Shown here: positions 1-37,548 of the stretch, in pieces | Numbering within the stretch: position 1 is the first letter of the stretch | Layout: every line of letters begins with the position of its first letter | IMG/VR virus record: IMGVR_UViG_2636416131_000002 | Reading direction: 5' to 3' (one strand) | Length of the DNA: 37,548 nucleotides | Source of the DNA: a virus | Lineage: Duplodnaviria > Heunggongvirae > Uroviricota > Caudoviricetes | Made by a program: the position numbers and the translations under genes | Notes under the pieces: generated by a model | Seen by the model: only the letters and a program-made list of their open reading frames with translations | What the model was told of the DNA's origin: nothing | The model's database searches: none

Positions 1-642
1 GCCAAACGTGTTTACCGGATCATGTGCCAGAATGCGCTGTTGCTTGAGCGAAAAACCGCTGTACCGCCATCGAAGCGGGCACATACTGGCAAAGTGGCCG
101 TGAAAGAAAGCAATCAACGATGGTGCTCTGACGGGTTCGAGTTCCGCTGTGATAACGGAGAAAAACTGCGAGTCACGTTCGCGCTGGACTGCTGTGACCG
201 TGAGGCACTGTACTGGGCGGTCACTACGGGCGGCTTCGACAGTGAAACAGTACAGGACGTCATGCTGGGAGCGGTTGAACGCCGCTTCGGCAACGAGCTT
301 CCGGCGTCTCCAGTAGAGTGGCTGACGGATAATGGTTCATGCTACCGGGCTAATGAAACACGGCAGTTTGCCCGGATGTTGGGGCTTGAACCGAAGAACA
401 CGGCGGTGCGGAGTCCGGAGAGTAACGGCATAGCAGAGAGCTTCGTGAAAACGATAAAGCGTGACTACATCAGTGTCATGCCTAAACCAGACGGGTTAAC
501 GGCAGCAAAGAACCTTGCAGAGGCGTTCGAGCATTATAACGAATGGCATCCGCATAGTGCACTGGGTTATCGCTCGCCACGGGAATATCTACGGCAGCAG
601 GCCAGTAATGGGTTAAGTGATAACAGGTGTCTGGAAATATAG
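1..642 (+). CDS. insD: IS2 transposase OrfB (InsD-like), C-terminal fragment; 5' end outside window
   Basis: Frame is open from nt 1 with no stop until 642; ORF track gives 22..642. C-terminal motifs are typical of IS3-family OrfB. Confidence 0.8.
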
Positions 643-654
643 GGGCAAATCCAA
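1..654 (+). mobile_element. IS2 insertion sequence, right-hand portion; element continues upstream of the window
   Basis: Open frame from position 1 encodes the C-terminus of an IS3-family DDE transposase (…[15 protein letters not shown]…), followed at 643-654 by terminal sequence ending GGGGCAAATCCA, which matches the IS2 right end as I recall it. Confidence 0.75.
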
Positions 655-739
655 CCAGATACGTAATTTCCCTCCATGGTTTTCCACGCCTGTCGGATAT
701 TTCATTTCAACTTCTCTCATTAGTTAGTGTGGCTTTTAG

Positions 740-991
740 TCAAGTAAGATGACGTCTTGGTCTCGCTGATGCCTGGCGCTCAATCCAGCGATCAATTTCT
801 TCCAGGTTGTAAAAGCATGGACTGTTATCCCATGGCATACCGTCATGAGCGACATGCTTATATTCCCTTCCTTCCATAAACGATTTTTCCCGGGCCTTTT
901 TTAACGTACCTTTTTTTATTCCTTTCAGCGCAATTAACTGCTCTTCGGATACCCATTTGCCGGGAGAGACAATCATGATTACTTCGCTCAT
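740..991 (-). CDS. Excisionase-like small DNA-binding protein (Xis / DUF1233 type)
   Basis: 83-aa ORF next to the IS2 end at the head of the leftward operon, the position of xis in lambdoid phages. Family assignment is from recalled motifs only. Confidence 0.5.
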   Translation of the reverse strand: MSEVIMIVSPGKWVSEEQLIALKGIKKGTLKKAREKSFMEGREYKHVAHDGMPWDNSPCFYNLEEIDRWIERQASARPRRHLT

Positions 992-1063
992 CGATTTCTT
1001 TATCTCTTACATCAGACGAGCGCCGGTTGCAGAATACCAGTCACAACCGGCGACAGTTGAACA

Positions 1064-3535
1064 TTAAGAATCAGCCTGACTCGGGATCAGTTTTTGCCAG
1101 ATAACTGAAACGTATTTTGCCTGGTAACGGGCGTCATCAAGTGCATTATGGCGCTCACCTTCGAATGGAATAGCCGTTCTGGCATCGAAGTCTATGGCTT
1201 TCCCCAGCTCAACGATTGTGCGTACATCGCGATCGTTGTAGTAACGCCACGGGCAGGGGATCCCCTGCCGTTCGTATGAACGGCGCAAAATCGTGTTGTC
1301 GAAGTTGGCTCCATTTCCCCAAACCTGAACAAAAAATTCACCGGAGTTTTCGTCGATAAATTCCCGCAATTGTAACAGTGCATCATCTAACGGGATTTCA
1401 TCGGTCATAATGGCAGATTGCGCTTCGCGTGATTGCTTAAGCCACCATTTAATGGTGTCCCGATCAATGACTCCGCCAGCAGTTTCCAGATCGATAGTCT
1501 TACTAAATTCCGGTCCCATATCTCCGGTTTGCGGATCGAAAAATATTGCACCTATTGAGATGATCGGGGCATCAGGATTTTTTCCCATGGTTTCAAGGTC
1601 GATCATTAGATGGTCACACGTCCTGCTGGTGGATGTGATTTCGTGATGACCGTTCACCTTAATTGGGTGATCTGCCGTCTCGCCAGTTTCATTATCGCTA
1701 TTGTGATGCTGATTGCCGCCAGTGTTCTCCTTGTGTGGATGTTCAGCGCCTTCCATTTCCTCCGGATCATCTTCCTGAACTTCAACCTGATACTCTTCAT
1801 CGAATGTTTCTTGGTATGTTGCGTCGCCCATCACCGCGCCACAATCAGGGCAGTTGCCGCCGCCGGTCTGACCGCAGGCGGTGCAGGCTTTTTCCACTTC
1901 CTGTTGCGCCACTGGTTCAGGCTGTTTCGTTTCTGGCTCGTTTTGTAACGCATTTGGACTGTTTTGTTCCGCTTTTTGGTAGTTCCGTTCCGATTCATGC
2001 TGGTTCTGGTTCACAGAATCGCGGGTCTGGATCCCCTTAACCCATTTCGGATCATTCGGGTCACTAATCCCTTCAACAAATTCACCACGTGATGCAGCAA
2101 GCAACTTATCGGCGTCAGGCTGGCTGATATTGGCTGCCTGCATAATTTTGTTTACTTCGTCAGCGGTAACTTTTATCGGCTCTGGTTGTTCTGAATCTTC
2201 AGCGGTATCTACATTTTGCGGTAAGCCCGTGTATGTGCCATTTTTTCGGGCAAAATATTCTTCTTTTGTGATTTCAGTGGCGCCAGCAGCCAGTGCCTTA
2301 TCCAGACCAGAAAGTTTGTTTGCGCGACCGTATTTTTCTCCGTCCTTATCTGCGAAGAGGAAATAGAACGGCCCCTCACGCTCTACAGATGGTTCAGCTT
2401 CCGGCGCGGTTTCATTTTTTGGGATATCAGATACCTCAGTTTCCACTGCATCAGTTTGTGTTTCTGATGACTGGAGAACATCAACAGTGCCCAGGTCTGT
2501 TTCTTCATTCTCAAACACGCCCTTTGTCGTCAGGTATTCGCAGATATATTTGTTCAGTGCTACGGGATCTTTGTGAATGTCGATCGGACGCTCACGGACA
2601 AGGCCAAAAATAGTTTGGCGGTCGTAGCGAAGGGCATCAGGCTGTTTGCGCATTGATGCCGAGATACGCTTCCAGTCTTCGCGGTCGTTGTCGATAACTT
2701 CTTTTTTTGCCCAGCGATGGATGCTGCCGTCAATGTTTCCGGCATCCACATCACCAGGCCAGAGAGCGTAGGCCAGTTCGTCATCCAGTGTTTTCCATGT
2801 CTGCTTGTATTCGCGATGAATGGCAGCAATGACCGGGCTGATTTTTCCTGTTGAATTTTCAGTGTACTGTTGATTGGCTCTGGCGCGGGCGAGATCAACA
2901 ACAGACGTGTATTTTCCGGTTTCCTTGCGTTCACCTTCGCGACGTTTTTTCCAGATGCGCATCTCTGCCTGAATTTCGGGCCATTTAGCACCAGGAATAC
3001 ATTTATGCTTAACCCACCCAATGGCGTGCAACTTAAGCTCCGGATACATGGCGTTAACTTCTGGCATTTTCATCAACGCTTCAACGATATGTCCGTCGAA
3101 TGTTGCCATGTCTTCCTGCAACAATTCCTGTGCGCTAATAACCATATCAACGGTGATGTTTTCACATGTGTCGAACTTAACCATGACAGCGTTCTGTACT
3201 TCAGGGGCCAGCTTGTCAAAAGTGACGTTCATCGGATCGGATTCAGTCTCAACCGGGACAAAAGAAGCAGACTCCTCATCCCAGCGGTTTTCCTGCATAT
3301 ATTCAGCATCCCATGAATCGAGGGCAGGGCGGGGTATGCCAGGTTTATCCTCGCAGACAATAAATTTATAAGCGCAGTCCTGAGCAGCCGGATAATGTTC
3401 CAGGAACTGCCAGTGAAATTTTGCTCGAGCACGGCGTTCGTCGCCAGCTTCAATGGCTGTGGCTACAGCCACAGCGCCTTCTTCCCTTGTTGCCAGTTCG
3501 TCAGGAATAGCGGCGCAAATAAAGACTTTACTCAT
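1064..3535 (-). CDS. Prophage exonuclease, 823 aa: long acidic N-terminal region with a CxxC-x14-CxxC zinc ribbon plus C-terminal DnaQ-like DEDDh 3'-5' exonuclease domain
   Basis: C-terminus carries the DEDDh motifs (MIDLETMG; WGNGANFDNTIL; HNALDDARY). Zinc ribbon is CTACGQTGGGNCPDCG. GAGG ribosome-binding site upstream of the ATG at 3535. Sits where exo/recE lies in lambdoid phages. Confidence 0.8.
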   Translation of the reverse strand: MSKVFICAAIPDELATREEGAVAVATAIEAGDERRARAKFHWQFLEHYPAAQDCAYKFIVCEDKPGIPRPALDSWDAEYMQENRWDEESASFVPVETESDPMNVTFDKLAPEVQNAVMVKFDTCENITVDMVISAQELLQEDMATFDGHIVEALMKMPEVNAMYPELKLHAIGWVKHKCIPGAKWPEIQAEMRIWKKRREGERKETGKYTSVVDLARARANQQYTENSTGKISPVIAAIHREYKQTWKTLDDELAYALWPGDVDAGNIDGSIHRWAKKEVIDNDREDWKRISASMRKQPDALRYDRQTIFGLVRERPIDIHKDPVALNKYICEYLTTKGVFENEETDLGTVDVLQSSETQTDAVETEVSDIPKNETAPEAEPSVEREGPFYFLFADKDGEKYGRANKLSGLDKALAAGATEITKEEYFARKNGTYTGLPQNVDTAEDSEQPEPIKVTADEVNKIMQAANISQPDADKLLAASRGEFVEGISDPNDPKWVKGIQTRDSVNQNQHESERNYQKAEQNSPNALQNEPETKQPEPVAQQEVEKACTACGQTGGGNCPDCGAVMGDATYQETFDEEYQVEVQEDDPEEMEGAEHPHKENTGGNQHHNSDNETGETADHPIKVNGHHEITSTSRTCDHLMIDLETMGKNPDAPIISIGAIFFDPQTGDMGPEFSKTIDLETAGGVIDRDTIKWWLKQSREAQSAIMTDEIPLDDALLQLREFIDENSGEFFVQVWGNGANFDNTILRRSYERQGIPCPWRYYNDRDVRTIVELGKAIDFDARTAIPFEGERHNALDDARYQAKYVSVIWQKLIPSQADS

Positions 3536-3628
3536 TTTGTTTTAACCTCATGACAGATTTAAGGATGAACAAATCCCTGCCATTGCTGGCATATAAGAAT
3601 GAAACCGGATATTTATTACGGAACTGTT

Positions 3629-3820
3629 TTAAAGACCTGCCGGGATTTCGATATTATCCTGGTGAATAACTTTATCGACCGGGTAACAGTTACCGGGAAT
3701 TTTCTGTTCGGTTGCTGCAGTCATACACTCCTGCATTGTCCTGTGAACACTGACTGCAATATCAACTGGCACTCCGGAAACAAGAAAAACTGTCAGAACA
3801 AGCGCAAATGCTGAATTCAT
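3629..3820 (-). CDS. ydfD: YdfD-like small membrane lysis protein (63 aa)
   Basis: Internal start MNSAFALVLTVFLVSGVPVD… gives 63 aa with one hydrophobic helix. The ATG overlaps the dicB stop (ATGA). Matches Qin YdfD by length and remembered sequence. Confidence 0.75.
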   Translation of the reverse strand: MNSAFALVLTVFLVSGVPVDIAVSVHRTMQECMTAATEQKIPGNCYPVDKVIHQDNIEIPAGL

Positions 3821-4005
3821 TGTGCACATCCTTTTGGCATCAGACGTAAACGAGCCAGCATTGAAACAATGCATATTTTATTTAATAGCTCCCGTTCTTG
3901 TTTTCTCTTGTTAATGGCATCTTCAGTAAATACAGGGTTACTGATAGTGACACCAATTTCAAAACAACCTTCAGACGTATTAACGTTTGGTAATAACGTT
4001 TTCAT
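3817..4005 (-). CDS. dicB: DicB cell-division inhibitor (62 aa)
   Basis: MKTLLPNVNTSEGCFEIGVTISNPVFTEDAINKRKQERELLNKICIVSMLARLRLMPKGCAQ, 62 aa, GAGGA ribosome-binding site upstream, immediately downstream of DicF. Confidence 0.9.
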   Translation of the reverse strand: MKTLLPNVNTSEGCFEIGVTISNPVFTEDAINKRKQERELLNKICIVSMLARLRLMPKGCAQ

Positions 4006-4175
4006 TATCGCGTCCTCAACAATGAATTCTGTGATGCAGTGCCTGGTGCCTCCAGGTGACGTTAACCAGTTAACAATTAACGTCGGATACAGAGAATCCA
4101 CCCATAACACTGTTTTTGGTTTTAACTGTTCCGCGTGCGCTTAGCCGTATTCACCGCATCACAAAATTCACTTTA

Positions 4176-4232
4176 AAAAGGGCGGCAGAGCAGTCACGGA
4201 GTAAAACTGATACCGCCAAACGTCACCAGAAA
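4176..4232 (-). ncRNA. dicF: DicF small RNA (Hfq-dependent, ftsZ-targeting) with its intrinsic terminator
   Basis: Reverse complement of 4176-4232 reads TTTCTGGTGACGTTTGGCGGTATCAGTTTTACTCCGTGACTGCTCTGCCGCCCTTTTT, matching DicF as I recall it; GC stem followed by a U run. Confidence 0.9.
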
Positions 4233-4263
4233 ATTGATAACAGAGGGCGTTGCAGCGGGGTTG

Positions 4264-4455
4264 TCACTTAAGCGTATGGTCAACCTGACAACCCGGTGTC
4301 CTCAACGGGGAAGGAATAACCCCGCCATACTTACCGCCGCGCCATTTTGCGGGTTGCCACAACCGGAAGCGCACGGTCGAATTAAATTTAACGACACCGT
4401 ACAGTGAGACGAACTTCGCCGTGCGCTTTCGTGTTGTGTGCCTGCTTTTAACCAC
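4264..4455 (-). CDS. YdfC-like ORF upstream of DicF; may instead be DicF precursor leader
   Basis: 63-aa GTG-initiated frame in a GC-rich, structured region directly 5' of DicF. Coding status uncertain. Confidence 0.25.
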   Translation of the reverse strand: MVKSRHTTRKRTAKFVSLYGVVKFNSTVRFRLWQPAKWRGGKYGGVIPSPLRTPGCQVDHTLK

Positions 4456-4470
4456 GTCAGGCGAGGTGGT

Positions 4471-4499
4471 ATCCTTAAAATCACCACAGTTTTAAGGAT
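4471..4499. repeat. Perfect 10-bp inverted repeat ATCCTTAAAA / TTTTAAGGAT with 9-bp spacer
   Basis: Read directly. Lies at the stop of the minus-strand 205-aa ORF and 11 nt upstream of the plus-strand ORF at 4510. No U tract follows on either strand, so not a typical intrinsic terminator. Confidence 0.6.
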
Positions 4500-5067
4500 T
4501 CATTAAGCAATGTCGCAACCACCAATAAATCCGCTTAAGAACATGAAAATTGATTACTGGTATAAAGCTCTTACAGTTGTTGGCGCTGCGTTGTTTGTCT
4601 TTAATGGAACGTCTTTTTTTGACAGATATCCCGTTGTTCCATTGGGTTTTTTGTCCTCCGGCATCTTTTTTATTGGTTTGGGGGAGTGGATTAATCACCC
4701 TCTCATAGTGAGATTTATTGGTCCTGGAGTTTGGACTCGTGGATATAATCGTTCTTCGTGCGCACTCGGTATCATCTTCGACATACTTGGTTGTTTCCTG
4801 ATTGTTACAGGAGTCGTCAAGTTCTTCTGATGTAAAACCGCAAATGGGGCACGTAACGGGAATTTTGAAAAGCGTTTCTCCGGGTTCCAGAACAAAATTT
4901 TCTGCGGTCTGATTTTGCTTCTCATATTTGTGCTCCGCGTCATTGTGAGAGCACATTCTTATTCTGAGTGCCTGTTTAAACTCACTGAAGCTGAGAGCTT
5001 CTTCGCCTTCGGCAAGGCCTTCGAAGTATTCTTCGTAAGCCTTTTCCATGATTGTGTCGAAATCCAT
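4492..5067 (-). CDS. Hypothetical protein with YdfB-like N-terminus (MDFDTIMEKAYEEYFEG…); frame stays open 191 codons
   Basis: AGGTGA ribosome-binding site before the ATG at 5067, directly after the upstream gene's stop. N-terminal ~80 residues look protein-like; the C-terminal ~100 residues are N/K/R/S-rich and overlap the plus-strand membrane ORF. Confidence 0.4.
   Translation of the reverse strand: MDFDTIMEKAYEEYFEGLAEGEEALSFSEFKQALRIRMCSHNDAEHKYEKQNQTAENFVLEPGETLFKIPVTCPICGFTSEELDDSCNNQETTKYVEDDTECARRTIISTSPNSRTNKSHYERVINPLPQTNKKDAGGQKTQWNNGISVKKRRSIKDKQRSANNCKSFIPVINFHVLKRIYWWLRHCLMNP
4510..4830 (+). CDS. Putative small inner-membrane protein (about 3 predicted transmembrane helices), antisense to the leftward operon
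   Basis: 106-aa ORF with three hydrophobic stretches (ALTVVGAALFVF; GFLSSGIFFIGLG; ALGIIFDILGCFLIVTGVV). AAGGA 11 nt upstream of ATG. Fully overlapped by the minus-strand ORF 4492..5109; only one is likely real here. Confidence 0.35.
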   Translation: MSQPPINPLKNMKIDYWYKALTVVGAALFVFNGTSFFDRYPVVPLGFLSSGIFFIGLGEWINHPLIVRFIGPGVWTRGYNRSSCALGIIFDILGCFLIVTGVVKFF

Positions 5068-5068
5068 A

Positions 5069-5224
5069 TCACTCACCTGAGTTTCTTTCCAGCCAGCGAC
5101 GGGCACCATTTTCGGTTTTAAACGTTTTGCTTTTGGTATACGTCATCGCGGTGAACGTGCCGTCCTGGTTGGGGAACACGCCACATACCAGAGATTCGCT
5201 GTTGCCAAGATCGATAGTATCCAT
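5069..5224 (-). CDS. YdfA / YdaF-like small protein (51 aa)
   Basis: MDTIDLGNSESLVCGVFPNQDGTFTAMTYTKSKTFKTENGARRWLERNSGE, GAGGT ribosome-binding site upstream, first gene after the leftward promoter. Length matches the K-12 ydfA/ydaF paralogs. Confidence 0.6.
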   Translation of the reverse strand: MDTIDLGNSESLVCGVFPNQDGTFTAMTYTKSKTFKTENGARRWLERNSGE

Positions 5225-5300
5225 GCTGACCTCATTTCCCCTTAACGCCGGGGTAGCGGAACTGTTTGCTGAGAACACCGTGCGGTGTCTTGATGGAGGT

Positions 5301-5329
5301 AATTTAGTTTTCTCATTATTTTTCGTCAA
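5301..5329 (-). promoter_or_regulatory. Early-left (PL-like) promoter: -35 TTGACG, 17-bp spacer, -10 TAAATT, read on minus strand
   Basis: Hexamers read directly with 17-bp spacing, about 75 nt upstream of the ydfA-like start and flanked or overlapped by two copies of the operator motif. Confidence 0.45.
5303..5316. promoter_or_regulatory. Operator copy 2 (TTTAGTTTTCTCAT), overlaps the -10 of the PL-like promoter
   Basis: 12 of 14 positions match the palindromic operator at 5875-5888 when read on the opposite strand (ATGAGAAAACTAAA). Confidence 0.45.
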
Positions 5330-5338
5330 GTTTTTTTG

Positions 5339-5352
5339 ATTAGAAAACTCAA
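5339..5352. promoter_or_regulatory. Operator copy 1 (ATTAGAAAACTCAA), just upstream of the PL-like -35
   Basis: 12 of 14 positions match the palindromic operator at 5875-5888. Confidence 0.45.
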
Positions 5353-5416
5353 GTGTTGGCGCAAGATAAAGCCAATACATTGAAATGTAAGGCTTTAAAA
5401 TTTTGTGAAGGGATGA

Positions 5417-5824
5417 TTATTGATGCTTGTTGCGTTTGCGAGCCTCTAATAGCTCGGTGAACAGGCGATTAAAATTCTCAACGCGGGCGCGGAGTTCGCT
5501 GAGTTGTGCTTGTTGCTCTGATTTAGGAAGTGCGCGATACAAACGCAGCATCTCTAACTCATCTTCCGATAAGTCTAAGGCACTATCGAGTGAAACAGGG
5601 GGAGCTGGTGTTTTGTCCTCGTCGCCAAACAGTATCCAAGTTGGTGAACATTGCAATACCTCGGCGAGGCGATGCAAATTTTGCCCGCGCGGGGCTGTAT
5701 GGTCACTTTCCCATAATGAAATTGATGAGCCAGATACGCCAGCAGCTTTGCTTAAACCGTTTTGACTTAAGCCTACCTGCTTACGTCTTTCTCTAATGCG
5801 TTGACCTAAAGTTTTCTCGTTCAT
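5417..5824 (-). CDS. dicA: DicA / RacR-family HTH (XRE-type) prophage repressor, 135 aa from the internal ATG
   Basis: HTH region QVGLSQNGLSKAAGVSGSSISLWE and the motif LQCSPTWILFGDEDK, which I recall from DicA. Divergent from a Cro-like gene. An in-frame upstream ATG at 5875 (152 aa) sits inside the operator palindrome and could serve a leaderless transcript. Confidence 0.7.
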   Translation of the reverse strand: MNEKTLGQRIRERRKQVGLSQNGLSKAAGVSGSSISLWESDHTAPRGQNLHRLAEVLQCSPTWILFGDEDKTPAPPVSLDSALDLSEDELEMLRLYRALPKSEQQAQLSELRARVENFNRLFTELLEARKRNKHQ

Positions 5825-5845
5825 ATTTAGATATCTTAATAACCC

Positions 5846-5875
5846 TTGACTTGAGATTCCTTGAGTGATTAGCAT
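5846..5875 (+). promoter_or_regulatory. Early-right (PR-like) promoter: -35 TTGACT, 18-bp spacer, -10 TAGCAT
   Basis: Hexamers read directly; the -10 abuts the perfect palindrome at 5875-5888; Cro-like ATG at 5902. Confidence 0.4.
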
Positions 5876-5888
5876 TGAGAAAACTCAA
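5875..5888. promoter_or_regulatory. Perfect 14-bp palindromic operator TTGAGAAAACTCAA
   Basis: Read directly. Lies between the divergent repressor and Cro-like genes; two further TTGAG half-sites at 5851 and 5861. Confidence 0.6.
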
Positions 5889-5901
5889 TATTGGAGGTGC
5901 G

Positions 5902-6129
5902 ATGTTTAAATCAGACGTAATTAATTTTTACGGTACGAAAGCCAAAGTAGCGAAAGCTGCTGGCGTTGACCCATCTGCTGTTTCTCAATGGCAAGAGCTG
6001 GTTCCTGAAGGTCGCGCGATGCGTCTACAGGAGGCATCTGGCGGCGAGCTTCTGTATGATCCCAAGGTTTATGACGAATATCGTAAGACGAAGCGGGCGG
6101 GGCGGTTGAACAATGAAAATCACTCCTGA
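5902..6129 (+). CDS. Cro-like small HTH regulator (DicC / YdaS type), 75 aa
   Basis: MFKSDVINFYGTKAKVAKAAGVDPSAVSQWQ… HTH, divergent from the repressor, GGAGG ribosome-binding site. The ORF track starts it at an upstream in-frame codon (5875). Confidence 0.7.
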   Translation: MFKSDVINFYGTKAKVAKAAGVDPSAVSQWQELVPEGRAMRLQEASGGELLYDPKVYDEYRKTKRAGRLNNENHS

Positions 6130-6634
6130 ACAGGCTCGTGAGGCTCTGGATGCCTGGATATGTCGACCAGGAATGACACAGGAGCAGGCGACGATATTAA
6201 TCACTGAAGCATTCTGGGCTTTGAAAGAGCGCCCGAACATCGATGTTCAGCGTGTCACAGATGAAGGTGGCGCGGTTGATCAGCGAGCACTTGGCGTTAA
6301 TCGAGTGAAGATATTCGAACGCTGGAAGGCTATCGACACCAGGGATAAGCGTGAAAAGTTCACGGCGCTAGTGCCTGCAATTATGGAGGCTATTCGGATT
6401 AATGATTTCAGGTTGTATCGTGAAATTAGTGACGGAAAAAGCATCACGTACATGATCGCCGGGTTAAACAAAGAATATGGCGATGTGGTGGAGTCCGGAC
6501 TGCTTTTTGCTGATCCTGCCGTAGTGGATCGTGAAACTGACGAACTTATAGAAAAAGCAATTGCTTTCAAACTTGCGTATCGACAGCAATACCAACAAAA
6601 AGCTGGATGGAATTATGAGCCTTCTTTTTGCTGA
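6113..6634 (+). CDS. YdaT-like protein (CII-position regulator), 173 aa
   Basis: Follows the Cro-like gene with overlapping stop/start, as ydaS-ydaT do in Rac-type immunity regions. Family call from position and recalled similarity. Confidence 0.55.
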   Translation: MKITPEQAREALDAWICRPGMTQEQATILITEAFWALKERPNIDVQRVTDEGGAVDQRALGVNRVKIFERWKAIDTRDKREKFTALVPAIMEAIRINDFRLYREISDGKSITYMIAGLNKEYGDVVESGLLFADPAVVDRETDELIEKAIAFKLAYRQQYQQKAGWNYEPSFC

Positions 6635-7580
6635 ACGCCCACTGGTTATAAACACACAGCTTGCGATGAAGATTGGCTTAAATGAAGCCATTGTGTTGCA
6701 GCAGTTGCATTACTGGTTGAGAGATACCAATTCCGGCATGGAATGTGATGGTGTTCGCTGGATTTACAACACAACGGAACAATGGCTGGAACAGTTCCCA
6801 TTCTGGTCAGAGTCAACGTTAAAGCGCGCGTTTGCAAGTCTGAAAACGCTGGGGCTTTTGCGTTGTGAAAAGCTCAATAAATCAAAGCGCGATATGACCA
6901 ATTTCTACACGATCAACTACGGGAGCGAGCTTTTAGATGGTGGCAAATTGAGCGAATCCATCGGTTTAAAATGCGCCGCTCCATCAGGTCAAAATGACAC
7001 GATGGAAGAGGTCAAAATGAAACGCTCCATTGGTTCAAAACGACCCAATGTCATCGGGTCAAAATGGCCTGATGATCTTACAGAGAATACAACAGAGATT
7101 ACTACAGAGAATAAAAACACTTTTCGTCCGGAAGCTTCGCAACCGGACCCGCAGACCGCTGAACAGGATTTTTTAACCCGGAACCCCGACGCGGTTGTGT
7201 TTAGTGCGAAAAAACGCCAGTGGGGTAGCAGGGAGGATTTGGCGTGTGCGCAGTGGATTTGGGGGCGGATCGTGAACCTTTACGAACAGGCTGCCAGCGA
7301 CGATGGAGAGATCATGCGACCAAAAGAGCCTAACTGGACAGCCTGGGCCAATGACGTGCGCACAATGCGGATGCTGGATGGCAGAAGCCACAGACAAATT
7401 TGCGAAATGTTTGGTCGGGTACAGCGAGATCAATTCTGGGTAAAAAACATCATGAGCCCGTCAAAACTCCGCGAAAAATGGGACGAACTGGTCATCCGCC
7501 TGGGACGTTCACCTGTACAGCGTTGTGTGAATCATATTTCTGAACCGGATACAGAAATTCCGCCTGGTTTCAGGGGATAA
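6615..7580 (+). CDS. Phage replication initiation protein (O-like / replisome-organizer type) containing the iteron array
   Basis: N-terminal winged-helix-like region (LNEAIVLQQLHYWLRD…LKRAFASLKTLGLL) and internal DNA iterons at 6956-7065, the lambda O / ori arrangement. Start chosen at the ATG at 6615, overlapping the upstream gene. Confidence 0.65.
   Translation: MSLLFAERPLVINTQLAMKIGLNEAIVLQQLHYWLRDTNSGMECDGVRWIYNTTEQWLEQFPFWSESTLKRAFASLKTLGLLRCEKLNKSKRDMTNFYTINYGSELLDGGKLSESIGLKCAAPSGQNDTMEEVKMKRSIGSKRPNVIGSKWPDDLTENTTEITTENKNTFRPEASQPDPQTAEQDFLTRNPDAVVFSAKKRQWGSREDLACAQWIWGRIVNLYEQAASDDGEIMRPKEPNWTAWANDVRTMRMLDGRSHRQICEMFGRVQRDQFWVKNIMSPSKLREKWDELVIRLGRSPVQRCVNHISEPDTEIPPGFRG
6956..7065. 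repeat. Five iterons, consensus TCCATCnGGTCAAAATG, spaced 22-24 bp (candidate origin)
   Basis: Copies start at about 6956, 6980, 7003, 7025 and 7049, read directly; located inside the replication gene. Confidence 0.7.
7080..7113. repeat. Three ACAGAGAWTA repeats at 12-bp period in an AT-rich stretch next to the iterons
   Basis: ACAGAGAATA, ACAGAGATTA, ACAGAGAATA read directly; iterons followed by an AT-rich segment is the lambda ori pattern. Confidence 0.4.
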
Positions 7581-7620
7581 GTGTTGATTTTAGGGTATAA
7601 AGTAATGTTCAGGAGGACTT

Positions 7621-8040
7621 GTGGCAAAAGTTTTTACACAAGAAGAGCGGGAAAAAATTAAAGGGCAGGTGGTGGAACTCGTACGCCAGAGTGGGCGCGA
7701 GACGTTACGACAACTGGAAGCTAAAACTGGGGCAACAAGATATCTGATGAGCGTTCTGGCCAGAGAGCTGGTTGCCAGTGGCGATGTATACAGCTCTGGT
7801 TACGGGTTATTCCCGTCTGAACAGGCGCGTAAGGACTGGCAAAACGCCCGCAAAAAACTCTCGAGGGCAAAGGTGAAGAAACCTGCTGTGGTTGATCCGG
7901 ACCTTATCTGGTCATTACCTGACGGAGAAATACGTCGCTACGACAGTCGTCTAAACATAATCTGTCGCGAGTGCCGGAAGGCAAGGAGAAGCAGGCTATT
8001 GTTAACACCAAGCTGTAATGTCCCCTTTGAACCATTCTAA
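7621..8040 (+). CDS. Hypothetical protein, 139 aa, GTG start; 3' end may be altered by the adjacent insertion sequence
   Basis: Strong AGGAGG ribosome-binding site before GTG at 7621. Sits where a helicase loader would be expected, but no Walker motif is visible. ORF ends 34 nt before the transposase ATG. Confidence 0.5.
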   Translation: MAKVFTQEEREKIKGQVVELVRQSGRETLRQLEAKTGATRYLMSVLARELVASGDVYSSGYGLFPSEQARKDWQNARKKLSRAKVKKPAVVDPDLIWSLPDGEIRRYDSRLNIICRECRKARRSRLLLTPSCNVPFEPF

Positions 8041-9640
8041 AATGTCCCCAGACAATTCTCTGGGGGATTTTTCATGATCAAAGAGACTGTTACGATGAGT
8101 CATAAGGAACTCCACCGACTTCAGATTATTCAGGAGTCAATTAATCGACATATTACTCAGGAACAAGCTGCGGCACGCATTGGCATTTCTATTCGGCAGG
8201 TTAAACGTCTGGTGCAACGGTATAGAAATGAAGGGCCTTCTGGTCTGGTTTCCCACCGACGTGGAAAGCGTCCTAATAATTCCTTTTCTACTGAATTCAG
8301 AGCAACAGTAATTTCACTCCTCAAAGGCCGTTACGCTGATTTTGGACCTACGTTTGCGTGCGAAAAATTGCGCGAGATACACGGTTTATCTTTATCCGTT
8401 GAAACTCTCAGAAAGTGGATGATAGAAGAGGGGTTATGGCGTGAACGCCGTCGTAAAATTGCCCGTATATATCAACGCCGCATGCGACGACCATCTTACG
8501 GTGAACTGATCCAGATTGATGGCTCACCTCATGACTGGTTTGAAAATCGAGGCCCCAGATGTACACTGATCGTTTTCATTGATGATGCCACCAGTGCGTT
8601 GATGGCGTTGCGTTTTGTGCCTGCTGAAACAACCCGGGCTTACATGGAAACCCTCCGGGGTTACCTTAATGATCATGGCGTACCGCTCGCTCTCTACTCT
8701 GATAGACACAGTATATTCAGGGTAAATAACCCAGAGCGGGAAGGTGAGCTGACCCAGTTCACTCGTGCGATAAAGACACTGGGCATCGAGCCAATCCATG
8801 CCAACAGCCCGCAGGCAAAAGGGCGGGTAGAGCGCGCCAATCAGACACTACAGGACAGGCTGGTCAAAGAAATGCGGCTTCAGAATATCAGTGATATTGA
8901 AACAGCAAATGCATGGTTGCCGACCTTTATTGAAGCCTATAACAACCGGTTCGCTACGTCGCCTCGTACTACTGATAATGCTCATCTTGATGTGCACCAT
9001 TCTGAAGAGGAACTGGGTTATATCTTCAGCCTACAGGCGAAGCGCGTTCTGTCTAAAAATCTCACTTTCCAGTACAAAAGCAGTGCGTTTCAGGTACGCA
9101 GTGAGGGCCGGGGATATCGACTTAGGCATTCAGTTGTTACTGTATGTGAGAACTTTGACGGTGAAATTAACGTTCTGTATGACGGGAAAGCGCTGGGCTG
9201 GGAAAAGTATGTTGATGGCCCGGAGCCTATACCACTGGATGATGAAAAGAGTGTCCATGAACGAGTGGATAATGCCCGTATTGATTTACGCTCAAAATAC
9301 TATGTTAAATCTAAAGCTGACCATCCCTGCTTACGCGCCGAACGCAAAGTCATCAGTAAGTTAAGCCCCCGAAGTTACCTAAAAAGAAGCCTGATCCCGA
9401 TAAAATAGATTGAAACCAAGATCGATTCGGTTGAGTGCATATCCATTCATAGGGTAGATTCTTAAGTCGCGTTTCTGGTGTTCATTTTCGGGTGGTTTGT
9501 TACTTGTTTTACCGGGGATATGCCAGAAACGCGCTGAGTCAGTCTGGGCGGTGCGCGTAATGAGGCGTTATGGTAAATAGCCTATGCTAATGTCCGCTAA
9601 GAGCAAGAAGCGGAAGTTGGCAGTTTTGTGGACTGTCCCC
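8041..9640 (+). mobile_element. Insertion sequence carrying the 444-aa transposase; ends not resolved
   Basis: Transposase gene interrupts the replication / nin region. I could not identify terminal inverted repeats; TGTCCCCA occurs in direct orientation at 8043-8050 and 9634-9641 and might mark a target duplication. Boundaries are approximate. Confidence 0.3.
8074..9408 (+). CDS. DDE transposase (rve / integrase-core type), 444 aa, N-terminal HTH
   Basis: N-terminal HTH (ITQEQAAARIGISIRQVKRLVQRY), central integrase-core-like region with conserved D/E residues, size and layout typical of single-ORF IS481 / ISNCY-like elements. Family not resolved without search. Confidence 0.8.
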   Translation: MIKETVTMSHKELHRLQIIQESINRHITQEQAAARIGISIRQVKRLVQRYRNEGPSGLVSHRRGKRPNNSFSTEFRATVISLLKGRYADFGPTFACEKLREIHGLSLSVETLRKWMIEEGLWRERRRKIARIYQRRMRRPSYGELIQIDGSPHDWFENRGPRCTLIVFIDDATSALMALRFVPAETTRAYMETLRGYLNDHGVPLALYSDRHSIFRVNNPEREGELTQFTRAIKTLGIEPIHANSPQAKGRVERANQTLQDRLVKEMRLQNISDIETANAWLPTFIEAYNNRFATSPRTTDNAHLDVHHSEEELGYIFSLQAKRVLSKNLTFQYKSSAFQVRSEGRGYRLRHSVVTVCENFDGEINVLYDGKALGWEKYVDGPEPIPLDDEKSVHERVDNARIDLRSKYYVKSKADHPCLRAERKVISKLSPRSYLKRSLIPIK

Positions 9641-9808
9641 ACAAAAGTGACTACAGAAATAGTTGCAATTCATAATTGATCATGGGTTGTCAGTTAAACT
9701 CGTGGCGATTTAAATAGACTAATTGGGAGTGCGTCCATTACTTATATCTTGTAATGTTAACTATCAGAAATGATACAAAGATAATATGTCTTTAAAGAAA
9801 AGGCTGAT

Positions 9809-9835
9809 GGCGAAAAGTGGCCCGATGAGGGCCAC
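9809..9835 (-). terminator. Intrinsic terminator downstream of flxA
   Basis: Stem GTGGCCC / GGGCCAC with 5-nt loop, followed on the minus strand by TTTTCG. Confidence 0.6.
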
Positions 9836-9849
9836 AATACGGCTGTCAC

Positions 9850-10182
9850 TTAGACGTAAATATCAATGGTGCCAGCGGTATTTGTATCGTCTTTTTTCTC
9901 TTCTTTTTTATCAGGCTGAACTGTCGCGTCTTTATTCTTTTTCTCTGCCTGCTGCCTTAACAACTGCTCCAGTTGAGCCCTGAGGCTTTCAATTTGCTTC
10001 TGTACCAATGCAGCCATTTCTTTTTTCTGCTGTGTCGTCATCCCCTCTTCCGATGAGATTTTCCCAAGCTTTTCAGTCAGCACCTGAATTTGTCTTGTGA
10101 TTTTGGCTATTTCTGATGTTCCTTCCGGGGCGGAGTTGTTTGAAATAACGGTTGAGGTATTTCCCTGAATTGTGACAGACAT
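9850..10182 (-). CDS. flxA: FlxA (FliA-regulated protein), 110 aa
   Basis: MSVTIQGNTSTVISNNSAPEG…, coiled-coil rich, AGGAG ribosome-binding site, sigma-28 promoter directly upstream. Matches Qin flxA in length and sequence as recalled. Confidence 0.85.
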   Translation of the reverse strand: MSVTIQGNTSTVISNNSAPEGTSEIAKITRQIQVLTEKLGKISSEEGMTTQQKKEMAALVQKQIESLRAQLEQLLRQQAEKKNKDATVQPDKKEEKKDDTNTAGTIDIYV

Positions 10183-10205
10183 AGATTTCTCCTTTTAAAA
10201 AAGCA

Positions 10206-10232
10206 CTATCGGCATGCACAAAAAAATCTTTA
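10206..10232 (-). promoter_or_regulatory. Sigma-28 (FliA) class-3 promoter: TAAAGATT, 11 nt, GCCGATAG
   Basis: Minus strand reads TAAAGATT-N11-GCCGATAG against consensus TAAAGTTT-N11-GCCGATAA, about 25 nt upstream of the flxA ATG. Confidence 0.7.
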
Positions 10233-10384
10233 ATCGTATTTCTTGTGTCATTAATTGTTTGATGTTCAGATTGTTTTCCTCGCGGGCTGGCGCGCCTCAG
10301 AAAGTAAAGCTTGTTGACAGGGGTAAACGTTCGGCAATAATTTTCTGCCGCATGCGGGTGTTGCATAAAACGTGCTACGTTCCT

Positions 10385-10690
10385 TTATCGACAGGTCAGG
10401 TCACCACTCACCCGCCGACGAGAAAGCAACACTGACATGCTAAAGCAAAAAATAGATGAATAAGTTGAGTTGTGCATATGTAGCCTGACCGTCACAAAGT
10501 ATATGGTGTCTGTACCAGTAAGATGATGGCCGGACTCTTTAAAAACGAGCTGACCTGCACAATACAGGATGGACTTAGCAATGGCTGCTCCTGGCACAAA
10601 GCGGACAGTGATCACCGTTCTTACGACTACTTTCTGACTTCCTTCGTGACTTGCCCTAAGCATGTTGTAGTGCGATACTTGTAATGACAT
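10385..10690 (-). CDS. YdfV-like ORF, 101 aa
   Basis: Length equals K-12 ydfV and position (between flxA and relB) agrees. Composition is not strongly protein-like and it overlaps the relBE promoter region. Confidence 0.3.
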   Translation of the reverse strand: MSLQVSHYNMLRASHEGSQKVVVRTVITVRFVPGAAIAKSILYCAGQLVFKESGHHLTGTDTIYFVTVRLHMHNSTYSSIFCFSMSVLLSRRRVSGDLTCR

Positions 10691-10703
10691 TTGTAATTAC
10701 AAG
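10677..10703. promoter_or_regulatory. relBE operator: palindrome CTTGTAAT…ATTACAAG
   Basis: ACTTGTAATGACATTTGTAATTACAAGA read directly, 12 nt upstream of the relB ATG. Confidence 0.6.
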
Positions 10704-10714
10704 AGGTGTAAGAC

Positions 10715-10954
10715 ATGGGTAGCATTAACCTGCGTATTGACGATGAACTTAAAGCGCGTTCTTACGCCGCGCTTGAAAAAATGGGTGTAACTCCTTCTGA
10801 AGCGCTTCGTCTCATGCTCGAGTATATCGCTGACAATGAACGCTTGCCGTTCAAACAGACACTCCTGAGTGATGAAGATGCTGAACTTGTGGAGATAGTG
10901 AAAGAACGGCTTCGTAATCCTAAGCCAGTACGTGTGACGCTGGATGAACTCTGA
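10715..10954 (+). CDS. relB: RelB antitoxin, 79 aa
   Basis: MGSINLRIDDELKARSYAALEKMGVTPSEALRLMLEYIADNERLPF…; stop overlaps the relE start. Confidence 0.9.
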   Translation: MGSINLRIDDELKARSYAALEKMGVTPSEALRLMLEYIADNERLPFKQTLLSDEDAELVEIVKERLRNPKPVRVTLDEL

Positions 10955-11241
10955 TGGCGTATTTTCTGGATTTTGACGAGCGGGCACTAAAGGAATGGCG
11001 AAAGCTGGGCTCGACGGTACGTGAACAGTTGAAAAAGAAGCTGGTTGAAGTACTTGAGTCACCCCGGATTGAAGCAAACAAGCTCCGTGGTATGCCTGAT
11101 TGTTACAAGATTAAGCTCCGGTCTTCAGGCTATCGCCTTGTATACCAGGTTATAGACGAGAAAGTTGTCGTTTTCGTGATTTCTGTTGGGAAAAGAGAAC
11201 GCTCGGAAGTATATAGCGAGGCGGTCAAACGCATTCTCTGA
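10954..11241 (+). CDS. relE: RelE mRNA-interferase toxin, 95 aa
   Basis: MAYFLDFDERALKEWRKLGSTVREQLKKKL…RLVYQVIDEKVVVFVISVGKRERSEVY, translationally coupled to relB. Confidence 0.9.
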   Translation: MAYFLDFDERALKEWRKLGSTVREQLKKKLVEVLESPRIEANKLRGMPDCYKIKLRSSGYRLVYQVIDEKVVVFVISVGKRERSEVYSEAVKRIL

Positions 11242-11312
11242 ACCAAAGCATGACATCTCTGTTTCGCACCGAAGGTGACACTTCTGCTTTGCGTTGACAG
11301 GAGAAGCAGGCT

Positions 11313-11468
11313 ATGAAGCAGCAAAAGGCGATGTTAATCGCCCTGATCGTCATCTGTTTAACCGTCATAGTGACGGCACTGGTAACGAGGAAAGACCTCT
11401 GCGAGGTACGAATCCGAACCGGCCAGACGGAGGTCGCTGTCTTCACAGCTTACGAACCTGAGGAGTAA
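11313..11468 (+). CDS. hokD: HokD (RelF) Hok-family membrane toxin, 51 aa; below the ORF-track size cutoff
   Basis: Translated by hand: MKQQKAMLIALIVICLTVIVTALVTRKDLCEVRIRTGQTEVAVFTAYEPEE, third gene of the relBEF operon. Confidence 0.85.
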   Translation: MKQQKAMLIALIVICLTVIVTALVTRKDLCEVRIRTGQTEVAVFTAYEPEE

Positions 11469-11536
11469 GAGACCCGGCGGGGGAGAAATCCCTCGCCACC
11501 TCTGATGTGGCAGGCATCCTCAACGCACCCGCACTT

Positions 11537-11567
11537 AACCCGCTTCGGCGGGTTTTTGTTTTTATTT
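11537..11567 (+). terminator. Intrinsic terminator after hokD
   Basis: ACCCGC-TTCG-GCGGGT stem-loop followed by TTTTTGTTTTTATTTT. Confidence 0.8.
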
Positions 11568-11684
11568 TCAACGCGTTTGAAGTTCTGGACGGTGCCGGAA
11601 TAGAATCAAAAATACTTAAGTAGCGCGCAGGGATAAGAGGGATGGTCCCTTAAAGGGGAGAGCTAATTATCCGGAAGGATTCTG

Positions 11685-11936
11685 ATGATGAACATCGAAG
11701 AACTGCGTAAAATTTTTTGTGAAGATGGCCTCTATGCTGTGTGCGTTGAAAATGGAAATCTTGTTAGTCATTACCGCATTATGTGTTTGCGAAAGAATGG
11801 GGCTGCGTTAATTAATTTTGTGGATGCTCGGGTCACGGACGGATTTATCTTGCGCGAAGGTGAGTTTGTCACTTCATTACAGGCATTGAAAGAGATCGGA
11901 ATAAAAGCTGGCTTTTCTGCTTTTTCAGGAGAATAA
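11685..11936 (+). CDS. rem: Rem-like protein, 83 aa
   Basis: 83-aa ORF between the relBEF terminator and ydfU, matching the position and length of Qin rem. Confidence 0.6.
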   Translation: MMNIEELRKIFCEDGLYAVCVENGNLVSHYRIMCLRKNGAALINFVDARVTDGFILREGEFVTSLQALKEIGIKAGFSAFSGE

Positions 11937-12002
11937 ACTCATCTACAATCTTGCGCGGGGCTGAACTCCCGCTGAGTAACACCGTGCCACCGGAGAAAAC
12001 CG

Positions 12003-12281
12003 ATGGCACGCAACGCAAAATATTACAATTCTGATAATTCGCCCGTTCTTGCCTGCACGCACGGGCGGTATTCTCACGCATTCAAGTCTGAATGGTTCCA
12101 GCACCCTCCATGCACTGCAGAACAGGCCGAATGGCTGATTCATTCTTACCGCAGGCGCGGGTTCGAGGTTAAGAAAGCTCTCAGTCTCGACTATCGGCAC
12201 TGGATAATCTCTGTCAGGCTGCCTTATTCCGAACGCCCACCACGTGCGTCCCGCACTTTCCAGCAACGGATCTGGAGGTAA
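12003..12281 (+). CDS. Hypothetical small protein, 92 aa, translationally coupled to ydfU
   Basis: GGAGAAAA ribosome-binding site before the ATG; stop lies 1 nt before the ydfU GTG. No family recognised. Confidence 0.35.
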   Translation: MARNAKYYNSDNSPVLACTHGRYSHAFKSEWFQHPPCTAEQAEWLIHSYRRRGFEVKKALSLDYRHWIISVRLPYSERPPRASRTFQQRIWR

Positions 12282-12282
12282 C

Positions 12283-13332
12283 GTGCGGGTATTACTTAGA
12301 CCTGTTCTGGTGCCTGAGCTTGGGCTGGTGGTCCTTAAGCCGGGCCGTGAATCCATACAGATATTTCATAATCCTCGAGTGCTGGTGGAACCGGAACCAA
12401 AAAGCATGCGTAATCTGCCATCCGGAGTCGTTCCTGCCGTTCGCCAGCCGCTGGCGGAAGACAAAACATTGCTGCCGTTTTTTAGTAACGAACGGGTGAT
12501 TCGTGCTGCTGGCGGCGTTGGCGCATTGTCCGACTGGCTATTACGTCATGTTACATCCTGCCAGTGGCCTAATGGCGATTACCATCACACTGAAACAGTC
12601 ATTCACCGTTATGGTACCGGCGCAATGGTGTTGTGCTGGCACTGCGACAACCAACTGCGTGACCAGACATCGGAATCACTGGAGCTGCTTGCTCAACAAA
12701 ATCTGACAGCATGGGTGATTGACGTCATCCGTCACGCAATAAGCGGTACGCAGGAGCGGGAATTATCTTTGGCTGAATTATCCTGGTGGGCGGTCTGCAA
12801 TCAGGTGGTGGATGCACTACCTGAGGCTGTATCGCGTCGTTCGCTGGGATTACCAGCGGAAAAAATCTGCTCGGTGTACCGCGAAAGCGACATCGTACCG
12901 GGAGAGCAGACCGCCACCAGCATATTGAAACAACGCACAAAAAATCTTGCACCGTTGCCTTACGCCCACCAGCAACAAAAATCACCACAGGAAAAGACGG
13001 TGGTAAGCATCACCGTTGATCCAGAGTCTCCGGAATCTTTCATGAAGCTGCCTAAACGTCGCCGCTGGGTTAAGGAGAAATACACACGTTGGGTTAAGAC
13101 ACAGCCGTGTGCTTGCTGCGGTATGCCAGCCGACGATCCGCATCATCTGATTGGTCACGGGCAGGGCGGAATGGGAACAAAAGCACATGATCTCTTTGTG
13201 TTGCCTTTGTGCAGAAAGCATCACAACGAGCTGCATACGGATACAGTGGCATTTGAAGATAAGTATGGCTCCCAACTGGAGCTGATATTTCGTTTTATCG
13301 ATCGCGCGCTGGCAATTGGCGTACTGGCGTAA
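12283..13332 (+). CDS. ydfU: YdfU-like DUF968 protein, 349 aa, with C-terminal Cys/His cluster
   Basis: GTG start preceded by GGAGG gives 349 aa, equal to K-12 YdfU. C-terminal motif CACCGMPADDPHHLIGHGQGGMGTKAHDLFVLPLCRKHHNELH. Confidence 0.75.
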   Translation: MRVLLRPVLVPELGLVVLKPGRESIQIFHNPRVLVEPEPKSMRNLPSGVVPAVRQPLAEDKTLLPFFSNERVIRAAGGVGALSDWLLRHVTSCQWPNGDYHHTETVIHRYGTGAMVLCWHCDNQLRDQTSESLELLAQQNLTAWVIDVIRHAISGTQERELSLAELSWWAVCNQVVDALPEAVSRRSLGLPAEKICSVYRESDIVPGEQTATSILKQRTKNLAPLPYAHQQQKSPQEKTVVSITVDPESPESFMKLPKRRRWVKEKYTRWVKTQPCACCGMPADDPHHLIGHGQGGMGTKAHDLFVLPLCRKHHNELHTDTVAFEDKYGSQLELIFRFIDRALAIGVLA

Positions 13333-13345
13333 GTGGAGAACGAGC

Positions 13346-14098
13346 ATGAACCTTGAAGCCTTACCAAAATATTACTCCCCAAAATCTCCAAAATTGAGCG
13401 ATGACGCTCCAGCGACAGGCACCGGTTGTTTAACAATTACGGATGTAATGGCAGCGCAGGGGATGGTGCAGTCGAAAGCACCACTTGGGTTGGCCTTATT
13501 TCTGGCAAAAGTTGGTGTTCAGGACCCTCAGTTTGCGATTGAAGGCCTGCTAAATTACGCGATGGCACTGGATAACCCGACATTGAACAAATTGAGTGAA
13601 GAAATCCGGTTACAGATTATTCCTTACCTCGTGAGTTTTGCCTTTGCTGATTACTCCAGGTCTGCGGCAAGTAAGGCTCGCTGTGAGCATTGTTCAGGTA
13701 CGGGATTTTATAATGTATTGCGCGAAGTGGTGAAACACTACAGACGCGGGGAATCTGTAATCAAGGAAGAATGGGTGAAGGAACTATGTCAGCATTGCCA
13801 TGGTAAGGGCGAAGCCAGCACAGCGTGCAGAGGGTGTAAGGGTAAAGGGATTGTTCTGGATGAAAAAAGAACCCGGTTTCATGGCGTACCGGTATATAAG
13901 ATTTGTGGGCGTTGTAATGGAAACCGGTTTAGTCGTTTACCGACCACGCTGGCACGACGTCATGTCCAGAAGCTGGTACCAGACCTGACCGATTATCAGT
14001 GGTATAAGGGGTATGCGGACGTCATTGGTAAACTGGTAACAAAGTGCTGGCAGGAAGAAGCATACGCGGAAGCGCAATTGAGGAAGGTGACGAGATAA
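13346..14098 (+). CDS. quuQ: Late-gene antiterminator Q (phage 82 / 21 type), 250 aa
   Basis: MNLEALPKYYSPKSPKLSDDAPATGTGC… with zinc-binding CxxC pairs (CEHCSGTG, CQHCHGKG, CRGCKGKG, CGRCNG). GGAG ribosome-binding site; followed by a late promoter and terminator. Confidence 0.85.
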   Translation: MNLEALPKYYSPKSPKLSDDAPATGTGCLTITDVMAAQGMVQSKAPLGLALFLAKVGVQDPQFAIEGLLNYAMALDNPTLNKLSEEIRLQIIPYLVSFAFADYSRSAASKARCEHCSGTGFYNVLREVVKHYRRGESVIKEEWVKELCQHCHGKGEASTACRGCKGKGIVLDEKRTRFHGVPVYKICGRCNGNRFSRLPTTLARRHVQKLVPDLTDYQWYKGYADVIGKLVTKCWQEEAYAEAQLRKVTR

Positions 14099-14129
14099 AT
14101 GATTTTTGCTGAAGATGGCGACATGATGT

Positions 14130-14158
14130 TTGCATTTTTCAAAAAATATGGATAAAAT
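14130..14158 (+). promoter_or_regulatory. Late promoter (PR'-like): -35 TTGCAT, 17 bp, -10 TAAAAT
   Basis: Hexamers read directly, about 30 nt after the Q stop and about 50 nt upstream of an intrinsic terminator. Confidence 0.5.
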
Positions 14159-14203
14159 TTTTTCAATGATGGGCTTTGTATACCCGACGTTAAGAAAAAG
14201 TAG

Positions 14204-14234
14204 AAAACCCGCTGATGAGCGGGTTTTGTGCTTT
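14204..14234 (+). terminator. Intrinsic terminator (tR'-like) after the late promoter
   Basis: AACCCGC-TGATGA-GCGGGTT stem-loop followed by TTGTGCTTT. Confidence 0.75.
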
Positions 14235-14519
14235 AAATGGGGCAATGGTAATGTTGAATCTCATCCCGGGACTCATGTCTGTTAACTTATTATTTAGCTG
14301 GTGACTTGGTTATTTGCCTGATGTTTAAAATGTTTTCTTCCAGTACAATGTCCCTAAACACAATGAGTCTGCTTATTATATTATTAGCAGAGCTATTACG
14401 GCCAAAGTACAGCATAAGCTTTTAAAGCCAATCAACCAGTCATCAAGACAGACGGGGTTATTCATAAAAACTCTCCATGTGTGATCCGATGGGGCCTGAA
14501 ATTAAAGCTTTAATATAGC

Positions 14520-14732
14520 TCATGAAAGGTAAACATTGGCAGCTGAAGGGCCACGCAGACCATTTATCCGGCAAAATTCCACGCGTAATCCGGTGGTAAT
14601 TTCTTCTGCATCGCGGAGATTGAGCGCTGAAACATGAAGCTGGACATCGATACGACCATCGGATGGGGTGATAAGACCCTTGCCGCTTTTGCCGTCAAAG
14701 GTTTTGACAATTCCTGTCATTTTACGGGACAA
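14520..14732 (-). CDS. cspF: Cold-shock protein CspF, 70 aa
   Basis: [41 protein letters not shown]…, CspA-family fold. Confidence 0.9.
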
Positions 14733-15032
14733 AAAAATTCCTTAATACTGATAACTTGGCGCACTATACACACGTTCCTGAAGAAAGCTATAGTTTTTTG
14801 ATGGGGTTGAAGATGGCTGGATGTCTAAAATAAACATTGCTTCATATGTTCAACTATGCGTTAATGATTGCGTCGGTTTGAAGAACAGACGATATACGAA
14901 GTAGTTTACTAAAGCAGTTCTCATTTCAGGTGTTATTCATTTATTCCTTCTTTGAGTCTCTCCAATTAAGTACGAAGTCGTTTCTGTTATGCAAACCATT
15001 TATGCCGAAAGGCTCAAGTTAAGGAATGTAGA

Positions 15033-15248
15033 ATGTCAAATAAAATGACTGGTTTAGTAAAATGGTTTAACGCTGATAAAGGTTTCGGCTTTATTTCTCC
15101 TGTTGATGGTAGTAAAGATGTGTTTGTGCATTTTTCTGCGATTCAGAATGATAATTATCGAACCTTATTTGAAGGTCAAAAGGTTACCTTCTCTATAGAG
15201 AGTGGTGCTAAAGGTCCTGCAGCAGCAAATGTCATCATTACTGATTAA
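15033..15248 (+). CDS. cspB: Cold-shock protein CspB, 71 aa
   Basis: [71 protein letters not shown]. Confidence 0.95.
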
Positions 15249-15528
15249 AATTCATCGCTCGTCTGTATACGATAACGAAGAAGGCTGATGCCTGAGTAGA
15301 GATACGGACAGAGTAGTGAATATTGGATTTCTTTAATAAAAATTAAGGAGGTCCAATACATGAAACAATGGCCAGCATATTTGGCAAAATCTTAATCAGG
15401 AAAAGTATGCTAACCATTGTGGTGAAGTGCAGGTTTGCTGCATGAATAGTTTTACAGCAGAAGCTAACTGCTGGCATGGCAAAACAAAGTGCGTAAGTGG
15501 ATGACTCCCACAAAAAGCACCACAATCT

Positions 15529-15556
15529 CAAACCCGCTCAGGCGGGTTTTTTATTA
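15529..15556 (+). terminator. Intrinsic terminator about 280 nt downstream of cspB
   Basis: AACCCGC-TCAG-GCGGGTT followed by TTTTATT. Confidence 0.7.
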
Positions 15557-15611
15557 TCTGCTTTAAATATATTATTAAAATATAAAAAATACTTGTTACT
15601 AATAAAATCAA

Positions 15612-15782
15612 TCAGGCTACAGCTTTAAGATTTGTCTGGAATACTTTGTTGCAATGAGGGCAGATCAAAAGGGCACCTTTTTGTACTCTTGAAAAACTGT
15701 GTTCTGACTCTTGGGTGCAGTTTGGGCAGGAACATTTAACGAGATAATTACGGCGTGATTTTGAGTCTTTACGTTCTGACAT
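15612..15782 (-). CDS. Small zinc-ribbon protein, 56 aa (CxxC…CxxC)
   Basis: From the internal ATG with an AGGA ribosome-binding site: MSERKDSKSRRNYLVKCSCPNCTQESEHSFSRVQKGALLICPHCNKVFQTNLKAVA. Sits in the moron island between cspB and the holin. Confidence 0.45.
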   Translation of the reverse strand: MSERKDSKSRRNYLVKCSCPNCTQESEHSFSRVQKGALLICPHCNKVFQTNLKAVA

Positions 15783-16001
15783 AGGCTTTTCCTGTATAAA
15801 TGGCCGTATACAGTACACTAAATATGAAAACATTTCTCGTATTATTATTTTATATATGACTTTCTTTCAAAATAATTACTCACATTTTTAATGTGTATGT
15901 TTCTTTAGCGCCGTTGAGAACAGCGTGTGCTGTCAAAACTACCCCGTAGACTCCGATCTTTTCAAACATATTGCACCATCCGTGTACATCGGGGTGAGGA
16001 T

Positions 16002-16217
16002 ATGAAATCAATGGATAAGTTAACAACAGGTGTTGCCTATGGCACATCGGCGGGTAATGCTGGTTTCTGGGCATTGCAGTTACTCGATAAAGTAACTCCG
16101 TCACAGTGGGCTGCAATCGGTGTGCTGGGTAGCCTGGTTTTTGGCCTGCTGACGTATCTGACAAATCTTTATTTCAAGATTAAAGAAGACAGGCGTAAGG
16201 CTGCGAGAGGAGAGTAA
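16002..16217 (+). CDS. essQ: Phage-21-type class II holin (pinholin) with dual-start motif, 71 aa
   Basis: [53 protein letters not shown]…; Met1-Lys-Ser-Met4 dual start, two transmembrane helices. Confidence 0.85.
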
Positions 16218-16221
16218 TCCA

Positions 16222-16529
16222 ATGACTCAAGACTATGAACTGGTTGTGAAAGGAGTCCGTAATTTTGAGAATAAAGTTACGGTAACTGTAGCCTTACAGG
16301 ACAAAGAACGCTTTGACGGTGAAATTTTTGACCTGGATGTCGCCATGGACCGTGTTGAAGGAGCTGCGCTGGAGTTTTATGAGGCAGCAGCCAGAAGGAG
16401 CGTCCGGCAAGTCTTCCTGGAAGTAGCAGAAAAATTGTCAGAAAAAGTTGAGTCTTATCTGCAGCATCAGTACTCCTTTAAGATTGAAAATCCTGCCAAT
16501 AAGCACGAGCGTCCTCATCATAAATATAT

Positions 16530-16533
<4 letters not shown>
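16222..16533 (+). CDS. ydfR: YdfR-like protein, 103 aa
   Basis: 103-aa ORF between holin and endolysin, same length and position as Qin ydfR. Confidence 0.65.
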
Positions 16534-17557
<1,024 letters not shown>

Positions 17558-17921
17558 GGTAATATTAAATCGGAACATTTACATCGCGGAATGTAAAATT
17601 TAAATAAAAAGGACTCTTCCATGAGCCAAAATTCCTGAAATCTTAAGGGTAAGATAAAAGGTCTTAATCAGAATGACACGTTATTATTAATAAATAAAGC
17701 TATTCTTTCATTGCTGTGTTTTTCTTTACAAAAGTAATCCTTGCTATGGGTGGTTAATCATGCGTTAATGGTGTTCTGGTTTGTTACAAATTTATCTGAA
17801 GCAGTCATTGTTATAATTTTATTATTTGTACCTCTTGAGATTTCCTTGTTGGTTTTTCTCTCTGATATTTTTTTTTCGGACCATTCTGCCCAAGGGCTAA
17901 TTTCTTCAAAAGGTAATAATT

Positions 17922-18134
17922 ATGTCTAACAAAATGACTGGTTTAGTGAAATGGTTTAACCCTGAAAAAGGTTTTGGTTTCATCACGCCGAAAGATGGCA
18001 GCAAAGATGTGTTTGTCCATTTCTCAGCAATTCAGAGCAACGATTTCAAAACATTAACTGAGAATCAGGAAGTTGAATTTGGTATTGAGAACGGACCTAA
18101 AGGTCCTGCCGCTGTTCATGTAGTGGCGCTTTGA
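17922..18134 (+). CDS. cspI: Cold-shock protein CspI, 70 aa
   Basis: [70 protein letters not shown]. Confidence 0.95.
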
Positions 18135-18339
18135 GGTAGACAATATTACAAACCATATTCACTTTAGATGCCCGTGTTGTCATGGTTCCCAGTATAGAAC
18201 ATCATCTTTTGATGTTTCTGACATGAATCCTTTCGGGGCAAAATGTATCTTTTGTAAATCAATGATGATTACATTTGATAATATTTCACAATACTTAAAT
18301 GCCAGCCGTCTGTCGTTGGATTTAAAAAAGTGAAAATGA

Positions 18340-18362
18340 AGGCTCCTTCGGGAGCTTTTTTG
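18340..18362 (+). terminator. Intrinsic terminator about 200 nt downstream of cspI
   Basis: GCTCC-TTCG-GGAGC stem-loop followed by TTTTTT. Confidence 0.7.
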
Positions 18363-18405
18363 CTTGGTATCTATTCGATGGATACTCACATACTACGGTA
18401 ACATC

Positions 18406-18636
18406 ATGAAAAAAATCATAGTTTTTTTTAACTCTGAACCAGCAGTGGTAGTGCCAGCGATGACTGGAGTTAACACCATCATGCGTGAATATCCAAATGG
18501 CGAAAAAACACACCTTACTGTAATGGCCGCAGGGTTTCCATCTCTGACCGGAGATCATAAAGTCATTTATGTAGCCGCGGATCGACATGTTACTTCAGAA
18601 GAAATTCTGGAAGCAGCAATAAGGCTCTTGAGTTGA
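18406..18636 (+). CDS. Hypothetical protein, about 76 aa
   Basis: ORF with balanced composition (MKKIIVFFNSEPAVVVPAMTGVNTIMREYPNGEK…) but no convincing ribosome-binding site at either the ATG (18406) or the upstream TTG (18364). Confidence 0.3.
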   Translation: MKKIIVFFNSEPAVVVPAMTGVNTIMREYPNGEKTHLTVMAAGFPSLTGDHKVIYVAADRHVTSEEILEAAIRLLS

Positions 18637-18804
18637 TTTGATGCTATTGTATTGATAATTCAGGAAAATTCTCTTTGTCTGTTTGTGTAAAATTTAGACT
18701 ATCGTATGTTGATTATTGCGATGTTTCATCTTATCTTTTACACGTTTGCACCATATAATCGACTTACTGTGTAACTGGAAAGTCATAACAGACTAAAAGA
18801 GGAA

Positions 18805-18981
18805 ATGATGAATATTGAAAACTTAAAAACAAAAGCAGAAGCAGATATTTCTGAATATATAACAAAAAAAATTATTGAACTTAAGAAAAAGACCGGGAAA
18901 GAAGTTACCAGTATTCAGTTTACCGCACGGGAAAAAATGACGGGTCTTGAAAGCTATGATGTCAAGATTAATTTAATCTGA
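18805..18981 (+). CDS. gnsB: GnsB-like small protein (Gns family), 58 aa; below the ORF-track size cutoff
   Basis: Translated by hand: MMNIENLKTKAEADISEYITKKIIELKKKTGKEVTSIQFTAREKMTGLESYDVKINLI; AAGAGGA ribosome-binding site. Confidence 0.8.
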   Translation: MMNIENLKTKAEADISEYITKKIIELKKKTGKEVTSIQFTAREKMTGLESYDVKINLI

Positions 18982-19132
18982 TGTATTCAATAATAAAATT
19001 TATCCATAAACCTCGTTTTTACGGGGTTTTGTTATATTTGAATGGTTCCGAATATCTAAATCACAATTGTTGATGGTTTTTATTAAACCAATGCAGTCCG
19101 GCTCAGGAGTGAGAGAAGCCGGACGTTATGGT

Positions 19133-19543
19133 TTAGCGTGGTAAGATCTGTGTAGTTTTCTGGATGCTTTCAGTAAATAGTAATGAGTTATCAAAGGCAT
19201 AGTAATATCTTTGGTGTTCCTGGATATTTGTAACCCATCGGAAAACTCCTGCTTTAGCAAGATTTTCCCTGTATTGTTGAAATGTGATTTCTTTTGATTT
19301 CAACTTATTATAGGAGGTCTCTATAAGATGTTTGTTTCTGGAGAATTTAACATTTACAACCTTTTTGAGTCCTTTTACTAACACTATGTTGTCGTTTTCT
19401 AACACAATGTGAATATTATCTGTGGCTAAATAGTAAATATAAAGTGAGATATTGTGACGTTTTAGCTCAGAATAAAATAATTCACAGTTTAAATCTTTAC
19501 GCACTTGATCGAATATTTCTTTAAAAATGGCAGCCTGAGCCAT
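19133..19543 (-). CDS. ydfO: YdfO-like DUF1398 protein, 136 aa
   Basis: [31 protein letters not shown]…, length matches K-12 YdfO. An upstream in-frame ATG at 19558 is also possible. Confidence 0.8.
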
Positions 19544-19843
19544 TGGTAAACCTTCCATGTGATACGATGGCGCGTAGTTTGCATTATCGTGTTTATTGTT
19601 TCAATCTGGTCTGACCTCTTTGTGTTTTGTTGATGATTTATGTCAAATATTAAGCCTGTTTTTAATGAATAGTGTTGATTGCGTAACAAAATTGAGCCTT
19701 GCTGGCATCCAGGAGGGATATGCAACCGACAGATGTATGTAAGGTCGATGTACTCAAACTTTCATACTTTTCCTCTTTTATGCAGTAAGATTTGAAGTAA
19801 TATTTTAACCGCTAGATGACGAGCAAACGCATGGAGCGACAAA

Positions 19844-20050
19844 ATGAATAAAGAACAATCTGCTGATGAACTCTCGTTGGATCTGATTCGTGTAAAAAAT
19901 ATGCTTAATAGCACCATTTCTATGAGTTACCCGGATGTTGTAATTGCATGTATAGAACATCAGGTGTCTCTGGAAGCATTCAGGGCAATTGAGGCAGCGT
20001 TGGTGAAGCACGATAAGAATTCGAAGGATTATTCCCTGGTGGTTGACTGA
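19844..20050 (+). CDS. Hypothetical small protein, 68 aa (YnfO-like position)
   Basis: ORF between ydfO and the cos region with a weak GGAG ribosome-binding site. No family recognised. Confidence 0.35.
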
Positions 20051-20366
20051 GCACCATAACTGCTAATCATTCAAACTATTTCACCTGTGACAGAGTCAAT
20101 ATCGCATTCTGTCACTGTCAGGCTAATACAGAGCTGCAATTCAACTACTGCAATGTCCTCGTAATTAGGTGAATTTACAATATCGTCCTGTTCGGATGCC
20201 GGCTGCATTGCTGAAGATGAGGCATTTATGGTTCGCATATTTTCCCCTCATGCTCGTCAGTCCTGTGCGTAGGAAGAAACAGGACACTCACACTAATTTG
20301 TGTGGGCATGCTGTGATGTCCTTCTGAATTATTCCTATGCCATTATGTAAAGCGCTGTATCAGATG

Positions 20367-20400
20367 CTCGTCACGGCTGTCAGGCTGTCAGGCTGTCGGG
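20367..20400. repeat. Tandem GGCTGTCA repeats (three copies), part of a wider scatter of CTGTCA motifs from about 20086
   Basis: TCACGGCTGTCAGGCTGTCAGGCTGTCGGG read directly; further CTGTCAC / CTGTCAG / GTGACAG motifs at 20086-20135. Candidate terminase small-subunit binding sites. Confidence 0.45.
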
Positions 20401-20425
20401 TCCTCCCGGTGGGGGCCCCTGCCAC

Positions 20426-20443
20426 GGGGCGGGAGCGTCGCGG
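20426..20443. other. Candidate cos cleavage site, GGGGCGGGAGCGTCGCGG
   Basis: GC-rich island in an AT-rich intergenic region about 180 nt upstream of the terminase small-subunit ATG. 13 of 17 positions match the lambda left end GGGCGGCGACCTCGCGG as I recall it. Confidence 0.45.
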
Positions 20444-20622
20444 AAAAAGGCTAGTTTTTGCATTTCCATGGCGGCGGCAGCATGTTTGGTAATTTATTGA
20501 TAATTAAAAGTTATTTCTCTTTTTACCTGTACAATATTTTTTTCTCCCTGTCATTAGATCAGTTTACAATTAATTGAAATATATAAATAAACATGATTTT
20601 CACCTGCCAGATGGAGTTGCTT

Positions 20623-21150
20623 ATGTCAAATGTGAGCGGGATCGGTGATGCTTATTACTGGAGTGTTTTTAAAATCGCTGAGGCCTTTGGGCTTCACCGG
20701 GACACAGTAAAAAAACGGCTTCTCGCGGCCAACACTCCTGTGGCTGCGACTGTCAGGGGGAACCCCGTTTACGCCCTGCAGCATGTCGGGCCAGCCCTGT
20801 TTAGTGTGAAGCATGAGGCAGCAGACTCTGTTCATGATCCATCCCGTATGGAGCCGAAAGAGAGAAAGGACTGGTACCAGTCTGAAAATGAAAGGATCAA
20901 GCTGGAAAAGGAGCAGCGAAAACTCATCCCCGTTGATGAAGTAGTCATCGTCTATTCGTCCATGAGAAAGGCTGTCGTCCAGGTTCTGGAGACAATTCCG
21001 GATGTTCTTGAACGCGATTGCGCCCTGACTCCTCAGGCCGTCGGCGTTGTACAGCAGGCAATTGATGACCTGCGATACACTCTTCAGGAAAAATCCTACG
21101 AGGCTTGTGCTGCTGAATTAATTCCTGATGAGGAAGGAGAGAGTCTCTAG
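20623..21150 (+). CDS. Terminase small subunit, about 175 aa
   Basis: Directly upstream of the large terminase and downstream of the cos-like region. Start taken at the ATG with a GGAG ribosome-binding site (ORF track starts at 20593). Confidence 0.6.
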   Translation: MSNVSGIGDAYYWSVFKIAEAFGLHRDTVKKRLLAANTPVAATVRGNPVYALQHVGPALFSVKHEAADSVHDPSRMEPKERKDWYQSENERIKLEKEQRKLIPVDEVVIVYSSMRKAVVQVLETIPDVLERDCALTPQAVGVVQQAIDDLRYTLQEKSYEACAAELIPDEEGESL

Positions 21151-21158
21151 GAGGAATA

Positions 21159-23258
21159 ATGGGTTTTTCATCAGCCCGAAATTTGGGAAGGGACATATCG
21201 GCAGGATTTTCCCCACCACGTCGCATGCCGATTTCGGAGGCTGTTAAAAAATTCATGCGTGTTCCCAAGGGGGCTGGTAACTCGGTGCCATGGGATCCTG
21301 AACTGACACCCTACATCATTGAGCCCATGAACTGCCTGGCATCGCGTGAATACGATGCGGTGATTTTTGTTGGTCCTGCGCGAACAGGGAAGACCATTGG
21401 TCTGATCGATGGATGGATTGTCTATACCATCGTTTGCGATCCTTCGGACATGCTCGTTGTGCAGATGACCGAAGATAAGGCCCGCGAGCATTCTAAAAAG
21501 CGCCTCGACAGAACGTTCAGAAGCAGTGCGGCGGTAAAGAAAAGAATGAGTCCACGTCGTAACGACAATAATGTCCATGATAAGACGTTCAGGGATGGCT
21601 CGTTCCTTAAAATTGGTTGGCCCTCGGTCAACATTATGTCGTCGTCGGATTACCGGTTTGTCGCCTTAACCGATTACGACCGTTTTCCGGAGAATATCGA
21701 CAGCGAGGGTGATGGTTTCTCCCTGGCCTCAAAACGTACCACCACATTTATGTCCGCCGGGATGACTCTGGTGGAGAGCTCGCCGGGACGTGACATCTGC
21801 GACAGCAAATGGCGACGTAAGTCGCCTCATGAAGCGCCACCGACGACTGGTATTCTTTCCCTTTACAATCGTGGTGACCGCCGCCGCTGGTACTGGTCAT
21901 GTCCGCACTGCGGTGAATATTTTCAGCCAGCCATGGATGCCATGACCGGCTACCGTAATGAACCGGATCCCTTTAAAGCCAGTGAGGCGGCGTATCTACT
22001 TTGCCCGCACTGCAGCGGCATTATCACTGCGGAGAAAAAGCGTGAGCTCAATAGTGCAGGAGTCTGGTTGCGTGAAGGTCAGGTCATTGATCGTAACGGC
22101 AACGTTTCCGGTGAACCGCGCCGCTCCCGTATCGCCAGTTTCTGGATGGAAGGGCCAGCTGCTGCGTATCAGACCTGGGCGCAACTGGTTTACAAATTAC
22201 TGACTGCAGAACAGGAGTATGAAGCGACAGGAAGCGAAGAAACACTCAGGGCGGTTATCAACACCGACTGGGGATTGCCTTATCTTCCTCGTGCCAGCAT
22301 GGAGCAACGAAAAAGTGAACTGCTTGAGCAGCGGGCAGAGCCAGTTCCTTCCCGCAGTGTGCCGGATGGCATTAATTTCCTTGTGGCGACAGTGGATGTG
22401 CAGGCGGGACGTCATCGCCGTTTTGTGGTTCAGGTAACGGGCTATGGCAGTCGTGGCGAACGCTGGATTATTGATCGTTACAACATCACGCAGTCATTGC
22501 GCAGTGACTGCGACGGGGAGAGCCAGCGAATTGATCCGGCCAGCTATCCGGAAGACTGGGATGTCCTGCTGACGGATGTTTTTCATAAAAGCTGGCCGCT
22601 GGCCTCCGATCCTTCTCAACAAATGCGACTGATGGCAATGGCGGTGGACTCCGGCGGTGAAGACGGGGTCACTGATAATGCCTATAAATTCTGGCGTCGT
22701 TGCCGTCGTGATGGCCTTGGTAAACGTATTTACCTGTTTAAGGGTGACAGCATCCGGCGCGCAAAACTGATCAGCCGTACATTCCCTGATAACACCGGAC
22801 GAACGGGCCGCCGGGCGCAGGCCGCAGGTGATGTGCCGCTCTGGCTTCTTCAGACGGATGCCCTGAAAGACCGGGTGAATAACGCGTTATGGCGTGACTC
22901 GCCAGGTCCAGGCTATGTGCATTTCCCTGACTGGCTGGGGAGCTGGTTTTACGACGAACTGACGTATGAAGAGCGGAGCAGTGACGGGAAATGGAGTAAG
23001 CCGGGTCGCGGTGCCAACGAAGCTTTTGACCTGATGGTGTATGCCGAGGCTCTGGTCATTCTGCATGGATACGAAAAGATCCGCTGGCCGGATGCACCGG
23101 AGTGGGCGAGCCGGGAAACCTGGCTGGAGTGTGTCCAGGACAGTACTGAACCGTCATCCTCACCGGAACCGGTATCCACGCCTGTTAAAAAACAAAAACG
23201 GAAGAAAACAGTAACTGACGATGTTAACCCCTGGCTGACTTCCGGAGGATGGTTATGA
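21159..23258 (+). CDS. Terminase large subunit (lambda gpA family), 699 aa
   Basis: Walker A VGPARTGKT, size and N-terminal ATPase / C-terminal nuclease layout of gpA-type terminases; AGGAGG ribosome-binding site. Confidence 0.9.
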   Translation: MGFSSARNLGRDISAGFSPPRRMPISEAVKKFMRVPKGAGNSVPWDPELTPYIIEPMNCLASREYDAVIFVGPARTGKTIGLIDGWIVYTIVCDPSDMLVVQMTEDKAREHSKKRLDRTFRSSAAVKKRMSPRRNDNNVHDKTFRDGSFLKIGWPSVNIMSSSDYRFVALTDYDRFPENIDSEGDGFSLASKRTTTFMSAGMTLVESSPGRDICDSKWRRKSPHEAPPTTGILSLYNRGDRRRWYWSCPHCGEYFQPAMDAMTGYRNEPDPFKASEAAYLLCPHCSGIITAEKKRELNSAGVWLREGQVIDRNGNVSGEPRRSRIASFWMEGPAAAYQTWAQLVYKLLTAEQEYEATGSEETLRAVINTDWGLPYLPRASMEQRKSELLEQRAEPVPSRSVPDGINFLVATVDVQAGRHRRFVVQVTGYGSRGERWIIDRYNITQSLRSDCDGESQRIDPASYPEDWDVLLTDVFHKSWPLASDPSQQMRLMAMAVDSGGEDGVTDNAYKFWRRCRRDGLGKRIYLFKGDSIRRAKLISRTFPDNTGRTGRRAQAAGDVPLWLLQTDALKDRVNNALWRDSPGPGYVHFPDWLGSWFYDELTYEERSSDGKWSKPGRGANEAFDLMVYAEALVILHGYEKIRWPDAPEWASRETWLECVQDSTEPSSSPEPVSTPVKKQKRKKTVTDDVNPWLTSGGWL

Positions 23259-23467
23259 ACCAGAATGATATCGAAGCCATGATTCAGCGTTATACGGAAG
23301 CTGAAATGGCGGTGCTGGACGGAAAATCCGTCACTTTTAATGGTCAGCAGATGACCATGGAAAACTTATCTGAGATCCGGCAGGGACGGCAGGAGTGGGA
23401 GCGCCGCCTTGCGGCTCTGATTACACGACGACGGGGGCATCCCGGGTACCGGCTGGCGAGGTTCTGA
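23255..23467 (+). CDS. Head-tail joining protein (lambda gpW-like), 70 aa
   Basis: Small ORF between terminase and portal, the position of lambda W. Start overlaps the terminase stop (ATGA); stop overlaps the portal start. Confidence 0.6.
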   Translation: MNQNDIEAMIQRYTEAEMAVLDGKSVTFNGQQMTMENLSEIRQGRQEWERRLAALITRRRGHPGYRLARF

Positions 23468-24975
23468 TGGCAATTCTTGATGATGTGATTGGCGTTTTTT
23501 CACCAGGATGGAAAGCGGCAAGGCTGCGTTCCCGTGCGGTGATCCAGGCTTATGAGGCCGTAAAAACGACACGGACACACAAAGCCCGGCGGGAAAACCG
23601 AACTGCCGACCAGTTAAGCCAGTACGGGGCCGTGTCGTTACGTGAGCAGGCCCGTTACCTTGATAACAACCACGATCTGGTTATTGGTGTATTTGACAAG
23701 CTGGAAGAACGGGTGGTGGGGAAAAACGGGATTATTGTCGAGCCACATCCGGTATTACGCAATGGGGCCATTGCCCGTGATCTGGCAGCGGAGATACGCA
23801 CCCGATGGAGTGAATGGTCTGTCAGTCCGGAAGTCACCGGGCAGTTTACCCGTCCGATGCTGGAACGTCTGATGCTGCGTACCTGGCTGCGCGATGGTGA
23901 GGTGTTTGCCCAGATGGTTTCCGGGCGCATAAACAGCCTGACGCCTTCTGCCGGTGTTCATTTCTGGCTGGAGGCGCTCGAGCCGGACTTTATTCCCATG
24001 ACCAGTGATGAGAGCAACAGGCTGAATCAGGGCGTGTTTGTTGATGACTGGGGGCGTCCCGAAAAATATCTGGTGTATAAAAGCCGTCCCGTATCCGGGC
24101 GGCAGATGGAAACCAAAGAAGTGGATGCAGAGCGAATGCTGCATCTTAAATTTGTTCGCCGTCTGCACCAGATGCGCGGGACGTCTTTGTTGTCCGGTGT
24201 GCTGATCCGCCTCAGTGCCCTGAAAGAGTATGAAGATTCTGAGCTGACTGCAGCAAGGATCGCCGCTGCTCTGGGGATGTACATCCGGAAAGGCGACGGG
24301 CAGAGCTATGAACCGGATGGTAATGGCAGCAAGGAGAATGAACGCGAGCTTACCATTCAGCCAGGCATTATTTACGACGATCTGAAACCCGGCGAAGAAA
24401 TCGGAATGGTGAAGTCGGATCGTCCCAATCCTAACCTTGAAACTTTTCGTAATGGTCAGTTGCGTGCCGTGGCGGCGGGCAGTCGTCTGAGTTTTTCCAG
24501 TACGGCACGCAACTATAACGGCACTTACAGCGCCCAGCGTCAGGAGCTGGTTGAATCCACTGATGGCTACCTGATCCTGCAGGACTGGTTTATTGGTGCC
24601 GTCACCCGCCCGATGTATCGTGCCTGGCTGAAACAGGCTGTGGCATCCGGTGTTATCAGGCTACCCCGCGATCTTGATCGTTCTTCACTGTATACCGCGG
24701 TGTATTCCGGACCGGTGATGCCGTGGATTGACCCTGTTAAGGAGGCTGAGGCCTGGAAAATTCAGATTCGTGGTGGAGCGGCGACAGAATCAGACTGGGT
24801 ACGTGCAGGTGGTCGTAATCCGGATGATGTCAAACGTCGGCGCAAGGCCGAAATTGATGAAAACCGCAAGCTGGATCTGGTATTTGATACCGATCCGGCC
24901 AGTGATAAAGGAGGCAGCAGTGCCGCAACGAAACGACAGGAGCCGCAGCACACCGACGACCAGTCCGAAGAATAA
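23467..24975 (+). CDS. Portal protein (lambda gpB family), about 502 aa
   Basis: Size and position after terminase and W; start chosen at the ATG overlapping the W stop (ORF track starts upstream at 23395). Confidence 0.8.
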   Translation: MAILDDVIGVFSPGWKAARLRSRAVIQAYEAVKTTRTHKARRENRTADQLSQYGAVSLREQARYLDNNHDLVIGVFDKLEERVVGKNGIIVEPHPVLRNGAIARDLAAEIRTRWSEWSVSPEVTGQFTRPMLERLMLRTWLRDGEVFAQMVSGRINSLTPSAGVHFWLEALEPDFIPMTSDESNRLNQGVFVDDWGRPEKYLVYKSRPVSGRQMETKEVDAERMLHLKFVRRLHQMRGTSLLSGVLIRLSALKEYEDSELTAARIAAALGMYIRKGDGQSYEPDGNGSKENERELTIQPGIIYDDLKPGEEIGMVKSDRPNPNLETFRNGQLRAVAAGSRLSFSSTARNYNGTYSAQRQELVESTDGYLILQDWFIGAVTRPMYRAWLKQAVASGVIRLPRDLDRSSLYTAVYSGPVMPWIDPVKEAEAWKIQIRGGAATESDWVRAGGRNPDDVKRRRKAEIDENRKLDLVFDTDPASDKGGSSAATKRQEPQHTDDQSEE

Positions 24976-24988
24976 TTCCTGGTTCAGG

Positions 24989-26947
24989 ATGCAGGCAGGT
25001 CACCAGAGTGACGCGGATATTTATATTTATGACGAGATTGGTTTCTGGGGTGTTACAGCGAAGCAGTTTATCAGTGATCTGAATGCACTGGGCGATATCA
25101 CCCACATTAATCTCCATATTAATTCACCGGGTGGCGATGTCTTTGAAGGCATCGCCATTTTTAATGCACTGAAAACACATGGTGCGTCCATTACCGTTTA
25201 TGTCGACGGTGTGGCGGCGTCAATGGCGTCGGTCATTGCGATGGTGGGAAACCCGGTCATTATGCCGGAAAACTCCTTCATGATGATTCATAAACCATTT
25301 GGCTTTACGGGCGGTGATGCGGAGGACATGCGCACCTATGCCGACCTGCTCGATAAAGTTGAGGCGGTTCTGTTACCCGCTTATGCACAGAAAACCGGGA
25401 AAACCACCGATGAAATTGCTGCCATGCTGGCGGATGAGACCTGGATGTCCGGTGCCGAATGTCTGGCACAGGGATTTGCTGATCAGGTGACACCAGCCGT
25501 TAAGGCAATGGCATGTATTCAGTCAAAACGTACAGAGGAATTTAAAAAGATGCCGGAATCCATTCGAAACATGATTACTCCGCCACGCAACAGTGCTCCA
25601 CGCGTACAGGATGATGAACCTGCAGCCTCCCGGACGCCAGTGCAGGCAGCAGCACCCGTGGTGGATGAAAACAGTATCCGTGCGCAGGTACTGGCAGAGC
25701 AAAAAGCGCGTGTAAACGGTATTAATGATCTGTTTGCCATGTTTGGCGGGCGTTATCAGACGCTGCAGGCCCAGTGTCTTGCCGATCCTGAATGTTCGCT
25801 GGAGCAGGCCCGTGAAAAGCTGTTGAACGAGATGGGGCGCGAGTCCACGCCATCCAATAAAAATACCCCGGCTCATATTTATGCCGGTAACGGTAATTTT
25901 GTGGGGGACGGGATTCGCCAGGCGCTGATGGCGCGTGCCGGATTTGAAAAAACCGAACGTGATAATGTCTACAACGGGATGACCCTGCGTGAATATGCCC
26001 GTATGTCACTAACTGAACGGGGTATTGGGGTTTCCGGTTATAACCCGATGCAGATGGTCGGTGCGGCGTTCACACACAGTACGTCTGACTTCGGTAATAT
26101 TCTGCTGGATGTTGCGAACAAAGCCATTCTGCAGGGCTGGGAAGATGCCCCTGAAACCTATGAACAGTGGACGCGGAAAGGTCAGTTGTCTGATTTTAAA
26201 ATTGCCCATCGTGTGGGTATGGGGGGCTTCAGTGCTCTGCGTCAGGTGCGTGAAGGGGCGGAATATAAATACGTCACCACCGGAGATAAACAGGCCACTA
26301 TTGCACTGGCGACCTATGGCGAGCTGTTCAGTATCACCCGTCAGGCCATTATCAATGATGATCTGAATATGCTGACCGATGTCCCGATGAAACTGGGCCG
26401 TGCGGCGAAATCCACTATTGCCGATCTGGTTTATGCCATTCTGACGTCTAACCCGAAAATCTCCACAGATAATGTAAGTCTGTTCGATAAAGCGAAACAT
26501 GCAAACGTACTGGAGAGCGCTGCAATGGACGTGGCATCGCTGGATAAAGCCCGCCAGTTGATGCGCGTTCAGAAAGAGGGGGAGCGTCATCTGAATATTC
26601 GTCCTGCGTTCGTACTGGTACCGACGGCGATGGAGTCTGTTGCTAACCAGGTCATTCGCTCCTCAAGTGTCAAGGGGGCTGACATTAACGCCGGTATTAT
26701 TAACCCGGTGAAAGATTTTGCGACCGTTATTGCAGAGCCTCGTCTTGATGATAACAGCCAGACCACCTTCTACCTGGCTGCGTCAAAAGGCTCCGATACG
26801 ATTGAAGTGGCTTATCTCAACGGTGTGGATACGCCATATATTGATCAGATGGAGGGCTTCAGTGTGGATGGCGTGACAACGAAAGTGCGTATTGACGCCG
26901 GTGTCGCGCCAGTTGATCACCGCGGTCTGGTGAAATGTACGGCGTAA
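24989..26947 (+). CDS. Fused prohead protease (ClpP / S49-like) and major capsid protein, about 652 aa
   Basis: N-terminal ~200 aa look like a ClpP-family serine protease (INSPGGDVFEGIAIFNALKTHGASITVYVDGVAASMASVIAMVG). C-terminal ~300 aa look like a major capsid protein. One continuous frame with no stop. ORF track starts at 24728 inside the portal gene; 24989 is the first ATG after the portal stop. Confidence 0.75.
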   Translation: MQAGHQSDADIYIYDEIGFWGVTAKQFISDLNALGDITHINLHINSPGGDVFEGIAIFNALKTHGASITVYVDGVAASMASVIAMVGNPVIMPENSFMMIHKPFGFTGGDAEDMRTYADLLDKVEAVLLPAYAQKTGKTTDEIAAMLADETWMSGAECLAQGFADQVTPAVKAMACIQSKRTEEFKKMPESIRNMITPPRNSAPRVQDDEPAASRTPVQAAAPVVDENSIRAQVLAEQKARVNGINDLFAMFGGRYQTLQAQCLADPECSLEQAREKLLNEMGRESTPSNKNTPAHIYAGNGNFVGDGIRQALMARAGFEKTERDNVYNGMTLREYARMSLTERGIGVSGYNPMQMVGAAFTHSTSDFGNILLDVANKAILQGWEDAPETYEQWTRKGQLSDFKIAHRVGMGGFSALRQVREGAEYKYVTTGDKQATIALATYGELFSITRQAIINDDLNMLTDVPMKLGRAAKSTIADLVYAILTSNPKISTDNVSLFDKAKHANVLESAAMDVASLDKARQLMRVQKEGERHLNIRPAFVLVPTAMESVANQVIRSSSVKGADINAGIINPVKDFATVIAEPRLDDNSQTTFYLAASKGSDTIEVAYLNGVDTPYIDQMEGFSVDGVTTKVRIDAGVAPVDHRGLVKCTA

Positions 26948-26970
26948 ACGTCGCAGACAACAACTCTGAT

Positions 26971-26990
26971 GGCCCGTAAGGGCTTTTTTT
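26971..26990 (+). terminator. Short hairpin plus T7 run after the capsid gene
   Basis: GGCCC-GTAA-GGGC followed by TTTTTTT, then a second hairpin CAGCCCC-TGAA-CGGGGCTG at 27003-27021. Confidence 0.4.
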
Positions 26991-27033
26991 GTACCTGAAA
27001 TCAGCCCCTGAACGGGGCTGTGCGGAGACAGTT

Positions 27034-27357
27034 ATGGCAAAGAATTTTGTAGAAGAAGGAAAAACGGTGGCGATTGTTGCCAGTGCAGCCATCAGCAGCG
27101 GAGATCTGGTGCAGGTGGGCGATGTTTTTGCGGTGGCGCTGACCGATATTCCACAGGGTGAAACAGGCGACGGCATGACCGAAGGTGTGTTTATGCTGCC
27201 TAAGCTGAAAACGGATGACATGAAAACGGGTAAGAAGGTTTATCTGAAGTCCGGAAAAGTTCAGCTGACTAACAGCGGCTCTGATCCGCTGGTCGGGGTT
27301 GTCTGGGCAGATGCCGGAACCAGTGCAGAAGAAGTGCCGGTAAAACTCAATGTCTGA
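27034..27357 (+). CDS. Small head protein, about 107 aa (possible decoration-like / DUF2190-type)
   Basis: GGAG ribosome-binding site before the ATG at 27034; position directly after the major capsid gene. Family guess from memory only. Confidence 0.45.
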   Translation: MAKNFVEEGKTVAIVASAAISSGDLVQVGDVFAVALTDIPQGETGDGMTEGVFMLPKLKTDDMKTGKKVYLKSGKVQLTNSGSDPLVGVVWADAGTSAEEVPVKLNV

Positions 27358-27625
27358 TCCCTTTTCCCGGCTGGCAGCGCGTATGGATGCTATCACGGTT
27401 AGAAAGATGGGAAAGACAGCCTCGATTAATGATGTCGATATGACTGTGATCCCGGGAGAAACACTGGCAGAGCTGAATGCTCTGTCCGGACCTGCGGTCT
27501 CTCTGGTGGTGTTTTCTTCGGGATACCGCCCACGGCGCGGGGATCGCGTTGTTTATGACGGACAACAATGGACGGTCACACGGCATGAACGTTTTAACGG
27601 TAAGCCAATGATCTTTATTGAGTAA
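27350..27625 (+). CDS. Head-tail connector (lambda FII-like position), 91 aa
   Basis: Small protein between head and tail genes, overlapping the previous ORF; contains an RRGD motif as in lambda FII. Confidence 0.45.
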   Translation: MSDPFSRLAARMDAITVRKMGKTASINDVDMTVIPGETLAELNALSGPAVSLVVFSSGYRPRRGDRVVYDGQQWTVTRHERFNGKPMIFIE

Positions 27626-27636
27626 AGAGGTGTGGG

Positions 27637-28215
27637 ATGAAGGGGCTTGAGAATGCCATCCGTAATCTGAACAGCCTTGATACCCGTATGGTGCCACAGG
27701 CCAGCGCATGGGCGATAAACCGTGTGGCACAGAAAGCGGTCTCGGTCGCCACCCGGCAGGTTGCCGGGAATACCGTTGCGGGAGATAACCAGGTGAAAGG
27801 GATCCCCCTGAAACTGGTACGTCAGCGTGTCCGGGTGTTTAAAGCCAGTCCGTCAGGAAAAATGACGGCCAGGATCCGCGTTAACCGGGGCAATCTGCCC
27901 GCTATTAAGCTGGGGACAGCCCGGGTCAGACTGGCCCGGCGTGGTGGAAAACTGCAGTACCGTGGCAGTGTGCTGAAGGTGGGTAAATATCTTTTCCGGG
28001 ATGCGTTTATTCAGCAACTGGCGAATGGTCGCTGGCATGTGATGCGGCGTATTGATGGCAAAAATCGTTACCCCATTGATGTGGTGAAAGTCCCGCTGTC
28101 CGGACAGCTGACACAGGCATTTGAAGATGCCCGCGACCGCATTATTGCTGCGGAAATGACGAAACAGCTGGGGTATGCACTGAAACAACAACTGAGGTTA
28201 TGGCTGACCCGATGA
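27637..28215 (+). CDS. Z: Tail completion protein Z (lambda gpZ-like), 192 aa
   Basis: Same length as lambda Z; conserved segments (MKGLE…LNSL…; NGRWHVM…GKNRYPIDVVK; LGYAL…QL); AAGAGG ribosome-binding site. Confidence 0.8.
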   Translation: MKGLENAIRNLNSLDTRMVPQASAWAINRVAQKAVSVATRQVAGNTVAGDNQVKGIPLKLVRQRVRVFKASPSGKMTARIRVNRGNLPAIKLGTARVRLARRGGKLQYRGSVLKVGKYLFRDAFIQQLANGRWHVMRRIDGKNRYPIDVVKVPLSGQLTQAFEDARDRIIAAEMTKQLGYALKQQLRLWLTR

Positions 28216-28613
28216 ACCGACATACACAAATCCGCCAGGCCGTACTGGCACGCCTTCGGGAACAGTGTGGAGACAGCGCCACGTTTTTTGACGGGCTTCC
28301 GGCATTTATTGATGCGCAGGAACTGCCTGCCGTGGCGGTGTGGCTGAGTGATGCTCAGTACACCGGAAAAATGACGGATGAAGATGACTGGCAGGCTGTT
28401 CTGCATATTGCTGTCTTCATCCGGGCACAGGCACCGGATTCAGAGCTGGATATGTGGATGGAGAGCACCATTTTCCCGGCCCTGAATGATATACCGGCAC
28501 TTTCCGGACTCATCGACACCCTGATCCCTCTCGGTTTTAACTATCAACGTGATAATGAGATGGCCACCTGGGCGATGGCGGAAATCACGTACCAGATCAC
28601 GTACACGAATTAA
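28212..28613 (+). CDS. U: Tail terminator protein U (lambda gpU-like), about 133 aa
   Basis: ATFFDG…PAVAVWL…YTG…LHI…PDSELD…ME…IPALS pattern matches lambda U as recalled; start overlaps the Z stop (ATGA). Confidence 0.8.
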   Translation: MNRHTQIRQAVLARLREQCGDSATFFDGLPAFIDAQELPAVAVWLSDAQYTGKMTDEDDWQAVLHIAVFIRAQAPDSELDMWMESTIFPALNDIPALSGLIDTLIPLGFNYQRDNEMATWAMAEITYQITYTN

Positions 28614-28624
28614 AGGAGGTGGCA

Positions 28625-29368
28625 ATGACCACACCAAATCCACTGGCAAAAACGAAAGGTGCGGGAACGACGTTCTGGATGTACACCGGCAAGGGCGATG
28701 CGTTTGCGAACCCTTTATCGGACACTGACTGGCTGCGTCTTGCGATGGTGAAGGATCTGCAACCTGGCGAAATGACCGCTGATGCAGAAGATGACACTTA
28801 TCTCGATGATGAAGATGCAGACTGGAAAACGACAACCCAGGGGCAGAAATCCGTCGGTGATACTTCGGCGACGCTGGCCTGGCGTCCGGGTGACAGCGGG
28901 CAGAAAAAACTGGTTCAGTTGTTCGACTCCGGTGAAGTCTGCGCGTTTCGTATCAAATATCCCAACGGCACTGTTGATGTTTTCCGTGGCTGGCTGAGCT
29001 CACTGGGTAAAACCATTGCCTCAAAAGACGTGATGACCCGCACAGTGAAAATCAGCGGTGTGGGGCGTCCGTATCTGGCAGAGGAAGGCACTGAAACAGT
29101 GAGCGTTACCGGGCTGACGGTGGCACCGGCATCTGCCAGTGTAAAAGTGGGAGCAACCACCACGCTGACCTTTACAGTAAAACCTGACGGAGCCAGTGAC
29201 AAAGCGATCAGTGTGCATTCGACAGATCCACAGACTGCCACGGTGACCCTGAACGGGCTTGTGGCCACGGTGAAAGGCGTGAAGCAGGGCAGTGTCAGCA
29301 TTGTGGGCATGACTTCTGACGGCGATTTTGTGGCAGTGGCTGCGGTGGCTGTCAGCGCCGCAGGTTAA
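28625..29368 (+). CDS. V: Major tail protein V (lambda gpV-like) with C-terminal Ig-like domain, 247 aa
   Basis: AAGGAGG 5 nt before the ATG; KGAGTT…W…Y, YLDDEDADW, FPNGTVDVFRGW motifs; C-terminal Big_2-like region. Confidence 0.9.
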   Translation: MTTPNPLAKTKGAGTTFWMYTGKGDAFANPLSDTDWLRLAMVKDLQPGEMTADAEDDTYLDDEDADWKTTTQGQKSVGDTSATLAWRPGDSGQKKLVQLFDSGEVCAFRIKYPNGTVDVFRGWLSSLGKTIASKDVMTRTVKISGVGRPYLAEEGTETVSVTGLTVAPASASVKVGATTTLTFTVKPDGASDKAISVHSTDPQTATVTLNGLVATVKGVKQGSVSIVGMTSDGDFVAVAAVAVSAAG

Positions 29369-29388
29369 CAGGACGATACTCATCATTT

Positions 29389-29412
29389 GCCCCGGTTATC
29401 CGGGGCTTTTTT
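29389..29412 (+). terminator. Strong hairpin plus T6 run after the major tail gene
   Basis: GCCCCGG-TTAT-CCGGGGC followed by TTTTTT, 21 nt after the V stop. Confidence 0.7.
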
Positions 29413-29425
29413 GCAGGTGGAGAAC

Positions 29426-29815
29426 ATGATGTTTCTGAAACAGGGCACGTTTAATTATGAAAAGCAGTCCGTGGTGCTCAGTGAGCTGTCCGGGCTGCAG
29501 AGAATTGAATATCTGGCGTTTGTTCAGCAGCGAACGGCAAAGTTTGATGCCGAAGAGGGAGAACTGCCGGAGGCTGAACGACAGATTGCTTTTCTGCGGA
29601 TGGGGATGGATATCAATGCCTGGCTGGTTTCCCGCTCACTGTGGAATGCGGAACAGTCTCAGGATGTTGAGACGCTTTGCGCATCCGTTATTACAACATG
29701 GTCGTATGATGCCCTGGGAGCGGGGGCGGAGATGGTTCTGTCGCTGAGCGGTATGGGAGTCATTGAGAATGCCGGGGATTTGGAGCATGAGGTGCTGACG
29801 CCGGAAAAGTCCTGA
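29426..29815 (+). CDS. G: Tail assembly chaperone G (lambda gpG-like)
   Basis: Follows V; LSELS.LQRIEYLAF motif. Two adjacent ATGs (29426, 29429) after a GGTGGAG ribosome-binding site. Confidence 0.8.
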   Translation: MMFLKQGTFNYEKQSVVLSELSGLQRIEYLAFVQQRTAKFDAEEGELPEAERQIAFLRMGMDINAWLVSRSLWNAEQSQDVETLCASVITTWSYDALGAGAEMVLSLSGMGVIENAGDLEHEVLTPEKS

Positions 29816-30153
29816 CGCGGGAAATGCAGTTTGTCATGCGGCTTGCCCGGGAGTTCCGGCGGGCAGACTGGCGGCGGATGCTGTCGGAAATGTCGGCCAC
29901 TGAGCTTGGTGAGTGGGGCGATTATTTCCGGATGCAGAGCTTCAGTGATGTGTGGATGGATGCGCAGTTTGCCTCGCTGAAGGCATTGATCGTGAGAATG
30001 GTGTCCGGTAGCAGTGATGCTGCGGTGGCTGATTTCAGCCTTTTACCGGAAGAGAACGGGATACCGGAGCGAACGGACGAAGAACTGATGCATCTTGGGG
30101 AAGGTATTTCCGGAGGTGTGCGTTATGGACCAGATAGCCAACCTGGTCATTGA
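29426..30153 (+). CDS. Predicted G-T fusion product via programmed -1 ribosomal frameshift near the end of G
   Basis: The downstream frame (stop at 30153) is open back to 29800 in the -1 frame relative to G and overlaps the last G codons (CCGGAAAAG). This is the conserved G/GT arrangement of lambda-like tail chaperones. Confidence 0.55.
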
Positions 30154-33100
30154 TTTGGGGATTGATGCGGCAGAGTTTAAAAATGAAATTCCCCGTATCA
30201 AAAACCTTCTGAATGGTGCAGCCAGCGATGCAGAACGGTCTTCTGCCCGTATGCAGCGTTTTATGGAGCGTCAGACTCAGGCCGCCCGGCAGACAATGCA
30301 GGCGGTTTCTTCGGCTGCAACAGCCGCATCCGTCCATGCGCAGACGGTGGAGAAGAGCGCACAGGCTCATGAACGCATGGCCCGCGAGGTGGAGCAAACC
30401 CGCCAGCGTATGGAGGCACTGAGCCAGAAAATGCGCGAGGAACAGGCGCAGGCCATGGCTCTGGCGGAGGCTCAGGATAAAGCGGCTGCCGCGTTTTATC
30501 GTCAGATTGACAGTGTGAAACAGGCCAGTGCGGGGCTGCAGGAATTACAGCGTATTCAGCAGCAGATCCGACAGGCCAGAAACAGTGGCGGGATTGGTCA
30601 GCAGGATTATCTGGCGCTGATTTCTGAGGTTACGGCGAAAACCCGTGTTCTTACGCAGGCTGAGGAAGAGGCTACCCGACAGAAAGTGGCGTTTATCCGT
30701 CAGCTTAAAGAGCAGGCAACCCGCCAGAATCTTTCTTCTTCTGAGTTGCTTCGTGCTAAGGCTGCCCAGCTGGGGGTAAGCAGTGCTGCAGAAGTGTATA
30801 TCCGCAAAATGGAGCAGGCAGGAAAAGCCACGCATTCGCTGGGTCTGAAAAGTGCAGCGGCCCGCCAGGAGATAGGCGTTCTGATAGGTGAACTGGCCCG
30901 CGGCAATTTAGGGGCGCTGAGGGGATCCGGGATAACGCTGGCTAACCGTGCCGGATGGATAGACACTCTGATGTCACCGAAAGGCATGATGCTTGGCGGG
31001 GTTATTGGCGGTATTGCCGCGTCCGTCTATGGTCTGGGTAAAGCCTGGTATGACGGTCAGAAGGAGGGGGAAGAATTTAACCGCCAGTTGTCGCTGACGG
31101 GGCATTATGCCGGAGTCACTGCCGGGCAGCTGTGGACGCTCAGTCGTGCTATTTCCGGGAATGGTATCACGCAACATGCTGCAGCCGGTGCGCTGGCTCA
31201 GGTGGTGGGGAGTGGTGCATTTCGTGGAAACGATATCGGTATGGTGGCGAGAGCTGCCGCACAGATGGAGCGATCGGTTGGCCAGTCGGTCAGCGATACC
31301 ATAAATCAGTTTAAGCGGCTGAAGGATGATCCTGTAAATGCCGCGAAGGCTCTGGACAATGAGCTGCATTTTCTTACTGCCACTCAGCTTGAGCAGATAC
31401 GTGTCCTTGGGGATCAGGGACGGTCCAGTGATGCTGCACGGATAGCCATGTCTGCACTGGCAGAGGAAACCGGTCGGCGTACTGCGGATATTGATAATAA
31501 CCTCAATGCGCTTGGCAGTACGCTGAAGTATCTGTCTGATTTGTGGAGTCGTTTCTGGGATGCGGCCATGAATATTGGTCGTGAAGACTCGCTGGATGAA
31601 CAGATTGCCGCTTTACAGGAGAAAGTGTCGCGGGCGAAAAGACTCCCCTGGACGGCATCATCTTCTCAGGTTGAATACGATCAGCAGCGTCTTAACGATC
31701 TTCAGGAGAAAAAACGCCAGAAGGATTTGCAGGATGCAAAAGAGCAGGCAGAGCGGAATTATCAGGAGCAACAGAAACGACGTAATGCTGAAAATGCTGC
31801 ACTGAACCGGATGAATGAAACGGAAGCAGCACGACATCAGCGTGAAATTGCGCGTATTAATTCCATGCAGTACGCCGATCAGGCTGTCAGGGATGCAGCG
31901 ATACAACGTGAAAATGAACGTTACGAGAAAGCCCTGGCATCCGGTAAGAAAAAAACACGCGAAACCCGTAATGATGAGGCCACCCGGTTATTGCTGCAGT
32001 ACAGTCAGCAACAGGCACAGGTGGAAGGACAGATTGCTGCTGCAAGACAGTCAGCAGGCATTGCCACTGAAAAGATGACAGAAGCGCATAAACAGCTTCT
32101 GGCTCTGCAGCAGCGCATCAGCGATCTGGACGGGAAAAAACTGACGGCAGATGAAAAGAGTGTGCTGGCCCGTAAAGATGAACTGATTCAGGCACTGACG
32201 CTGCTGGATGTAAAACAGCAGGAGCTTCGGAAACAGACGGCACTCAACGATCTGAAGAAAAAAACAATTCAGCTGACCAGTCAACTGGCTGAAGAAGAGC
32301 GCGCTCAGCGTCAGCAACATGACCTGGATATCGCCACGGTGGGTATGGGTGATCAGCAGCGGCAGCGATATCAGGTACAACTGAGTCTTCGCCAGAAATA
32401 CCAGCAACAGCTGGAGCAGTTGAGGCGGGATAGTGAGCAGAAAGGGACATATAACACGGATGACTACAGAAAGGCCGAGCAGGCGCTGACGGAGAGCCTG
32501 AACCGACAACTGAATGAGAATCGCCGTTACTGGCAACAGCTTGAAGTTGTGCAGGGTAACTGGAAAAACGGAGTCCTGCGTGCATTTCAGGATTTTACCG
32601 TGGATGCAGATAATACGGCAGGAACAGCAGAACAGGTGTTCTCGTCAGCCTTCAGCAACATGGGAAATGGCCTGGCAACTTTTGTCACTACCGGCAAACT
32701 CAATTTCAAATCCTTCACCTCTTCTGTGCTGTCAGATATGGCGAAAATCCTGGCGCAGGCAACCATGATGAAATCGATAAAAGGGATTGGCAGTGTACTG
32801 GGATTTGATCTCAGCAGCCTTTCCCTGAATGCCAATGGGGGGATTTATCAGTCTGCTGATTTGAGTCGTTACAGTGGCACGGTGGTTAACCGTCCGACGT
32901 TTTTTGCTTTTGCAAAAGGCGCGGGTGTGATGGGTGAAGCGGGACCTGAAGCCATTCTGCCTCTGCGTCGTGGTGCTGACGGTAAGCTGGGGGTTGTGGC
33001 GGATATTGGTGGTTCAGGTATGGCGATGTTTGCCCCGCAGTACAACATCGAGATCAATAACGATGGCACGAACGGGCAGATAGGTCCGGCTGCCCTGAAG

Positions 33101-33190
33101 GTGGTTTATGACCTTGGGAAAAAAGCGGCAGCGGACTTTATGCAACAGCAGGCCCGTGATGGTGGTCGGTTAAGTGGAGCATATCGGTAA
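30125..33190 (+). CDS. H: Tail tape-measure protein (lambda gpH family), about 1021 aa
   Basis: Long coiled-coil-rich ORF after G/T. C-terminal segment (…NNDGTNGQIGPAALK.VYD…DGG) matches lambda H as recalled; N-terminal part appears different. GGAGG ribosome-binding site. Confidence 0.9.
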   Translation: MDQIANLVIDLGIDAAEFKNEIPRIKNLLNGAASDAERSSARMQRFMERQTQAARQTMQAVSSAATAASVHAQTVEKSAQAHERMAREVEQTRQRMEALSQKMREEQAQAMALAEAQDKAAAAFYRQIDSVKQASAGLQELQRIQQQIRQARNSGGIGQQDYLALISEVTAKTRVLTQAEEEATRQKVAFIRQLKEQATRQNLSSSELLRAKAAQLGVSSAAEVYIRKMEQAGKATHSLGLKSAAARQEIGVLIGELARGNLGALRGSGITLANRAGWIDTLMSPKGMMLGGVIGGIAASVYGLGKAWYDGQKEGEEFNRQLSLTGHYAGVTAGQLWTLSRAISGNGITQHAAAGALAQVVGSGAFRGNDIGMVARAAAQMERSVGQSVSDTINQFKRLKDDPVNAAKALDNELHFLTATQLEQIRVLGDQGRSSDAARIAMSALAEETGRRTADIDNNLNALGSTLKYLSDLWSRFWDAAMNIGREDSLDEQIAALQEKVSRAKRLPWTASSSQVEYDQQRLNDLQEKKRQKDLQDAKEQAERNYQEQQKRRNAENAALNRMNETEAARHQREIARINSMQYADQAVRDAAIQRENERYEKALASGKKKTRETRNDEATRLLLQYSQQQAQVEGQIAAARQSAGIATEKMTEAHKQLLALQQRISDLDGKKLTADEKSVLARKDELIQALTLLDVKQQELRKQTALNDLKKKTIQLTSQLAEEERAQRQQHDLDIATVGMGDQQRQRYQVQLSLRQKYQQQLEQLRRDSEQKGTYNTDDYRKAEQALTESLNRQLNENRRYWQQLEVVQGNWKNGVLRAFQDFTVDADNTAGTAEQVFSSAFSNMGNGLATFVTTGKLNFKSFTSSVLSDMAKILAQATMMKSIKGIGSVLGFDLSSLSLNANGGIYQSADLSRYSGTVVNRPTFFAFAKGAGVMGEAGPEAILPLRRGADGKLGVVADIGGSGMAMFAPQYNIEINNDGTNGQIGPAALKVVYDLGKKAAADFMQQQARDGGRLSGAYR

Positions 33191-33519
33191 TGGAGACGTT
33201 TCACTGGAAAGTGCGCCCGGATATGAATGTGGTATCAGAGCCGAAAGTGGTGACAGTGAAGCTGGGCGATGGTTATGAACAGCGTCGTGCGGCGGGACTG
33301 AATAACCAGTTGTCGACTTACAGCGTGACGATACGTGTTCGTAAATGTGAACACCCATCTTTAAAAGCCTTTCTGGAACGGCACGGTGGCGTCCGCGCAT
33401 TTCAGTGGACGCCACCTTATGACTGGAAGCCGATCAGGGTGGTTTGTCGTAAATGGTCGGCAAGCGTAGGGGCGCTGTGGGTAACCATAACGGCAGATTT
33501 TGAACAGGTCGTGGCATAG
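33190..33519 (+). CDS. M: Minor tail protein M (lambda gpM-like), 109 aa
   Basis: Same length as lambda M; start overlaps the H stop (TAATG). Confidence 0.85.
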   Translation: METFHWKVRPDMNVVSEPKVVTVKLGDGYEQRRAAGLNNQLSTYSVTIRVRKCEHPSLKAFLERHGGVRAFQWTPPYDWKPIRVVCRKWSASVGALWVTITADFEQVVA

Positions 33520-33528
33520 GAGGCTCTG

Positions 33529-34227
33529 ATGCAGGATATTCCACAGGAAACACATCATGAGACGACACGCCTCACTCAGTCAGCCCAGGTGGTGCTCTGG
33601 GAAATCGATCTGACAGAGGTCGGTGGTGAACGTTATTTTTTCTGTAATGAGCAGAACGAAAAAGGTGAGCCGGTCACCTGGCAGGGGTGGCAGTATCAGC
33701 CGTATCCCATTCAGGGGACGGGATTTGAACTGAACGGTAAGGGCAGTGCTGCCCGTCCGACACTGACGGTCTCTAACCTGCACGGCATGGTCACCGGGAT
33801 GGCGGAAGACCTGCAGAGTCTGGTCGGCGGAACGGTGGTCAGGCGTAAGGTTTACGCCCGTTTTCTGGATGCGGTGAACTTCGTCAACGGAAACAGCGAA
33901 GCCGATCCGGAGCAGGAGGTGATCAGCCGCTGGCGCATCGAGCAGTGCAGCGAACTGAGCGCGGTCAGTGTCTCTTTTGTACTGTCCACACCGACTGAAA
34001 CGGATGGCTCTGTTTTTCCGGGGCGTATCATGCTGGCCAACACCTGCACCTGGACCTATCGCGGCGATGAGTGCGGTTATAGCGGTCCGGCGGTCGCGGA
34101 TGAATATGACCAGCCGACGTCCGATATCACGAAGGATAAATGCAGCAAATGCCTGAGCGGCTGTAAGTTTCGCAATAACGTCGGCAACTTTGGCGGCTTC
34201 CTTTCCATTAACAAACTTTCGCAGTAA
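33529..34227 (+). CDS. L: Minor tail protein L (lambda gpL-like), 232 aa, with C-terminal cysteine cluster
   Basis: Same length as lambda L; AGGAGG ribosome-binding site; C-terminal cysteines (CTWTYRGDECGY…CSKCLSGC). Confidence 0.9.
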   Translation: MQDIPQETHHETTRLTQSAQVVLWEIDLTEVGGERYFFCNEQNEKGEPVTWQGWQYQPYPIQGTGFELNGKGSAARPTLTVSNLHGMVTGMAEDLQSLVGGTVVRRKVYARFLDAVNFVNGNSEADPEQEVISRWRIEQCSELSAVSVSFVLSTPTETDGSVFPGRIMLANTCTWTYRGDECGYSGPAVADEYDQPTSDITKDKCSKCLSGCKFRNNVGNFGGFLSINKLSQ

Positions 34228-34231
34228 TCCC

Positions 34232-34975
34232 ATGACAGAGACAGAATCAGCGATTCTGGCGCACGCCCGGCGATGTGCGCCAGCGGAGTCGTGCGGCTTC
34301 GTGGTGAGAACACCGGAGGGGGAAAGATATTTTCCCTGCGTGAATATCTCTGGTGAGCCGGAGGCGTATTTCCGGATGTCGCCGGAGGACTGGCTGAGTG
34401 CAGAAATGCAGGGAGAGATTGTGGCGCTGGTCCACAGCCACCCCGGTGGTCTGCCCTGGCTGAGTGAGGCCGACCGGCGGCTGCAGGTGCAGAGTGATTT
34501 GCCGTGGTGGCTGGTCTGCCGGGGGGCGATTCATAAATTCCGCTGTGTGCCGCATCTCACCGGGCGGCGCTTTGAGCACGGGGTGACGGACTGTTACACG
34601 CTGTTCCGGGACGCTTACCATCTGGCGGGAATTGAGATGCCGGATTTTCATCGCGGGGATGACTGGTGGCGTCACGGCCAGAATCTCTATCTGGATAATA
34701 TGGAGGCAACGGGGTTGTATCAGGTGCCGTTGTCAGCGGCCCAGCCGGGCGATGTGCTGCTGTGCTGTTTTGGTTCATCGGTGCCGAATCATGCCGCCAT
34801 TTACTGTGGCGACGGCGAGCTGCTGCACCATATTCCTGAACAACTGAGTAAACGAGAGAGGTACACCGACAAATGGCAGCGACGCACACACTCCCTCTGG
34901 CGTCACCGGGCATGGCACGCATCTGCCTTTACGGGGATTTGCAACGATTTGGCCGCCGCATCGATCTTCGTGTGA
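34232..34975 (+). CDS. K: Tail tip assembly protein K (lambda gpK-like): JAMM/MPN motif plus NlpC/P60-like C-terminal region
   Basis: HSHPGGLPWLSEAD fits the JAMM HxHx7Sx2D motif. Start at 34232 gives 247 aa; an internal ATG at 34376 would give 199 aa, the length I recall for lambda K. Confidence 0.8.
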   Translation: MTETESAILAHARRCAPAESCGFVVRTPEGERYFPCVNISGEPEAYFRMSPEDWLSAEMQGEIVALVHSHPGGLPWLSEADRRLQVQSDLPWWLVCRGAIHKFRCVPHLTGRRFEHGVTDCYTLFRDAYHLAGIEMPDFHRGDDWWRHGQNLYLDNMEATGLYQVPLSAAQPGDVLLCCFGSSVPNHAAIYCGDGELLHHIPEQLSKRERYTDKWQRRTHSLWRHRAWHASAFTGICNDLAAASIFV

Positions 34976-35544
34976 AAACGGGGGCTGAAGCTATCCGGGC
35001 GCTGGCCACACAGCTCCCGGCGTTTCGTCAGAAACTGAGCGACGGCTGGTATCAGGTACGGATTGCCGGGCGGGATGTCAGCACGTCCGGATTAACGGCG
35101 CAGTTACATGAGACTCTGCCTGATGGCGCTGTGATTCATATTGTTCCCAGAGTCGCCGGGGCCAAGTCAGGTGGTGTATTCCAGATTGTCCTGGGAGCTG
35201 CCGCCATTGCCGGATCATTCTTTACTGCCGGAGCCACCCTTGCAGCATGGGGGGCAGCCATTGGGGCCGGTGGTATGACCGGCATCCTGTTTTCTCTCGG
35301 TGCCAGTATGGTGCTCGGTGGTGTGGCGCAGATGCTGGCACCGAAAGCCAGAACTCCCCGTACACAGACAACGGATAACGGCAAACAGAACACCTATTTT
35401 TCCTCACTGGATAACATGGTTGCTCAGGGCAATGTTCTGCCTGTTCTGTACGGTGAAATGCGTGTGGGGTCGCGGGTGGTTTCTCAGGAGATCAGCACGG
35501 CAGACGAAGGGGACGGTGGTCAGGTTGTGGTGATTGGTCGCTGA
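34873..35544 (+). CDS. I: Tail tip assembly protein I (lambda gpI-like), 223 aa
   Basis: 223 aa with a glycine/alanine-rich hydrophobic core, overlapping the 3' end of K in another frame. Confidence 0.8.
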   Translation: MAATHTLPLASPGMARICLYGDLQRFGRRIDLRVKTGAEAIRALATQLPAFRQKLSDGWYQVRIAGRDVSTSGLTAQLHETLPDGAVIHIVPRVAGAKSGGVFQIVLGAAAIAGSFFTAGATLAAWGAAIGAGGMTGILFSLGASMVLGGVAQMLAPKARTPRTQTTDNGKQNTYFSSLDNMVAQGNVLPVLYGEMRVGSRVVSQEISTADEGDGGQVVVIGR

Positions 35545-35604
35545 TGCAAAATGTTTTATGTGAAACCGTCTCCGGGCGGTTTTGTCGTTTATGGAGCATG
35601 ACGA

Positions 35605-37548
35605 ATGGGTAAAGGCAGCAGTAAGGGGCATACCCCGCGCGAAGCGAAGGATAACCTGAAATCCACGCAGTTGCTGAGTGTGATCGATGCCATCAGCGAA
35701 GGGCCGGTTGAAGGTCCGGTGGATGGATTAAAAAGCGTGCTGCTGAACAGTACGCCAGTGCTGGACAGTGAGGGGAATACCAATATCTCCGGCGTCACGG
35801 TGGTGTTCCGGGCCGGTGAGCAGGAGCAGACACCGCCGGAGGGATTTGAATCCTCCGGCTCCGAGACGGTGCTGGGTACGGAAGTGAAATACGACACGCC
35901 GATCACCCGGACCATCACGTCGGCAAACATTGACCGACTGCGTTTTACCTTCGGCGTGCAGGCACTGGTGGAAACCACCTCAAAGGGGGACAGGAATCCG
36001 TCGGAAGTCCGCCTGCTGGTTCAGATCCAGCGTAACGGTGGCTGGGTGACGGAAAAAGACATCACCATTAAGGGCAAAACCACCTCGCAGTATCTGGCCT
36101 CGGTGGTGGTGGGTAACCTGCCGCCGCGCCCGTTCAATATCCGGATGCGCAGGATGACGCCGGACAGCACCACAGACCAGCTGCAGAACAAAACGCTCTG
36201 GTCGTCATACACCGAAATCATCGATGTGAAACAGGGCTACCCGAACACGGCACTGGTCGGCGTGCAGGTGGATTCGGAGCAGTTCGGCAGCCAGCAGGTG
36301 AGCCGTAATTATCATCTTCGCGGGCGCATTCTGCAGGTGCCGTCGAACTATAACCCGCAGACGCGGCAATACAGCGGTATCTGGGACGGAACGTTAAAAC
36401 CGGCATACAGCAACAACATGGCCTGGTGTCTGTGGGATATGCTGACCCACCCGCGCTACGGCATGGGGAAACGTCTTGGTGCGGCGGATGTGGATAAATG
36501 GGCGCTGTATGTCATCGGCCAGTACTGCGACCAGTCGGTGCCGGACGGTTTTGGCGGTACGGAGCCGCGCATCACCTGTAATGCGTACCTGACCACACAG
36601 CGTAAGGCGTGGGATGTGCTCAGTGATTTCTGCTCGGCGATGCGCTGTATGCCGGTATGGAACGGGCAGACGCTGACGTTCGTGCAGGACCGGCCGTCGG
36701 ATAAGGTGTGGATCTATAACCGCAGTAATGTGGTGATGCCGGATGATGGCGCGCCGTTCCGCTACAGCTTCAGCGCCCTGAAGGACCGCCATAATGCCGT
36801 TGAGGTGAACTGGATTGACCCGAATAACGGCTGGGAGACGGCGACAGAGCTTGTGGAGGACACGCAGGCCATTGCCCGTTACGGTCGTAATGTCACGAAG
36901 ATGGATGCCTTTGGCTGTACCAGCCGGGGGCAGGCACATCGCGCCGGGCTGTGGCTGATTAAAACAGAACTGCTGGAAACGCAGACCGTGGACTTCAGCG
37001 TGGGCGCAGAAGGGCTTCGCCATGTGCCGGGCGATGTCATTGAAATCTGTGATGATGACTATGCCGGTATCAGCATCGGCGGGCGCGTGCTGGCGGTAAA
37101 CAGCCAGACCCGGACGCTGACGCTCGACCGTGAAATCACGCTGCCATCTTCCGGCACCACGCTGATAAGCCTGGTTGACGGGCAGGGGAGTCCGGTCAGC
37201 GTGGAGGTTCAGTCCGTCACCGACGGCGTGAAGGTGAAAGTGAGCCGTGTTCCTGACGGCGTTGCTGAATACAGCGTATGGGGGCTGAAGCTGCCGACGT
37301 TGCGCCAGCGCCTGTTCCGCTGCGTGAGTATCCGTGAGAACGACGACGGCACGTATGCCATCACCGCCGTGCAGCATGTACCGGAAAAAGAGGCCATCGT
37401 GGATAACGGGGCGCACTTTGACGGCGACCAGAGCGGCACGGTAAATGGTGTCACGCCGCCAGCGGTGCAGCACCTGACCGCAGAAGTCACCGCAGACAGC
37501 GGGGAATACCAGGTGCTGGCGCGCTGGGACACGCCGAAGGTGGTGAAG
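35605..37548 (+). CDS. J: Tail tip / host-specificity protein J (lambda gpJ-like), N-terminal 648 codons; continues beyond window
   Basis: Frame from the ATG at 35605 is open to the window end; translation begins MGKGSSKGHTPREAKDNLKSTQLLSVIDAISEGPVEGPVDGLKSVLLNSTPVL, which matches lambda J as I recall it. Missing from the ORF track because there is no stop in the window. Confidence 0.9.
   Translation, partial: MGKGSSKGHTPREAKDNLKSTQLLSVIDAISEGPVEGPVDGLKSVLLNSTPVLDSEGNTNISGVTVVFRAGEQEQTPPEGFESSGSETVLGTEVKYDTPITRTITSANIDRLRFTFGVQALVETTSKGDRNPSEVRLLVQIQRNGGWVTEKDITIKGKTTSQYLASVVVGNLPPRPFNIRMRRMTPDSTTDQLQNKTLWSSYTEIIDVKQGYPNTALVGVQVDSEQFGSQQVSRNYHLRGRILQVPSNYNPQTRQYSGIWDGTLKPAYSNNMAWCLWDMLTHPRYGMGKRLGAADVDKWALYVIGQYCDQSVPDGFGGTEPRITCNAYLTTQRKAWDVLSDFCSAMRCMPVWNGQTLTFVQDRPSDKVWIYNRSNVVMPDDGAPFRYSFSALKDRHNAVEVNWIDPNNGWETATELVEDTQAIARYGRNVTKMDAFGCTSRGQAHRAGLWLIKTELLETQTVDFSVGAEGLRHVPGDVIEICDDDYAGISIGGRVLAVNSQTRTLTLDREITLPSSGTTLISLVDGQGSPVSVEVQSVTDGVKVKVSRVPDGVAEYSVWGLKLPTLRQRLFRCVSIRENDDGTYAITAVQHVPEKEAIVDNGAHFDGDQSGTVNGVTPPAVQHLTAEVTADSGEYQVLARWDTPKVVK

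Follow-up and report, generated by a model that had tools for sequence, protein, structure and literature searches.

A canonical dicF-dicB-ydfD cassette in a lambdoid prophage of the Qin/mEp460 type, within the leftward early operon

The dicF-dicB-ydfD cassette and its leader

The window analyzed here is the whole 37,548-nt stretch of IMG/VR virus record IMGVR_UViG_2636416131_000002. On its minus strand, a leftward operon runs in the order promoter-like site (~5301-5329), ydfA, ydfB remnant, processing region, dicF, leader, dicB, ydfD, exonuclease, xis, and truncated int (Table 1). The first-pass annotation had placed a dicF-dicB-ydfD cassette at 3629-4232 within an early operon. The span is exact, and the placement agrees with the surrounding genes, as the cassette shares its strand with the DicA-like repressor, ydfA, the exonuclease, xis, and int.

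Table 1. Features of the leftward operon, its control region, and rem, in positions of the window
Feature	Position	Strand	Evidence or remark
IS2-like element end	1-652	+ (transposase core, 22-642)	95% identical to K-12 IS2E
int, first 22 codons	653..720	-	abuts IS2-like element end
Excisionase xis, 83 aa, intact	740..991	-	PF06806, 108.1 bits
Exonuclease, 823 aa, intact, downstream of ydfD	1064..3535	-	Rv2179c-like 3'-5' exonuclease domain, 226.5 bits; PHROG_2082 full length
Terminator-like hairpin after ydfD	3578..3591	-	consensus scan
ydfD, 63 aa (DUF1482)	3629..3820	-	PF07358; translationally coupled to dicB through ATGA overlap
dicB, cell-division inhibitor, 62 aa	3817..4005	-	PF05358; K-12 identity
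Structured leader, 174 nt, between dicF and dicB	4006..4179	-	folding energy, conservation
dicF sRNA, 53 nt	4180..4232	-	Rfam RF00039; identity to K-12 b1574
Conserved non-coding processing region upstream of dicF	4233..4449	-	K-12 alignment, fold
106-aa membrane-protein gene	4510..4830	+	conserved homologues; hydrophobic segments
ydfB remnant	4966..5067	-	partial ydfB by PGAP in strain E2865; BLAST boundaries
ydfA (DUF1391), first operon gene	5069..5224	-	PF07151, 96.2 bits; annotated so in E2865 and K-12
Promoter-like site, dicBp equivalent	5301..5352	-	-35 TTGACG 5329-5324; -10 TAAATT 5306-5301
DicA-type repressor, 135 aa	5417..5824	-	HTH_3, 56.8 bits; 57% identical to K-12 DicA
Repressor/cro intergenic region	5810..5889		further GAGAAAACT copies at 5810-5821 and 5876-5889
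DicC/Cro-like regulator, 75 aa	5902..6129	+	P22_Cro, 58.8 bits; 70% identical to K-12 DicC
YdaT-like gene	6113-6634		diverges from the repressor, as does the Cro-like gene
rem	11685..11936	+	83/83 aa identical to K-12 Rem

An Rfam search of the whole window yielded a single DicF match (RF00039, 4231..4180 on the minus strand, full model 1-52), whose score of 76.7 bits (E 2e-15) exceeds the gathering score of 48. DicF had been described as recognizable base for base on this strand, and the dicF gene of K-12 MG1655 (b1574) indeed occurs as an exact string at 4232..4180 (53/53); this alignment, proposed earlier as a check, takes in both target-pairing regions and reveals no difference in the seed. 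The GC-rich hairpin at the 3' end, in which GGCGGUA pairs with UGCCGCC in the Rfam structure line, is directly followed by the U-tail (TTTTT at 4179..4175), which is the arrangement of an intrinsic terminator. The terminator scan did not flag it because of that scan's loop and stem rules, and it is called here from the Rfam structure and the T-tract. Folded alone, DicF has an energy of -15.9 kcal/mol. The calculated duplex with K-12 ftsZ (-80 to +40) has an energy of -38.5 kcal/mol, which was equalled by 65 of 500 shuffled DicF sequences; because this value is indistinct from that of the shuffles, the claim of pairing rests on identity to the K-12 RNA. As expected for DicF, dicF precedes dicB in the dicB operon and is encoded on the same strand; its processing would follow that of K-12 by analogy.

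DicB matches PF05358 over residues 1-62 of 62 (136.8 bits, gathering 27) and is identical to K-12 DicB at all 62 positions. YdfD matches PF07358 (88.7 bits, gathering 25), has an N-terminal hydrophobic segment at residues 5-23, and agrees with its K-12 counterpart at 61 of 63 residues, the substitutions being V6A and E17V. The dicB stop and the ydfD start share ATGA, confirming the overlap and the protein sizes first reported for the two genes. Over dicB plus ydfD, which occupy 377 nt both here and in K-12, there are three mismatches and no gaps; thus, neither gene hides the frameshift that the first-pass annotation had allowed for. Its statement that dicB follows dicF immediately needs correction, since a 174-nt spacer separates the two, as it does in K-12.

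A GTG-started 97-aa extension of dicB (3817-4110) was rejected: it covers the leader, which is non-coding in K-12, and has no family match. ORFs 4264-4455 and 4302-4487 were likewise judged spurious, as they lie over the processing region, also non-coding in K-12, and match no family. Some of these frames are annotated CDS in HannyBb.

The fold predicted for the leader has a minimum free energy of -65.6 kcal/mol (z -5.56), and none of 200 shuffles folds as well; about five substitutions in 174 nt separate the leader from that of K-12. In this fold, a closing helix of ~27 bp runs from the DicF U-tail region to the dicB Shine-Dalgarno GAGG, in which its other arm ends, and the helix is a likely RNase III substrate. 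A 72-nt DicF form made by RNase III has been reported (PMC5069750), the 3' end of which maps to the window 19 nt past 4180, at the first base of the GAUGCGGUG helix arm. With the published numbering anchored at the 813/814 RNase III cut, the 1,146-nt transcript would end in the 3' arm of the leader helix, and the 1,608-nt K-12 ydfABC-dicFB-ydfD transcript would end at the hairpin 3578-3591.

Part of the leader (4028-4168) aligns with positions 21-154 of the 206-position Rfam STnc100 model (RF02076) at 34.2 bits, and membership in that family was rejected because the score lies below the gathering score of 47. Among the leader relatives, Rac-SA53 gives the best STnc100 score (43.8 bits), and by its sequence the leader appears to be at most a distant STnc100 relative. 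The same conserved leader precedes kil in Rac-SA53, Shigella phage 75/02 Stx, and pPE4; the hairpin upstream of those kil leaders is DicF-terminator-like with a different 5' part and scores 41.1 bits, below the DicF gathering score.

Viral contigs scanned with a 22-nt leader motif gave at least 120 stretches, which together with previously fetched loci make at least 130 places. Among the places listed, the first ORF after the leader is a DicB variant at 90 or more and Kil at 23 or more. Two other ORFs, both putative genes, follow the leader at no fewer than 11 places among the matches listed, and the hairpins upstream of the leader carry at least four different 5' seeds among these matches. 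The 57 distinct leaders among the matches listed, a sample biased by the motif used for its collection, have almost invariant 5' and 3' blocks and a hypervariable center. Most of the 36 consensus pairs in these leaders are invariant or G-U wobble, with two compensatory double changes in one lineage. Folding energy and conservation support the modeled structure, and covariation supports it weakly. In the full-text literature covered on kilR with DicF and on STnc100, we found no description of a leader shared by dicB and kil, which is not proof that it is undescribed.

The upstream operon and the immunity region

The processing region upstream of dicF falls, together with the leader, within a 941-nt BLAST alignment to K-12 at 96.7% identity. 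It is predicted to form a hairpin with its core at about 4359-4441 (fold z -2.65); according to the map in PMC10448788, the RNase III cut giving rise to 190-nt DicF corresponds to ~4369, in the 3' arm of this hairpin. An AU-rich RNase E site is present at the dicF 5' end.

Beyond the processing region, a 522-nt segment (4449-4970) replaces the 3' end of K-12 ydfB and ydfC and carries the 106-aa membrane-protein gene on the opposite strand. Homologues of this protein include those of mEp390 (38% identity) and Burkholderia phage Bcep176 (gp33, 47%); the 60 database homologues, which range down to 34% identity, extend to Yersinia, Herminiimonas, and Reinekea, and no family in Pfam or PHROG was matched. 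The frame antisense to gp33 is closed by stop codons in Bcep176, which indicates that the plus strand is the coding strand. The segment occurs in 796 of 5426 complete E. coli genomes, and "ydfB" is the sole annotation there in nine of the ten full-length matches listed from E. coli genomes. RefSeq usually annotates a partial ydfB alone, and in HannyBb and mEp390 the annotated frame appears to be the antisense one, not the 106-aa gene. Just upstream of the ATG of the 106-aa ORF, a perfect 10-bp inverted repeat (ATCCTTAAAA, 9-nt spacer, TTTTAAGGAT; 4472-4500) covers the likely Shine-Dalgarno AAGGA of that ORF and might serve as an operator or form a translational hairpin.

Homology of ydfB to K-12 ends at 4970, and the open frame continues to 4492, antisense to the membrane-protein gene. 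The resulting 205-aa ORF (4492-5109) was rejected as a gene, since everything after a YdfB-like N-terminal part is antisense to, and in phase with, the 106-aa gene. Its sole PHROG match is a PHROG built from its own copies, and it is annotated in HannyBb.

Inverted GAGAAAACT operator-like repeats flank the dicBp-like site at 5302-5316 and 5339-5352, and further copies lie in the repressor/cro intergenic region. Their presence at both promoter regions is a pattern suggestive of operators common to the left and right promoters. The repressor matches helix-turn-helix families only, is without a protease domain, and has no differences from the HannyBb repressor. DNA similarity to K-12 stops at 5295, just downstream of the left-promoter -10, and resumes at 6001; this break points to the exchange of the immunity module (promoters, operators, repressor, and most of cro) as a block, with a predicted immunity specificity that is different from that of K-12 DicA and Qin.

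In K-12, Rem is the DicA antirepressor (PMC10448788). The window combines the sequence features of the DicA/DicC-plus-Rem immunity type, from which operator binding and Rem action on this repressor allele are predicted. The identity of Rem to its K-12 counterpart, next to a repressor at 57%, raises the question of Rem acting across immunity types. No LexA box of the form CTGT-N8-ACAG was found across the whole window, leaving SOS control of rem or the operon unsupported. With neither a self-cleaving protease domain in the repressor nor a LexA box in the window, induction would, by analogy with K-12 (PMC10448788), proceed through the Rem antirepressor or a DicA/DicC switch and not through RecA cleavage.

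Downstream genes, late modules, and prophage type

The exonuclease gene downstream of ydfD is full length, and K-12 ydfE is a truncated remnant of it, a pseudogene cut by IS2E. At the far end of the operon, an IS2-like element interrupts int after codon 22 (junction 652/653). The sister prophage in strain E2865 has an IS66 in xis. A 444-aa transposase-like ORF with helix-turn-helix domains and rve_3 lies at 8074-9408 (+), with the replication genes on one side and the Qin-like ydfX-flxA region on the other; it is annotated as IS1202-like/ISEsa1 in E2865 and takes the form of two CDS in Tritos and PhiR42_1.

From 9230 to 19621, the window follows the ydfX-ynfO part of K-12 Qin collinearly at about 99% identity, with flxA, relBE, hokD, rem, ydfU, Q, csp genes, and lysis genes. 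The structural modules of cdtI, Tritos, mEp460, and HannyBb match the right half at 96-98% identity. Late genes are present for both terminase subunits (small and large), the portal, the protease/capsid, and, for the tail, the completion, major, tape measure, and minor proteins. Gene J (tail tip) and the fibre genes extend past the end of the window. The first-pass annotation had set the decayed K-12 prophage against complete packaging and tail modules here; the packaging and tail genes do continue to the window end, but "intact" goes further than a cut int and J and fibre genes beyond the window allow. Rfam cspA thermoregulator matches at 14872-15264 (161 bits) and 17775-18161 (112 bits), both on the plus strand, are the leaders of cold-shock genes corresponding to Qin cspB and cspI. 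A tRNA scan of the window found none.

Based on these comparisons, we conclude with high confidence that this is a Qin/mEp460-type lambdoid prophage in which a canonical dicBF cassette forms part of a leftward operon that would be controlled by the repressor and would arrest division.

Distribution, alternative readings, and proposed mechanism

Of the 5426 complete E. coli genomes, 4737 (~87%) have a match to the 1-kb region 3500-4500, the median genome at two places, and 3772 of these 4737 hold at least 80% of it. Among deposited phages, it is found in HannyBb (99.5%), Tritos (97.0%), PhiR42_1 (96.9%), and mEp460_ev081 (96.7%). An earlier report placed the locus in many E. coli and recorded several copies of it in O157:H7 (Balasubramanian et al. 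2016, PMC5069750), and a functional phage with dicB, dicF, dicAC, and rem has been described (Ragunathan et al. 2023, PMC10448788). Given these deposited genomes and the published phage, both the cassette and its intact-phage context are already known. Two further database matches concern phages of other hosts: the record of Aeromonas phage AP1 (MT713136, 249906-250152; T4-like, Straboviridae, 254 kb) includes E. coli dicF with its leader at 98% identity, perhaps through chimeric assembly or contamination, and Actinobacillus phage vB_Apl-pPE4 has a Rac-like dicA-kil-recE region that is 87% identical to E. coli sequence.

Compared with K-12 Qin, dicF (53/53), DicB (62/62), YdfD (61/63), and Rem (83/83) are the same or nearly so; homology extends to ydfA, the processing region, and the leader, and gene order and strand agree (ydfABC-dicF-dicB-ydfDE under DicA, DicC, and Rem). 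The two differ in the immunity module, swapped at 5295-6001 (repressor 57%, Cro 70%), in the 522-nt segment with its opposite-strand gene in place of the ydfB 3' end and ydfC, in the intact exonuclease (IS2-truncated ydfE in K-12), xis, and late genes of the window, and in the site of the IS2-like element, which is ydfE there and int here. The complete phage HannyBb has the identical repressor allele, an identical YdfD, the opposite-strand gene, and rem, and differs slightly in Rem (3 aa), dicF (1 nt), and DicB (1 aa). Tritos has the same gene order and strand, with DicF annotated, and PhiR42_1 matches 90% of window 653-19000 at 99.1%. In PhiR42_1 and Tritos, unlike the window, ydfC is present and the immunity module is another one; the integrase is intact in both of these phages as well as in HannyBb and mEp460_ev081. 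Lambda kil and the Rac-type kilR likewise encode a small FtsZ-acting division inhibitor in a leftward early operon, upstream of recombination and exonuclease genes, but the Kil proteins have no sequence relation to DicB.

The opposite-strand gene could bear on whether the early promoter reaches the cassette at all. This is a real gene between ydfB and dicF, and the operon transcript must cross it; by collision, or through antisense RNA and RNase III, the incoming transcript might be blocked or degraded and dicF and dicB left silent or weak. A rescue from within is not apparent, as the K-12 work turned up no internal dicF promoter (PMC10448788) and a scan of the minus strand over 4233-5300 gave no good promoter here. 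However, the same arrangement persists in HannyBb and in the 796 complete E. coli genomes, no strong terminator appeared in 4831-4970 in the terminator scan, and the identical or near-identical DicB, YdfD, and DicF and the retention of both processing structures are unexpected for a dead module. Because the arrangement is found in a complete phage genome and the genes downstream of it are perfectly conserved, we consider uncoupling very unlikely and favor a cassette expressed from the early operon.

The prophage may already be defective and the cassette a module retained by the host, as in K-12, where DicB-mediated phage protection and stationary-phase DicF are documented, and not part of a productive lytic program. 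Its int is cut by the IS2-like element, a second transposase gene (444 aa) is present, and sister copies carry insertions, such as the IS66 in E2865 xis. On the other hand, every other module seen in the window has its full length and matches deposited phage genomes at 96-99% identity. The remainder of int may sit past the insertion element, and another prophage could supply integrase. We regard a defective prophage as quite possible, though somewhat less probable than its opposite; such a state would alter the context of the cassette and not its identity or mechanism.

The gene identities, gene order, and retained RNA structures established above fit the scheme worked out in K-12 (PMC10448788, PMC5069750), from which the regulatory steps proposed for the repressor-controlled division-arrest operon are taken. 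In the lysogen, the repressor would keep the left promoter off. Its inactivation, by Rem or by a spontaneous or stress-driven DicA/DicC flip, would give one long transcript; Rem control is assumed here by analogy, for a repressor 57% identical to DicA. RNase III would cleave the hairpin upstream of dicF and probably the long leader helix too, RNase E would make the 5' end of 53-nt DicF, and the GGCGG...CCGCC hairpin with its U-tail would terminate part of the transcripts. DicF with Hfq would then block ftsZ translation, and DicB, by analogy with the identical K-12 protein, would bring MinC to the division ring via ZipA and also block ManXYZ-dependent phage entry. YdfD would act as a membrane-anchored lysis protein, with lysis upon overproduction. 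The net effect would be arrest of host division early in lytic development, like that by lambda Kil from the same genome position. The scheme predicts filamentation upon derepression; with int disrupted, derepression may not give phage production.

A broader role for the leader is conceivable, if on balance doubtful: it might be a fixed RNA processing platform instead of a passive spacer, constant and RNase III-gated, around which lambdoid phages shuffle sRNA seeds and small toxic proteins, and in this lineage the convergent membrane-protein gene might damp leaky expression.

As a finding, the cassette adds nothing new, and its value is one of annotation: the window is assigned to a Qin/mEp460-type prophage with an immunity specificity predicted to be unlike that of Qin, and its leftward early operon is fixed. 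Studies of how toxic prophage genes are silenced and processed could draw on the leader common to dicB and kil, the variety of DicF-like seeds, and the opposite-strand gene, which mostly goes unannotated.

Follow-up and report, generated by a model that had tools for sequence, protein, structure and literature searches.

A putative two-strand module of temperate phages: a small membrane-protein gene and an early-operon reading frame in antisense register

Related systems

Convincing cases of antisense overlapping protein genes are few in bacteria and phages. The reported ones are mostly young and taxonomically narrow, and are backed mainly by expression data. Such genes have been described in Escherichia coli O157:H7 and Pseudomonas aeruginosa (PMC9927249, PMC5960689, PMC8850804; reviewed in PMC7457138). 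As at the prophage locus described here, an ORF is embedded antisense in a coding gene, and an older, conserved partner is combined with a weakly constrained overprinted frame. Unlike those genes, the present pair is known from evolutionary evidence, across lineages whose membrane proteins are ~35–50% identical, and it possesses a conserved N-terminal element outside the overlap and a fixed place in the phage regulatory region. Purifying selection on the older partner and maintenance of the second frame beyond chance were both found here; within the overlap, the second frame showed no constraint at the amino-acid level.

Among the accessory genes of lambdoid phages, sieB and esc lie on one strand and in one frame, and rexAB shares its transcript with cI. 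Lysogens express rexAB of lambda, sieB/esc of lambda and P22, and sieA of P22 (PMC10883804), all of them situated by the immunity region. They share with the present pair a position adjoining the repressor, in or beside the early-left operon, a small membrane product and a possible exclusion-plus-escape logic. No sequence or profile similarity links the pair to rexAB, sieB or sieA and, unlike in sieB/esc and rexAB, the products here are encoded on opposite strands, with the membrane gene opposing the early operon.

Morons, as usually described, are independent units with their own promoter and terminator, inserted between two phage genes. The locus resembles them in the lower GC content of its cassette (0.42 vs. 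0.49 for the window, i.e., the whole 37,548-nt stretch of phage DNA that was analyzed), a candidate promoter of its own, a position between conserved phage genes, and occurrence in many unrelated phage backgrounds. Unlike in morons, a reading frame of the host operon is extended through the insert and maintained. Convergent or overlapping transcription near a switch, and a small hydrophobic protein opposed by the other strand, are also features of lambda oop/cII, P22 sar/ant and hok/mok/sok. The antisense transcript there is short and non-coding (mok being a same-strand overlapping frame), whereas here the partner is an ORF of ~150–200 codons, and the membrane protein, with 106 aa and three helices, exceeds the usual size of type I toxins. 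A type I toxin-antitoxin locus, with a hydrophobic toxin of <60 aa and a short cis-antisense RNA, was rejected as a candidate, the 106-aa protein being opposed by a long ORF of an operon mRNA.

DicF arises by processing of the polycistronic dicBF mRNA (PMC5069750; bioRxiv 10.1101/2023.04.14.536235), a transcript on which RNase E and RNase III act (PMC5069750). Rho-dependent termination is not discussed in the dicBF regulation paper, and the literature searched does not cover a variant of the locus with the cassette described below.

Organization of the locus

The window shares ydfA, ydfB codons 1–34, DicF, dicB and ydfD with the ydfA-ydfB-ydfC-dicF-dicB operon of the K-12 Qin prophage, at 96–97% nucleotide identity. 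By blastn against K-12 Qin, positions 5295–4967 correspond to ydfA and ydfB codons 1–34 (97% identity), with no further match until 4449. The recombination junction lies at 4966/4967, and a 517-bp cassette (4450..4966) stands where K-12 has 396 bp made up of the ydfB 3' end, ydfC and the next 120 bp. Where K-12 Qin encodes a 42-aa YdfB and a 72-aa YdfC, the window thus carries a two-strand cassette, ydfC being absent from the window and the membrane gene from K-12 Qin.

On the minus strand, the ORF listing gives a frame at 4492..5109 (−), with 205 aa from an in-frame upstream ATG at 5109 and 191 codons from the YdfB-type ATG at 5067 (4492..5067), ending in a TAA stop at 4494–4492. It is composed of the YdfB N-terminus (5067–4967), a cassette-derived N-terminal element and a 111-aa hydrophilic antisense tail. 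The YdfB N-terminal sequence MDFDTIMEKAYEEYFEGLAEGEEALSFSEFKQAL directly follows ydfA; the 42-aa length, C-terminus and stop of K-12 YdfB, followed by ydfC, were not found, and the frame runs 157 codons further. On the plus strand, a 106-aa ORF (4510..4830, +) is antisense to the early-left (dicB-type) operon and converges on the DicA/CI-type HTH repressor gene (5417..5824, −; Pfam HTH_3, PGAP). Since 4492 and 4510 are both 1 mod 3, the two ORFs use the same triplets, which yields a fully registered antisense frame, and ~320 bases adjoining the prophage repressor gene carry both ORFs, one per strand. A preliminary description of the region, based on the sequence alone, had pointed to this doubly coded segment of a 205-aa minus frame and a 106-aa plus ORF, and to the YdfB-like start of a frame that stays open for 191 codons; both are confirmed, the latter by the identity of codons 1–34 with K-12 ydfB. 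The left boundary that it had set at 4264 has no special meaning; 4232–4449, on the upstream side of DicF, resembles K-12.

Upstream of the minus ORF lies ydfA (5069..5224, −; DUF1391, Pfam PF07151, E=7.9e-27; PGAP). Its stop codon is read in the sequence 1 nt before the ydfB-type ATG, which suggests that ydfA and the minus ORF are translationally coupled. The fused ydfB codons 1–34 (4967..5067, −) fall in the stretch 4966–5067, which PGAP calls a 'ydfB, missing C-terminus' pseudogene. Downstream of the pair, the early-left transcript includes the DicF sRNA (4180..4231, −; Rfam RF00039, 76.7 bits), which lies within ~490 nt directly downstream of the minus ORF (4005–4492) that are untranslated.

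The phage copies of the pair invariably occupy the first or second gene position beyond the repressor/cro switch; the minus ORF runs with the early operon in every case, and the plus gene lies antisense to that ORF. Both pL-type and pR-type arrangements are observed; in the latter, the pair follows cro (in lineage L187 it is flanked by cro and a cII-like gene) or comes first after a divergent repressor. It is kept in ~20 phage lineages at only ~35–50% membrane-protein identity, and spans phages of Enterobacteriaceae and apparently also a Roseateles locus. The minus ORF is fused in frame to neighboring genes at both ends across strains, to ydfB here and to ydfC in P0067-70 and L225. Functional RNAs follow on the same transcript, namely DicF here and tRNAs in L011-13, and the same cassette is present in phages that lack DicF.

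The two reading frames and their signals

The plus-strand ORF is, judged by its homologues and substitution pattern, a real gene for a conserved small membrane protein. A homology search returned 60 homologues with 34–99% identity, in whose alignment invariant columns are visible, and a profile search extended the family to 484 protein clusters at E<=1e-3. Homologues are found in Yersinia, Pantoea, Herminiimonas, Reinekea, Desulfobacterota and others, and the motifs DYWYKA (residues 15–20) and GLGEWINHP (residues 56–64) are invariant in the family. Outside phages, the gene also occurs as an ordinary single gene with no antisense ORF. In viral-contig scans, near-identical copies filled the match lists of the window-type and P0013-type proteins, and the Yersinia protein gave no matches. 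Within phage lineages, plus-frame dN/dS is 0.07–0.19, with pS saturated at 0.68–0.8, and differences are concentrated at codon position 3 (e.g., 11/7/34 by codon position); the Pantoea and mEp390 copies differ with a pS of 0.79 and a pN of 0.18. These comparisons indicate that the plus protein is under strong purifying selection. The attention that the preliminary description had drawn to this ORF because of its position by the immunity region proved justified: it has homologues in many bacteria and phages, and the phage copies always adjoin the repressor/cro switch.

The AlphaFold2 model of the plus protein comprises helices at residues 17–32, 42–62 and 85–105 and a beta-hairpin at 65–79, with a mean pLDDT of 84. 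The helices have mean Kyte-Doolittle hydropathies of 1.28, 1.38 and 2.16, and only the third passes the strict 19-residue hydropathy threshold; the earlier wording of 'three clear transmembrane helices' therefore holds for the number of predicted helices and is slightly generous for the first two. The protein matched no Pfam, PHROG, PADLOC or NCBIfam model, and several homologues of the two proteins likewise had no functional match in these four collections. Neither protein matched known exclusion or defence families (Pfam, PHROGs beyond families of unknown function, PADLOC, NCBIfam), and fold searches returned no informative match for either. A class I holin was considered, as ~106 aa and three helices would fit, but the gene lies at the immunity region and not in the lysis cassette; no holin family in Pfam or PHROGs was matched, and the sole holin fold match was insignificant (E=0.98). 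Position by the repressor and membrane topology are consistent with a prophage-expressed membrane protein that blocks superinfection, and the sieB-like role raised in the preliminary description is a tentative analogy.

Upstream of the plus ORF, the reported 10-bp palindrome (4471..4499) was verified as perfect, with arms ATCCTTAAAA/TTTTAAGGAT at 4471–4480/4490–4499 and a 9-nt loop. In a Markov-1 sequence of equal composition and 1.2 kb length, 0.013 such repeats would occur by chance. The hairpin is placed between the minus-ORF stop, which falls inside its right arm, and the plus-ORF start, and the right arm also bears AAGGA, 11 nt upstream of the plus ATG. Type-1 lineages retain it, with arm changes that compensate each other (AAAA/TTTT, AAAGC/GCTTT, AAAGG/CCTTT) as read from single-sequence folds; the Pantoea and mEp390 lineages do not have it. 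In addition, a block at 4438..4475 (+), GTGCCTG..TTTTA.CCAC.TCAGGC..GTGGTATCCT, is near-invariant across five lineages whose coding sequences are only 51–88% identical at the amino-acid level. From this conservation and the consensus-like TGnTATCCT, we infer that TGgTATCCT at 4467–4475 is a candidate extended −10 promoter of the membrane gene. A simple promoter/terminator scan yielded nothing above shuffled expectation and did not flag the conserved block.

The minus ORF, on the comparative evidence, is not merely a shadow of the plus gene. Across phages, it starts 20–100 codons ahead of the overlap and then reads through the whole membrane gene, and the 19–33 minus codons outside the overlap show purifying selection and can be aligned across very distant lineages. 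In the window, the 19 codons just outside the overlap (EPGETLFKIPVTCPICGFT; 4831..4887, −), which include a CPxCG motif, vary mostly at synonymous sites. At seven conserved residues of this element, codon differences between lineages occur only at minus-frame third positions (ATT/ATC/ATA, CCC/CCA/CCG/CCT, TGC/TGT, GGT/GGA, TTT/TTC). In the minus frame, pS exceeds pN in 10/10 pairs (e.g., 0.77 vs. 0.20), and in the plus-register frame pS is not consistently above pN. The Pantoea/mEp390 type likewise has a minus-frame pS of 0.80 and a pN of 0.42. The element is alignable across three sequence types (the window type with type 2 and type 3 lineages) and generally comprises ~23 residues, P-G-x-V-x-I...CPxCG[FC]/VxLxGW-x-L-x-E-F. 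The ATG of the minus ORF is preceded by a GAGG-type ribosome-binding site in L015, L016 and L010, and L015/L016-type copies use that of ydfA (AAGGGGAAATGAGGTCAAxATG).

Two other views of the element were rejected. That the CPxCG motif marks a zinc ribbon is unsupported, as there is no second conserved Cys/His pair and type-2 lineages have V-T-L-T for CPxC. Nor does the element appear to mirror, in antisense, a coding or RNA signal of the plus strand, because it varies at minus-frame third positions and its plus-register translation is not conserved (KTANGA vs. ESANRA). The minus ORF matches PHROG 35040, and its residues 1–34 match PHROG 2061.

Within the overlap, the minus frame is without a stop across the 106 plus codons in this window and in other lineages. 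A single open antisense frame of this length is not rare, since 22% of the 106-codon antisense stretches in real genes of the window are stop-free. Across 20 element-bearing phage lineages, 12 antisense stops were counted vs. 78.5 expected (Poisson P~1e-20, an optimistic value because lineage representatives are not fully independent), and in 18 lineages without the element 99 were counted vs. 84.5 expected. The antisense frame of element-less homologues is closed. In every enterobacterial prophage copy, none of the 8–11 Leu and 4–6 Ser codons is TTA, CTA or TCA, at a GC3 of ~0.4; the Leu codons are CTT, TTG and CTC and not the optimal CTG, so that translational codon bias fails to explain the pattern.

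The amino-acid sequence behind this openness varies freely. Minus-frame dN/dS in the overlap is 1.1–1.6 in close pairs (about 1–1.6) and 0.5–0.8 in deep pairs, where it is saturated, and the Pantoea and mEp390 copies give a pS of 0.32 and a pN of 0.33. These values indicate that the minus amino-acid sequence within the overlap is unconstrained and that only the openness of the frame is kept. The tail is rich in N, K, S, R and T, which is what the antisense of hydrophobic codons yields, the minus RNA contains little G across the overlap (A 0.38, C 0.22, G 0.19), and an AlphaFold2 model of the minus protein from the single sequence reached a pLDDT of 41 and gave no structural information. Some natural copies carry a nonsense or frameshift change in the minus ORF (GGA>TGA in L016; a K148* haplotype). 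Among 113 near-identical copies (28 haplotypes, with few polymorphisms), 7 synonymous and 9 non-synonymous changes were counted in the plus frame, and 5 synonymous and 11 non-synonymous changes plus one nonsense change in the minus frame, numbers too small to tell the frames apart. In Burkholderia phages, the plus gene is antisense in an operon and the antisense frame is not open.

Interpretation of the pair

We put at roughly 0.6 the probability that 4450–4966 is a two-strand module that moves among temperate phages and encodes two proteins in antisense register on one stretch of DNA. The preliminary description had treated the two ORFs as competitors, one real and the other an artefact; its membrane ORF stands as a real gene, and the comparative data indicate that both frames are maintained. 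As to function, our best guess is a lysogen-expressed membrane protein and an early ORF that is translated through the membrane gene. In the lysogen, the early promoter would be silenced by the repressor and the membrane gene transcribed from its own extended −10 promoter (4467–4475), giving a prophage-expressed accessory product, most plausibly of the exclusion or abortive-infection type. Upon derepression, early transcription and translation would proceed antisense across the membrane gene, shutting it off and producing the minus protein, whose functional part would be the short N-terminal element. The open tail may be needed for ribosome cover of the early transcript toward DicF/dicB, against polarity or decay; alternatively, a generic hydrophilic tail may be required. 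At this locus, recombination would have joined the minus ORF in frame to ydfB codons 1–34.

The support for the pair is evolutionary and the pair is old, and matched controls, the non-phage homologues, do not have the two-strand arrangement. The locus thereby offers a system for asking why an antisense frame stays open while its sequence drifts, whether for anti-polarity translation, as a disordered tail or as an antidote. Lying at the lysis-lysogeny switch and, in E. coli, immediately ahead of DicF/dicB, the module may also affect the expression of these host-acting regulators. Against the explanation stand the Burkholderia phages with their closed antisense frame and the natural copies with a broken minus ORF. 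The anti-polarity rationale is weakened by the ~490-nt untranslated stretch and also leaves the conservation of the N-terminal element unexplained.

An appreciably less probable explanation is that translation matters and not its product: ribosome cover of the early transcript across the membrane gene would avert Rho-dependent termination, or else RNase III decay after pairing with the plus mRNA, and the minus protein would be functionless. This would account for strong stop depletion at an overlap dN/dS of ~1–1.6 and is in line with the in-frame fusions to neighboring ORFs at either end, the tight coupling to ydfA (stop, 1 nt, ATG), the G-poor minus RNA, and the presence of functional RNAs or genes downstream on the same transcript (PMC5069750). 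It leaves unexplained, however, the 19–33 selected codons outside the overlap that align across very distant lineages; moreover, the ~490 nt that follow are untranslated anyway, and a closed antisense frame is tolerated in the Burkholderia phages.

Less likely again, and to be held only tentatively, is a functional couple on opposite strands, in which the membrane protein would be a lysogen effector (of exclusion, abortive infection or holin-like killing) and the overprinted minus product its immediate-early antidote or regulator, comparable to SieB and Esc of P22/lambda. Complete overlap would mean that recombination in mosaic phages never separates the two. Such a couple would fit with a pair that always travels as a unit between pL/pR contexts and unrelated immunity regions, with the invariably immediate-early minus ORF and antisense plus gene, with membrane genes outside phages that have no antisense ORF, and with the conserved N-terminal element, which suggests a function at the protein level. 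Against it, no known defence model is matched, most of the minus protein consists of the unconstrained tail, and the basis is purely position and analogy. If true, it would represent a 'self-immunity' module of two proteins that complete antisense overlap holds together and that has spread as one unit among temperate phages.

That only the membrane gene is real, its minus frame being open by chance or codon bias and favored by gene callers for its greater length, is very unlikely. A registered antisense frame is the one most often open, and the stop-free share of antisense stretches in window genes, the composition of the tail, a minus-frame dN/dS of at least 1 in the overlap and the low pLDDT of the minus model are all in line with this explanation. 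It is contradicted by stop depletion in 20 synonymous-saturated lineages and its absence from 18 element-less ones, by Leu codons other than the optimal one, and by the conserved, synonymously varying element that, with start codon and ribosome-binding site, runs directly into the frame. Finally, the alternative in the preliminary description, merely structured DicF-precursor RNA and no real long ORF on either strand, can be dismissed as refuted, despite DicF 260 nt downstream (−), the processing of the dicBF transcript by RNase E/RNase III (PMC5069750) and the conserved hairpin at 4471–4499, because K-12 precursor homology (3600–4449) stops short of the different cassette at 4450–4966 and both frames have coding signatures, the plus frame with protein-level selection and distant protein homologues; in addition, the DicF Rfam model matches 4180–4231 only, no Rfam family matches within 4232–5109, and the same cassette occurs in phages that lack DicF.

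The module also exposes an annotation gap, in that neither Pfam, NCBIfam nor PHROGs offers a model for the conserved membrane-protein family of 484 clusters. In hundreds of E. coli genomes, both ORFs are missing from the RefSeq/PGAP annotation, and current annotation holds at most one of the two genes: phage records and PHROGs contain the minus ORF only, and phages HannyBb (PP925841) and mEp390 are annotated on the minus strand.

Genomic setting and position of the pair

The window is an E. coli lambdoid prophage of the Qin/DicB type, in which the minus strand carries, in order, a DicA/CI-type repressor (5417-5824), ydfA (DUF1391; 5069-5224), a ydfB-like start at 5067, DicF (4180-4231; Rfam, 76.7 bits), dicB (3817-4005), ydfD and, last, a large exonuclease. 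Between the ydfB-like start and DicF, a 106-aa plus-strand membrane-protein ORF (4510-4830, the plus ORF) lies antisense to the tail of a 191-codon minus-strand ORF (4492-5067, the minus ORF; 205 aa from an upstream ATG at 5109). Sequence reading and ORF listing returned both ORFs and the palindrome at 4471-4499 exactly as the preliminary description had given them. Comparison with the K-12 ydfA-ydfB-ydfC interval by blastn revealed collinear flanks in Qin, comprising 5295-4967 (ydfA and ydfB codons 1-34, 97%) and 4449-3600 (from upstream of DicF through ydfD, 96.5%), with the K-12 ydfB 3' end and ydfC replaced by the 517-bp segment 4450-4966 (GC 0.42). At least 80% of 4200-5250 is present in 792 of 5,426 complete E. 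coli genomes, and the sole PGAP call in this region is a pseudogene, 'ydfB, missing C-terminus'. Elsewhere in the prophage, two full-length matches to the cspA thermoregulator 5'UTR (Rfam RF01766; 14872-15264 and 17775-18161, plus strand; 161 and 112 bits) indicate two cold-shock-protein genes.

The pair occupies the first or second gene position past the switch in every phage context inspected. In pL-type arrangements it lies downstream of the repressor on the same strand (the window, the comparison loci L191, L214 and L011-14, Yersinia and Pantoea); in pR-type arrangements (mEp390, L184, L187, L188, L206) it follows cro, with a cII-like gene on its other side in L187, or is the first ORF past a divergent repressor. 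The minus ORF always points the same way as the early operon, which the membrane gene opposes. Together, these comparisons show the pair travelling as a unit at the phage switch. In the window, ydfB codons 1-34 form the in-frame start of the minus ORF, and the ydfA stop lies 1 nt before the ATG; in L015/L016-type copies the minus ORF has taken over the ribosome-binding site and start position of ydfA, and in another E. coli variant it continues in frame into ydfC (271-280 aa). Downstream on the same transcript lie DicF in the window and tRNA genes in L011-13. These minus-strand Gly-CCC or Asn-GTT genes of the 58%-identity lineage (L011 4802-4875, L012 3952-4033, L013 3482-3563) come after the minus ORF and a conserved block on the early-left transcript, in the place of DicF. 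The dicBF mRNA is polycistronic, and its processing by RNase E and RNase III yields DicF (PMC5069750; bioRxiv 10.1101/2023.04.14.536235). The K-12-like DicF leader (4264-4487, minus strand) holds two further ORFs of 63 and 61 aa, for which no coding evidence was found; phage HannyBb annotates small CDSs in the matching stretch.

Annotation of the pair is inconsistent: PGAP annotates neither ORF, the minus ORF is carried by the phage HannyBb and phage mEp390 records and by PHROG 35040, and the plus ORF is annotated as gp33 in Burkholderia phage Bcep176. The record text of mEp390_039, the minus-strand ORF of the pair (L173, JQ182729, 2956-3411), reads 'similar to gp33 of Bcep176', and gp33 (L174 2884-3348) is the homologue of the plus-strand membrane protein, extended by 39 aa at its N-terminus, so that the two annotated proteins lie on opposite strands of homologous DNA. 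Antisense overlapping genes are known from E. coli O157:H7 and P. aeruginosa (PMC9927249, PMC5960689, PMC8850804), and, according to a review, antisense overlaps are little studied even in viruses (PMC7457138). No description of this pair was found in a non-exhaustive literature search. Among antisense gene pairs it is unusually old and is fixed in position, and its support is comparative rather than from expression.

The plus-strand membrane gene

A protein search with the membrane ORF recovered 60 relatives, the most distant at 34% identity and nearly all of 100-111 aa, with invariant Y16 W17 Y18 K19 A20 and G56 G58 E59 W60 N62 H63 P64. GTDB relatives occur in Proteobacteria and Desulfobacterota genomes and in Nitrospirales and Actinomycetes MAGs, and a family profile run against 1.84 billion representatives returned 484 clusters at E<=1e-3. 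No model in Pfam, PHROG, NCBIfam or PADLOC matched the protein. AlphaFold2 with the family alignment (pLDDT 84) predicted helices at 17-32, 42-62 and 85-105 and a beta-hairpin at 65-79; fold searches gave non-specific matches. Among prophage copies plus-frame dN/dS is 0.07-0.19, differences pile up at codon position 3 (11/7/34 for window versus L015), and between deep lineages synonymous sites are saturated (pS 0.68-0.8). Together, these results show the plus ORF to be a real gene under selection.

Outside phages, in the loci L005/L006 (Reinekea marinisedimentorum, 100-2800) and L007 (1309-3513), a homologue lies among small same-strand ORFs without Pfam matches, adjoining a ParD-like gene, and on a related contig the homologue is downstream of a reverse transcriptase (RVT_1); the setting resembles a cassette array or a defence island. 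Three identical-scoring copies at distant sites of an Arcobacter sp. chromosome (L028, L029, L030) suggest carriage on a repeated mobile element.

The antisense frame and its N-terminal element

The two ORFs share triplets, which places the minus ORF in the registered antisense frame. Sense TTA, CTA and TCA codons read as antisense stops in this frame, which is the one most prone to 'shadow' ORFs. Since 22% of 106-codon stretches in the real genes of the window lack such stops, the overlap by itself decides nothing. The frame holds zero stops in every enterobacterial prophage copy, namely the window type, L015 and L016 (84-88% aa identity), L011-14 (58%), Yersinia (51%), and Pantoea and phage mEp390 (39%). 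Their GC3 is 0.36-0.45, Ser codons number 3-6, and the 8-11 Leu codons are drawn from CTT, TTG, CTC and CTG, with TTA and CTA absent; at similar GC3, 1-17 antisense stops occur in non-phage homologues. About 25 further deep lineages (31-79% identity) came from an IMG/VR scan with the mEp390 protein, and in nearly all of them the antisense ORF spans 85-100% of the membrane gene. Lineages were sorted solely by presence of the N-terminal element, which sits outside the overlap, and expected stops were derived from Leu/Ser codon usage in each representative's own flanking genes. Motif-bearing representatives (n=20) had 12 antisense stops against 78.5 expected, 14 having none and the leftover stops falling in the plus-ORF 5' part, the natural minus-ORF end, whereas motif-less ones (n=18) had 99 against 84.5. 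The Poisson probability for the former, about 1e-20, is optimistic, as representatives are not fully independent, but the contrast between the two sets is still large.

The element itself (EPGETLFKIPVTCPICGFT at 4887-4831 in the window) lies upstream of the overlap, in the stretch into which the open frame extends. Its conserved codons vary between lineages at minus-frame third positions only (ATT/ATC/ATA, CCC/CCA/CCG/CCT, TGC/TGT, GGT/GGA, TTT/TTC), and minus-frame pS exceeds pN in 10/10 pairs (e.g., 0.77 vs 0.20), an excess that is not consistent in the plus-register frame. The Pantoea/mEp390 element looks different (M-D/N-Y-x-FFE-x-L....PGSV-x-I-D/N.....V-x-x-x-GW; pS 0.80 vs pN 0.42), and nearly all of the ~25 IMG/VR lineages bear this PGSV...GW form or a third, FPAG..VKPLYDKCPxCGCDL.EF. 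The three forms align around an invariant Gly without large gaps, and the open antisense frame of a Roseateles (Betaproteobacteria) locus holds ...PGATITPFYFNCPKCGHRL. The short element is constrained as protein. Within the overlap, close pairs show a minus-frame dN/dS of 1.1-1.6, and Pantoea versus mEp390 a value of about 1; the conserved patches RVINPL and FIPVINFH mirror the plus motifs GEWINHP and DYWYKA; and the 111-aa window tail is N/K/S/R/T-rich (net charge +8), as expected from the antisense of hydrophobic codons. Selection therefore holds the frame open while leaving its amino acids unconstrained. The minus ORF is thus more than a shadow: its reading frame is maintained, and its N-terminal element is conserved.

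In Yersinia enterocolitica, L008 and L010 differ by an A6/A7 homopolymer upstream of CPICGF that shifts the frame at the minus-ORF N-terminus; an in-frame ATG after GAGGA is present in the A7 version alone. The best inverted repeat of the region (4833-4854/5099-5120; 22 nt, 86% complementary, 244 nt between; chance about 0.002 by rough estimate) pairs the CPICGF-coding segment with the ydfA 3' end (FKTENGAR), so that plus-strand reading past the membrane-ORF stop (CKTANGARNGNFEKRFSG) resembles the YdfA C-terminus (KTENGARRWLERNSGE); this reading is not conserved in other lineages. The repeat could be the relic of an old inversion or could mediate long-range pairing within the early RNA.

Candidate regulatory signals and possible roles

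Upstream of the plus ATG, a ~40-nt block (4438-4475) is almost invariant where the proteins are only 51-88% identical and terminates in an extended -10-like TGgTATCCT, making it a candidate membrane-gene promoter. The palindrome shares bases with this -10-like sequence, with the minus stop codon and with an AAGGA that lies 11 nt upstream of the plus ATG. Type-1 lineages (those with the window's form of the element) keep it as a hairpin with compensatory arm changes, and the Pantoea/mEp390 type lacks it. It may serve as an operator, as a processing site or to stabilise RNA at a 5' or 3' end.

In a lysogen, the membrane protein would be made from its own promoter; upon induction, early transcription and translation would pass through the membrane gene, and this antisense passage would silence it and yield the minus protein. 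The favoured reason for the open tail is that translation shields the early transcript, or that a generic tail is needed, with the N-terminal element probably functioning as protein. An attractive but speculative alternative is that the minus protein might act as an Esc-like antidote. A pure anti-polarity role for the open frame is weakened by conservation of the element and by the ~490-nt untranslated DicF leader that comes next anyway. The frame being open without being a gene is disfavoured because of stop depletion, third-position variation and pS > pN in the element. The preliminary alternative of a DicF precursor only is likewise disfavoured by the K-12 blastn limits, the plus-protein homologues and plus-frame dN/dS.

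Natural strand-specific knock-outs exist. In L016, GGA>TGA within the CPVCG motif (4328-4330, minus frame) leaves the minus ORF dead and the plus ORF intact, and in one window-type haplotype 4668 T>A introduces a minus-frame stop (K148*) together with the plus-frame change F53L.

Follow-up and report, generated by a model that had tools for sequence, protein, structure and literature searches.

Positions 5301 to 5888 of the window, as we call the whole 37,548-nucleotide stretch of viral DNA that was analyzed, very probably form the imm region of a lambdoid Escherichia coli prophage of the Qin/mEp460 type and, to judge from the sequence, encode a heteroimmune DicA/DicC variant that is collinear with P22 immC. 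This assignment draws on sequence anatomy, family membership, conservation, and covariation, each of which we observed directly. The locus is an ordinary addition to a well-known kind, with a P22-like site layout and a different recognition sequence, and it leaves the current understanding of lambdoid switches unchanged. We annotated the following features.

5069-5224, minus strand: ydfA (DUF1391), first gene of the leftward operon (Pfam; RefSeq annotation)
5301-5329, minus strand: leftward early promoter (PL/dicBp-like), TTGACG (5329-5324), 17-bp spacer, TAAATT (5306-5301) (promoter scan)
5303-5316, minus-strand reading: OL1 operator, predicted from motif match, conservation, and P22 position
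5339-5352, no strand: OL2 operator, predicted on the same three grounds
5417-5824, minus strand: DicA-type repressor gene, 135 aa, with a P22-c2-like HTH N-terminal domain and a DicA-specific C-terminal part
5825-5840, no strand: Oa/OR3-like palindrome ATTTAG-ATAT-CTTAAT (ATTTAGATATCTTAAT), adjoining the repressor ATG
5833-5838, minus strand: predicted -10 (TAAGAT) of the repressor maintenance promoter (P22 PRM analogy and conservation)
5846-5875, plus strand: rightward early promoter (PR/dicCp-like), TTGACT (5846-5851), 18-bp spacer, TAGCAT (5870-5875) (promoter scan)
5851-5864, no strand: Om/OR2-like degenerate site TTGAG-ATTC-CTTGA, a weak candidate on the cro promoter -35
5875-5888, no strand: Oc/OR1-like operator TTGAG-AAAA-CTCAA, predicted main repressor site
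5902-6129, plus strand: Cro-like/DicC-family gene, 75 aa, P22_Cro fold family, with Shine-Dalgarno GGAGG at 5893-5897
6113-6634, plus strand: YdaT-family (CII-like) gene downstream of cro (Pfam; function by analogy with CP-933P YdaT)
11685-11936, plus strand: rem, which encodes the DicA antirepressor in K-12 (83 of 83 aa identical to K-12 Rem)

A 14-bp site family on both early promoters

The initial annotation had described one 14-bp operator family in three copies on both early promoters, and a scan of the window bore this placement out. The full-match copy, TTGAGAAAACTCAA, lies at 5875-5888 (plus strand), and the two 12/14 copies reported at the leftward promoter are indeed there: ATGAGAAAACTAAA at 5303-5316 (minus strand), which overlaps the -10 hexamer TAAATT, and ATTAGAAAACTCAA at 5339-5352 (plus strand). 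At two or fewer mismatches, these were the only three matches on both strands of the 37.5-kb window, compared to 0.36 expected, and none of 100 shuffles reached three; allowing three mismatches added a single unrelated match. All three sites are intergenic, within the 192-bp and 77-bp stretches that flank the repressor gene. In a position weight matrix (PWM) scan of the whole window, trained on a set that included the three sites themselves, they ranked at the top with 21.8 to 26.7 bits versus a maximum of 18.2 bits in 200 shuffles, and no further copy exceeded that chance maximum. The fourth-best match, at 10.8 bits, was an apparent extra copy within the repressor gene at 5806-5821 (AACGAGAAAACTTTAG) that shares the 9-mer GAGAAAACT; it is absent from Buttiauxella, which has GAAATGACG there, and we treated it as fortuitous codons.

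The full-match copy had been called a perfect palindrome, which is incorrect. The reverse complement of TTGAGAAAACTCAA is TTGAGTTTTCTCAA, and the 14-mer consists of perfect 5-bp arms around an asymmetric, non-self-complementary AAAA center; with the flanking bases, the arms extend to 6 bp (ATTGAG/CTCAAT). The A-tract center is present in all three strong sites. A relaxed search of the window for TTNAG-N4-CTNAA added the OR3-like site and a GC-centered match at 36769 and nothing else. The count of three copies holds for the strong sites but is probably too low, as collinearity with P22 points to the weaker OR3-like (5825-5840) and OR2-like (5851-5864) sites as well.

The repressor and its start codon

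The repressor had been proposed to be of the DicA type within an immunity region, and profile searches agreed: it scored 239.4 bits on the NCBIfam model NF007257, "transcriptional repressor DicA" (cutoff, 101), over residues 1 to 135 of 135. It is 56% identical to K-12 DicA overall and 43% identical in the DNA-binding part. Residues 1 to 72 align residue for residue with the N-terminal domain of P22 c2 (phmmer versus PDB: 1adr, E = 8e-16; 2r1j, E = 4e-15), while the C-terminal 63 residues are DicA specific, and a Pfam search of the protein returned HTH families only and no Peptidase_S24. The recognition helix reads SGSSISLWE, with S33 and L37 paired with the half-site TTGAG. The adjacent Cro-like protein scored 165.3 bits on the DicC model NF007282 (cutoff, 130; residues 1 to 75 of 75) and matched Pfam P22_Cro with an E value of 3e-16.

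A leaderless start at 5875, inside the operator, had been suggested for the repressor and would produce a 152-aa protein. The reading frame is open back to 5875, this long form is annotated in the HannyBb phage record, Buttiauxella has the same upstream ATG, and lambdoid repressor mRNAs are often leaderless. However, the DicA model (1-135 of 135) and the P22 c2 N terminus (residue 1 to residue 1) both align from ATG5824, PGAP annotates the 135-aa form, and most other DicA-type loci lack an in-frame upstream start. ATG5875 is changed to ATA or AAG in 11 of the 84 same-type loci described below, whereas ATG5824 is invariant. Moreover, the minus strand has no promoter-like site upstream of 5875, and the homologous starts lie just ahead of the short-form ATG, 3 nt before it for K-12 dicA and, with a PRM -10 of TAAGAT, 4 nt before it in the annotation of P22 c2. 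We therefore consider translation from 5875 very unlikely. The leaderless idea was right in kind, given the leaders of K-12 dicA and P22 c2, but was attached to the wrong start codon. No Shine-Dalgarno sequence precedes ATG5824, and TAAGAT lies 9 to 14 nt upstream of it. Because this -10 (5838 to 5833), which is kept in four genera, is conserved, we predict a repressor transcription start near 5826-5827, probably giving ATG5824 a 2- to 3-nt leader by analogy with these relatives.

Organization of the rightward and leftward control regions

On the cro promoter, the Oc/OR1-like operator extends from about -7 to about +7 and includes the final base of the rightward -10 together with the predicted +1 (~5882). 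TTGACT and the repressor ATG are equally far apart here, in P22, and in some 12 DicA-type loci. The OR2-like 18-mer ACTTGAGATTCCTTGAGT (5849-5866) is collinear with P22 OR2 (ACTAAAGATTCCTTTAGT), and the ATTC center is common to both; its right half-site matches at only 3 of 5 positions, and 3 of its 14 positions are changed in Buttiauxella. We considered the direct CTTGAG repeats at 5850-5855 and 5860-5865 as separate operators, but they are better read as halves of the degenerate OR2-like site; they are kept only in part in Buttiauxella. The OR3-like palindrome includes the -10 of the predicted repressor promoter.

On the other side of the repressor gene, the leftward promoter, predicted from its sequence, has a predicted transcription start at about 5294 and would drive ydfA, DicF, dicB, ydfD, and an exonuclease gene. 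DicF was found at 4180-4231 (Rfam, 76.7 bits) and DicB by an NCBIfam profile search (132.8 bits), and the order ydfA...DicF-dicB-ydfD downstream of the repressor gene agrees with the RefSeq annotation of a 99.8% identical locus. OL1 takes in 10 bp of the PL spacer and four of the six -10 bases, and OL2 is located upstream of the PL -35 at a distance of 9 bp. Their centers are 36 bp apart, as they are in Buttiauxella; at 3.4 helical turns, this spacing does not obviously favor cooperative binding. The majority OL2 allele in other genomes is ATGAGAAAACTCAA (13/14), and the T5341 allele of OL2 in the window is shared by the E. coli C7 group. At the place of OL3 in the P22 layout, 24 to 29 bp beyond OL2, there is a hairpin and no site-like sequence. 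Reading the conserved PL leader as nutL gave no boxA match to P22.

Conservation of the sites

A search of viral contigs gave loci of this one immunity type only, 96 to 100% identical, and supplied 84 same-type loci (51 distinct sequences); diverse immunity types came from a search of genome contigs. With a column scored as polymorphic when its minor allele occurred at least twice, 1 of 58 columns inside the four sites was polymorphic versus 42 of 211 in the other intergenic DNA (Fisher p = 2e-4, a value that overstates independence, since the sequences are related). Oc had no variable column among the 51 distinct sequences, and the bases adjoining it (5872-5874 and 5889-5891) vary. The OR3-like palindrome showed no variation in the 84 loci, and OL1 showed singleton variants only. 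Part of this conservation could reflect promoter constraint, since OL1 and the OR3-like site overlap promoters; OL2 and the downstream half of Oc, being outside the hexamers, are less open to this explanation. Buttiauxella, whose repressor is 74% identical, keeps Oc (13 of 14 positions), OL1, and OL2 with unchanged spacing amid diverged intervening DNA; OL2 there is TTGAGAAAACTCAG despite the diverged spacer DNA.

The resemblance among the sites might instead be due to chance, to AT-rich promoter sequence, or to an old OL/OR duplication, with no recognition by a protein. The sites are AT rich and sit on promoter elements, and OL2 and Oc share flanking letters (TGATTAG... and ...TTGG). This explanation is nevertheless highly improbable given the excess of matches over expectation with none elsewhere in the window, the scarcity of polymorphisms inside sites with variable bases next to them, the retention of the sites in Buttiauxella between diverged flanks, and the different repeated palindromes that other immunity types carry at the same places.

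Covariation of the sites with the repressor helix

A common layout with different half-sites was found in three heteroimmune E. coli types, in about 12 types from eight genera, and in P22. Next to the repressor ATG is a palindrome, followed by TTGACT and by a strong palindrome over the -10/+1 region; in OL, two sites 35 to 36 bp apart flank the -35. The 14-bp family of the window occupies the places of operators established by experiment in K-12 Qin and in P22, with Oc/OR1 over the -10/+1 of the cro promoter and OL1/OL2 to either side of the PL -35. Repressors with the helix xHV(T/S)(I/V)SQWE go with the half-site TGTTAG(A/T), and those with (G/D)SSISLWE go with TTGAG. The OR3-like palindrome followed another protein: 14 to 16 of its 16 bases are kept in the Buttiauxella, Citrobacter, and Superficieibacter loci with the Cro helix SAVSQW, where the repressor helix and Oc differ, and the four loci with this Cro helix and the OR3-like site fall into two Oc classes that track the repressor helix. 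We predict that the OR3-like palindrome is the preferred site of the Cro-like protein.

These patterns bear on which protein reads the A-tract sites. Which HTH protein reads a given site is not evident from its sequence alone, and in K-12, the strongest DicC chromatin immunoprecipitation sequencing (ChIP-seq) peaks, with a palindromic motif, lie on both sides of dicA, as would suit a Cro/DicC-like protein as the main binder in place of the repressor. We consider this unlikely, since the Oc half-site covaries with the recognition helix of the repressor and not with that of Cro, K-12 Oc is bound by DicA, and the 5+4+5 geometry fits the N-terminal domain of P22 c2. Lambdoid switches normally share sites between the two proteins, so the distinction is a matter of degree.

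A YdaT/CII-like protein or a host nucleoid protein as the reader of the sites has very little probability. A YdaT-family gene does follow cro, YdaT of CP-933P binds an inverted repeat, and H-NS and Cnu modulate DicA binding in K-12. However, the target of YdaT in CP-933P is a PRE-type promoter located between ydaS and ydaT, and the motif that it recognizes is TTGATT-N6-AATCAA; we rejected YdaT as the binder on the position and motif of this target. Moreover, from one immunity type to the next, the sites differ in step with the repressor helix, but the sequences on the YdaT side are conserved.

Comparison with known switches

In gene content, the locus is close to Qin of K-12, with which it shares the NCBIfam DicA and DicC families, a 135-aa repressor, ydfA, DicF, and dicB downstream, a cro gene and ydaT/ydfX-side operon upstream, and an identical rem. 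Both have a strong palindrome on the dicC -10, a palindrome adjoining the repressor ATG, two sites flanking the leftward -35, and no Shine-Dalgarno sequence before the repressor ATG. They differ in the recognition helix (SGSSISLWE here, SHVSVSQWE in K-12) and in the operator, which is TTGAG-AAAA-CTCAA (14 to 16 bp) here and TTGTTAGT-TATG-ACTAACAA (20 bp) in K-12. K-12 Oc (TTGTTAGTTATGACTAACAA) overlaps the dicC -10; DicA binds it in vivo, and one base substitution is enough to eliminate this binding. From Oc, DicA activates dicA and represses dicC; 5' RACE placed the dicC start at the promoter homologous to PR here. In the in vivo assay, Oc was bound by DicA but Oa and Om were not. DicC gave ChIP peaks on both sides of dicA, and dicBp is repressed by DicA, a repression that Rem relieves.

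In site architecture, the locus resembles P22 immC. Both have a 5-bp half-site, 4 central bp, and a second 5-bp half-site, and their OR regions are collinear, with center spacings of 25 and 24 bp here versus 25 and 23 bp. The PR -35 (TTGACT), the PRM -10 (TAAGAT), and the PL -10 (TAAATT) are the same in both, the PL -35 lies between two operators, the OL1-OL2 centers are 36 bp apart here and 35 bp apart in P22, and OL2 is AAAA centered in both (TTTGAAGAAAACTTAAAT in P22, at the same position). P22 c2 recognizes the half-site TTAAG, leaves the central 4 bp uncontacted, packs V33 on the methyl groups of TTAA, and binds an A-tract center about 3-fold better than ATAT. Unlike in P22, the half-site here is TTGAG, contact or nearby residues are changed (N32G, V33S, Q37L, E44A, N46R, and E48Q), and a DicA-type C-terminal part replaces the S24 autocleavage and cooperativity domain. 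An OL3-like site was not found here, and the OR2-like site is degenerate. By these sequence criteria, the repressor is not of the c2/LexA type, although its mode of action should resemble that of the P22 c2 N-terminal domain.

The likeness to lambda CI/Cro rests on layout and not on sequence homology: divergent repressor and cro genes, operators on PR, PRM, and PL, a leaderless-type repressor mRNA, and bistable logic. Lambda has three adjacent 17-bp sites, cooperative filling, and a RecA-cleavable repressor, whereas the repressor here is short and noncleavable and apparently has one strong OR site. CP-933P of O157:H7 (PaaR2, YdaS, and YdaT) is likewise a lambdoid switch; its repressor gene is leaderless, YdaT is its CII analogue, and it has a Cro analogue as well as palindromic repeats in OR and at PL. 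It differs in its PaaR2 repressor family, its 18-bp palindromes with the consensus half-site GTTTAGTAA, and an embedded toxin-antitoxin pair.

Proposed switch

Homology and conservation lead us to infer repressor binding, its order of occupancy, the transcription starts, and activation as follows. A repressor dimer would bind the 14-bp sites through its P22-c2-like HTH, with the half-sites TTGAG and CTCAA flanking a 4-bp center that the protein probably does not contact. In OR, repressor on the strong site at 5875-5888 would block the cro promoter. In OL, repressor on 5303-5316 and 5339-5352 would cover the PL -10, the spacer, and the sequence immediately preceding the -35, and this occupancy would silence ydfA, DicF, dicB, and the genes beyond. 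The repressor gene would be transcribed from a weak promoter with its -10 inside the OR3-like palindrome; by analogy with K-12, repressor at Oc may activate this promoter, and the Cro-like protein on the OR3-like palindrome may shut it off. The repressor lacks a domain that RecA could cleave, and the prophage would be induced through the Rem antirepressor or through spontaneous or stress-driven switching. Rem is a likely induction route for a noncleavable repressor, by analogy with K-12.

A more tentative idea, which we think has a minor chance of being correct, is that each of the two regulators, the repressor and the Cro-like protein, has an operator class mostly to itself, in contrast to lambda, where the two compete for every site. 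The repressor may occupy the A-tract TTGAG sites (OR1, OL1, and OL2), and Cro may occupy the ATAT-centered TTTAG/CTTAA palindrome of the repressor promoter. This idea is suggested by the tracking of the OR3-like site with the Cro helix in four genera and of Oc with the repressor helix and by the failure of K-12 DicA to bind Oa or Om. As a further part of it, one identical Rem may act on heteroimmune DicA variants, which would make cross-induction of coresident Qin-type prophages possible.

Distribution and uses

The locus would gate the expression of DicF and DicB, with their effects on cell division inhibition and phage resistance, as well as prophage induction. The operator map and the corrected start codon aid annotation, since some phage records carry the 152-aa form, and the map aids reporter design and the prediction of homo- or heteroimmune coresident prophages. 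P22 c2 (V33/Q37, TTAAG) and the repressor here (S33/L37, TTGAG) represent a natural specificity swap in an otherwise collinear control region, which could serve studies of HTH recognition. Unlike Qin of K-12, the element is not confined to cryptic prophage: the immunity type is present in at least two functional phages (mEp460_ev081 and HannyBb), and of 5,426 complete E. coli genomes, 797 carry at least 80% of the 1-kb region around it.

Locus identity and relatives

The minus-strand open reading frame (ORF) ending at 5417 encodes an HTH_3 protein (Pfam) that aligns with the NCBIfam DicA model over its full length (239 bits, 1-135/135), and the gene at 5902-6129 (+) belongs to the P22_Cro/DicC family (Pfam and NCBIfam; 165 bits, 1-75/75), which confirms the initial annotation of a DicA-type repressor with a divergent Cro-like gene. 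A YdaT-family (CII-like) gene comes next after the Cro-like gene, and leftward of the repressor lie ydfA (DUF1391) and dicB (NCBIfam), with the DicF sRNA in between (Rfam; 4180-4231, minus strand). The gene order matches the RefSeq annotation of the O26:H11 copy, and an 83-aa ORF at 11685-11936 (+) encodes the DicA antirepressor Rem, with 100% identity to the K-12 protein. The 1-kb region is 99.8 to 99.9% identical in many E. coli prophages and 99.3 to 99.5% identical in HannyBb and mEp460_ev081, both functional phages; 797 of 5,426 complete E. coli genomes contain at least 80% of it. From these gene families, relatives, the gene order, and Rem, we conclude that the region is a Qin-type DicA/DicC immunity locus, Qin being the K-12 cryptic prophage. 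Systems of this kind are already well known (Qin DicA/DicC, P22 immC, and lambda) and hold no surprise for a specialist. The literature that we found contains no operator description for this immunity type, which is mentioned there just as the dicAC genes of mEp460_ev081. The practical value lies in a map of the operators in a prophage type that is very common in E. coli, a corrected repressor start codon, and a naturally occurring specificity variant built on the P22 c2 fold.

Predicted operators and promoters

With up to two mismatches permitted, the 14-mer at 5875-5888 has only two further matches on either strand of the 37,548-bp window. These three copies compare with 0.36 expected, and 0 of 100 dinucleotide-preserving shuffles reached three; permitting three mismatches added a single, unrelated match. 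A consensus promoter scan over 5000-6200 predicted two promoters.

Motif copies and promoters
5875-5888, Oc (OR1-like): TTGAGAAAACTCAA
5303-5316, minus strand, OL1: ATGAGAAAACTAAA
5339-5352, OL2: ATTAGAAAACTCAA
Rightward cro promoter (PR): TTGACT 5846-5851, 18 bp, TAGCAT 5870-5875
Leftward early promoter (PL): TTGACG 5329-5324, 17 bp, TAAATT 5306-5301

The OR copy starts at the final base of the rightward -10. One OL copy, as originally noted, lies on the leftward -10, and the other is a short distance upstream of the -35. The 14-mer is not the perfect palindrome that had been described: its arms, TTGAG/CTCAA (ATTGAG/CTCAAT with flanks), are perfectly complementary, but the AAAA center, common to all three strong sites, is not self-complementary.

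We compared 84 loci of the same immunity type, representing 51 distinct sequences. Positions 5875-5888 and 5825-5840 contain no variable columns, while columns 5872, 5873, 5874, 5889, 5890, and 5891 vary. A minor allele seen at least twice occurs in 1 of 58 columns within four sites versus 42 of 211 in other intergenic DNA (Fisher P = 2e-4, an indication and no calibrated probability since the sequences are related). OL2 is polymorphic: the window shares T5341 (ATTAG..., ATTAGAAAACTCAA, 12/14) with the E. coli C7 group, and 84/84 other loci (IMG/VR, phage, and O26) have G (ATGAG..., ATGAGAAAACTCAA, 13/14). Over 4718-5978, the window departs from E. coli C7 only at T5331, in the run of Ts that separates OL2 from the -35. 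Buttiauxella gaviniae, whose repressor is 74% identical, has corresponding sites (Oc, TTGAGAAAACTCAg; OL1, ATTTAGTTTTCTCAAT; OL2, ATTGAGAAAACTCAGT) with the OL centers 36 bp apart, as in the window; the 20 bp separating its OL sites have diverged, as has the promoter spacer.

Collinearity with P22 immC

Repressor residues 1 to 72 align one to one with the P22 c2 N-terminal domain (E = 8e-16), and the control regions, with P22 features taken from the annotated P22 record, are collinear.

Counterparts in P22 and the window
OR3, adjoining the repressor ATG: P22 AGTTAAGTCATCTTAAAT; window ATTTAGATATCTTAAT (5825-5840)
OR2, over the PR -35 (TTGACT in both): P22 ACTAAAGATTCCTTTAGT; window ACTTGAGATTCCTTGAGT (5849-5866)
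OR1, over the PR -10: P22 ATTTAAGTGTTCTTTAAT; window ATTGAGAAAACTCAAT (5874-5889)
OR center spacings: P22 25 and 23 bp; window 25 and 24 bp
-10 of PRM, the repressor maintenance promoter: TAAGAT in both (window 5838->5833)
PL -10: TAAATT in both
OL1-OL2 center spacing: P22 35 bp; window 36 bp
OL2: P22 TTTGAAGAAAACTTAAAT; window GATTAGAAAACTCAAG

The earlier count of three copies is probably too low, as the collinearity points to more than three operator-like sites in the region. The P22 repressor consensus, ATTTAAGATATCTTAAAT, has TTAAG half-sites and four central bp without protein contact; V33 packs against the methyl groups of TTAA, Q37 touches a base, and E44 and E48 are close to the central minor groove (PMC5175364). 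An A-tract center improves binding about 3-fold over ATAT and about 13-fold over a G/C center (PMC4267663). The window 14-mer has exactly this 5+4+5 core, with TTGAG replacing TTAAG, and its asymmetric AAAA center is as expected for an indirectly read, uncontacted center and is no argument against a dimer site. At P22-corresponding positions, the window repressor has G32, S33, S34, L37, A44, R46, and Q48; a specificity swap in which V33 and one thymine methyl (A to G) were both lost is plausible.

Comparison with other DicA-type loci

Relative to K-12 DicA, the repressor is 43% identical in the DNA-binding part (residues 1 to 56), 94% in the linker, and 57% in the C-terminal part. Alignment of the window, K-12 Qin, and PPompW types showed a shared anatomy and unlike repeated palindromes, and by this measure the window locus is heteroimmune to K-12 Qin.

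Strong OR palindromes
K-12 Qin (Oc): TTGTTAGTTATGACTAACAA
PPompW: CCTTAGGAAAATCTAAGG
Window: ATTGAGAAAACTCAAT (5874-5889)

DicA binds K-12 Oc in vivo, and one A-to-C change abolishes binding; Oc shares bases with the -10 of the mapped dicC promoter, and DicA at this site represses dicC and activates dicA (PMC3441716). The dicBp promoter, upstream of ydfA, is likewise repressed by DicA (PMC10448788), and the strongest DicC ChIP-seq peaks flank dicA on both sides (PMC11430063).

Scanning a single genome from each species gave 20 DicA-type loci spanning Escherichia, Citrobacter, Buttiauxella, Superficieibacter, Symbiopectobacterium, Rahnella, and others. Once oriented, they form about 12 specificity types on a common plan: at OR, a palindrome adjoining the repressor ATG, a TTGAC(T) -35 lying about 21 bp away from the same codon, and a strong palindrome over the -10/+1 of the cro promoter; at OL, two palindromes with centers 35 to 36 bp apart, either side of the leftward -35. 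The half-site tracks the repressor recognition helix, xHV(T/S)(I/V)SQWE pairing with TGTTAG(A/T) and (G/D)SSISLWE (window and Buttiauxella) with TTGAG.

Weaker sites

The OR3-like palindrome at 5825-5840 (half-sites TTTAG/CTTAA, ATAT center) is invariant within the immunity type. Buttiauxella, Citrobacter braakii, and Superficieibacter, whose Cro helix is (P/R)SAVSQW as in the window, retain 14 to 16 of the 16 bases. Because the site is kept even in the two of these whose repressor helix and Oc are unlike those of the window, its conservation suggests a Cro-preferred site. It includes the repressor promoter -10, so occupancy would stop repressor synthesis. The OR2-like core at 5851-5864 (left half perfect, right half 3/5) differs at 3 of 14 positions in Buttiauxella and is a weak candidate operator; the equivalent K-12 sites, Om and Oa, were not bound by DicA in an in vivo assay (PMC3441716). 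A candidate at 5806-5821, inside the repressor gene, was rejected as not conserved.

Repressor start codon

The repressor ORF is open as far as an ATG at 5875 (152 aa), which the initial annotation proposed as a leaderless start. The HannyBb record (PP925841, L002 3218-3676) annotates this 152-aa form, probably an over-extension across the operator region; RefSeq/PGAP gives 135 aa. The DicA model and P22 c2 align from residue 1 of the ATG5824 form, most other DicA-type loci lack the in-frame upstream start, and codon 5875 is ATA or AAG in 11 of 84 same-type loci, in which ATG5824 is invariant. The consensus scan found no promoter-like site upstream of 5875 on the minus strand. ATG5824 has no preceding Shine-Dalgarno sequence; the K-12 dicA transcript starts 3 nt before its ATG and is classed as leaderless (PMC4681348, Table S3), and the P22 record places the PRM start 4 nt ahead of the c2 ATG. 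The -10 TAAGAT shared with P22 predicts a transcript start at about 5826-5827. The leaderless proposal was therefore probably right in kind and wrong in its codon.

Proposed mechanism

The model below builds on what the analysis showed directly: the protein families, the site statistics, conservation and covariation, and positional homology with operators that have been defined by experiment. Dimers of the 135-aa repressor on OR1 would block the cro promoter over about -7 to +7, and dimers on OL1/OL2 would block the leftward promoter, silencing cro and ydaT rightward and ydfA, DicF, dicB, ydfD, and recE leftward. OR1-bound repressor may boost its own weak promoter, as reported in K-12, and the Cro-like protein would shut that promoter via the OR3-like site. 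Because the repressor lacks an autocleavage domain (Pfam), induction would be via Rem or by spontaneous or stress-driven switching, as in K-12. Rem has 100% identity with its K-12 counterpart even though the DNA-binding part of the repressor has just 43% identity with that of K-12 DicA; the repressor linker, residues 57 to 72, is 94% identical. A single antirepressor may thus act on what is conserved among heteroimmune DicA variants, in which case cross-induction between them would be possible.

Neighboring features

The 70-nt leader of the leftward transcript (5238-5288, minus strand, after the predicted PL start, about 5294, and before the ydfA ATG, 5224) is conserved over heteroimmune DicA-type loci and genera. 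Its sequence includes a box, CAGUUC(C/U)G, and then a hairpin, CCCC-GGCGUUAA-GGGG in the window, with compensatory stem changes elsewhere (CCCUG/CAGGG, GCCU/AGGC, CACCC/GGGUG, and GCCG/CGGC) and a GAAAGA loop in some loci. RNAalifold gave four pairs, three with compensatory changes, at a weak energy; Rfam had no match for the leader. It occupies the P22 nutL position but lacks a P22-like boxA. A second hairpin, at about 5368-5396 (minus strand), lies 20 nt past the repressor stop codon, where P22 has OL3, and is followed by AUCUU (minimum free energy, -12 kcal/mol for a 91-nt stretch; z = -2.6). This second hairpin is a possible terminator between the repressor transcript and OL2/PL.

Two long ORFs overlap on opposite strands between ydfA and DicF, neither with a Pfam match. 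The 205-aa ORF at 4492-5109 (-) is a CDS in the HannyBb annotation, and the RefSeq O26 copy has a partial ydfB pseudogene annotated where 4966-5067 would lie, at the start of this ORF; the 106-aa ORF at 4510-4830 (+) is hydrophobic and resembles a small membrane protein. Rfam also identified two cspA-type 5'UTR thermoregulators (cold-shock gene paralogues) at 14872-15264 (+) and 17775-18161 (+), as in Qin. A 444-aa transposase ORF at 8074-9408 (+) follows the DUF977 gene; the O26:H11 copy has an IS1202-like ISEsa1-family transposase annotated at this position, which marks an IS insertion in the early-right region of the prophage.

Follow-up and report, generated by a model that had tools for sequence, protein, structure and literature searches.

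A probable lambda-style replication origin within the initiator gene of a Qin-like lambdoid prophage

Phased repeats and an AT-rich tract lie within the coding sequence of an O-like replication protein in a 37,548-nucleotide stretch of viral DNA (IMG/VR record IMGVR_UViG_2636416131_000002), the whole of which is referred to as the window. The question is whether these repeats form an origin of replication or serve the protein, its message or its control. Sequence comparison makes it very probable that positions 6941-7115 are an origin of the lambda style, in which dimers of the initiator's N-terminal domain bind the iterons and three 12-mers act as the unwinding region. The prophage itself is in all likelihood a Qin-like lambdoid prophage of Escherichia coli, which carries the origin in the linker-coding middle of its own initiator gene.

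The ATG at 6615 corresponds to the annotated start in relatives of the initiator gene, and an in-frame TTG upstream of it, at 6561, is probably not the true start. The gene and its neighbors are arranged as follows.

5417-5875, minus strand: divergent cI/DicA-like repressor gene
5902-6129, plus strand: Cro/DicC-like gene
6113-6634, plus strand: CII-like/YdaT-family gene
6615-7580, plus strand: initiator gene, 321 amino acids (open reading frame 6561/6615-7580)

The three neighboring genes were assigned by Pfam, PHROG 163 and the PGAP annotation of an identical prophage. The Cro/DicC-like, CII-like/YdaT-family and initiator genes constitute a pR-type operon that reads through the origin. The initiator is followed by a DUF977 gene (7621-8040) and then by an IS transposase. 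A gene for a helicase loader (P-like or DnaC-like) or a helicase was not found directly 3' of the initiator in the window, in phage mEp460_ev081 or in E. coli STEC409, and the early region of mEp460_ev081 contains no second replication gene besides the initiator. Because P, DnaC and DnaB genes are missing, the module would be of an 'initiator-only' type. At least 621 of the 5,426 complete E. coli genomes carry the matching module.

The initiator matches two protein families named 'replication initiation O-like', PHROG 391 (E 5e-93) and PHROG 277. The gene shares 99.8% nucleotide identity with its counterpart in mEp460_ev081, and every base of the origin region (6900-7200) is the same in the two. 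The viability of phage mEp460 has been documented (PMC9836094). PGAP labels the initiator of E. coli STEC409 as 'phage O protein family'; the labels currently in use are mostly 'hypothetical protein' or 'primosomal protein I', the latter of which is wrong.

Repeat finding recovered five in-register copies with start-to-start distances of 23, 23, 23 and 24 nt. The five copies listed in the preliminary description are thus real, whereas their spacing is 23-24 nt rather than 22-24 nt, and we add a sixth site, core 0, that was missing from that list. The six phased sites have 13-nt cores spanning 6941-7069, and their consensus at the level of the family, GGTCA-AAA-TGACC, is palindromic. All of the repeats are located inside the O-like coding sequence, as described before.

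6941-6953: iteron core 0, TGGCAAATTGAGC; degenerate, 23 nt (one period) upstream of copy 1, with 4 mismatches to GGTCAAAATGACC
6964-6976: iteron core 1, GTTTAAAATGCGC; weak, with 4 mismatches to the 13-nt consensus
6987-6999: iteron core 2, GGTCAAAATGACA; together with its flanks a 27-bp dyad, TCCATCaGGTCAAAATGACacGATGGA
7010-7022: iteron core 3, GGTCAAAATGAAA
7033-7045: iteron core 4, GTTCAAAACGACC
7057-7069: iteron core 5, GGTCAAAATGGCC; adjoins the 12-mers
7073-7079, plus strand: conserved junction TGATCTT, which holds the only GATC of the origin
7080-7115, plus strand (the A-rich strand): three tandem 12-mers, ACAGAGAATACA, ACAGAGATTACT and ACAGAGAATAAA (TRF), the presumed unwinding region

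Four sites are strong and two are weak (4 mismatches each). Core 0 is well kept in relatives, as GAGGTCAAAGTGACC or GGTCAAAGTGACC. The 17-mer TCCATCnGGTCAAAATG occurs at 6957, 6980, 7026 and 7050 with 0-3 mismatches each; it has 6 matches in the window against 0.45 expected, and none of 100 shuffles gave 6 or more. The middle copy, at 7003-7019 (TGGAAGAGGTCAAAATG), shares only the core GGTCAAAATG and lacks TCCATC. Outside the origin, the only repeat matches are isolated and weak (23022, 26837 and 12205), and the 37.5-kb window contains no second iteron array or comparable AT-rich repeat. DnaA boxes are not enriched in the window (4 found, 4.2 expected), and there are none in the iteron array.

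The 12-mer unit ACAGAGAnTAnn is present three times in tandem after TGATCTT. The three ACAGAGAWTA repeats reported earlier are exact, at 7080, 7092 and 7104, with a period of 12 (TRF). This motif has 4 matches in the window against 0.18 expected, and at least 4 were obtained in 0 of 100 shuffles. The AT-rich character of the stretch was likewise borne out: segment 7080-7119 has a GC content of 0.30, the minimum of the initiator gene, and an AT skew of +0.64. No other 36-bp duplex in the initiator gene is as unstable as the 12-mer block, at -39.8 kcal/mol compared with a mean of -49.4 kcal/mol.

The initiator is composed of two domains, a connecting linker and a C-terminal tail.

6615-6944, plus strand: N-terminal winged-helix domain, residues 1-110, presumed to bind the iterons
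7146-7505, plus strand: helical C-domain, residues 178-297, homologous to the lambda O C-domain (tblastn, AF2 secondary structure)
7518-7577, plus strand: C-terminal tail, RCVNHISEPDTEIPPGFRG, which nearly matches the final 20 residues of E. coli DnaT

The whole initiator matched no Pfam family at E ≤ 0.01, Phage_rep_O included. The N-domain gave only chance-level matches to Pfam (E up to 10), without RepA_N, and nothing significant in sequence searches of Pfam, NCBIfam and PDB; its fold was therefore taken from an AF2 model. In the model the N-domain has a RepA_N winged-helix fold, and the closest solved structure is that of a staphylococcal plasmid replication initiator. Residues 111-177 (nt 6945-7145) have pLDDT values below 50, and the origin DNA is therefore predicted to encode a disordered linker: the array and 12-mers at 6941-7115 coincide with this low-confidence segment between the two domains. 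The linker peptide is poorly conserved as protein. Residues 170-294 align with lambda 39157-39495 at 36.8% identity (tblastn, E 4e-18). The tail matches PDB chains 2ru8, 6aep and 9zbt, C-terminus on C-terminus (phmmer, E 4e-4 for a 46-residue query). An assignment of the whole protein as DnaT (primosomal protein I, the RAST name in phage records) was rejected, with 16.2 bits for NF002770 against a cut-off of 201 and a similarity limited to the last 20 residues. We found no role for the DnaT C-terminal tail in a 2026 paper on preprimosome structures.

A profile search of genome contigs with the N-domain yielded relatives at 80 species-level loci. The same profile retrieved from viral contigs only near-identical E. 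coli prophages (97-100%), which were of no use for co-variation. In the 80 relatives, which range from Enterobacterales to Staphylococcus and Anoxybacillus, the N-domain is followed by a similar array, and the module of initiator and array is conserved across phyla. Within the 300 nt that follow the N-domain, the core GGTCAAAATG, with up to 2 mismatches, reaches 10.1 copies per kb compared with 0.52 copies per kb elsewhere in the loci, at a spacing of 21-24 nt or multiples thereof. At least three copies are present in 49 of the 80 loci, including those of Staphylococcus, Anoxybacillus, Thiothrix and Campylobacterales.

The preliminary description named a repeated peptide under protein-level selection as the competing cause of the repeats. 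Copies 1, 4 and 5 are indeed read in one frame, as SIG(L/S)K-like peptides, and the 12-mers are in frame and read TENT-TEIT-TENK. Copies 2 and 3, however, lie in the two other frames, so that the five copies in the window read SIGLKC, APSGQND, EEVKMK, SIGSKR and VIGSKW. All frames are used family-wide, with 80, 110 and 53 cores in frames 0, 1 and 2 across the 80 loci. Codon positions 1, 2 and 3 within the array are about equally conserved (0.83, 0.87 and 0.80), and at third codon positions the mean pairwise identity is far higher in the 12-mers (0.97) and the array (0.80) than in the N-domain (0.56). The predicted disorder and poor conservation of the encoded segment also argue against selection for a peptide.

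Since the 12-mers are always in frame, encoding (T-E-x-T)n, the frame cannot formally separate a protein role from a DNA role, and the two were separated by codon statistics only. When motifs were defined by the peptide TExT rather than by a DNA pattern, glutamate was encoded by GAG (background 44%) and the first threonine by ACA (background 27%), each in 131 of 132 cases. The synonymous sites of the 12-mers are frozen across the 80 loci, while the sole free position of the unit is a second codon position, at which substitution alters the amino acid. Iterons and 12-mers are under constraint at the level of DNA and not of protein. We reject the peptide repeat on the basis of the frame and codon analyses and regard its probability as next to nil.

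The palindromes could instead act in the mRNA, as hairpins that pause ribosomes or modulate the stability or translation of the initiator message. The RNA of 6930-7120 folds with a z-score of -2.99 relative to shuffled sequences, with hairpins on copies 2, 4 and 5. The stems of 4-11 bp are, however, a trivial outcome of DNA palindromes, as is the z-score of about -3, and the 12-mers are predicted to be unpaired. Where a single copy departs from the consensus of its locus, pairing is broken (63+27, 38+25 and 74+20 cases) much more commonly than it is kept by compensation (9, 10 and 4 cases), which fits half-sites for a protein and not hairpins. A role in mRNA is also at odds with the co-variation of a half-site base with a residue of the initiator. 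We therefore reject mRNA hairpins as the cause of the repeats and consider them highly improbable.

The consensus of each locus is palindromic, and base 3 of the half-site co-varies with base 11, the pair being T:A in 45 loci and G:C in 12. Ser occupies position 67, at the beginning of helix 66-78, in 42 of the 45 T:A loci, and Asp does so in 11 of the 12 G:C loci. A residue in the presumed recognition helix thus co-varies with a base of the iteron half-site, with approximately four independent changes when relatedness is treated by parsimony on a neighbor-joining tree only. Asp is likewise found together with GGGCA-type iterons in Pseudomonas phage USP_18. Domains have also been swapped in nature: phage SfIV shares the C-domain of mEp460_4F5 and differs from it in the N-domain and iterons, whereas in phages of Klebsiella and Providencia the N-domain and iterons are shared and the C-domain is another one. 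The iteron type goes with the N-domain. We infer that the N-domain binds the iterons, that the 12-mers unwind, and that the segment has origin activity.

A homologue of the initiator is the sole Rep-like gene of a 15-kb ParA plasmid of Ca. Paracaedibacter, in which two CGACAAAATGTCG sites at a distance of 22 nt occupy the corresponding place together with an AT-rich tract. Judged by its gene content, this plasmid supports an initiator role for the family. Its real origin could, however, be a separate intergenic repeat array that is located upstream (L291, 5087-5198).

In 64 distinct blocks at the level of species, the first 12-mer comes after the consensus TgaTCTT. The 12-mer block is detectable by blastn in phages of other phyla, and ACAGAGA units with frozen synonymous sites occur in Staphylococcus, Bacillus, Anoxybacillus, Acinetobacter, Pseudomonas and a Thermomicrobiales MAG. 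The 12-mers are a sequence-conserved DNA element, beyond mere AT-richness. An unwinding element should need no fixed sequence across phyla, and the 12-mers therefore probably have some more specific role than melting. Some Stx phages, such as Stx2_14040, carry TGATCTT and the 12-mer block at 97.5% identity, and the O gene of this type has yet another type of iteron, GGGAAACCC...TTTCG. Single-linkage clustering around the 12-mers placed all N-sides in one superfamily, and we therefore abandoned the notion that these repeats go with unrelated initiators.

It is also conceivable that the 12-mer block, perhaps together with the array, serves chiefly as a joint for recombination at the boundary between the exchangeable N- and C-domain modules, its similarity among phages being maintained by frequent homologous exchange and not by a part in initiation. 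The block sits exactly where the domains shuffle, one N-domain superfamily being paired with at least eight unrelated C-side clusters. Stx phages with O genes of otherwise unrelated sequence share identical 40-nt blocks, and right after ori the lambda record lists two points of hybrid crossover, 39157 and 39165. Ongoing homologous exchange with E. coli phages is, however, implausible for the hosts listed above, from Staphylococcus to the Thermomicrobiales MAG, in which the unit has frozen synonymous sites, and the flanks of the shared unit are saturated with substitutions. The roles of joint and origin are compatible with each other, and we consider it improbable that recombination is the main one.

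The lambda-style origin that we favor is matched by the layout of lambda itself. Both ori-lambda and segment 6941-7115 lie in the initiator gene's middle, right before the part coding for the C-domain. In the lambda record, ori consists of four 18-bp iterons at 39034-39118 and an AT-rich tract, right after which the homology of the O C-domain starts at 39157. Here, the array and AT-rich block end at 7115, and the homology to the lambda O C-domain begins 7 nt further on, at approximately 7122. The claimed ori-inside-O architecture with a different iteron sequence thus holds wherever it can be computed. The iterons of both are dyads with a central A-tract (TCCCTC-AAAAC-GAGGGA in lambda, GGTCA-AAA-TGACC here) spaced by 20-24 bp. 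In both, the A-rich tract of low stability is promoter-distal, and the origin lies in a pR-type operon after cro and a cII-like gene. Lambda also carries one TCAGAGAAT at the matching place (L009, 1507-1515). The prophage differs from lambda in its N-domain, which is unlike that of lambda O and has no Pfam match, in its iteron sequence and six phased sites, in an AT-rich tract made of three conserved 12-mers, and in the absence of a P gene 3' of an initiator whose C-terminal tail copies that of DnaT.

Six iterons are also present in Stx phages 933W and P27, in which the four next to the AT-rich tract are strongly bound (Kozlowska et al. 2020, PMC7466680); the distal two are weak in the prophage too. 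Unlike the prophage, 933W and P27 have lambda-type iterons and O/P proteins. The pSK41 Rep of the RepA_N family of plasmid initiators from Gram-positive bacteria (PDB 4pta) is likewise tripartite and of similar length (319 versus 321 residues), with an N-terminal winged helix of approximately 110-120 residues and a separate C-domain. Its N-domain binds repeats in the center of its own gene, and the origin-encoded middle is a dispensable linker (PMC5703833). In contrast to RepA_N initiators, the prophage protein has no Pfam-level sequence match, a lambda-O-like C-domain, a phage or prophage setting, different repeats and an additional 12-mer block. The origin is embedded in the initiator gene also for the replisome organizers of the Gram-positive phages SPP1 (G38P/oriL) and 80alpha (ORF20); ORF20 is G38P-like, and its deletion could not be complemented in trans (PMC5499656). 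True homologues of the N-domain, with GG(T/A)CAAAATG iterons and ACAGAGA units, are found in staphylococcal and Bacillus phages. They belong to a family other than ORF20 and are labelled 'DnaD-like' or 'replication initiation protein'.

The array might be bound by the initiator for regulation only, in autoregulation, as a roadblock to transcription of its own gene, or in copy control or exclusion by titration, with replication starting elsewhere in the phage. It lies within the transcription unit of the initiator, and plasmid iterons commonly serve initiation and control alike. Moreover, conservation, frame and co-variation fit binding for initiation and for control equally, and interference of cloned lambda origins with superinfecting phage is reported (PMC4488673, PMC3349717). 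Against purely regulatory binding, the window offers no other iteron array, and the array is always coupled to the 12-mer block of low stability, which a pure operator would not need. Its place is also homologous to that of the experimentally proven ori-lambda. We judge a solely regulatory array to be unlikely.

A search of the accessible literature found no experiment on binding, unwinding or origin activity for this initiator family. Queries with GGTCAAAATG, GGACAAAATG, ACAGAGAATAC and ACAGAGA as an iteron returned unrelated papers or none, and an earlier in-silico description may exist.

We hypothesize that replication from the lambda-style origin would begin with production of the initiator from the rightward early operon (cro, CII-like gene, initiator), the transcription of which would cross the origin. 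Dimers of the N-terminal winged helix would occupy the 13-bp palindromes at the cores of the iterons, of which four are strong and two weak, in a 23-bp phase. The bound iterons may form a complex similar to the lambda 'O-some' on intrinsically A-tracted DNA, and the stress would be released when the neighboring 12-mers (7080-7115), as the segment of lowest stability, open. We speculate that the lambda-O-like C-domain and DnaT-like tail recruit the host helicase.

The origin is of a known kind; its initiator family and fixed 12-base repeats are poorly annotated and are carried by phages from many bacterial phyla. What the proposed mechanism does not account for is the conservation of the 12-mer sequence across phyla. 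A tentative reading, which we put forward as no better than possible, is that tandem ACAGAGAnTACW after TGATCTT is no generic AT-rich tract for melting but a sequence-specific origin element, its nucleotides conserved from Enterobacterales to Staphylococcus, Bacillus, Acinetobacter and Thermomicrobiales. It would be attached to one large Pfam-less winged-helix superfamily, whatever the iteron specificity or C-domain, and be read as single-stranded or distorted DNA, whether by a replication factor universal among hosts or by a conserved surface on the initiator. If so, phage and plasmid origins would gain a widespread class that has yet to be described, the enterobacterial 'initiator-only' versions of which would recruit the helicase via a copied DnaT tail.

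The result places the probable origin of Qin-like and mEp460-like lambdoid prophages. It also offers a simple rule for finding origins in thousands of phages of different phyla, namely an N-domain, then 23-bp-phased NNNCA-AAA-TGNNN palindromes, then ACAGAGAnTAC repeats, together with a candidate specificity code in which Ser67 goes with GGTCA and Asp67 with GGGCA. The ultraconserved 12-mers pose the question of what reads them. One protein appears to join the lambda-type and RepA_N-type designs of an origin inside the linker of its initiator.

The iteron array and the adjoining 12-mers inside the initiator gene are best read, from their sequence, as a lambda-style origin. The functions that we infer for the initiator and the candidate origin are as follows: dimers of the initiator N-domain would occupy six iterons, four of them strong and two weak, the adjoining 12-mers would open, and the C-domain would bring the helicase, for which the DnaT-like final 20 residues are the sole lead. 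The elements of the module are:

6615–7580, + strand: initiator gene, encoding a 321-residue protein
6941–7069: array of six phased iterons with 13-nt cores
7080–7115: three tandem 12-mers, preceded by TGATCTT

The array and the 12-mers are located entirely within the open reading frame 6615–7580, where the preliminary description had placed them. The five iterons listed there are in register, with spacings of 23, 23, 23, and 24 nt in a repeat search, but a sixth copy (core 6941–6953), one period 5′ of copy 1, had been missed. The sixth copy is degenerate in the window, with four mismatches to the 13-nt consensus, as in copy 1, although it is well kept among relatives. The 17-mer proposed as the repeat fits four of the five copies with up to three mismatches, whereas the middle copy has only the core GGTCAAAATG. 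Six matches to the 17-mer occur in the window, where 0.45 would be expected; none of 100 shuffled sequences reached six. The three ACAGAGAWTA repeats are exact, begin at 7080, 7092, and 7104 with a period of 12, and belong to a motif with four matches in the window against 0.18 expected. The surrounding stretch was correctly called AT-rich: its GC content of 0.30 is the minimum within the initiator gene, with a marked excess of A on the + strand. The 12-mer stretch is also the least stable duplex of the gene. This low predicted stability and the position of the 12-mers fit an unwinding region of the lambda type; unwinding in lambda and in Stx phages depends on the AT-rich tract, which O binds as a single strand (PMC7466680). 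An array that binds the initiator for regulation only is an unlikely alternative reading of the iterons.

The initiator belongs to PHROG 391, "replication initiation O-like" (E 5e-93), and no Pfam family was found in it. An AlphaFold2 model built on 44 sequences contains a confident N-domain (residues 1–110, pLDDT 74–94 per 10-residue block), a middle segment with pLDDT below 50 (residues 111–177), and a helical C-domain (residues 178–297). The middle segment corresponds to nucleotides 6945–7145, that is, to the array and the 12-mers; according to the model, the origin is thus encoded within a predicted disordered linker, at the minimum of coding constraint. The N-domain (6615–6944) has no sequence match in Pfam, NCBIfam, or the PDB, and its Foldseek matches are exclusively winged-helix DNA-binding domains, with weak E-values. 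At E ≤1e-5, the family comprises 4,268 proteins for the whole initiator and 1,534 for the N-domain profile. Most are labeled "hypothetical protein" in their sources, and none of the 120 proteins listed among the 4,268 carries a Pfam domain for the initiator. The N-domain family is very widespread and so far unannotated; the phages and prophages that carry it come from Proteobacteria, Firmicutes, Campylobacterota, and other hosts.

Comparisons among relatives point to the N-domain as the probable reader of the iterons. The same N-domain is accompanied by the same type of array at the same place, whichever C-domain follows, in phages mEp460_4F5, Klebsiella vB_VIPKPNMC05, Providencia PSTCR8lys, Pseudomonas USP_18, and Staphylococcus StauST398-3. 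In phage SfIV, the C-domain is that of mEp460_4F5, but the N-domain differs and so do the repeats, CCGTCAAAATCTGAC at 15-nt spacing. We scanned one genome per species, which provided 80 loci from Proteobacteria, Firmicutes, Campylobacterota, and others, with N-domains 45–100% identical. The core (≤2 mismatches) occurs 10.1 times per kb in the 300 nt following the N-domain versus 0.52 per kb elsewhere, spaced by 21–24 nt or multiples thereof, with at least three copies in 49 of the 80 loci. The iteron consensus is ATCSAWnnGGTCAAAATGACCnn, with the palindromic core GGTCA-AAA-TGACC; other clades have GGGCA-AWT-TGCCC, GTGCA...TGCAC, GGACA...TGTCC, GTTCA...TGAAC, CACCA...TGGTG, or CGACA...TGTCG. 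Paired half-sites vary jointly between clades. Where one copy departs from the consensus of its locus, the symmetry is mostly lost. Such deviations mark, as judged from sequence, a site for a dimeric protein and not a hairpin, and they make an mRNA structure a very improbable explanation of the palindromes.

Of all alignment columns, residue 67 (codon 6813–6815), in the first turn of helix 66–78, discriminates best between T:A and G:C loci, classified by base 3 of the half-site with base 11. It is serine in 42 of 45 T:A loci (GGTCA...TGACC) and aspartate in 11 of 12 G:C loci (GGGCA...TGCCC); no locus combines Asp67 with T:A iterons, and arginine or lysine accompanies other half-sites. The pattern involves approximately four independent changes on a neighbor-joining tree (Pantoea with Superficieibacter, Campylobacterales, and others), and a Pseudomonas phage fits it as well. 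Residue 67 therefore looks like a candidate specificity determinant.

In 73 of the 80 loci, the array is followed on its 3′ side by the 12-mers, ACAGAGAnTACW in two to five copies preceded by TgaTCTT. Plain blastn suffices to find the block (83–92% identity, about 40 nt) in Acinetobacter, Staphylococcus, Bacillus, Klebsiella, Erwinia, Pseudomonas, Vibrio, and Stx-phage initiator genes. In IMG/VR, it lies 3′ of many iteron types and 5′ of at least eight unrelated C-side clusters, while all N-sides fall into one single-linkage superfamily. The 12-mer block is therefore a constant component of the N-domain/origin module. These comparisons indicate that iterons co-evolve with the initiator protein and that C-domains are exchanged. 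A recombination joint is improbable as the main explanation of the 12-mer block, and possibly of the array; such a joint probably exists as well, since domains are shuffled at exactly that place. Genes of the N-domain superfamily have many differing iteron types 5′ of the same 12-mers, such as GGGGAAACCC...TTTCG, ACGTTAAAACGGAAC, GGGTGTTACCC, AGAGATCAATCTAATT, GACCCTCCTCACTT, TTAACAATGGA, and GTGATCAACTTGCGCAC, drawn from the O gene of Stx2a phage Stx2_14040 (L004, 2380–2500) and IMG/VR loci L172, L175, L183, L193, L208, and L222.

The preliminary description had considered that a repeated peptide under protein-level selection might account for the repeats. However, the iterons are translated in three frames (SIGLKC, APSGQND, EEVKMK, SIGSKR, and VIGSKW in the window), with 80, 110, and 53 cores in frames 0, 1, and 2 across the 80 loci. 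The 12-mers are in frame and encode TENT-TEIT-TENK, so that frame is uninformative for them, but their synonymous codons are fixed. In peptide-defined TExT motifs of the 80 loci, 131 of 132 glutamates use GAG (background 44%), and 131 of 132 first threonines use ACA (background 27%). The sole free nucleotide of the 12-mer is a second codon position, the change of which alters the amino acid. Among ten collinear enterobacterial sequences, third codon positions have a mean pairwise identity of 0.56 in the N-domain, which rises to 0.80 in the array and 0.97 over TGATCTT with the 12-mers; the array shows equal conservation of all three codon positions. Frame use, third-position identity, codon choice, and the free second-position base place both iterons and 12-mers under nucleic-acid constraint, and the probability of a peptide repeat is negligible.

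The similarity to the lambda origin inside gene O, with different iterons, was recognized in the preliminary description and holds for the architecture, the C-domain, and the position of the array. Residues 170–294 are 36.8% identical to lambda O from lambda position 39157 on. Since this homology begins directly after the lambda iterons (39034–39118) and AT-rich tract, the positional match with ori-lambda is exact. Directly 3′ of the lambda AT-rich tract, a single TCAGAGAAT (39163–39171; L009, 1507–1515) equals one 12-mer unit, overlaps an EcoRI site, and adjoins crossover points annotated for hybrids; it could be a relic of the 12-mer element or a chance match. The array resembles the six-iteron origins of Stx phages in its strong-proximal, weak-distal pattern. 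The 319-residue Rep of pSK41 binds, through a winged-helix N-terminal domain, Rep boxes central in its own gene, and its origin-encoded central part is a dispensable linker (PMC5703833). Rep and the initiator share a three-part plan; the N-domain fold, like the principle of an origin-encoded linker, is that of RepA_N plasmids. By sequence, the initiator belongs to neither the Pfam family of lambda O nor that of RepA_N.

Unlike that of lambda, the module lacks a loader gene: no P-, DnaC-, or DnaB-like gene is present 3′ of the initiator in the window or related phages. The initiator ends in 20 residues, RCVNHISEPDTEIPPGFRG (7518–7577), that align end to end with the very C-terminus of E. coli DnaT at about 70% identity. 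The tail nearly copies this terminus, which accounts for the RAST name "primosomal protein I"; the initiator is not DnaT, as the likeness is confined to the tail. The tail match and missing loader gene suggest that the phage may join the host primosome or DnaB-DnaC through DnaT mimicry.

The window is an E. coli Qin-like lambdoid prophage, identical (100%) to STEC409 and NCTC9699 over 653–25000, with the gene order:

integrase, excisionase, exonuclease, ydfD, dicB
DicA-like repressor, Cro/DicC-like gene
CII-like/YdaT-family gene, initiator, DUF977 gene
IS1202-like element, ydfW, relBE, hokD, Q-like antiterminator
lysis genes, terminase, portal

At the nucleotide level, the initiator genes of the window and of mEp460_ev081 are 99.8% identical, and their origin regions do not differ at any base; mEp460 is documented as viable and temperate (PMC9836094). 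K-12-type Qin prophages match window 5400–8100 only in the dicC-ydfX part (query 602–993), so that both the initiator gene and the origin have been lost from the defective Qin of K-12. The module (5400–8100, coverage ≥80%) is present in 621 of 5,426 complete E. coli genomes. The CII-like (PHROG 163) or "toxin YdaT family" gene (6113–6634) overlaps the initiator start (6615) by 20 nt, and some 448-residue database proteins with Pfam YdaT_toxin are apparent fusions or mis-calls of the two genes. Directly 3′ of the DUF977 gene, 8074–9408 encodes a 444-residue transposase with HTH and rve_3 domains, annotated in the identical STEC409 prophage as IS1202-like ISEsa1 and "incomplete" by PGAP; mEp460_ev081 has different DNA there.

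A homolog also occurs on a plasmid. The genuine 15-kb ParA/CopG plasmid NZ_CP008942.1 (L291) of the amoeba endosymbiont Ca. Paracaedibacter acanthamoebae has an initiator homolog as its only Rep-like gene; inside this gene (6080–6180) lie two CGACAAAATGTCG palindromes, spaced by 22 nt, and a tract rich in AT. A separate ACATTTGT array of 8-nt period (5087–5198), between parA and the homolog, could be a centromere or an origin. Many records of about 40–46 kb deposited as plasmids of E. coli, Klebsiella, Enterobacter, Bacillus cereus, Staphylococcus, and Geobacillus carry the initiator (H164, H168, H169, H174, H186–H192); such records probably represent phage genomes in circular form, or phage-plasmids, and not ordinary plasmids.

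We found no description of the iteron or 12-mer motifs in the searchable literature, outside which a key review lies. The fixed 12-mer sequence across phyla is the most interesting loose end, as a role as melting tract leaves its fixity unaccounted for. The diversity of iterons before constant 12-mers is ready material for the study of a recognition code. The candidate origin is of a known kind and comes with an initiator N-domain family so far without annotation.

Follow-up and report, generated by a model that had tools for sequence, protein, structure and literature searches.

The window analysed here (the whole 37,548-bp stretch of viral DNA; features lie on the plus strand unless stated otherwise) is collinear with the complete phage HannyBb, with 93-99% nucleotide identity over positions 653-7980 and 11299-37548. 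Its early region contains an intact gene (6615-7580) for a 321-aa, O-like replication initiator (PHROG 391), which starts with an ATG codon at position 6615; the mechanically predicted ORF, beginning with TTG at position 6561, is 339 aa long. A repeat search revealed ori-like repeats inside this gene (6945-7116), namely five iterons with 23-bp spacing (6945-7074; core GGTCAAAATG) followed by three 12-bp repeats (7079-7116), all within the stretch that encodes the disordered linker of the protein's structure model. A Pfam scan assigned the initiator to no family, and among the listed members of its 4,268 database relatives (E ≤ 1e-5) none has a Pfam domain covering it.

Downstream of the initiator gene lies an ORF of 139 aa (7621-8040) without ATPase motifs (no Walker A), as had been noticed in a preliminary description of this DNA. 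Its product belongs to the DUF977/LygF/YdaW family (PF06163; 79.1 bits, cut-off 22.1) and matches profile positions 1-115 of 134; the intact LygF protein of HannyBb (140 aa) covers positions 1-133. The alignment with intact lygF genes of two relatives (L002 and L003) stops at position 7978/7980 (codon 120), and the window retains codons 1-120 of a 3′-truncated, ydaW-like lygF gene (7621-7980; Pfam DUF977). The fragment ends at a deletion junction with a microhomology (7972-7980; TGCCGGAAG in lygF and TGCCGAAAG in the hok leader), beyond which there is a 19-bp remnant of a hok leader (7981-7999); HannyBb and mEp460_ev081 have the same sequence, without any difference, in their hok leader and empty site. 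The 139-aa ORF is chimeric: its codons 121-126 are derived from this remnant, and its last 13 codons and stop codon from the left terminal inverted repeat (IRL) of a transposon, which bears out an earlier suspicion that the 3′ end of the ORF is encoded by the terminus of a mobile element.

The next gene (8074-9408) encodes a protein of 444 aa, rightly recognised before as a DDE transposase. It contains Pfam rve_3 and HTH_28 domains, is of the ISEsa1-like DDE type, and matches, over residues 17-377, the NCBIfam model transpos_ISNCY_2 (NF033594) with 465.6 bits (cut-off 250). Protein and DNA alignments with relatives L004, L006 and L012 located a 1-bp deletion near position 9338, by which the last 27 codons are frameshifted in comparison with plasmid copies that are intact and encode 446 aa; in every chromosomal copy seen, PGAP annotates the transposase gene as a pseudogene. 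Because of the frameshifted C-terminus of its transposase, the copy in the window is probably immobile by itself. Between IRL and the transposase start codon, a promoter/terminator scan found a terminator-like hairpin (8045-8066; a consensus match only).

The IRL occupies positions 8000-8027 (TGTTAACACCAAGCTGTAATGTCCCCTT), and a repeat search found a subterminal second copy of its ..AATGTCCCC motif at positions 8031-8049. In the entire 37.5-kb window, the best inverted match to positions 7995-8030 is the sequence 11272-11299, which constitutes the right terminal inverted repeat (IRR; ending with ..AAGGTGACACTTCTGCTTTGCGTTGACA). The IRL and the reverse complement of IRR match at 21 of 28 positions, and the element ends with TGT...ACA. 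A perfect 15-bp direct repeat, GGAGAAGCAGGCTAT, bounds the 3.3-kb element: the left copy (7985-7999) lies inside the 19-bp hok-leader remnant, and the right copy (11300-11314), abutting IRR, consists of the hokD Shine-Dalgarno sequence and the first two letters (AT) of its start codon. Judged by these ends, positions 8000-11299 (3,300 bp) form a single transposable unit of the IS1202 (ISNCY) family, comprised of IRL, tnp, flxA, ydfV, relB, relE and IRR, whose mobility is deduced from the sequence. It had previously been described as extending only to about position 9700; the inverted repeats and the target site duplication (TSD) place its end at 11299. Two other boundaries were considered and rejected. 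Many plasmid matches to the window end at positions 9608-9618, where the length given by ISfinder would also put the right end; comparison of positions 9590-9625 with IRL revealed no inverted repeat there, but only copies of an ATGTCC motif in direct orientation. Plasmid matches starting at position 7972 might suggest that positions 7972-7999 are part of the element, but the left flanks of the plasmid copies differ in these 27 bp and are hok leaders.

Besides the transposase gene, the element contains five further ORFs, i.e. flxA, ydfV, relB, relE and the tnp-distal region. The first two, flxA (9850-10182; Pfam FlxA; annotated in L001 and L006) and ydfV (10385-10690; annotated in L001, L004 and L006), are encoded on the minus strand, and are followed by the type II antitoxin-toxin pair relB (10715-10954) and relE (10954-11241), annotated in the collinear relatives L001, L006, L011 and L012; the first of these relatives aligns with window positions 6500-10300 at 99.9% identity. 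The relB/relE genes are a conserved module of the right end of the transposon. These four genes, formerly taken for phage morons, are transposon cargo. A simple IS is about 1.3-2.5 kb long and carries the transposase as its sole gene; the present element, given its 3,300 bp and additional ORFs, is better described as a transporter IS or unit transposon.

The target gene, hokD (11313-11468; annotated as such in L001 and in E. coli K-12), encodes a toxin of 51 aa. Its ORF is intact; the transposon interrupts the leader, of which the part upstream of the element is deleted except for 19 bp. A hok/sok locus in the full sense, with a mok frame, a sok antisense RNA and upstream fold-back elements 5′ of hok, is not found here, and an Rfam search of window positions 4000-13000 revealed no Sok-type RNA. 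Both the cargo-carrying 3.3-kb transposon and its target, which is hok and not lygF, had gone unnoticed in the preliminary description.

An uninterrupted hok locus is present in relatives L002 and L003, and the alignment with uninterrupted relatives that had been proposed recovered the empty site at hok in HannyBb and mEp460_ev081, both of which contain the 15-mer GGAGAAGCAGGCTAT in a single copy. The transposon entered the region between the Shine-Dalgarno sequence and the ATG of the prophage hok gene (hokD), duplicating 15 bp; the insertion would have uncoupled hokD from its promoter and mok/sok control and put it behind relBE. Afterwards, a deletion of approximately 1.6-2.5 kb at the 8/9-bp microhomology TGCCG(G/A)AAG fused codon 120 of lygF to the hok leader at a point 19 bp outside the left end of the transposon, which gave rise to the chimeric 139-aa ORF. 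The junction was compared with relatives L002, L003, L014, L015 and L051, the last three being undeleted, transposon-bearing E. coli prophages. In these, the segment lost from the window comprises the 3′ end of lygF, a variable moron and the hok leader, the moron slot being occupied by SIR2, a Sll1717-type P-loop protein or QueH/methyltransferase. The comparison shows that the deletion removed the 3′ end of lygF, the slot of the variable moron and the promoter/mok/sok region of hok, and no loader. The nin region is not, as had been stated, largely absent: the window is collinear with HannyBb, and only the lygF-hok segment of approximately 1.6-2.5 kb is missing. Among 5,426 complete E. coli genomes, 675 have the intermediate state, in which an intact hok leader is joined to IRL, and a junction-specific search found the deletion junction of the window in 105 genomes. 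A figure of 317 genomes at 80% coverage was set aside, as it may count relatives without the deletion whose matches were joined over the gap.

Further copies of the transposon, each with its own TSD, were found in four relatives (L006, L011, L012 and L021); their sizes, which are set by the cargo, range from 3.3 to 12.8 kb. They are located in (i) the IncI plasmid NZ_CP030003 (3,301 bp; TSD TGGAGGGGCTATGAT), (ii) a Phytobacter IncF plasmid (12,843 bp, with ncrABCY/chrBA cargo; TSD GGAGAAGTCAGCTAT), (iii) K. pneumoniae pKP2509-MCR (4,600 bp; TSD GGAGAAAAAGGCTAT) and (iv) an Enterobacter adelaidei plasmid (6,093 bp; TSD GGAGAAGAAGGCCAT). Each of these 15-bp duplications is perfect; together with that of the window, the five pairs are perfect within a site and differ from site to site. 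A hok-family ORF, different for each copy, lies directly 3′ of all four plasmid/genome copies, and all full-length copies examined have relBE as their rightmost module. These sites indicate that the IS1202-type family has inserted into at least five different hok-family loci, in the Shine-Dalgarno-to-ATG region and with a 15-bp duplication. Derivatives devoid of tnp or relBE (L018 and L028) retain both ends and are flanked by 13/15 duplications at non-hok sites. A search with a 20-mer of IRR gave 34 hits, six of which, located in non-enterobacterial genomes or MAGs and without relE, were treated as chance matches or contamination.

The proposed check of IS family and ends places the element in the IS1202/ISNCY family; the right end implied by the 1,609-bp length in ISfinder is not supported. 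In common with ISEsa1 and IS1202, the element encodes an ISNCY-type DDE transposase (ISNCY_2 match; PGAP calls close copies "IS1202-like element ISEsa1 family transposase"), and has imperfect terminal repeats of approximately 22-28 bp starting with TGT and an unusually long TSD of characteristic length, i.e. 15 bp compared with 16-28 bp in the IS1202 long-TSD subgroup (PMC10132070). ISEsa1 is listed in ISfinder with a length of 1,609 bp, IRs matching at 15/22 positions and no detectable TSD (PMC10132070). The window unit differs from it in its size (3.3 kb, and up to 12.8 kb elsewhere), passenger genes, rightmost relBE and 15-bp TSDs, and there is no right-end inverted repeat approximately 1,609 bp from its left end; the identity of the left 1.6 kb with ISEsa1 rests on PGAP naming. 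The apparent lack of a TSD in ISEsa1 would be expected if its right boundary had been placed at the border between tnp and the cargo, at approximately positions 9608-9618 of the window. The preference for the start region of hok-family genes also distinguishes the window element from ISAjo2-type IS1202 members, which have dif/pdif targets and generate 5-bp duplications (PMC10132070).

The relBE-hokD locus of E. coli K-12 is a remnant of such an IS1202-type relBE transposon. The Qin prophage retains window positions 9230-11299 plus hokD at 99.8% identity; the likeness (99.8%) extends over positions 9230-15587, with the common gene order flxA, ydfV, relB, relE, hokD, rem and ydfU. Qin differs in a larger deletion, corresponding to window positions 6393-9229, which took most of the ydaT-like gene, the initiator gene, lygF and most of tnp; ydfX and ydfW are fragments (the mapping of ydfW onto the window is approximate, a few bases off). 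It is the complete left end, kept in the window, that reveals the transposon. The placement of hokD behind relBE by the insertion appears to be the origin of the "relBEF" arrangement of K-12. Pedersen & Gerdes are said to have put down the absent regulatory region of hokD, in 1999, to a "major rearrangement". A literature search of incomplete coverage found nothing relevant to a transposon origin of relBE/hokD, and an earlier description is possible.

As the preliminary description had stated, no P-like or DnaC-like gene is visible between the initiator gene and the antiterminator gene of the window (ORF list, Pfam and Walker A scan). The gene order cro, ydaT-like gene, 321-aa initiator gene and lygF, with no loader, is the same in HannyBb, mEp460_ev081 and PhiR42_1; the first two are uninterrupted, and the PhiR42_1 record bears the transposon together with an intact lygF. 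Annotation, a Walker A scan and Pfam revealed no loader or helicase in the whole HannyBb genome, in which the terminase is the sole ORF with a convincing Walker A motif. A Walker A scan is blind to a non-ATPase loader of the lambda P type, and Pfam scans of the early ORFs of HannyBb were added, with negative results. The uninterrupted relatives run directly from the initiator gene to lygF, which shows that no helicase loader was lost, and we infer that the replication module is natively loader-less; the functionality of these relatives rests on phage records, HannyBb originating from bird faeces and mEp460_ev081 being a named phage genome.

One rival reading, which follows the main line of the preliminary description, has a 1.6-kb IS inserted in or beside the 139-aa gene, with insertion or deletion removing a P/DnaC-like loader and the nin region and leaving a replication-dead prophage. 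The transposase does follow a 3′-truncated gene, no loader is visible, and the left flank does carry a deletion, but that flank is a hok leader and not lygF, the element reaches position 11299 with its TSD in hok, and in uninterrupted or undeleted relatives the deleted interval contains no loader (nor does HannyBb have one anywhere in its genome). HannyBb and mEp460_ev081 are uninterrupted relatives of precisely the kind, with the same gene order and no loader, that had been specified as evidence against such a loss, and this explanation has almost no probability left; the alternative offered alongside it, a different loading mechanism, is favoured by the evidence. It is also very improbable that the 3.3-kb block is not a transposon at all, but a short IS plus relBE DNA spread among hok loci by homologous recombination, the 15-bp repeats being conserved hok leader sequence. 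Recombination is made possible by the similarity among hok leaders, ISEsa1 is 1,609 bp long in ISfinder, and many plasmid matches end at positions 9608-9618. On the other side, the five 15-mer pairs are perfect within each site and different between sites, an inverted copy of the left end sits exactly at the boundary of the right repeat, empty sites have a single 15-mer copy, positions 9608-9618 lack an inverted repeat, and the derivatives that have lost tnp or relBE still possess both ends, between 13/15 duplications at sites other than hok.

Two further explanations concern replication itself. The loss of the last 20 residues of LygF/DUF977, whose gene is in the position of lambda ren, might impair replication in place of a lost loader: lygF always follows the replication genes in the HannyBb-type phage group and in Rac-type phages, and the truncation removes approximately 19 of the 134 Pfam profile positions. 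We consider this unlikely, since PHROG 142 places lygF with Ren-like exclusion proteins, i.e. as an accessory gene, a DnaC-like loader coexists with lygF in Rac-type modules (lygF is therefore not itself a loader), and the ydaW gene of the K-12 Rac prophage is a pseudogene; the count of 105 genomes with the junction carries no information on lygF function. The truncation could nevertheless affect phage growth. Slightly less likely again is a loader that is present but unrecognised, namely a non-ATPase, lambda-P-like early gene product such as the YdaT-like protein or that of a 205-aa ORF (4492-5109, minus strand). A motif scan would miss such a protein, since lambda P itself lacks a Walker A motif, and the 205-aa ORF has no family hit; however, no early ORF gave a Pfam/NCBIfam hit to the lambda P, DnaC, DnaB or DnaD families, the 205-aa ORF belongs to a leftward operon far from the replication genes, and the YdaT-like protein matches the cII-like PHROG 163. 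Taken together, a hok-targeted 3.3-kb relBE transposon, a later deletion and a natively loader-less module are, with good probability, the best explanation of the locus. Points against it are the match of only 75% between the terminal repeats, the frameshifted transposase and the poor structure model of the initiator.

With the initiator gene intact and ori-like iterons present, the replication module would be functional as it stands; excision of the prophage is probably prevented by an IS2 located in int. The C-terminal peptide of the initiator (..SEPDTEIPPGFRG-COOH) resembles the C-terminus of host DnaT: identity over the last 20 residues is 70% (..V/N.ISEPD..IPPGFRG-COOH), and the alignment runs to the very last residue of both proteins. 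In the remainder of the initiator no similarity to DnaT was detected. The corresponding NCBIfam model (NF002770) scored 16.2 bits (cut-off 201) and aligned only with residues 320-339 of the 339-aa ORF, and matches to PDB entries 2ru8, 6aep and 9zbt cover the last 21 initiator residues only. Going by these alignments, the tail is a case of peptide mimicry or module sharing, not of family membership. AlphaFold gave a weak model of this protein (mean pLDDT 57, pTM 0.34), its usable part being the N-terminal winged-helix match only, and a DnaT-CTD fold is not claimed for the C-terminal domain. The N-terminal winged-helix domain would bind the iterons, and the DnaD-like C-terminal domain with its DnaT-copied peptide would recruit host DnaB-DnaC; by displaying this peptide the initiator may dispense with a loader. 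A preprimosome structure paper of 2026 does not state the partner of the DnaT tail, and the mimicry may provide a handle on that partner and on DnaB-DnaC recruitment in replication restart.

The copies described above may represent a family of IS1202-type transposons with a fixed right-end relBE, variable cargo (flxA/ydfV, nickel/chromate resistance, cation transporters) and specificity for the Shine-Dalgarno/start-codon region of hok-family genes, i.e. toxin-antitoxin replacement by transposition, a reading that we hold to be somewhat better than even. If it is true, each insertion, on plasmids and prophages, cuts the resident hok off from its promoter and mok/sok and substitutes a relBE addiction module, which would explain the origin of relBE(F) in K-12 and the apparent absence of a TSD in ISEsa1. 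The analysis redraws the boundaries of ISEsa1 to those of a cargo-carrying, target-specific IS1202 member, a carrier of relBE and metal-resistance genes between plasmids and prophages of enterobacteria, and relBE-hokD of K-12, a model toxin-antitoxin locus for decades, would gain a concrete origin.

The replication module of the window prophage has no visible damage. It resembles the lambda O/P and Rac ydaU/ydaV modules in the location of the initiator gene after cro and a cII-like gene, in the iterons inside the initiator gene and in the Ren-position gene (DUF977) downstream. In contrast to both, it contains no adjacent P-like or DnaC-like loader gene and no phage helicase gene, and its initiator has a DnaD/RepA_N-like N-terminus and the DnaT peptide at its C-terminus. 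The loader-less condition appears to be native to this initiator family, which is widespread, and the lack of a loader should therefore not lead annotation pipelines to class such prophages as defective in replication.

The window represents a lambdoid E. coli prophage resembling Qin. The region 6500-10300 occurs at 99.9% identity in many complete genomes, including that of O26:H11 str. 11368, in which the PGAP gene order is cI-like repressor, Cro, YdaT-like, 321-aa hypothetical protein, DUF977, 'IS1202-like element ISEsa1 family transposase' (flagged as a pseudogene), ydfW, flxA, ydfV, relB, relE, hokD, rem, ydfU and ydfT (Q). Phage HannyBb, complete at 45 kb, is collinear with the window over 653-7980 and 11299-37548 (93-99% identity).

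The two ORFs previously described downstream of the initiator gene (6615-7580) are both present. The second (8074-9408) encodes a 444-aa DDE transposase of the ISNCY/IS1202 type (NCBIfam score 465.6 bits, cut-off 250; Pfam rve_3 and HTH domains). Relative to intact plasmid alleles (446 aa) it carries a 1-bp deletion near 9338, with replacement of the last 27 residues, while its catalytic core differs by only one or two substitutions; chromosomal copies are flagged as pseudogenes by PGAP. Between the left inverted repeat (IRL) and the tnp start codon, at 8045-8066, is a G+C-rich hairpin with a T run after it; it could protect tnp from transcription reading through from the hok promoter or the phage pR operon.

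Plasmid copies of the transposase region align with the window from 7972, and some extend well beyond 9700, through flxA, ydfV, relB and relE. Comparison of the left junctions revealed that the 27 bp preceding TGTTAACACC vary among plasmids and represent hok-type leaders, which places the start of the element at 8000. When the whole window was searched for an inverted copy of 7995-8030, a single outstanding match was obtained (11272-11299; 21/28). Directly 3′ of 11299 is GGAGAAGCAGGCTAT, identical to the 15-mer preceding the left end (11300-11314 and 7985-7999, respectively); the right copy spans the Shine-Dalgarno sequence of hokD through to the AT of its start codon. The empty site of the intact phages HannyBb and mEp460_ev081 contains one copy of this 15-mer (...TGCCGAAAGGCAAGGAGAAGCAGGCTATGAAGCAG). 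These features define the element as a predicted 3.3-kb transposon rather than a 1.6-kb IS. In ISfinder, ISEsa1 has a length of 1,609 bp and 15/22 inverted repeats, and a survey of the IS1202 family gives no target duplication for it (PMC10132070). Counted from 8000, 1,609 bp extend to 9608, the point at which, in diverged copies, the conserved tnp block gives way to cargo; from this we infer that the curated right boundary of ISEsa1 is a module border and not the transposon end.

The 139-aa ORF (7621-8040) matches DUF977 (LygF/YdaW) over profile positions 1-115 of 134 only, as well as PHROG 142 ('Ren-like exclusion protein'). In transposon-bearing relatives that lack the deletion, ..GAGTGCCGGAAG is followed by AGCG.. 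in lygF and ..ACGTGCCGAAAG by GCAAGGAG.. in the hok leader, whereas at the window junction GAGTGCCGGAAG is joined directly to GCAAGGAG. Depending on the relative compared, 1.6-2.5 kb were lost: the final 20 codons of lygF, a gene slot of variable content, and the hok promoter/mok/sok region. In KSC1031 this slot encodes a SIR2 protein, in ETEC1738 an Sll1717-type P-loop protein, in PhiR42_1 a methyltransferase, and in HannyBb QueH; a 449-aa hypothetical protein is also among its contents. It resembles a hotspot for defence genes or morons, with coordinates 5779-6738 in L014 and 5439-6926 in L015 (two transposon carriers without the deletion), 33011-33697 in L013 and 7897-9246 in L002 (two further loci compared). 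The intermediate junction that this predicts, an intact hok leader joined to the IRL, was found in 675 of 5,426 complete E. coli genomes, and the window deletion junction in 105, which indicates that insertion came first and deletion second. The preliminary description was thus correct as to both ORFs, the transposase and the chimeric, element-derived end of the 139-aa ORF, but not as to the extent of the element.

It had also been proposed that the insertion, or an associated deletion, removed a helicase-loader gene and left the prophage replication-defective. A motif scan of the ORFs lying between the initiator and Q detected no real Walker A motif. In mEp460_ev081, HannyBb and PhiR42_1, whose initiator and lygF genes share 96-98% nucleotide identity, lygF directly follows the initiator gene with no gene between them. 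The annotation of the complete HannyBb genome lists neither a helicase nor a loader; its terminase is the sole convincing carrier of a Walker A motif, and Pfam scans of its unassigned early ORFs (yielding QueH, DUF1391, DicB, DUF977 and an exonuclease) identified no replication protein. The gene order of these relatives and the content of the HannyBb genome refute the loss of a loader and favor the alternative of a different loading mechanism.

Over its whole length the initiator matches PHROG 391 ('replication initiation O-like'), and several 'DnaD-like helicase loader' PHROGs match parts of it. In a model of low overall confidence (N-domain pLDDT 70-85), its N-domain is a winged helix, nearest to a staphylococcal RepA_N initiator, B. 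subtilis DnaB and the N-terminal domain of DnaD. Within the gene, five iterons at 23-bp spacing and three 12-bp repeats (6945-7116) encode a disordered linker (IGSK.. and TENTTEITTEN repeats) and likely constitute a lambda-like ori. The last 20 residues (7521-7580, VNHISEPDTEIPPGFRG) are 70% identical to the very C-terminal end of DnaT, with IPPGFRG as the terminal residues of both proteins, and IPxGFRG-COOH is retained in family members despite divergence of the preceding linker. A DnaT-like tail also ends the phage replication proteins of PHROGs 18526, 3729 and 1701, which suggests a portable host-binding peptide. The initiator would recruit the host helicase-loading machinery directly. A recent preprimosome structure paper does not state the binding partner of the DnaT tail, and direct recruitment is therefore put forward as a hypothesis.

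Of greater interest than the proposed loss of a loader is the predicted underlying object, an IS1202-family transposon that targets hok genes and carries relBE. Four plasmid copies were delimited, in IncI plasmid NZ_CP030003 (3,301 bp; duplication TGGAGGGGCTATGAT), a Phytobacter IncF plasmid (12,843 bp; GGAGAAGTCAGCTAT; cargo ncrABCY, chrBA and other genes), K. pneumoniae pKP2509-MCR (4,600 bp; GGAGAAAAAGGCTAT; cytochrome b and a CDF transporter) and an Enterobacter adelaidei plasmid (6,093 bp; GGAGAAGAAGGCCAT). In all four, the 15-bp duplications are perfect, each with its own sequence, and lie directly 5′ of a different hok-family gene; tnp is leftmost and relB-relE adjoin the right end. The larger members (Phytobacter, 616-13458 of NZ_AP018757.1; pKP2509-MCR, 706-5305 of NZ_CP065953.1; E. 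adelaidei, 662-6754) reside in conjugative IncF/IncHI plasmids of Klebsiella, Enterobacter and Phytobacter, and their cargo, always located between tnp and relBE, is nickel (ncrABCY) and chromate (chrBA) resistance, cytochrome b plus the CDF transporter, or an IS110-family insertion. PhiR42_1 (PV340562.1; from ECOR13, deposited as a 'complete' phage) contains the entire transposon in the hok site (5511-8784), with lygF and the hok leader intact, and a phage genome still small enough to be packaged (48.7 kb) can thus carry it.

The right-end 20-mer was found at 34 loci in species-representative genomes of many enterobacterial genera, followed in about half by a hok-family ORF. Matches in contigs labelled Chryseobacterium, Pseudomonadales, Anaerolineales, Azotimanducaceae and Terriglobales (L017, L033, L035, L038, L045 and L049) have no relE nearby and exceed the approximately one match expected by chance; they may represent contamination or unrelated sequences. 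Three derivatives of 1.9-2.6 kb (L018, 1952-4526; L028, 3121-5058; L020, 2520-4892) retain both ends, with the transposase deleted or replaced, and are possible non-autonomous, MITE-like relatives. L018 and L028, which lack tnp or relBE, have flanking duplications matching at 13/15 positions, at non-hok sites.

The Qin prophage of MG1655 aligns with window positions 6001-6392 and then 9230-15587 (99.8% identity). What K-12 retains of the transposon is therefore its rightmost 2.1 kb; the left end is gone, as are the initiator gene and lygF. Within the compared region (MG1655 1641000-1652000), ydfW is a 3′ remnant of the ISEsa1-like transposase gene, and ydfX consists of approximately the first 93 codons of the ydaT-like (cII-like) gene, fused across a deletion matching 6393-9229. 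We infer that the classical relB-relE-hokD arrangement is a remnant of this hok-site insertion, an origin for which no paper was found in the literature that could be searched.

The window starts inside IS2 (1-652; the product of ORF 22-642 corresponds to the last 206 aa of TnpB, 470 bits), whose end adjoins only about the first 68 nt of the phage integrase gene (653-720; HannyBb int, 24130-25425, with homology beginning at 25358). The integrase is thus interrupted, and the prophage probably cannot excise, independently of the replication question. The antisense sRNA DicF is encoded at 4180-4231 on the minus strand (RF00039; 76.7 bits, cut-off 48), beside a sub-threshold STnc100-like match (4028-4168).

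What the first reader, a model, noticed from the sequence alone, without database searches (positions are those of the whole stretch)
9809..11567. Moron cluster: sigma-28-driven flxA beside a relB-relE-hokD toxin-antitoxin operon
flxA carries a near-consensus FliA promoter, tying a prophage gene to the host flagellar regulon. Next to it, relBE with its palindromic operator and the Hok-family toxin hokD form a compact addiction / persistence module ended by a strong terminator. Both units have their own promoters and terminators and are transcribed independently of the phage operons.
Basis: partly seen in the sequence, partly recalled or inferred. Interest (0 to 1): 0.4.

Follow-up and report, generated by a model that had tools for sequence, protein, structure and literature searches.

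The report
Transposon carrying flxA and relBE

Summary
Window 9230-13500 is 99.8% identical to the E. coli K-12 Qin prophage. relB, relE, hokD and rem match K-12 base for base. The flxA sigma-28 promoter is the exact sequence shown experimentally to bind FliA and to need it.

The "moron cluster" reading is only partly right. Window 8000-11298 is a single transposable unit. It has imperfect terminal inverted repeats (22/30), a 15-16-bp target duplication (7984-7999 and 11299-11314), an ISEsa1-type (IS1202-family) transposase, a variable cargo slot (here flxA) and a conserved relBE module next to the right end.

The same 3.3-kb unit (99.76% identical) sits in an IncI plasmid with a different exact 16-bp duplication. 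Versions of 4.3-12.8 kb with other cargo (nickel/chromate resistance, CDF transporter) occur in plasmids and chromosomes of other genera.

Fourteen of 22 distinct insertion sites are hok-family ribosome-binding/start sites. hokD is therefore the target gene. It is cut off from its Sok/mok control region and read through from the relBE promoter, and the "strong terminator" is hok's own.

The 2023 IS1202-family survey lists ISEsa1 as 1609 bp with no target duplication. Earlier work already said that relBE integration truncated hokD. I found no paper naming the transposon.

The parts
7971..7983 (+). Last 13 nt of the hok 5' regulatory region (GTGCCGGAAGGCA hairpin), left behind on the left side of the insertion. 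In this lineage the rest of the region, including sok, has been deleted.
   Evidence: With the reconstructed empty site as query, phage hok loci match from position 272, which is window 7971. See also the alignment. PhiR42_1 keeps about 1.98 kb more here, including a sok hit.
7984..7999 (.). Left copy of the target-site duplication, AGGAGAAGCAGGCTAT (hok Shine-Dalgarno sequence plus the AT of the ATG).
   Evidence: It is an exact 16-nt direct repeat with 11299-11314 (D11). Uninterrupted hok loci carry a single copy.
8000..8029 (+). Left terminal inverted repeat (IRL), TGTTAACACCAAGCTGTAATGTCCCCTTTG.
   Evidence: It matches the reverse complement of 11270-11299 at 22/30 positions, and the best of 200 shuffles reached 19/29. 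A simple IS relative in Hahella has the same termini.
8074..9408 (+). ISEsa1-type (IS1202-family) DDE transposase, 444 aa. The last 26 residues are frameshifted by a 1-bp deletion at 9328.
   Evidence: Pfam HTH_28/HTH_29/HTH_32 plus rve_3. RefSeq names the homologue 'IS1202-like element ISEsa1 family transposase'.
9592..9615 (.). Palindrome site 1 (GTCCGCT-N10-AGCGGAA). It marks the end of the conserved transposase module and the start of the variable cargo.
   Evidence: It is conserved at the same position in all related elements. Homology between elements with different cargo ends at window 9604-9629.
9813..9835 (-). flxA intrinsic terminator: a 7-bp GC stem GUGGCCC/GGGCCAC followed by UUUU.
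   Evidence: The fold gives -17.3 kcal/mol with z = -2.9. The T-run is too short for the scanner used.
9850..10182 (-). flxA, the cargo gene of this version of the transposon.
   Evidence: It is annotated FlxA in K-12, O26, PhiR42_1 and the IncI plasmid.
10206..10232 (-). FliA (sigma-28) class-3 promoter of flxA, TAAAGATT-N11-GCCGATAG.
   Evidence: The sequence is identical to the K-12 flxA FliA site, for which normalised expression is tabulated as 280 versus 2 (PMC4183435).
10385..10690 (-). Annotated ORF ydfV, probably not a gene. It straddles the junction between the cargo and the relBE module.
   Evidence: Only the first ~34 codons are conserved between elements. The frame and the C-terminus differ with each cargo. 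There is no Pfam hit.
10583..10606 (.). Palindrome site 2 (GGCTGCT-N10-AGCGGAC; consensus GTCCGCT-YCTGGCACAR-AGCGGAC). It marks the start of the conserved toxin-antitoxin module.
   Evidence: The relBE module aligns from window ~10587 in Kluyvera, Leclercia and plasmid elements that carry unrelated cargo.
10651..10702 (+). relBE promoter (TTGCCC-17-GATACT) overlapping the operator relO (TTGTAATGACAT TTGTAATTACAA, 10679-10702).
   Evidence: Inverted repeats. The half-site sequences and the [A/T]TGT[A/C]A hexads are as in PMC2812701. The -35/-10 assignment is my reading of the sequence.
10715..10954 (+). relB antitoxin / repressor.
   Evidence: identical to K-12.
10954..11241 (+). relE mRNA-interferase toxin.
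   Evidence: identical to K-12.
11270..11299 (-). Right terminal inverted repeat (IRR). Its reverse complement is TGTCAACGCAAAGCAGAAGTGTCACCTTCG.
   Evidence: It is found next to relBE in L018, L023, L033, L077, L086, L089 and L090. Each time, the sequence that precedes IRL follows it exactly or nearly so; L089 is the exception.
11299..11314 (.). Right copy of the target-site duplication. It regenerates the hok Shine-Dalgarno sequence and ATG.
   Evidence: Homology to complete phage hok loci begins exactly at 11299.
11313..11468 (+). hokD (relF), a Hok-family membrane toxin ORF. It is the target gene and lies outside the transposon.
11525..11564 (+). Native 3' end of the hok mRNA: the fbi-like GCACCCGC (its tac partner GCGGGTGC is absent from the window) and the terminator hairpin 11537-11554 with its T-run.
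   Evidence: This region is shared at 96-99% identity with phage hok loci that lack relBE.

Best explanation
**What it is.** The interval is the K-12-type flxA-ydfV-relB-relE-hokD segment of a Qin-like lambdoid prophage. Everything from 8000 to 11298 is one transposon of the ISEsa1 / IS1202 family.

**Layout.** The order is: IRL, transposase, 24-bp palindrome, cargo (here flxA with its FliA-dependent promoter and its own terminator), a second palindrome, the relBE promoter/operator with relB and relE, then IRR.

**Insertion.** The element inserted into the ribosome-binding site and start codon of the prophage's hok gene and duplicated 15-16 bp (AGGAGAAGCAGGCTAT). The right-hand copy of the duplication rebuilds an intact Shine-Dalgarno sequence and ATG, so the Hok ORF (hokD) survives. 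It is now separated from its own promoter, the mok start and the Sok antisense RNA.

**Transcription.** relBE has no terminator and points outward. The RelB2-RelE-repressed relBE transcript therefore runs across IRR into hokD and stops at hok's native terminator. That is the 'relBEF operon'.

**What is shown here.** The boundaries, the repeats, the duplication, recurrence of the same unit at other sites, and the loss or separation of the sok region.

**What comes from K-12 literature on identical sequence.** FliA dependence of flxA, RelB/RelE operator binding, and co-transcription of relBEF.

**What is inferred.** Three points are inferred. The transposase moves the whole unit by staggered cuts 15-16 bp apart. 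The terminal toxin-antitoxin module stabilises whatever replicon receives the transposon. The clade actively prefers hok start regions.
For: **Identity with K-12.** Identity is 99.8% over 4272 nt, and relB, relE, hokD and rem are identical in DNA.

**Boundaries of the unit.**
- An exact 16-nt repeat lies at 7984-7999 and 11299-11314. The right copy coincides to the base with the point where homology to complete phage hok loci begins.
- IRL and IRR match at 22/30. This is the best site in the whole 3.3 kb and exceeds the maximum of 200 shuffles. The ISfinder-type right end at ~9608 gives only 12/30.
- A 61%-identical transposase in Hahella belongs to a clean 1449-bp IS with the same termini (TGTTA.../TGTCAAC...) and 15-17-bp duplications.

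**Independent insertions flanked by the same inverted repeats and by exact duplications of unrelated sequence.**
- IncI-gamma/K1 plasmid: the same 3300-bp unit at 99.76% identity, duplication ATGGAGGGGCTATGAT at pndA.
- Phytobacter IncF plasmid: 12,842 bp with ncr/chr cargo, duplication AGGAGAAGTCAGCTAT at hok.
- Kluyvera chromosome: 4.6 kb, duplication TACCAAAACAAGCCCC.
- Scandinavium: 4.3 kb with a tacAT module in place of relBE, duplication ACATTAAGCTGCAAAT.

**Position relative to the hok control region.** The Rfam sok model ends exactly at IRL in three independent insertions. It is continuous in the uninterrupted BL21 locus and absent from the window.

**Sites without the element.** The BL21 prophage and mEp460 carry a single copy of the 16-mer. 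Strain 12689 has lygF joined to hokD with a 9-nt footprint.

**Target choice and spread.** 14 of 22 distinct left flanks are hok-family start regions (plus inspection). The relBE module occurs in 784 plasmid records and the transposase module in 831.

**Published function.** FliA, relO, relBEF co-transcription.
Against: - No transposition has been observed; all evidence is comparative.
- This window's transposase has a frameshifted C-terminal tail, and K-12 has lost IRL and most of the gene. These particular copies may be immobile.
- The inverted repeats are only 73% identical.
- ISfinder and the 2023 family survey define ISEsa1 as a 1609-bp IS. A shorter mobile form cannot be excluded.
- Many copies are related by descent on spreading plasmids and phages. 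In IMG/VR, 69 of 80 contigs share the one Qin junction. Independent events are therefore far fewer than copies, and the hok preference could partly reflect selection rather than transposase specificity.
- One Klebsiella copy has non-matching flanks.
- The benefit of relBE to the transposon is argued only by analogy with Tn3-family elements.
Confidence: 0.85

Rival explanations
1. flxA and relBE-hokD are two separate phage morons, each acquired on its own with its own promoter and terminator, and the neighbouring transposase is irrelevant.
For: flxA does have its own promoter and terminator. The block is absent from related prophages. Its GC content is somewhat below the flanks, at 0.39-0.47 against ~0.52-0.55 over ydfU.
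Against: The transposase, flxA, ydfV and relBE recur as one 99.76%-identical block between the same inverted repeats in an IncI plasmid, with a different exact duplication. relBE has no terminator before IRR (third fold). hokD belongs to the phage backbone that is shared with phages lacking relBE.
Confidence: 0.03
2. relBE integrated into hokD on its own, as a minimal promoter-plus-two-gene cassette acquired from plasmids (the published Ramisetty & Santhosh view). The ISEsa1 copy and flxA are unrelated neighbours.
For: PMC6379469 and PMC5120126 state that relBE came from plasmids, truncated the ancestral hokD/mok frame and lacks a terminator. The relBE module (10587-11298) is a discrete block found with many different left-hand neighbours.
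Against: The module always ends in the IRR. The duplicated target sequence lies beyond IRL, on the far side of the transposase, not beside relBE. A relative with the same ends carries tacAT in the same position.
Confidence: 0.05
3. ISEsa1 is a genuine 1.6-kb IS. The long units arise occasionally when the transposase skips a weak inner end and uses a solo IRR further away, so cargo and relBE are accidental rather than an organised part of the element.
For: ISfinder lists 1609 bp with IR 15/22. Homology between elements with different cargo stops at 9604-9629.
Against: There is no convincing inverted repeat near 9608 in this copy (12/30). The survey found no duplications for the 1.6-kb definition, whereas the long definition gives exact ones. 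A toxin-antitoxin module preceded by the same palindrome sits next to IRR in every complete element examined, including the tacAT one.
Confidence: 0.07

Closest known systems
E. coli K-12 MG1655 Qin prophage segment ydfW-flxA-ydfV-relB-relE-hokD(relF)-rem (b1561-b1567)
   Same: Same genes, order and sequence: 99.8% identity overall, and relBE, hokD and rem are identical. The FliA promoter, relO operator and terminator are the same.
   Different: K-12 keeps only the last ~180 bp of the transposase gene (annotated ydfW). It has lost IRL, the left duplication, lygF and the replication genes. Only fuller copies such as this window show the transposon. FlxA differs at two residues.
ISEsa1, IS1202 family (ISfinder; Harmer & Hall 2023, PMC10132070)
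   Same: Same transposase family and same left end. Window 8000-9608 is exactly the 1609 bp that is listed.
   Different: ISEsa1 is listed as 1609 bp with IR 15/22 and no detectable target duplication. Here the functional right end lies 1.7-11 kb further on, after a toxin-antitoxin module, and the duplication is 15-16 bp.
Toxin-antitoxin pairs carried by Tn3-family transposons (Lima-Mendez et al. 2020, PMC7157771)
   Same: A type II toxin-antitoxin pair is a constant part of a transposon whose other passenger genes vary. The module type can be swapped (relBE or tacAT).
   Different: The transposase family is different (a DDE IS1202 type with no resolvase). The module sits at the extreme right end and, for relBE, reads outward into the flanking DNA.
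hok/mok/sok type I systems of plasmid R1 and of lambdoid phages (mEp460, PPompW, BL21 prophage)
   Same: The HokD ORF, its Shine-Dalgarno sequence, 3' fbi-like element and terminator are 96-99% identical to the phage loci.
   Different: The window has no Sok gene, no mok start and no tac element. The Rfam sok model finds nothing here but scores 104-128 bits in the control loci.
ISAjo2-type IS1202-family elements that target dif/pdif sites (PMC10132070)
   Same: A precedent within the same family for strong target-site choice.
   Different: The target here is the hok translation-initiation region, not a Xer site. The duplication is long (15-16 bp) rather than 3-5 bp.
Phage morons
   Same: Accessory DNA, dispensable for the phage and present or absent among related prophages. 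flxA is an autonomous transcription unit.
   Different: The block arrived as one transposon with its own transposase. The same unit lives on conjugative plasmids.

Membership tests
FliA (sigma-28) dependent class-3 promoter | -35 TAAAGTTT and -10 GCCGATAA separated by 11 nt, upstream of the gene | tested here: met
   TAAAGATT-N11-GCCGATAG matches 7/8 and 7/8. The -10 element ends 23 nt before the flxA ATG. It is the only match in the window, with 0 expected.
FliA (sigma-28) dependent class-3 promoter | FliA binding in vivo and FliA-dependent expression | not testable with these tools
   Shown in K-12 for the identical 28-nt sequence by ChIP-seq and RNA-seq, with tabulated expression of 280 versus 2 (PMC4183435).
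RelBE type II toxin-antitoxin system | RHH antitoxin RelB followed by a RelE/ParE-fold toxin in one operon | tested here: met
   PF04221 (E = 1e-32) and PF05016 (E = 2e-13), with overlapping stop and start at 10954. The proteins are identical to K-12.
RelBE type II toxin-antitoxin system | Operator relO with four [A/T]TGT[A/C]A hexads in two abutting 12-bp half-sites over the promoter | tested here: met
   TTGTAATGACAT and TTGTAATTACAA at 10679-10702, as defined in PMC2812701.
[quoted passage not shown] | Hok/Gef-family toxin ORF | tested here: met
   PF01848, E = 1.2e-23. The protein is identical to K-12 HokD.
[quoted passage not shown] | Sok antisense RNA gene, mok start and 5' tac element upstream of hok | tested here: not met
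   There is no RF01794 hit in the window, even at E <= 10. The same model scores 104-128 bits in mEp460, PPompW, BL21, PhiR42_1 and plasmid loci. Homology starts 14 nt before the ATG. No tac-like partner lies within the operon.
IS1202-family transposable element (ISEsa1 subgroup) | DDE (rve) transposase with an N-terminal HTH | tested here: met
   Pfam HTH_28/29/32 plus rve_3. RefSeq names the homologue accordingly. The tail is frameshifted in this copy.
IS1202-family transposable element (ISEsa1 subgroup) | Terminal inverted repeats at both ends of the mobile unit | tested here: met
   22/30 between 8000-8029 and 11270-11299. The termini match those of the Hahella IS.
IS1202-family transposable element (ISEsa1 subgroup) | Direct duplication of the target site, at different targets in independent copies | tested here: met
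   Exact 15-16-bp duplications at five unrelated sequences.
IS1202-family transposable element (ISEsa1 subgroup) | Demonstrated transposition | not testable with these tools
   Needs a mating-out or papillation assay.
Phage moron | Autonomous promoter-gene-terminator unit inserted between genes that are adjacent in related phages | tested here: inconclusive
   flxA meets the definition, and the block is absent from the BL21 prophage and mEp460. However, relBE lacks its own terminator, and the block as a whole is a transposon also found on plasmids.

The most novel reading that the evidence does not exclude
The ISEsa1-type elements of enterobacteria form a family of modular transposons armed with a toxin-antitoxin pair. 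They specifically home to the start codon of hok-family toxin genes on plasmids and prophages. The insertion disconnects the resident type I toxin from its Sok/mok control and makes it the last cistron of the transposon's own relBE operon, so one addiction system takes over another. The elements would also exchange cargo cassettes (flxA, nickel/chromate resistance, transporters) by recombination at two conserved 24-bp palindromes. On this reading, the classic 'chromosomal' relBEF operon of E. coli K-12 is a decayed copy of such an element.
Probability: 0.3. Interest if true: 0.75.

Novelty: new variant of a known kind. Interest (0 to 1): 0.5.

Why it matters
relBE of E. coli K-12 is one of the reference "chromosomal" toxin-antitoxin systems, and relBEF is treated as a natural operon. 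This analysis has five consequences.

1. **Origin of the operon.** Showing that relBE is the fixed end-module of a transposon, and that hokD is simply the gene it landed in, explains three things at once. It explains why a type II pair and an orphan type I toxin are co-transcribed, why hokD has no Sok, and why the operon's terminator is hok's.
2. **ISEsa1 definition.** It likely corrects the published definition of ISEsa1 (1609 bp, no target duplication).
3. **Resistance cargo.** It identifies the vehicle of a nickel/chromate-resistance block on Klebsiella and Phytobacter conjugative plasmids.
4. **Target choice.** It suggests a target preference that can be tested directly.
5. **flxA.** flxA is a transposon passenger wired to the host flagellar sigma factor, not a prophage invention.

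Tried and rejected
1. **A displaced hok 5' half.** I tested whether relBE had split the hok locus and left its promoter and tac half at 10314-10360, where a strong sigma-70-like site is followed by GCGGGTG. BLAST of 9700-11320 against the 5' halves of the mEp460 and PPompW hok loci found nothing beyond the 22 nt at 11299-11320. The 7-mer is a chance match.
2. **An inner right end near 9608** (the ISfinder length). The best match to IRL there is 12/30, below the shuffle mean.
3. **Rfam at a permissive threshold over 9700-11700.** This gave only sub-threshold hits (isrK-like 25 bits, rsmX and others) on the hok 3' UTR and terminator. The same weak isrK hit appears in hok loci of other phages. 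I treat these as noise.
4. **Strain 12689 as a pristine empty site.** It is not. It carries an extra AGGAGAAGC, so it is a deletion derivative. The BL21 and mEp460 loci serve as the uninterrupted target instead.
5. **A secondary IRR-like sequence at 10580/10626.** It scores 17-18/30, within the shuffle range, so I did not pursue it.
6. **Ramisetty & Santhosh 2016.** The paper could not be retrieved. Its content is known here only through two papers that cite it.
7. **A structure around the hokD TACG codon.** A short fold gave no significant structure (fourth fold).
Full report

Yes. Reading 9300-12200 and listing the ORFs gives the following genes:
- flxA, 9850-10182 on the minus strand
- the annotated ORF ydfV, 10385-10690 on the minus strand
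- relB, 10715-10954
- relE, 10954-11241
- hokD, 11313-11468
- rem, 11685-11936

Pfam confirms FlxA (PF14282), RelB (PF04221), the RelE/ParE toxin (PF05016) and Hok/Gef (PF01848).

A megablast of 9700-11700 finds 100% identical copies in many E. coli genomes. Of 5426 complete genomes, 1147 hold at least 80% of the query. Against K-12 MG1655, window 9230-13500 is 99.79% identical to the Qin prophage. The DNA of relB, relE, hokD and rem is identical to K-12, and FlxA differs at two residues.

**2.

*flxA promoter.* TAAAGATT-N11-GCCGATAG lies at 10206-10232 on the minus strand. It is the only such site in the window, and none of 100 shuffles produced a match. It is letter for letter the FliA site listed for flxA in the K-12 ChIP-seq/RNA-seq study, where normalised expression is tabulated as 280 versus 2 (PMC4183435). 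flxA ends in a 7-bp GC hairpin followed by UUUU (9813-9835).

*relBE operator.* The palindrome is relO. Its two half-sites, TTGTAATGACAT and TTGTAATTACAA, and its four [A/T]TGT[A/C]A hexads were mapped by mutagenesis and footprinting (PMC2812701).

*relBEF transcript.* relB, relE and relF (= hokD) are detected as one transcript that depends on the relBE promoter (PMC3598666).

*Terminator.* The hairpin at 11537-11554 with its T-run is real.

As worded, then, the finding is correct and already known.

**3. hokD is not a complete hok/sok locus, and the break is sharp**

The window has no match to the Rfam sok model, either at the gathering threshold or at E <= 10.

In the phage collection, only one record (PhiR42_1) holds the whole block. 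Every listed partial hit starts at query position 1600, which is window 11299. Alignment with the complete hok loci of phage mEp460 and the PPompW prophages shows near-identity from 11299 onward. That stretch covers the Shine-Dalgarno sequence, the ATG, the Hok ORF, the 3' fbi-like element, the terminator and rem. Upstream of 11299 there is no similarity. The Rfam sok model scores 115 and 104 bits in those two control loci.

**4. The block is one transposon**

*The repeat and the ends.* A repeat search over 7400-11500 returned an exact 16-nt direct repeat, AGGAGAAGCAGGCTAT, at 7984-7999 and 11299-11314. The right copy is exactly the homology breakpoint described above. Immediately inside the two copies lie imperfect inverted repeats:
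- IRL: TGTTAACACCAAGCTGTAATGTCCCCTTTG
- IRR (reverse complement): TGTCAACGCAAAGCAGAAGTGTCACCTTCG

They match at 22/30. This is the best candidate anywhere in 8100-11420 and lies above the maximum of 200 shuffles. Between them lie an intact-looking IS1202-family (ISEsa1-type) transposase gene (8074-9408), flxA, ydfV and relBE.

*The uninterrupted target.* The prophage of BL21(DE3) and phage mEp460 carry one copy of the 16-mer in front of hok. Strain 12689 has lygF joined directly to hokD, with nine extra nucleotides (AGGAGAAGC) as a deletion scar.

**5. Independent copies show that the whole unit moves**

Relatives of the transposase were fetched from one genome per species and from plasmids.

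| Host and replicon | Length | Contents | Target duplication |
|---|---|---|---|
| Salmonella IncI-gamma/K1 plasmid | 3300 bp, 99.76% identical to the window | flxA, ydfV, relBE | ATGGAGGGGCTATGAT (exact), at the start of the hok-family gene pndA |
| Phytobacter IncF plasmid | 12,842 bp | transposase, ncrYCBA, methyltransferase, chrBA, hupE, relBE | AGGAGAAGTCAGCTAT (exact), at a hok start |
| K. pneumoniae IncHI1B plasmid | 12,842 bp | same as the Phytobacter element | flanks do not match; probably recombinant |
| Kluyvera sp. chromosome | 4.6 kb | cytochrome b561, CDF transporter, relBE | TACCAAAACAAGCCCC (exact), not a hok site |
| Scandinavium hiltneri | 4.3 kb | GrpB, hexapeptide transferase, and TacA plus a GNAT toxin in place of relBE | ACATTAAGCTGCAAAT (exact) |

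Further copies in Kluyvera, Leclercia and a gut Enterobacteriaceae genome behave in the same way.

A more distant relative in Hahella (61% identical transposase) is a plain 1449-bp IS. It has the same terminal sequences and 15-17-bp duplications at eight sites. This fixes the TGTCAAC end as the family's true right end.

The 2023 survey of the IS1202 family lists ISEsa1 as 1609 bp, IR 15/22, with no duplication detectable (PMC10132070). Window 8000-9608 is exactly 1609 bp, and I find no good inverted repeat there. The likely reason for the missing duplication is that the right end was placed too early.

**6. Internal organisation**

Elements with different cargo share two blocks with the window:
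- the transposase module, 8000 to ~9610
- the relBE module, ~10587 to 11298

Each block is bordered on the cargo side by a 24-bp palindrome with the same 7-bp arms:
- site 1: GTCCGCT-AAGAGCGAGA-AGCGGAC (window 9592-9615)
- site 2: GTCCGCT-YCTGGCACAR-AGCGGAC (window 10583-10606)

Site 2 also precedes the tacAT module in Scandinavium. I cannot say what these sites do.

In this window the cargo is flxA plus about 400 bp of non-coding DNA. ydfV runs across the junction between the cargo and the relBE module. Only its first ~34 codons are shared between elements, and the reading frame is not kept. It is therefore probably an annotation artefact.

**7. Target choice**

Of 22 distinct left flanks, 14 are hok-family translation-initiation regions. 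They come from many different hok paralogues, and one insertion is in the opposite orientation (plus inspection of four flanks the script did not flag).

In three independent insertions the Rfam sok model ends exactly at IRL: phage PhiR42_1, the IncI plasmid and the IncF plasmid. In BL21 the same model runs uninterrupted into hokD. The element therefore separates the hok control region from the toxin ORF, and the duplication rebuilds the ribosome-binding site and ATG on the right side.

In PhiR42_1 and in Shigella flexneri the sok region is still present to the left of the element. The window's lineage later lost about 1.98 kb there.

The more distant elements (transposase 70-78% identical) sit at other kinds of site. 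Whether the preference is a property of the transposase or the result of selection cannot be decided here. Within the same family, ISAjo2-type elements target dif sites.

**8. How it most likely works**

*Shown by sequence comparison.* The unit's boundaries, its duplication, its recurrence elsewhere, and the absence of any terminator between relE and IRR.

*Shown in K-12 on identical DNA.* Sigma-28 drives flxA. RelB2-RelE binds relO and represses PrelBE. The transcript continues through hokD.

*Inferred.*
- The transposase cuts the target with a 15-16-bp stagger.
- The terminal toxin-antitoxin pair stabilises the recipient plasmid or prophage, as proposed for Tn3-family elements (PMC7157771).
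- HokD is poorly translated from the fused mRNA. It has lost mok coupling, and in the predicted fold its Shine-Dalgarno sequence is paired (z = -3.5).

The "persistence" label should be dropped. The role of the ten type II systems, including relBE, in persister formation was re-examined and not upheld (PMC6016239 and the exchange in PMC6156201).

**9. What was already known and what seems new**

*Known.* All four genes and their regulation. Also the statements that relBE came from plasmids, truncated the ancestral hokD/mok frame, lacks a terminator and is therefore co-transcribed with hokD (PMC6379469 and PMC5120126, both citing Ramisetty & Santhosh 2016).

*Not found in the literature I could search.*
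- None of the 16 papers that mention ISEsa1 has a title pointing to relBE, flxA or hok; the only one I opened was the IS1202-family survey.
- The single paper containing both 'relBE' and 'ISNCY' is unrelated.
- A 2025 review of toxin-antitoxin systems on mobile elements cites only Tn3 for transposons.
- A 2026 preprint cataloguing Hok does not mention IS1202.

The points that look new are the vehicle itself (inverted repeats, duplication, transposase), flxA as cargo, the metal-resistance versions and the hok targeting.

*Limits.* The 2016 paper could not be read, and ISfinder and TnCentral cannot be queried here. Novelty is therefore probable, not certain.

**10. Context and caveats**

The window is a much fuller Qin-like prophage than K-12's. 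It has replication, lysis, terminase, head and tail ORFs. It resembles the sequenced phage PhiR42_1 from ECOR13, which carries the same element.

In IMG/VR, 80 contigs contain the IRR, and 69 of them share the hokD junction. Among phages this is therefore essentially one ancestral insertion that has been inherited.

The transposase in this window has a 1-bp deletion that replaces its last 26 residues. K-12 retains only the 3' end of the gene, annotated as ydfW. These chromosomal copies may no longer be mobile.

**Verdict**

The genes are already known. The architecture behind them, a modular transposon ending in a toxin-antitoxin pair and inserted at a hok start codon, is a new variant of known kinds of element. 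It is of moderate interest.

Noticed in passing
window 9592-9615 and 10583-10606; also L018 5520-5543 / 7810-7833, L040 7045-7068, L090 13594-13617 / 24127-24150: Two 24-bp palindromes with identical 7-bp arms (GTCCGCT...AGCGGAC) but different 10-nt spacers bracket the variable cargo in every element of the family, including the one that carries tacAT instead of relBE. Their function is unknown. They could be recombination or protein-binding sites involved in cargo exchange.
   Followed up: partly
window 10385-10690 (-): The annotated gene ydfV spans the junction between the flxA cargo and the relBE module. Only ~34 N-terminal codons, which lie antisense to the relBE promoter region, are shared with other elements. 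The frame is broken in some of them, so ydfV is probably not a real gene.
   Followed up: yes
window 10314-10341 (+): A near-consensus sigma-70-type promoter (TTGACA-16-AATAAT, 11/12) lies in the non-coding stretch between flxA and relB. It points towards relB and has no obvious gene or RNA downstream.
   Followed up: no
window 9328 (within 8074-9408): A 1-bp deletion, relative to the K-12 remnant, the IncI plasmid and the Kluyvera copies, frameshifts the last 26 residues of the transposase. The majority version has a basic tail (...HPWLTRRTQSHQQVKPPKLPKKKPDPDKKD). The same variant is 100% identical on a Klebsiella michiganensis plasmid (L008).
   Followed up: partly
window 7621-8040 and 7918-7999: The DUF977 (lygF) ORF now reads through the hok 5' remnant and the left duplication into IRL. 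Relative to PhiR42_1, this lineage has lost ~1.98 kb, including a methyltransferase gene and the sok region. The deletion junction shows a ~10-nt overlap.
   Followed up: partly
L006 (E. coli strain 12689) 3290-3320: lygF and hokD are adjacent with the element gone, but an extra AGGAGAAGC remains. This looks like a deletion between short AGG repeats rather than a never-occupied site.
   Followed up: partly
window 11451-11454: hokD codon 47 is TAC within TACG. A 2026 Hok preprint reports TadA A-to-I editing (Tyr to Cys) at this kind of site in hokC, hokD and hokE. A short fold showed no significant hairpin around it.
   Followed up: partly
window 4180-4231 (-); 14872-15264 (+); 17775-18161 (+): The DicF antisense RNA (76.7 bits) and two cspA-type thermoregulator 5' UTRs (161 and 112 bits) are present, as expected for a Qin-like prophage carrying cspB/cspF/cspI-type genes.
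   Followed up: no
L089 / L090 (K. pneumoniae IncHI1B and Phytobacter IncF plasmids): The ncrYCBA nickel/cobalt and chrBA chromate resistance genes of these clinical plasmids lie inside a 12.8-kb member of the same transposon family. It ends in relBE and is inserted at a hok start codon next to psiB-psiA.
   Followed up: partly
window 11477-11558 (+); L003 and L005 3179-3260: A weak sub-threshold match to the Salmonella sRNA family isrK (25 bits; gathering threshold 50) falls on the hok 3' UTR and terminator, both here and in other phage hok loci.
   Followed up: no
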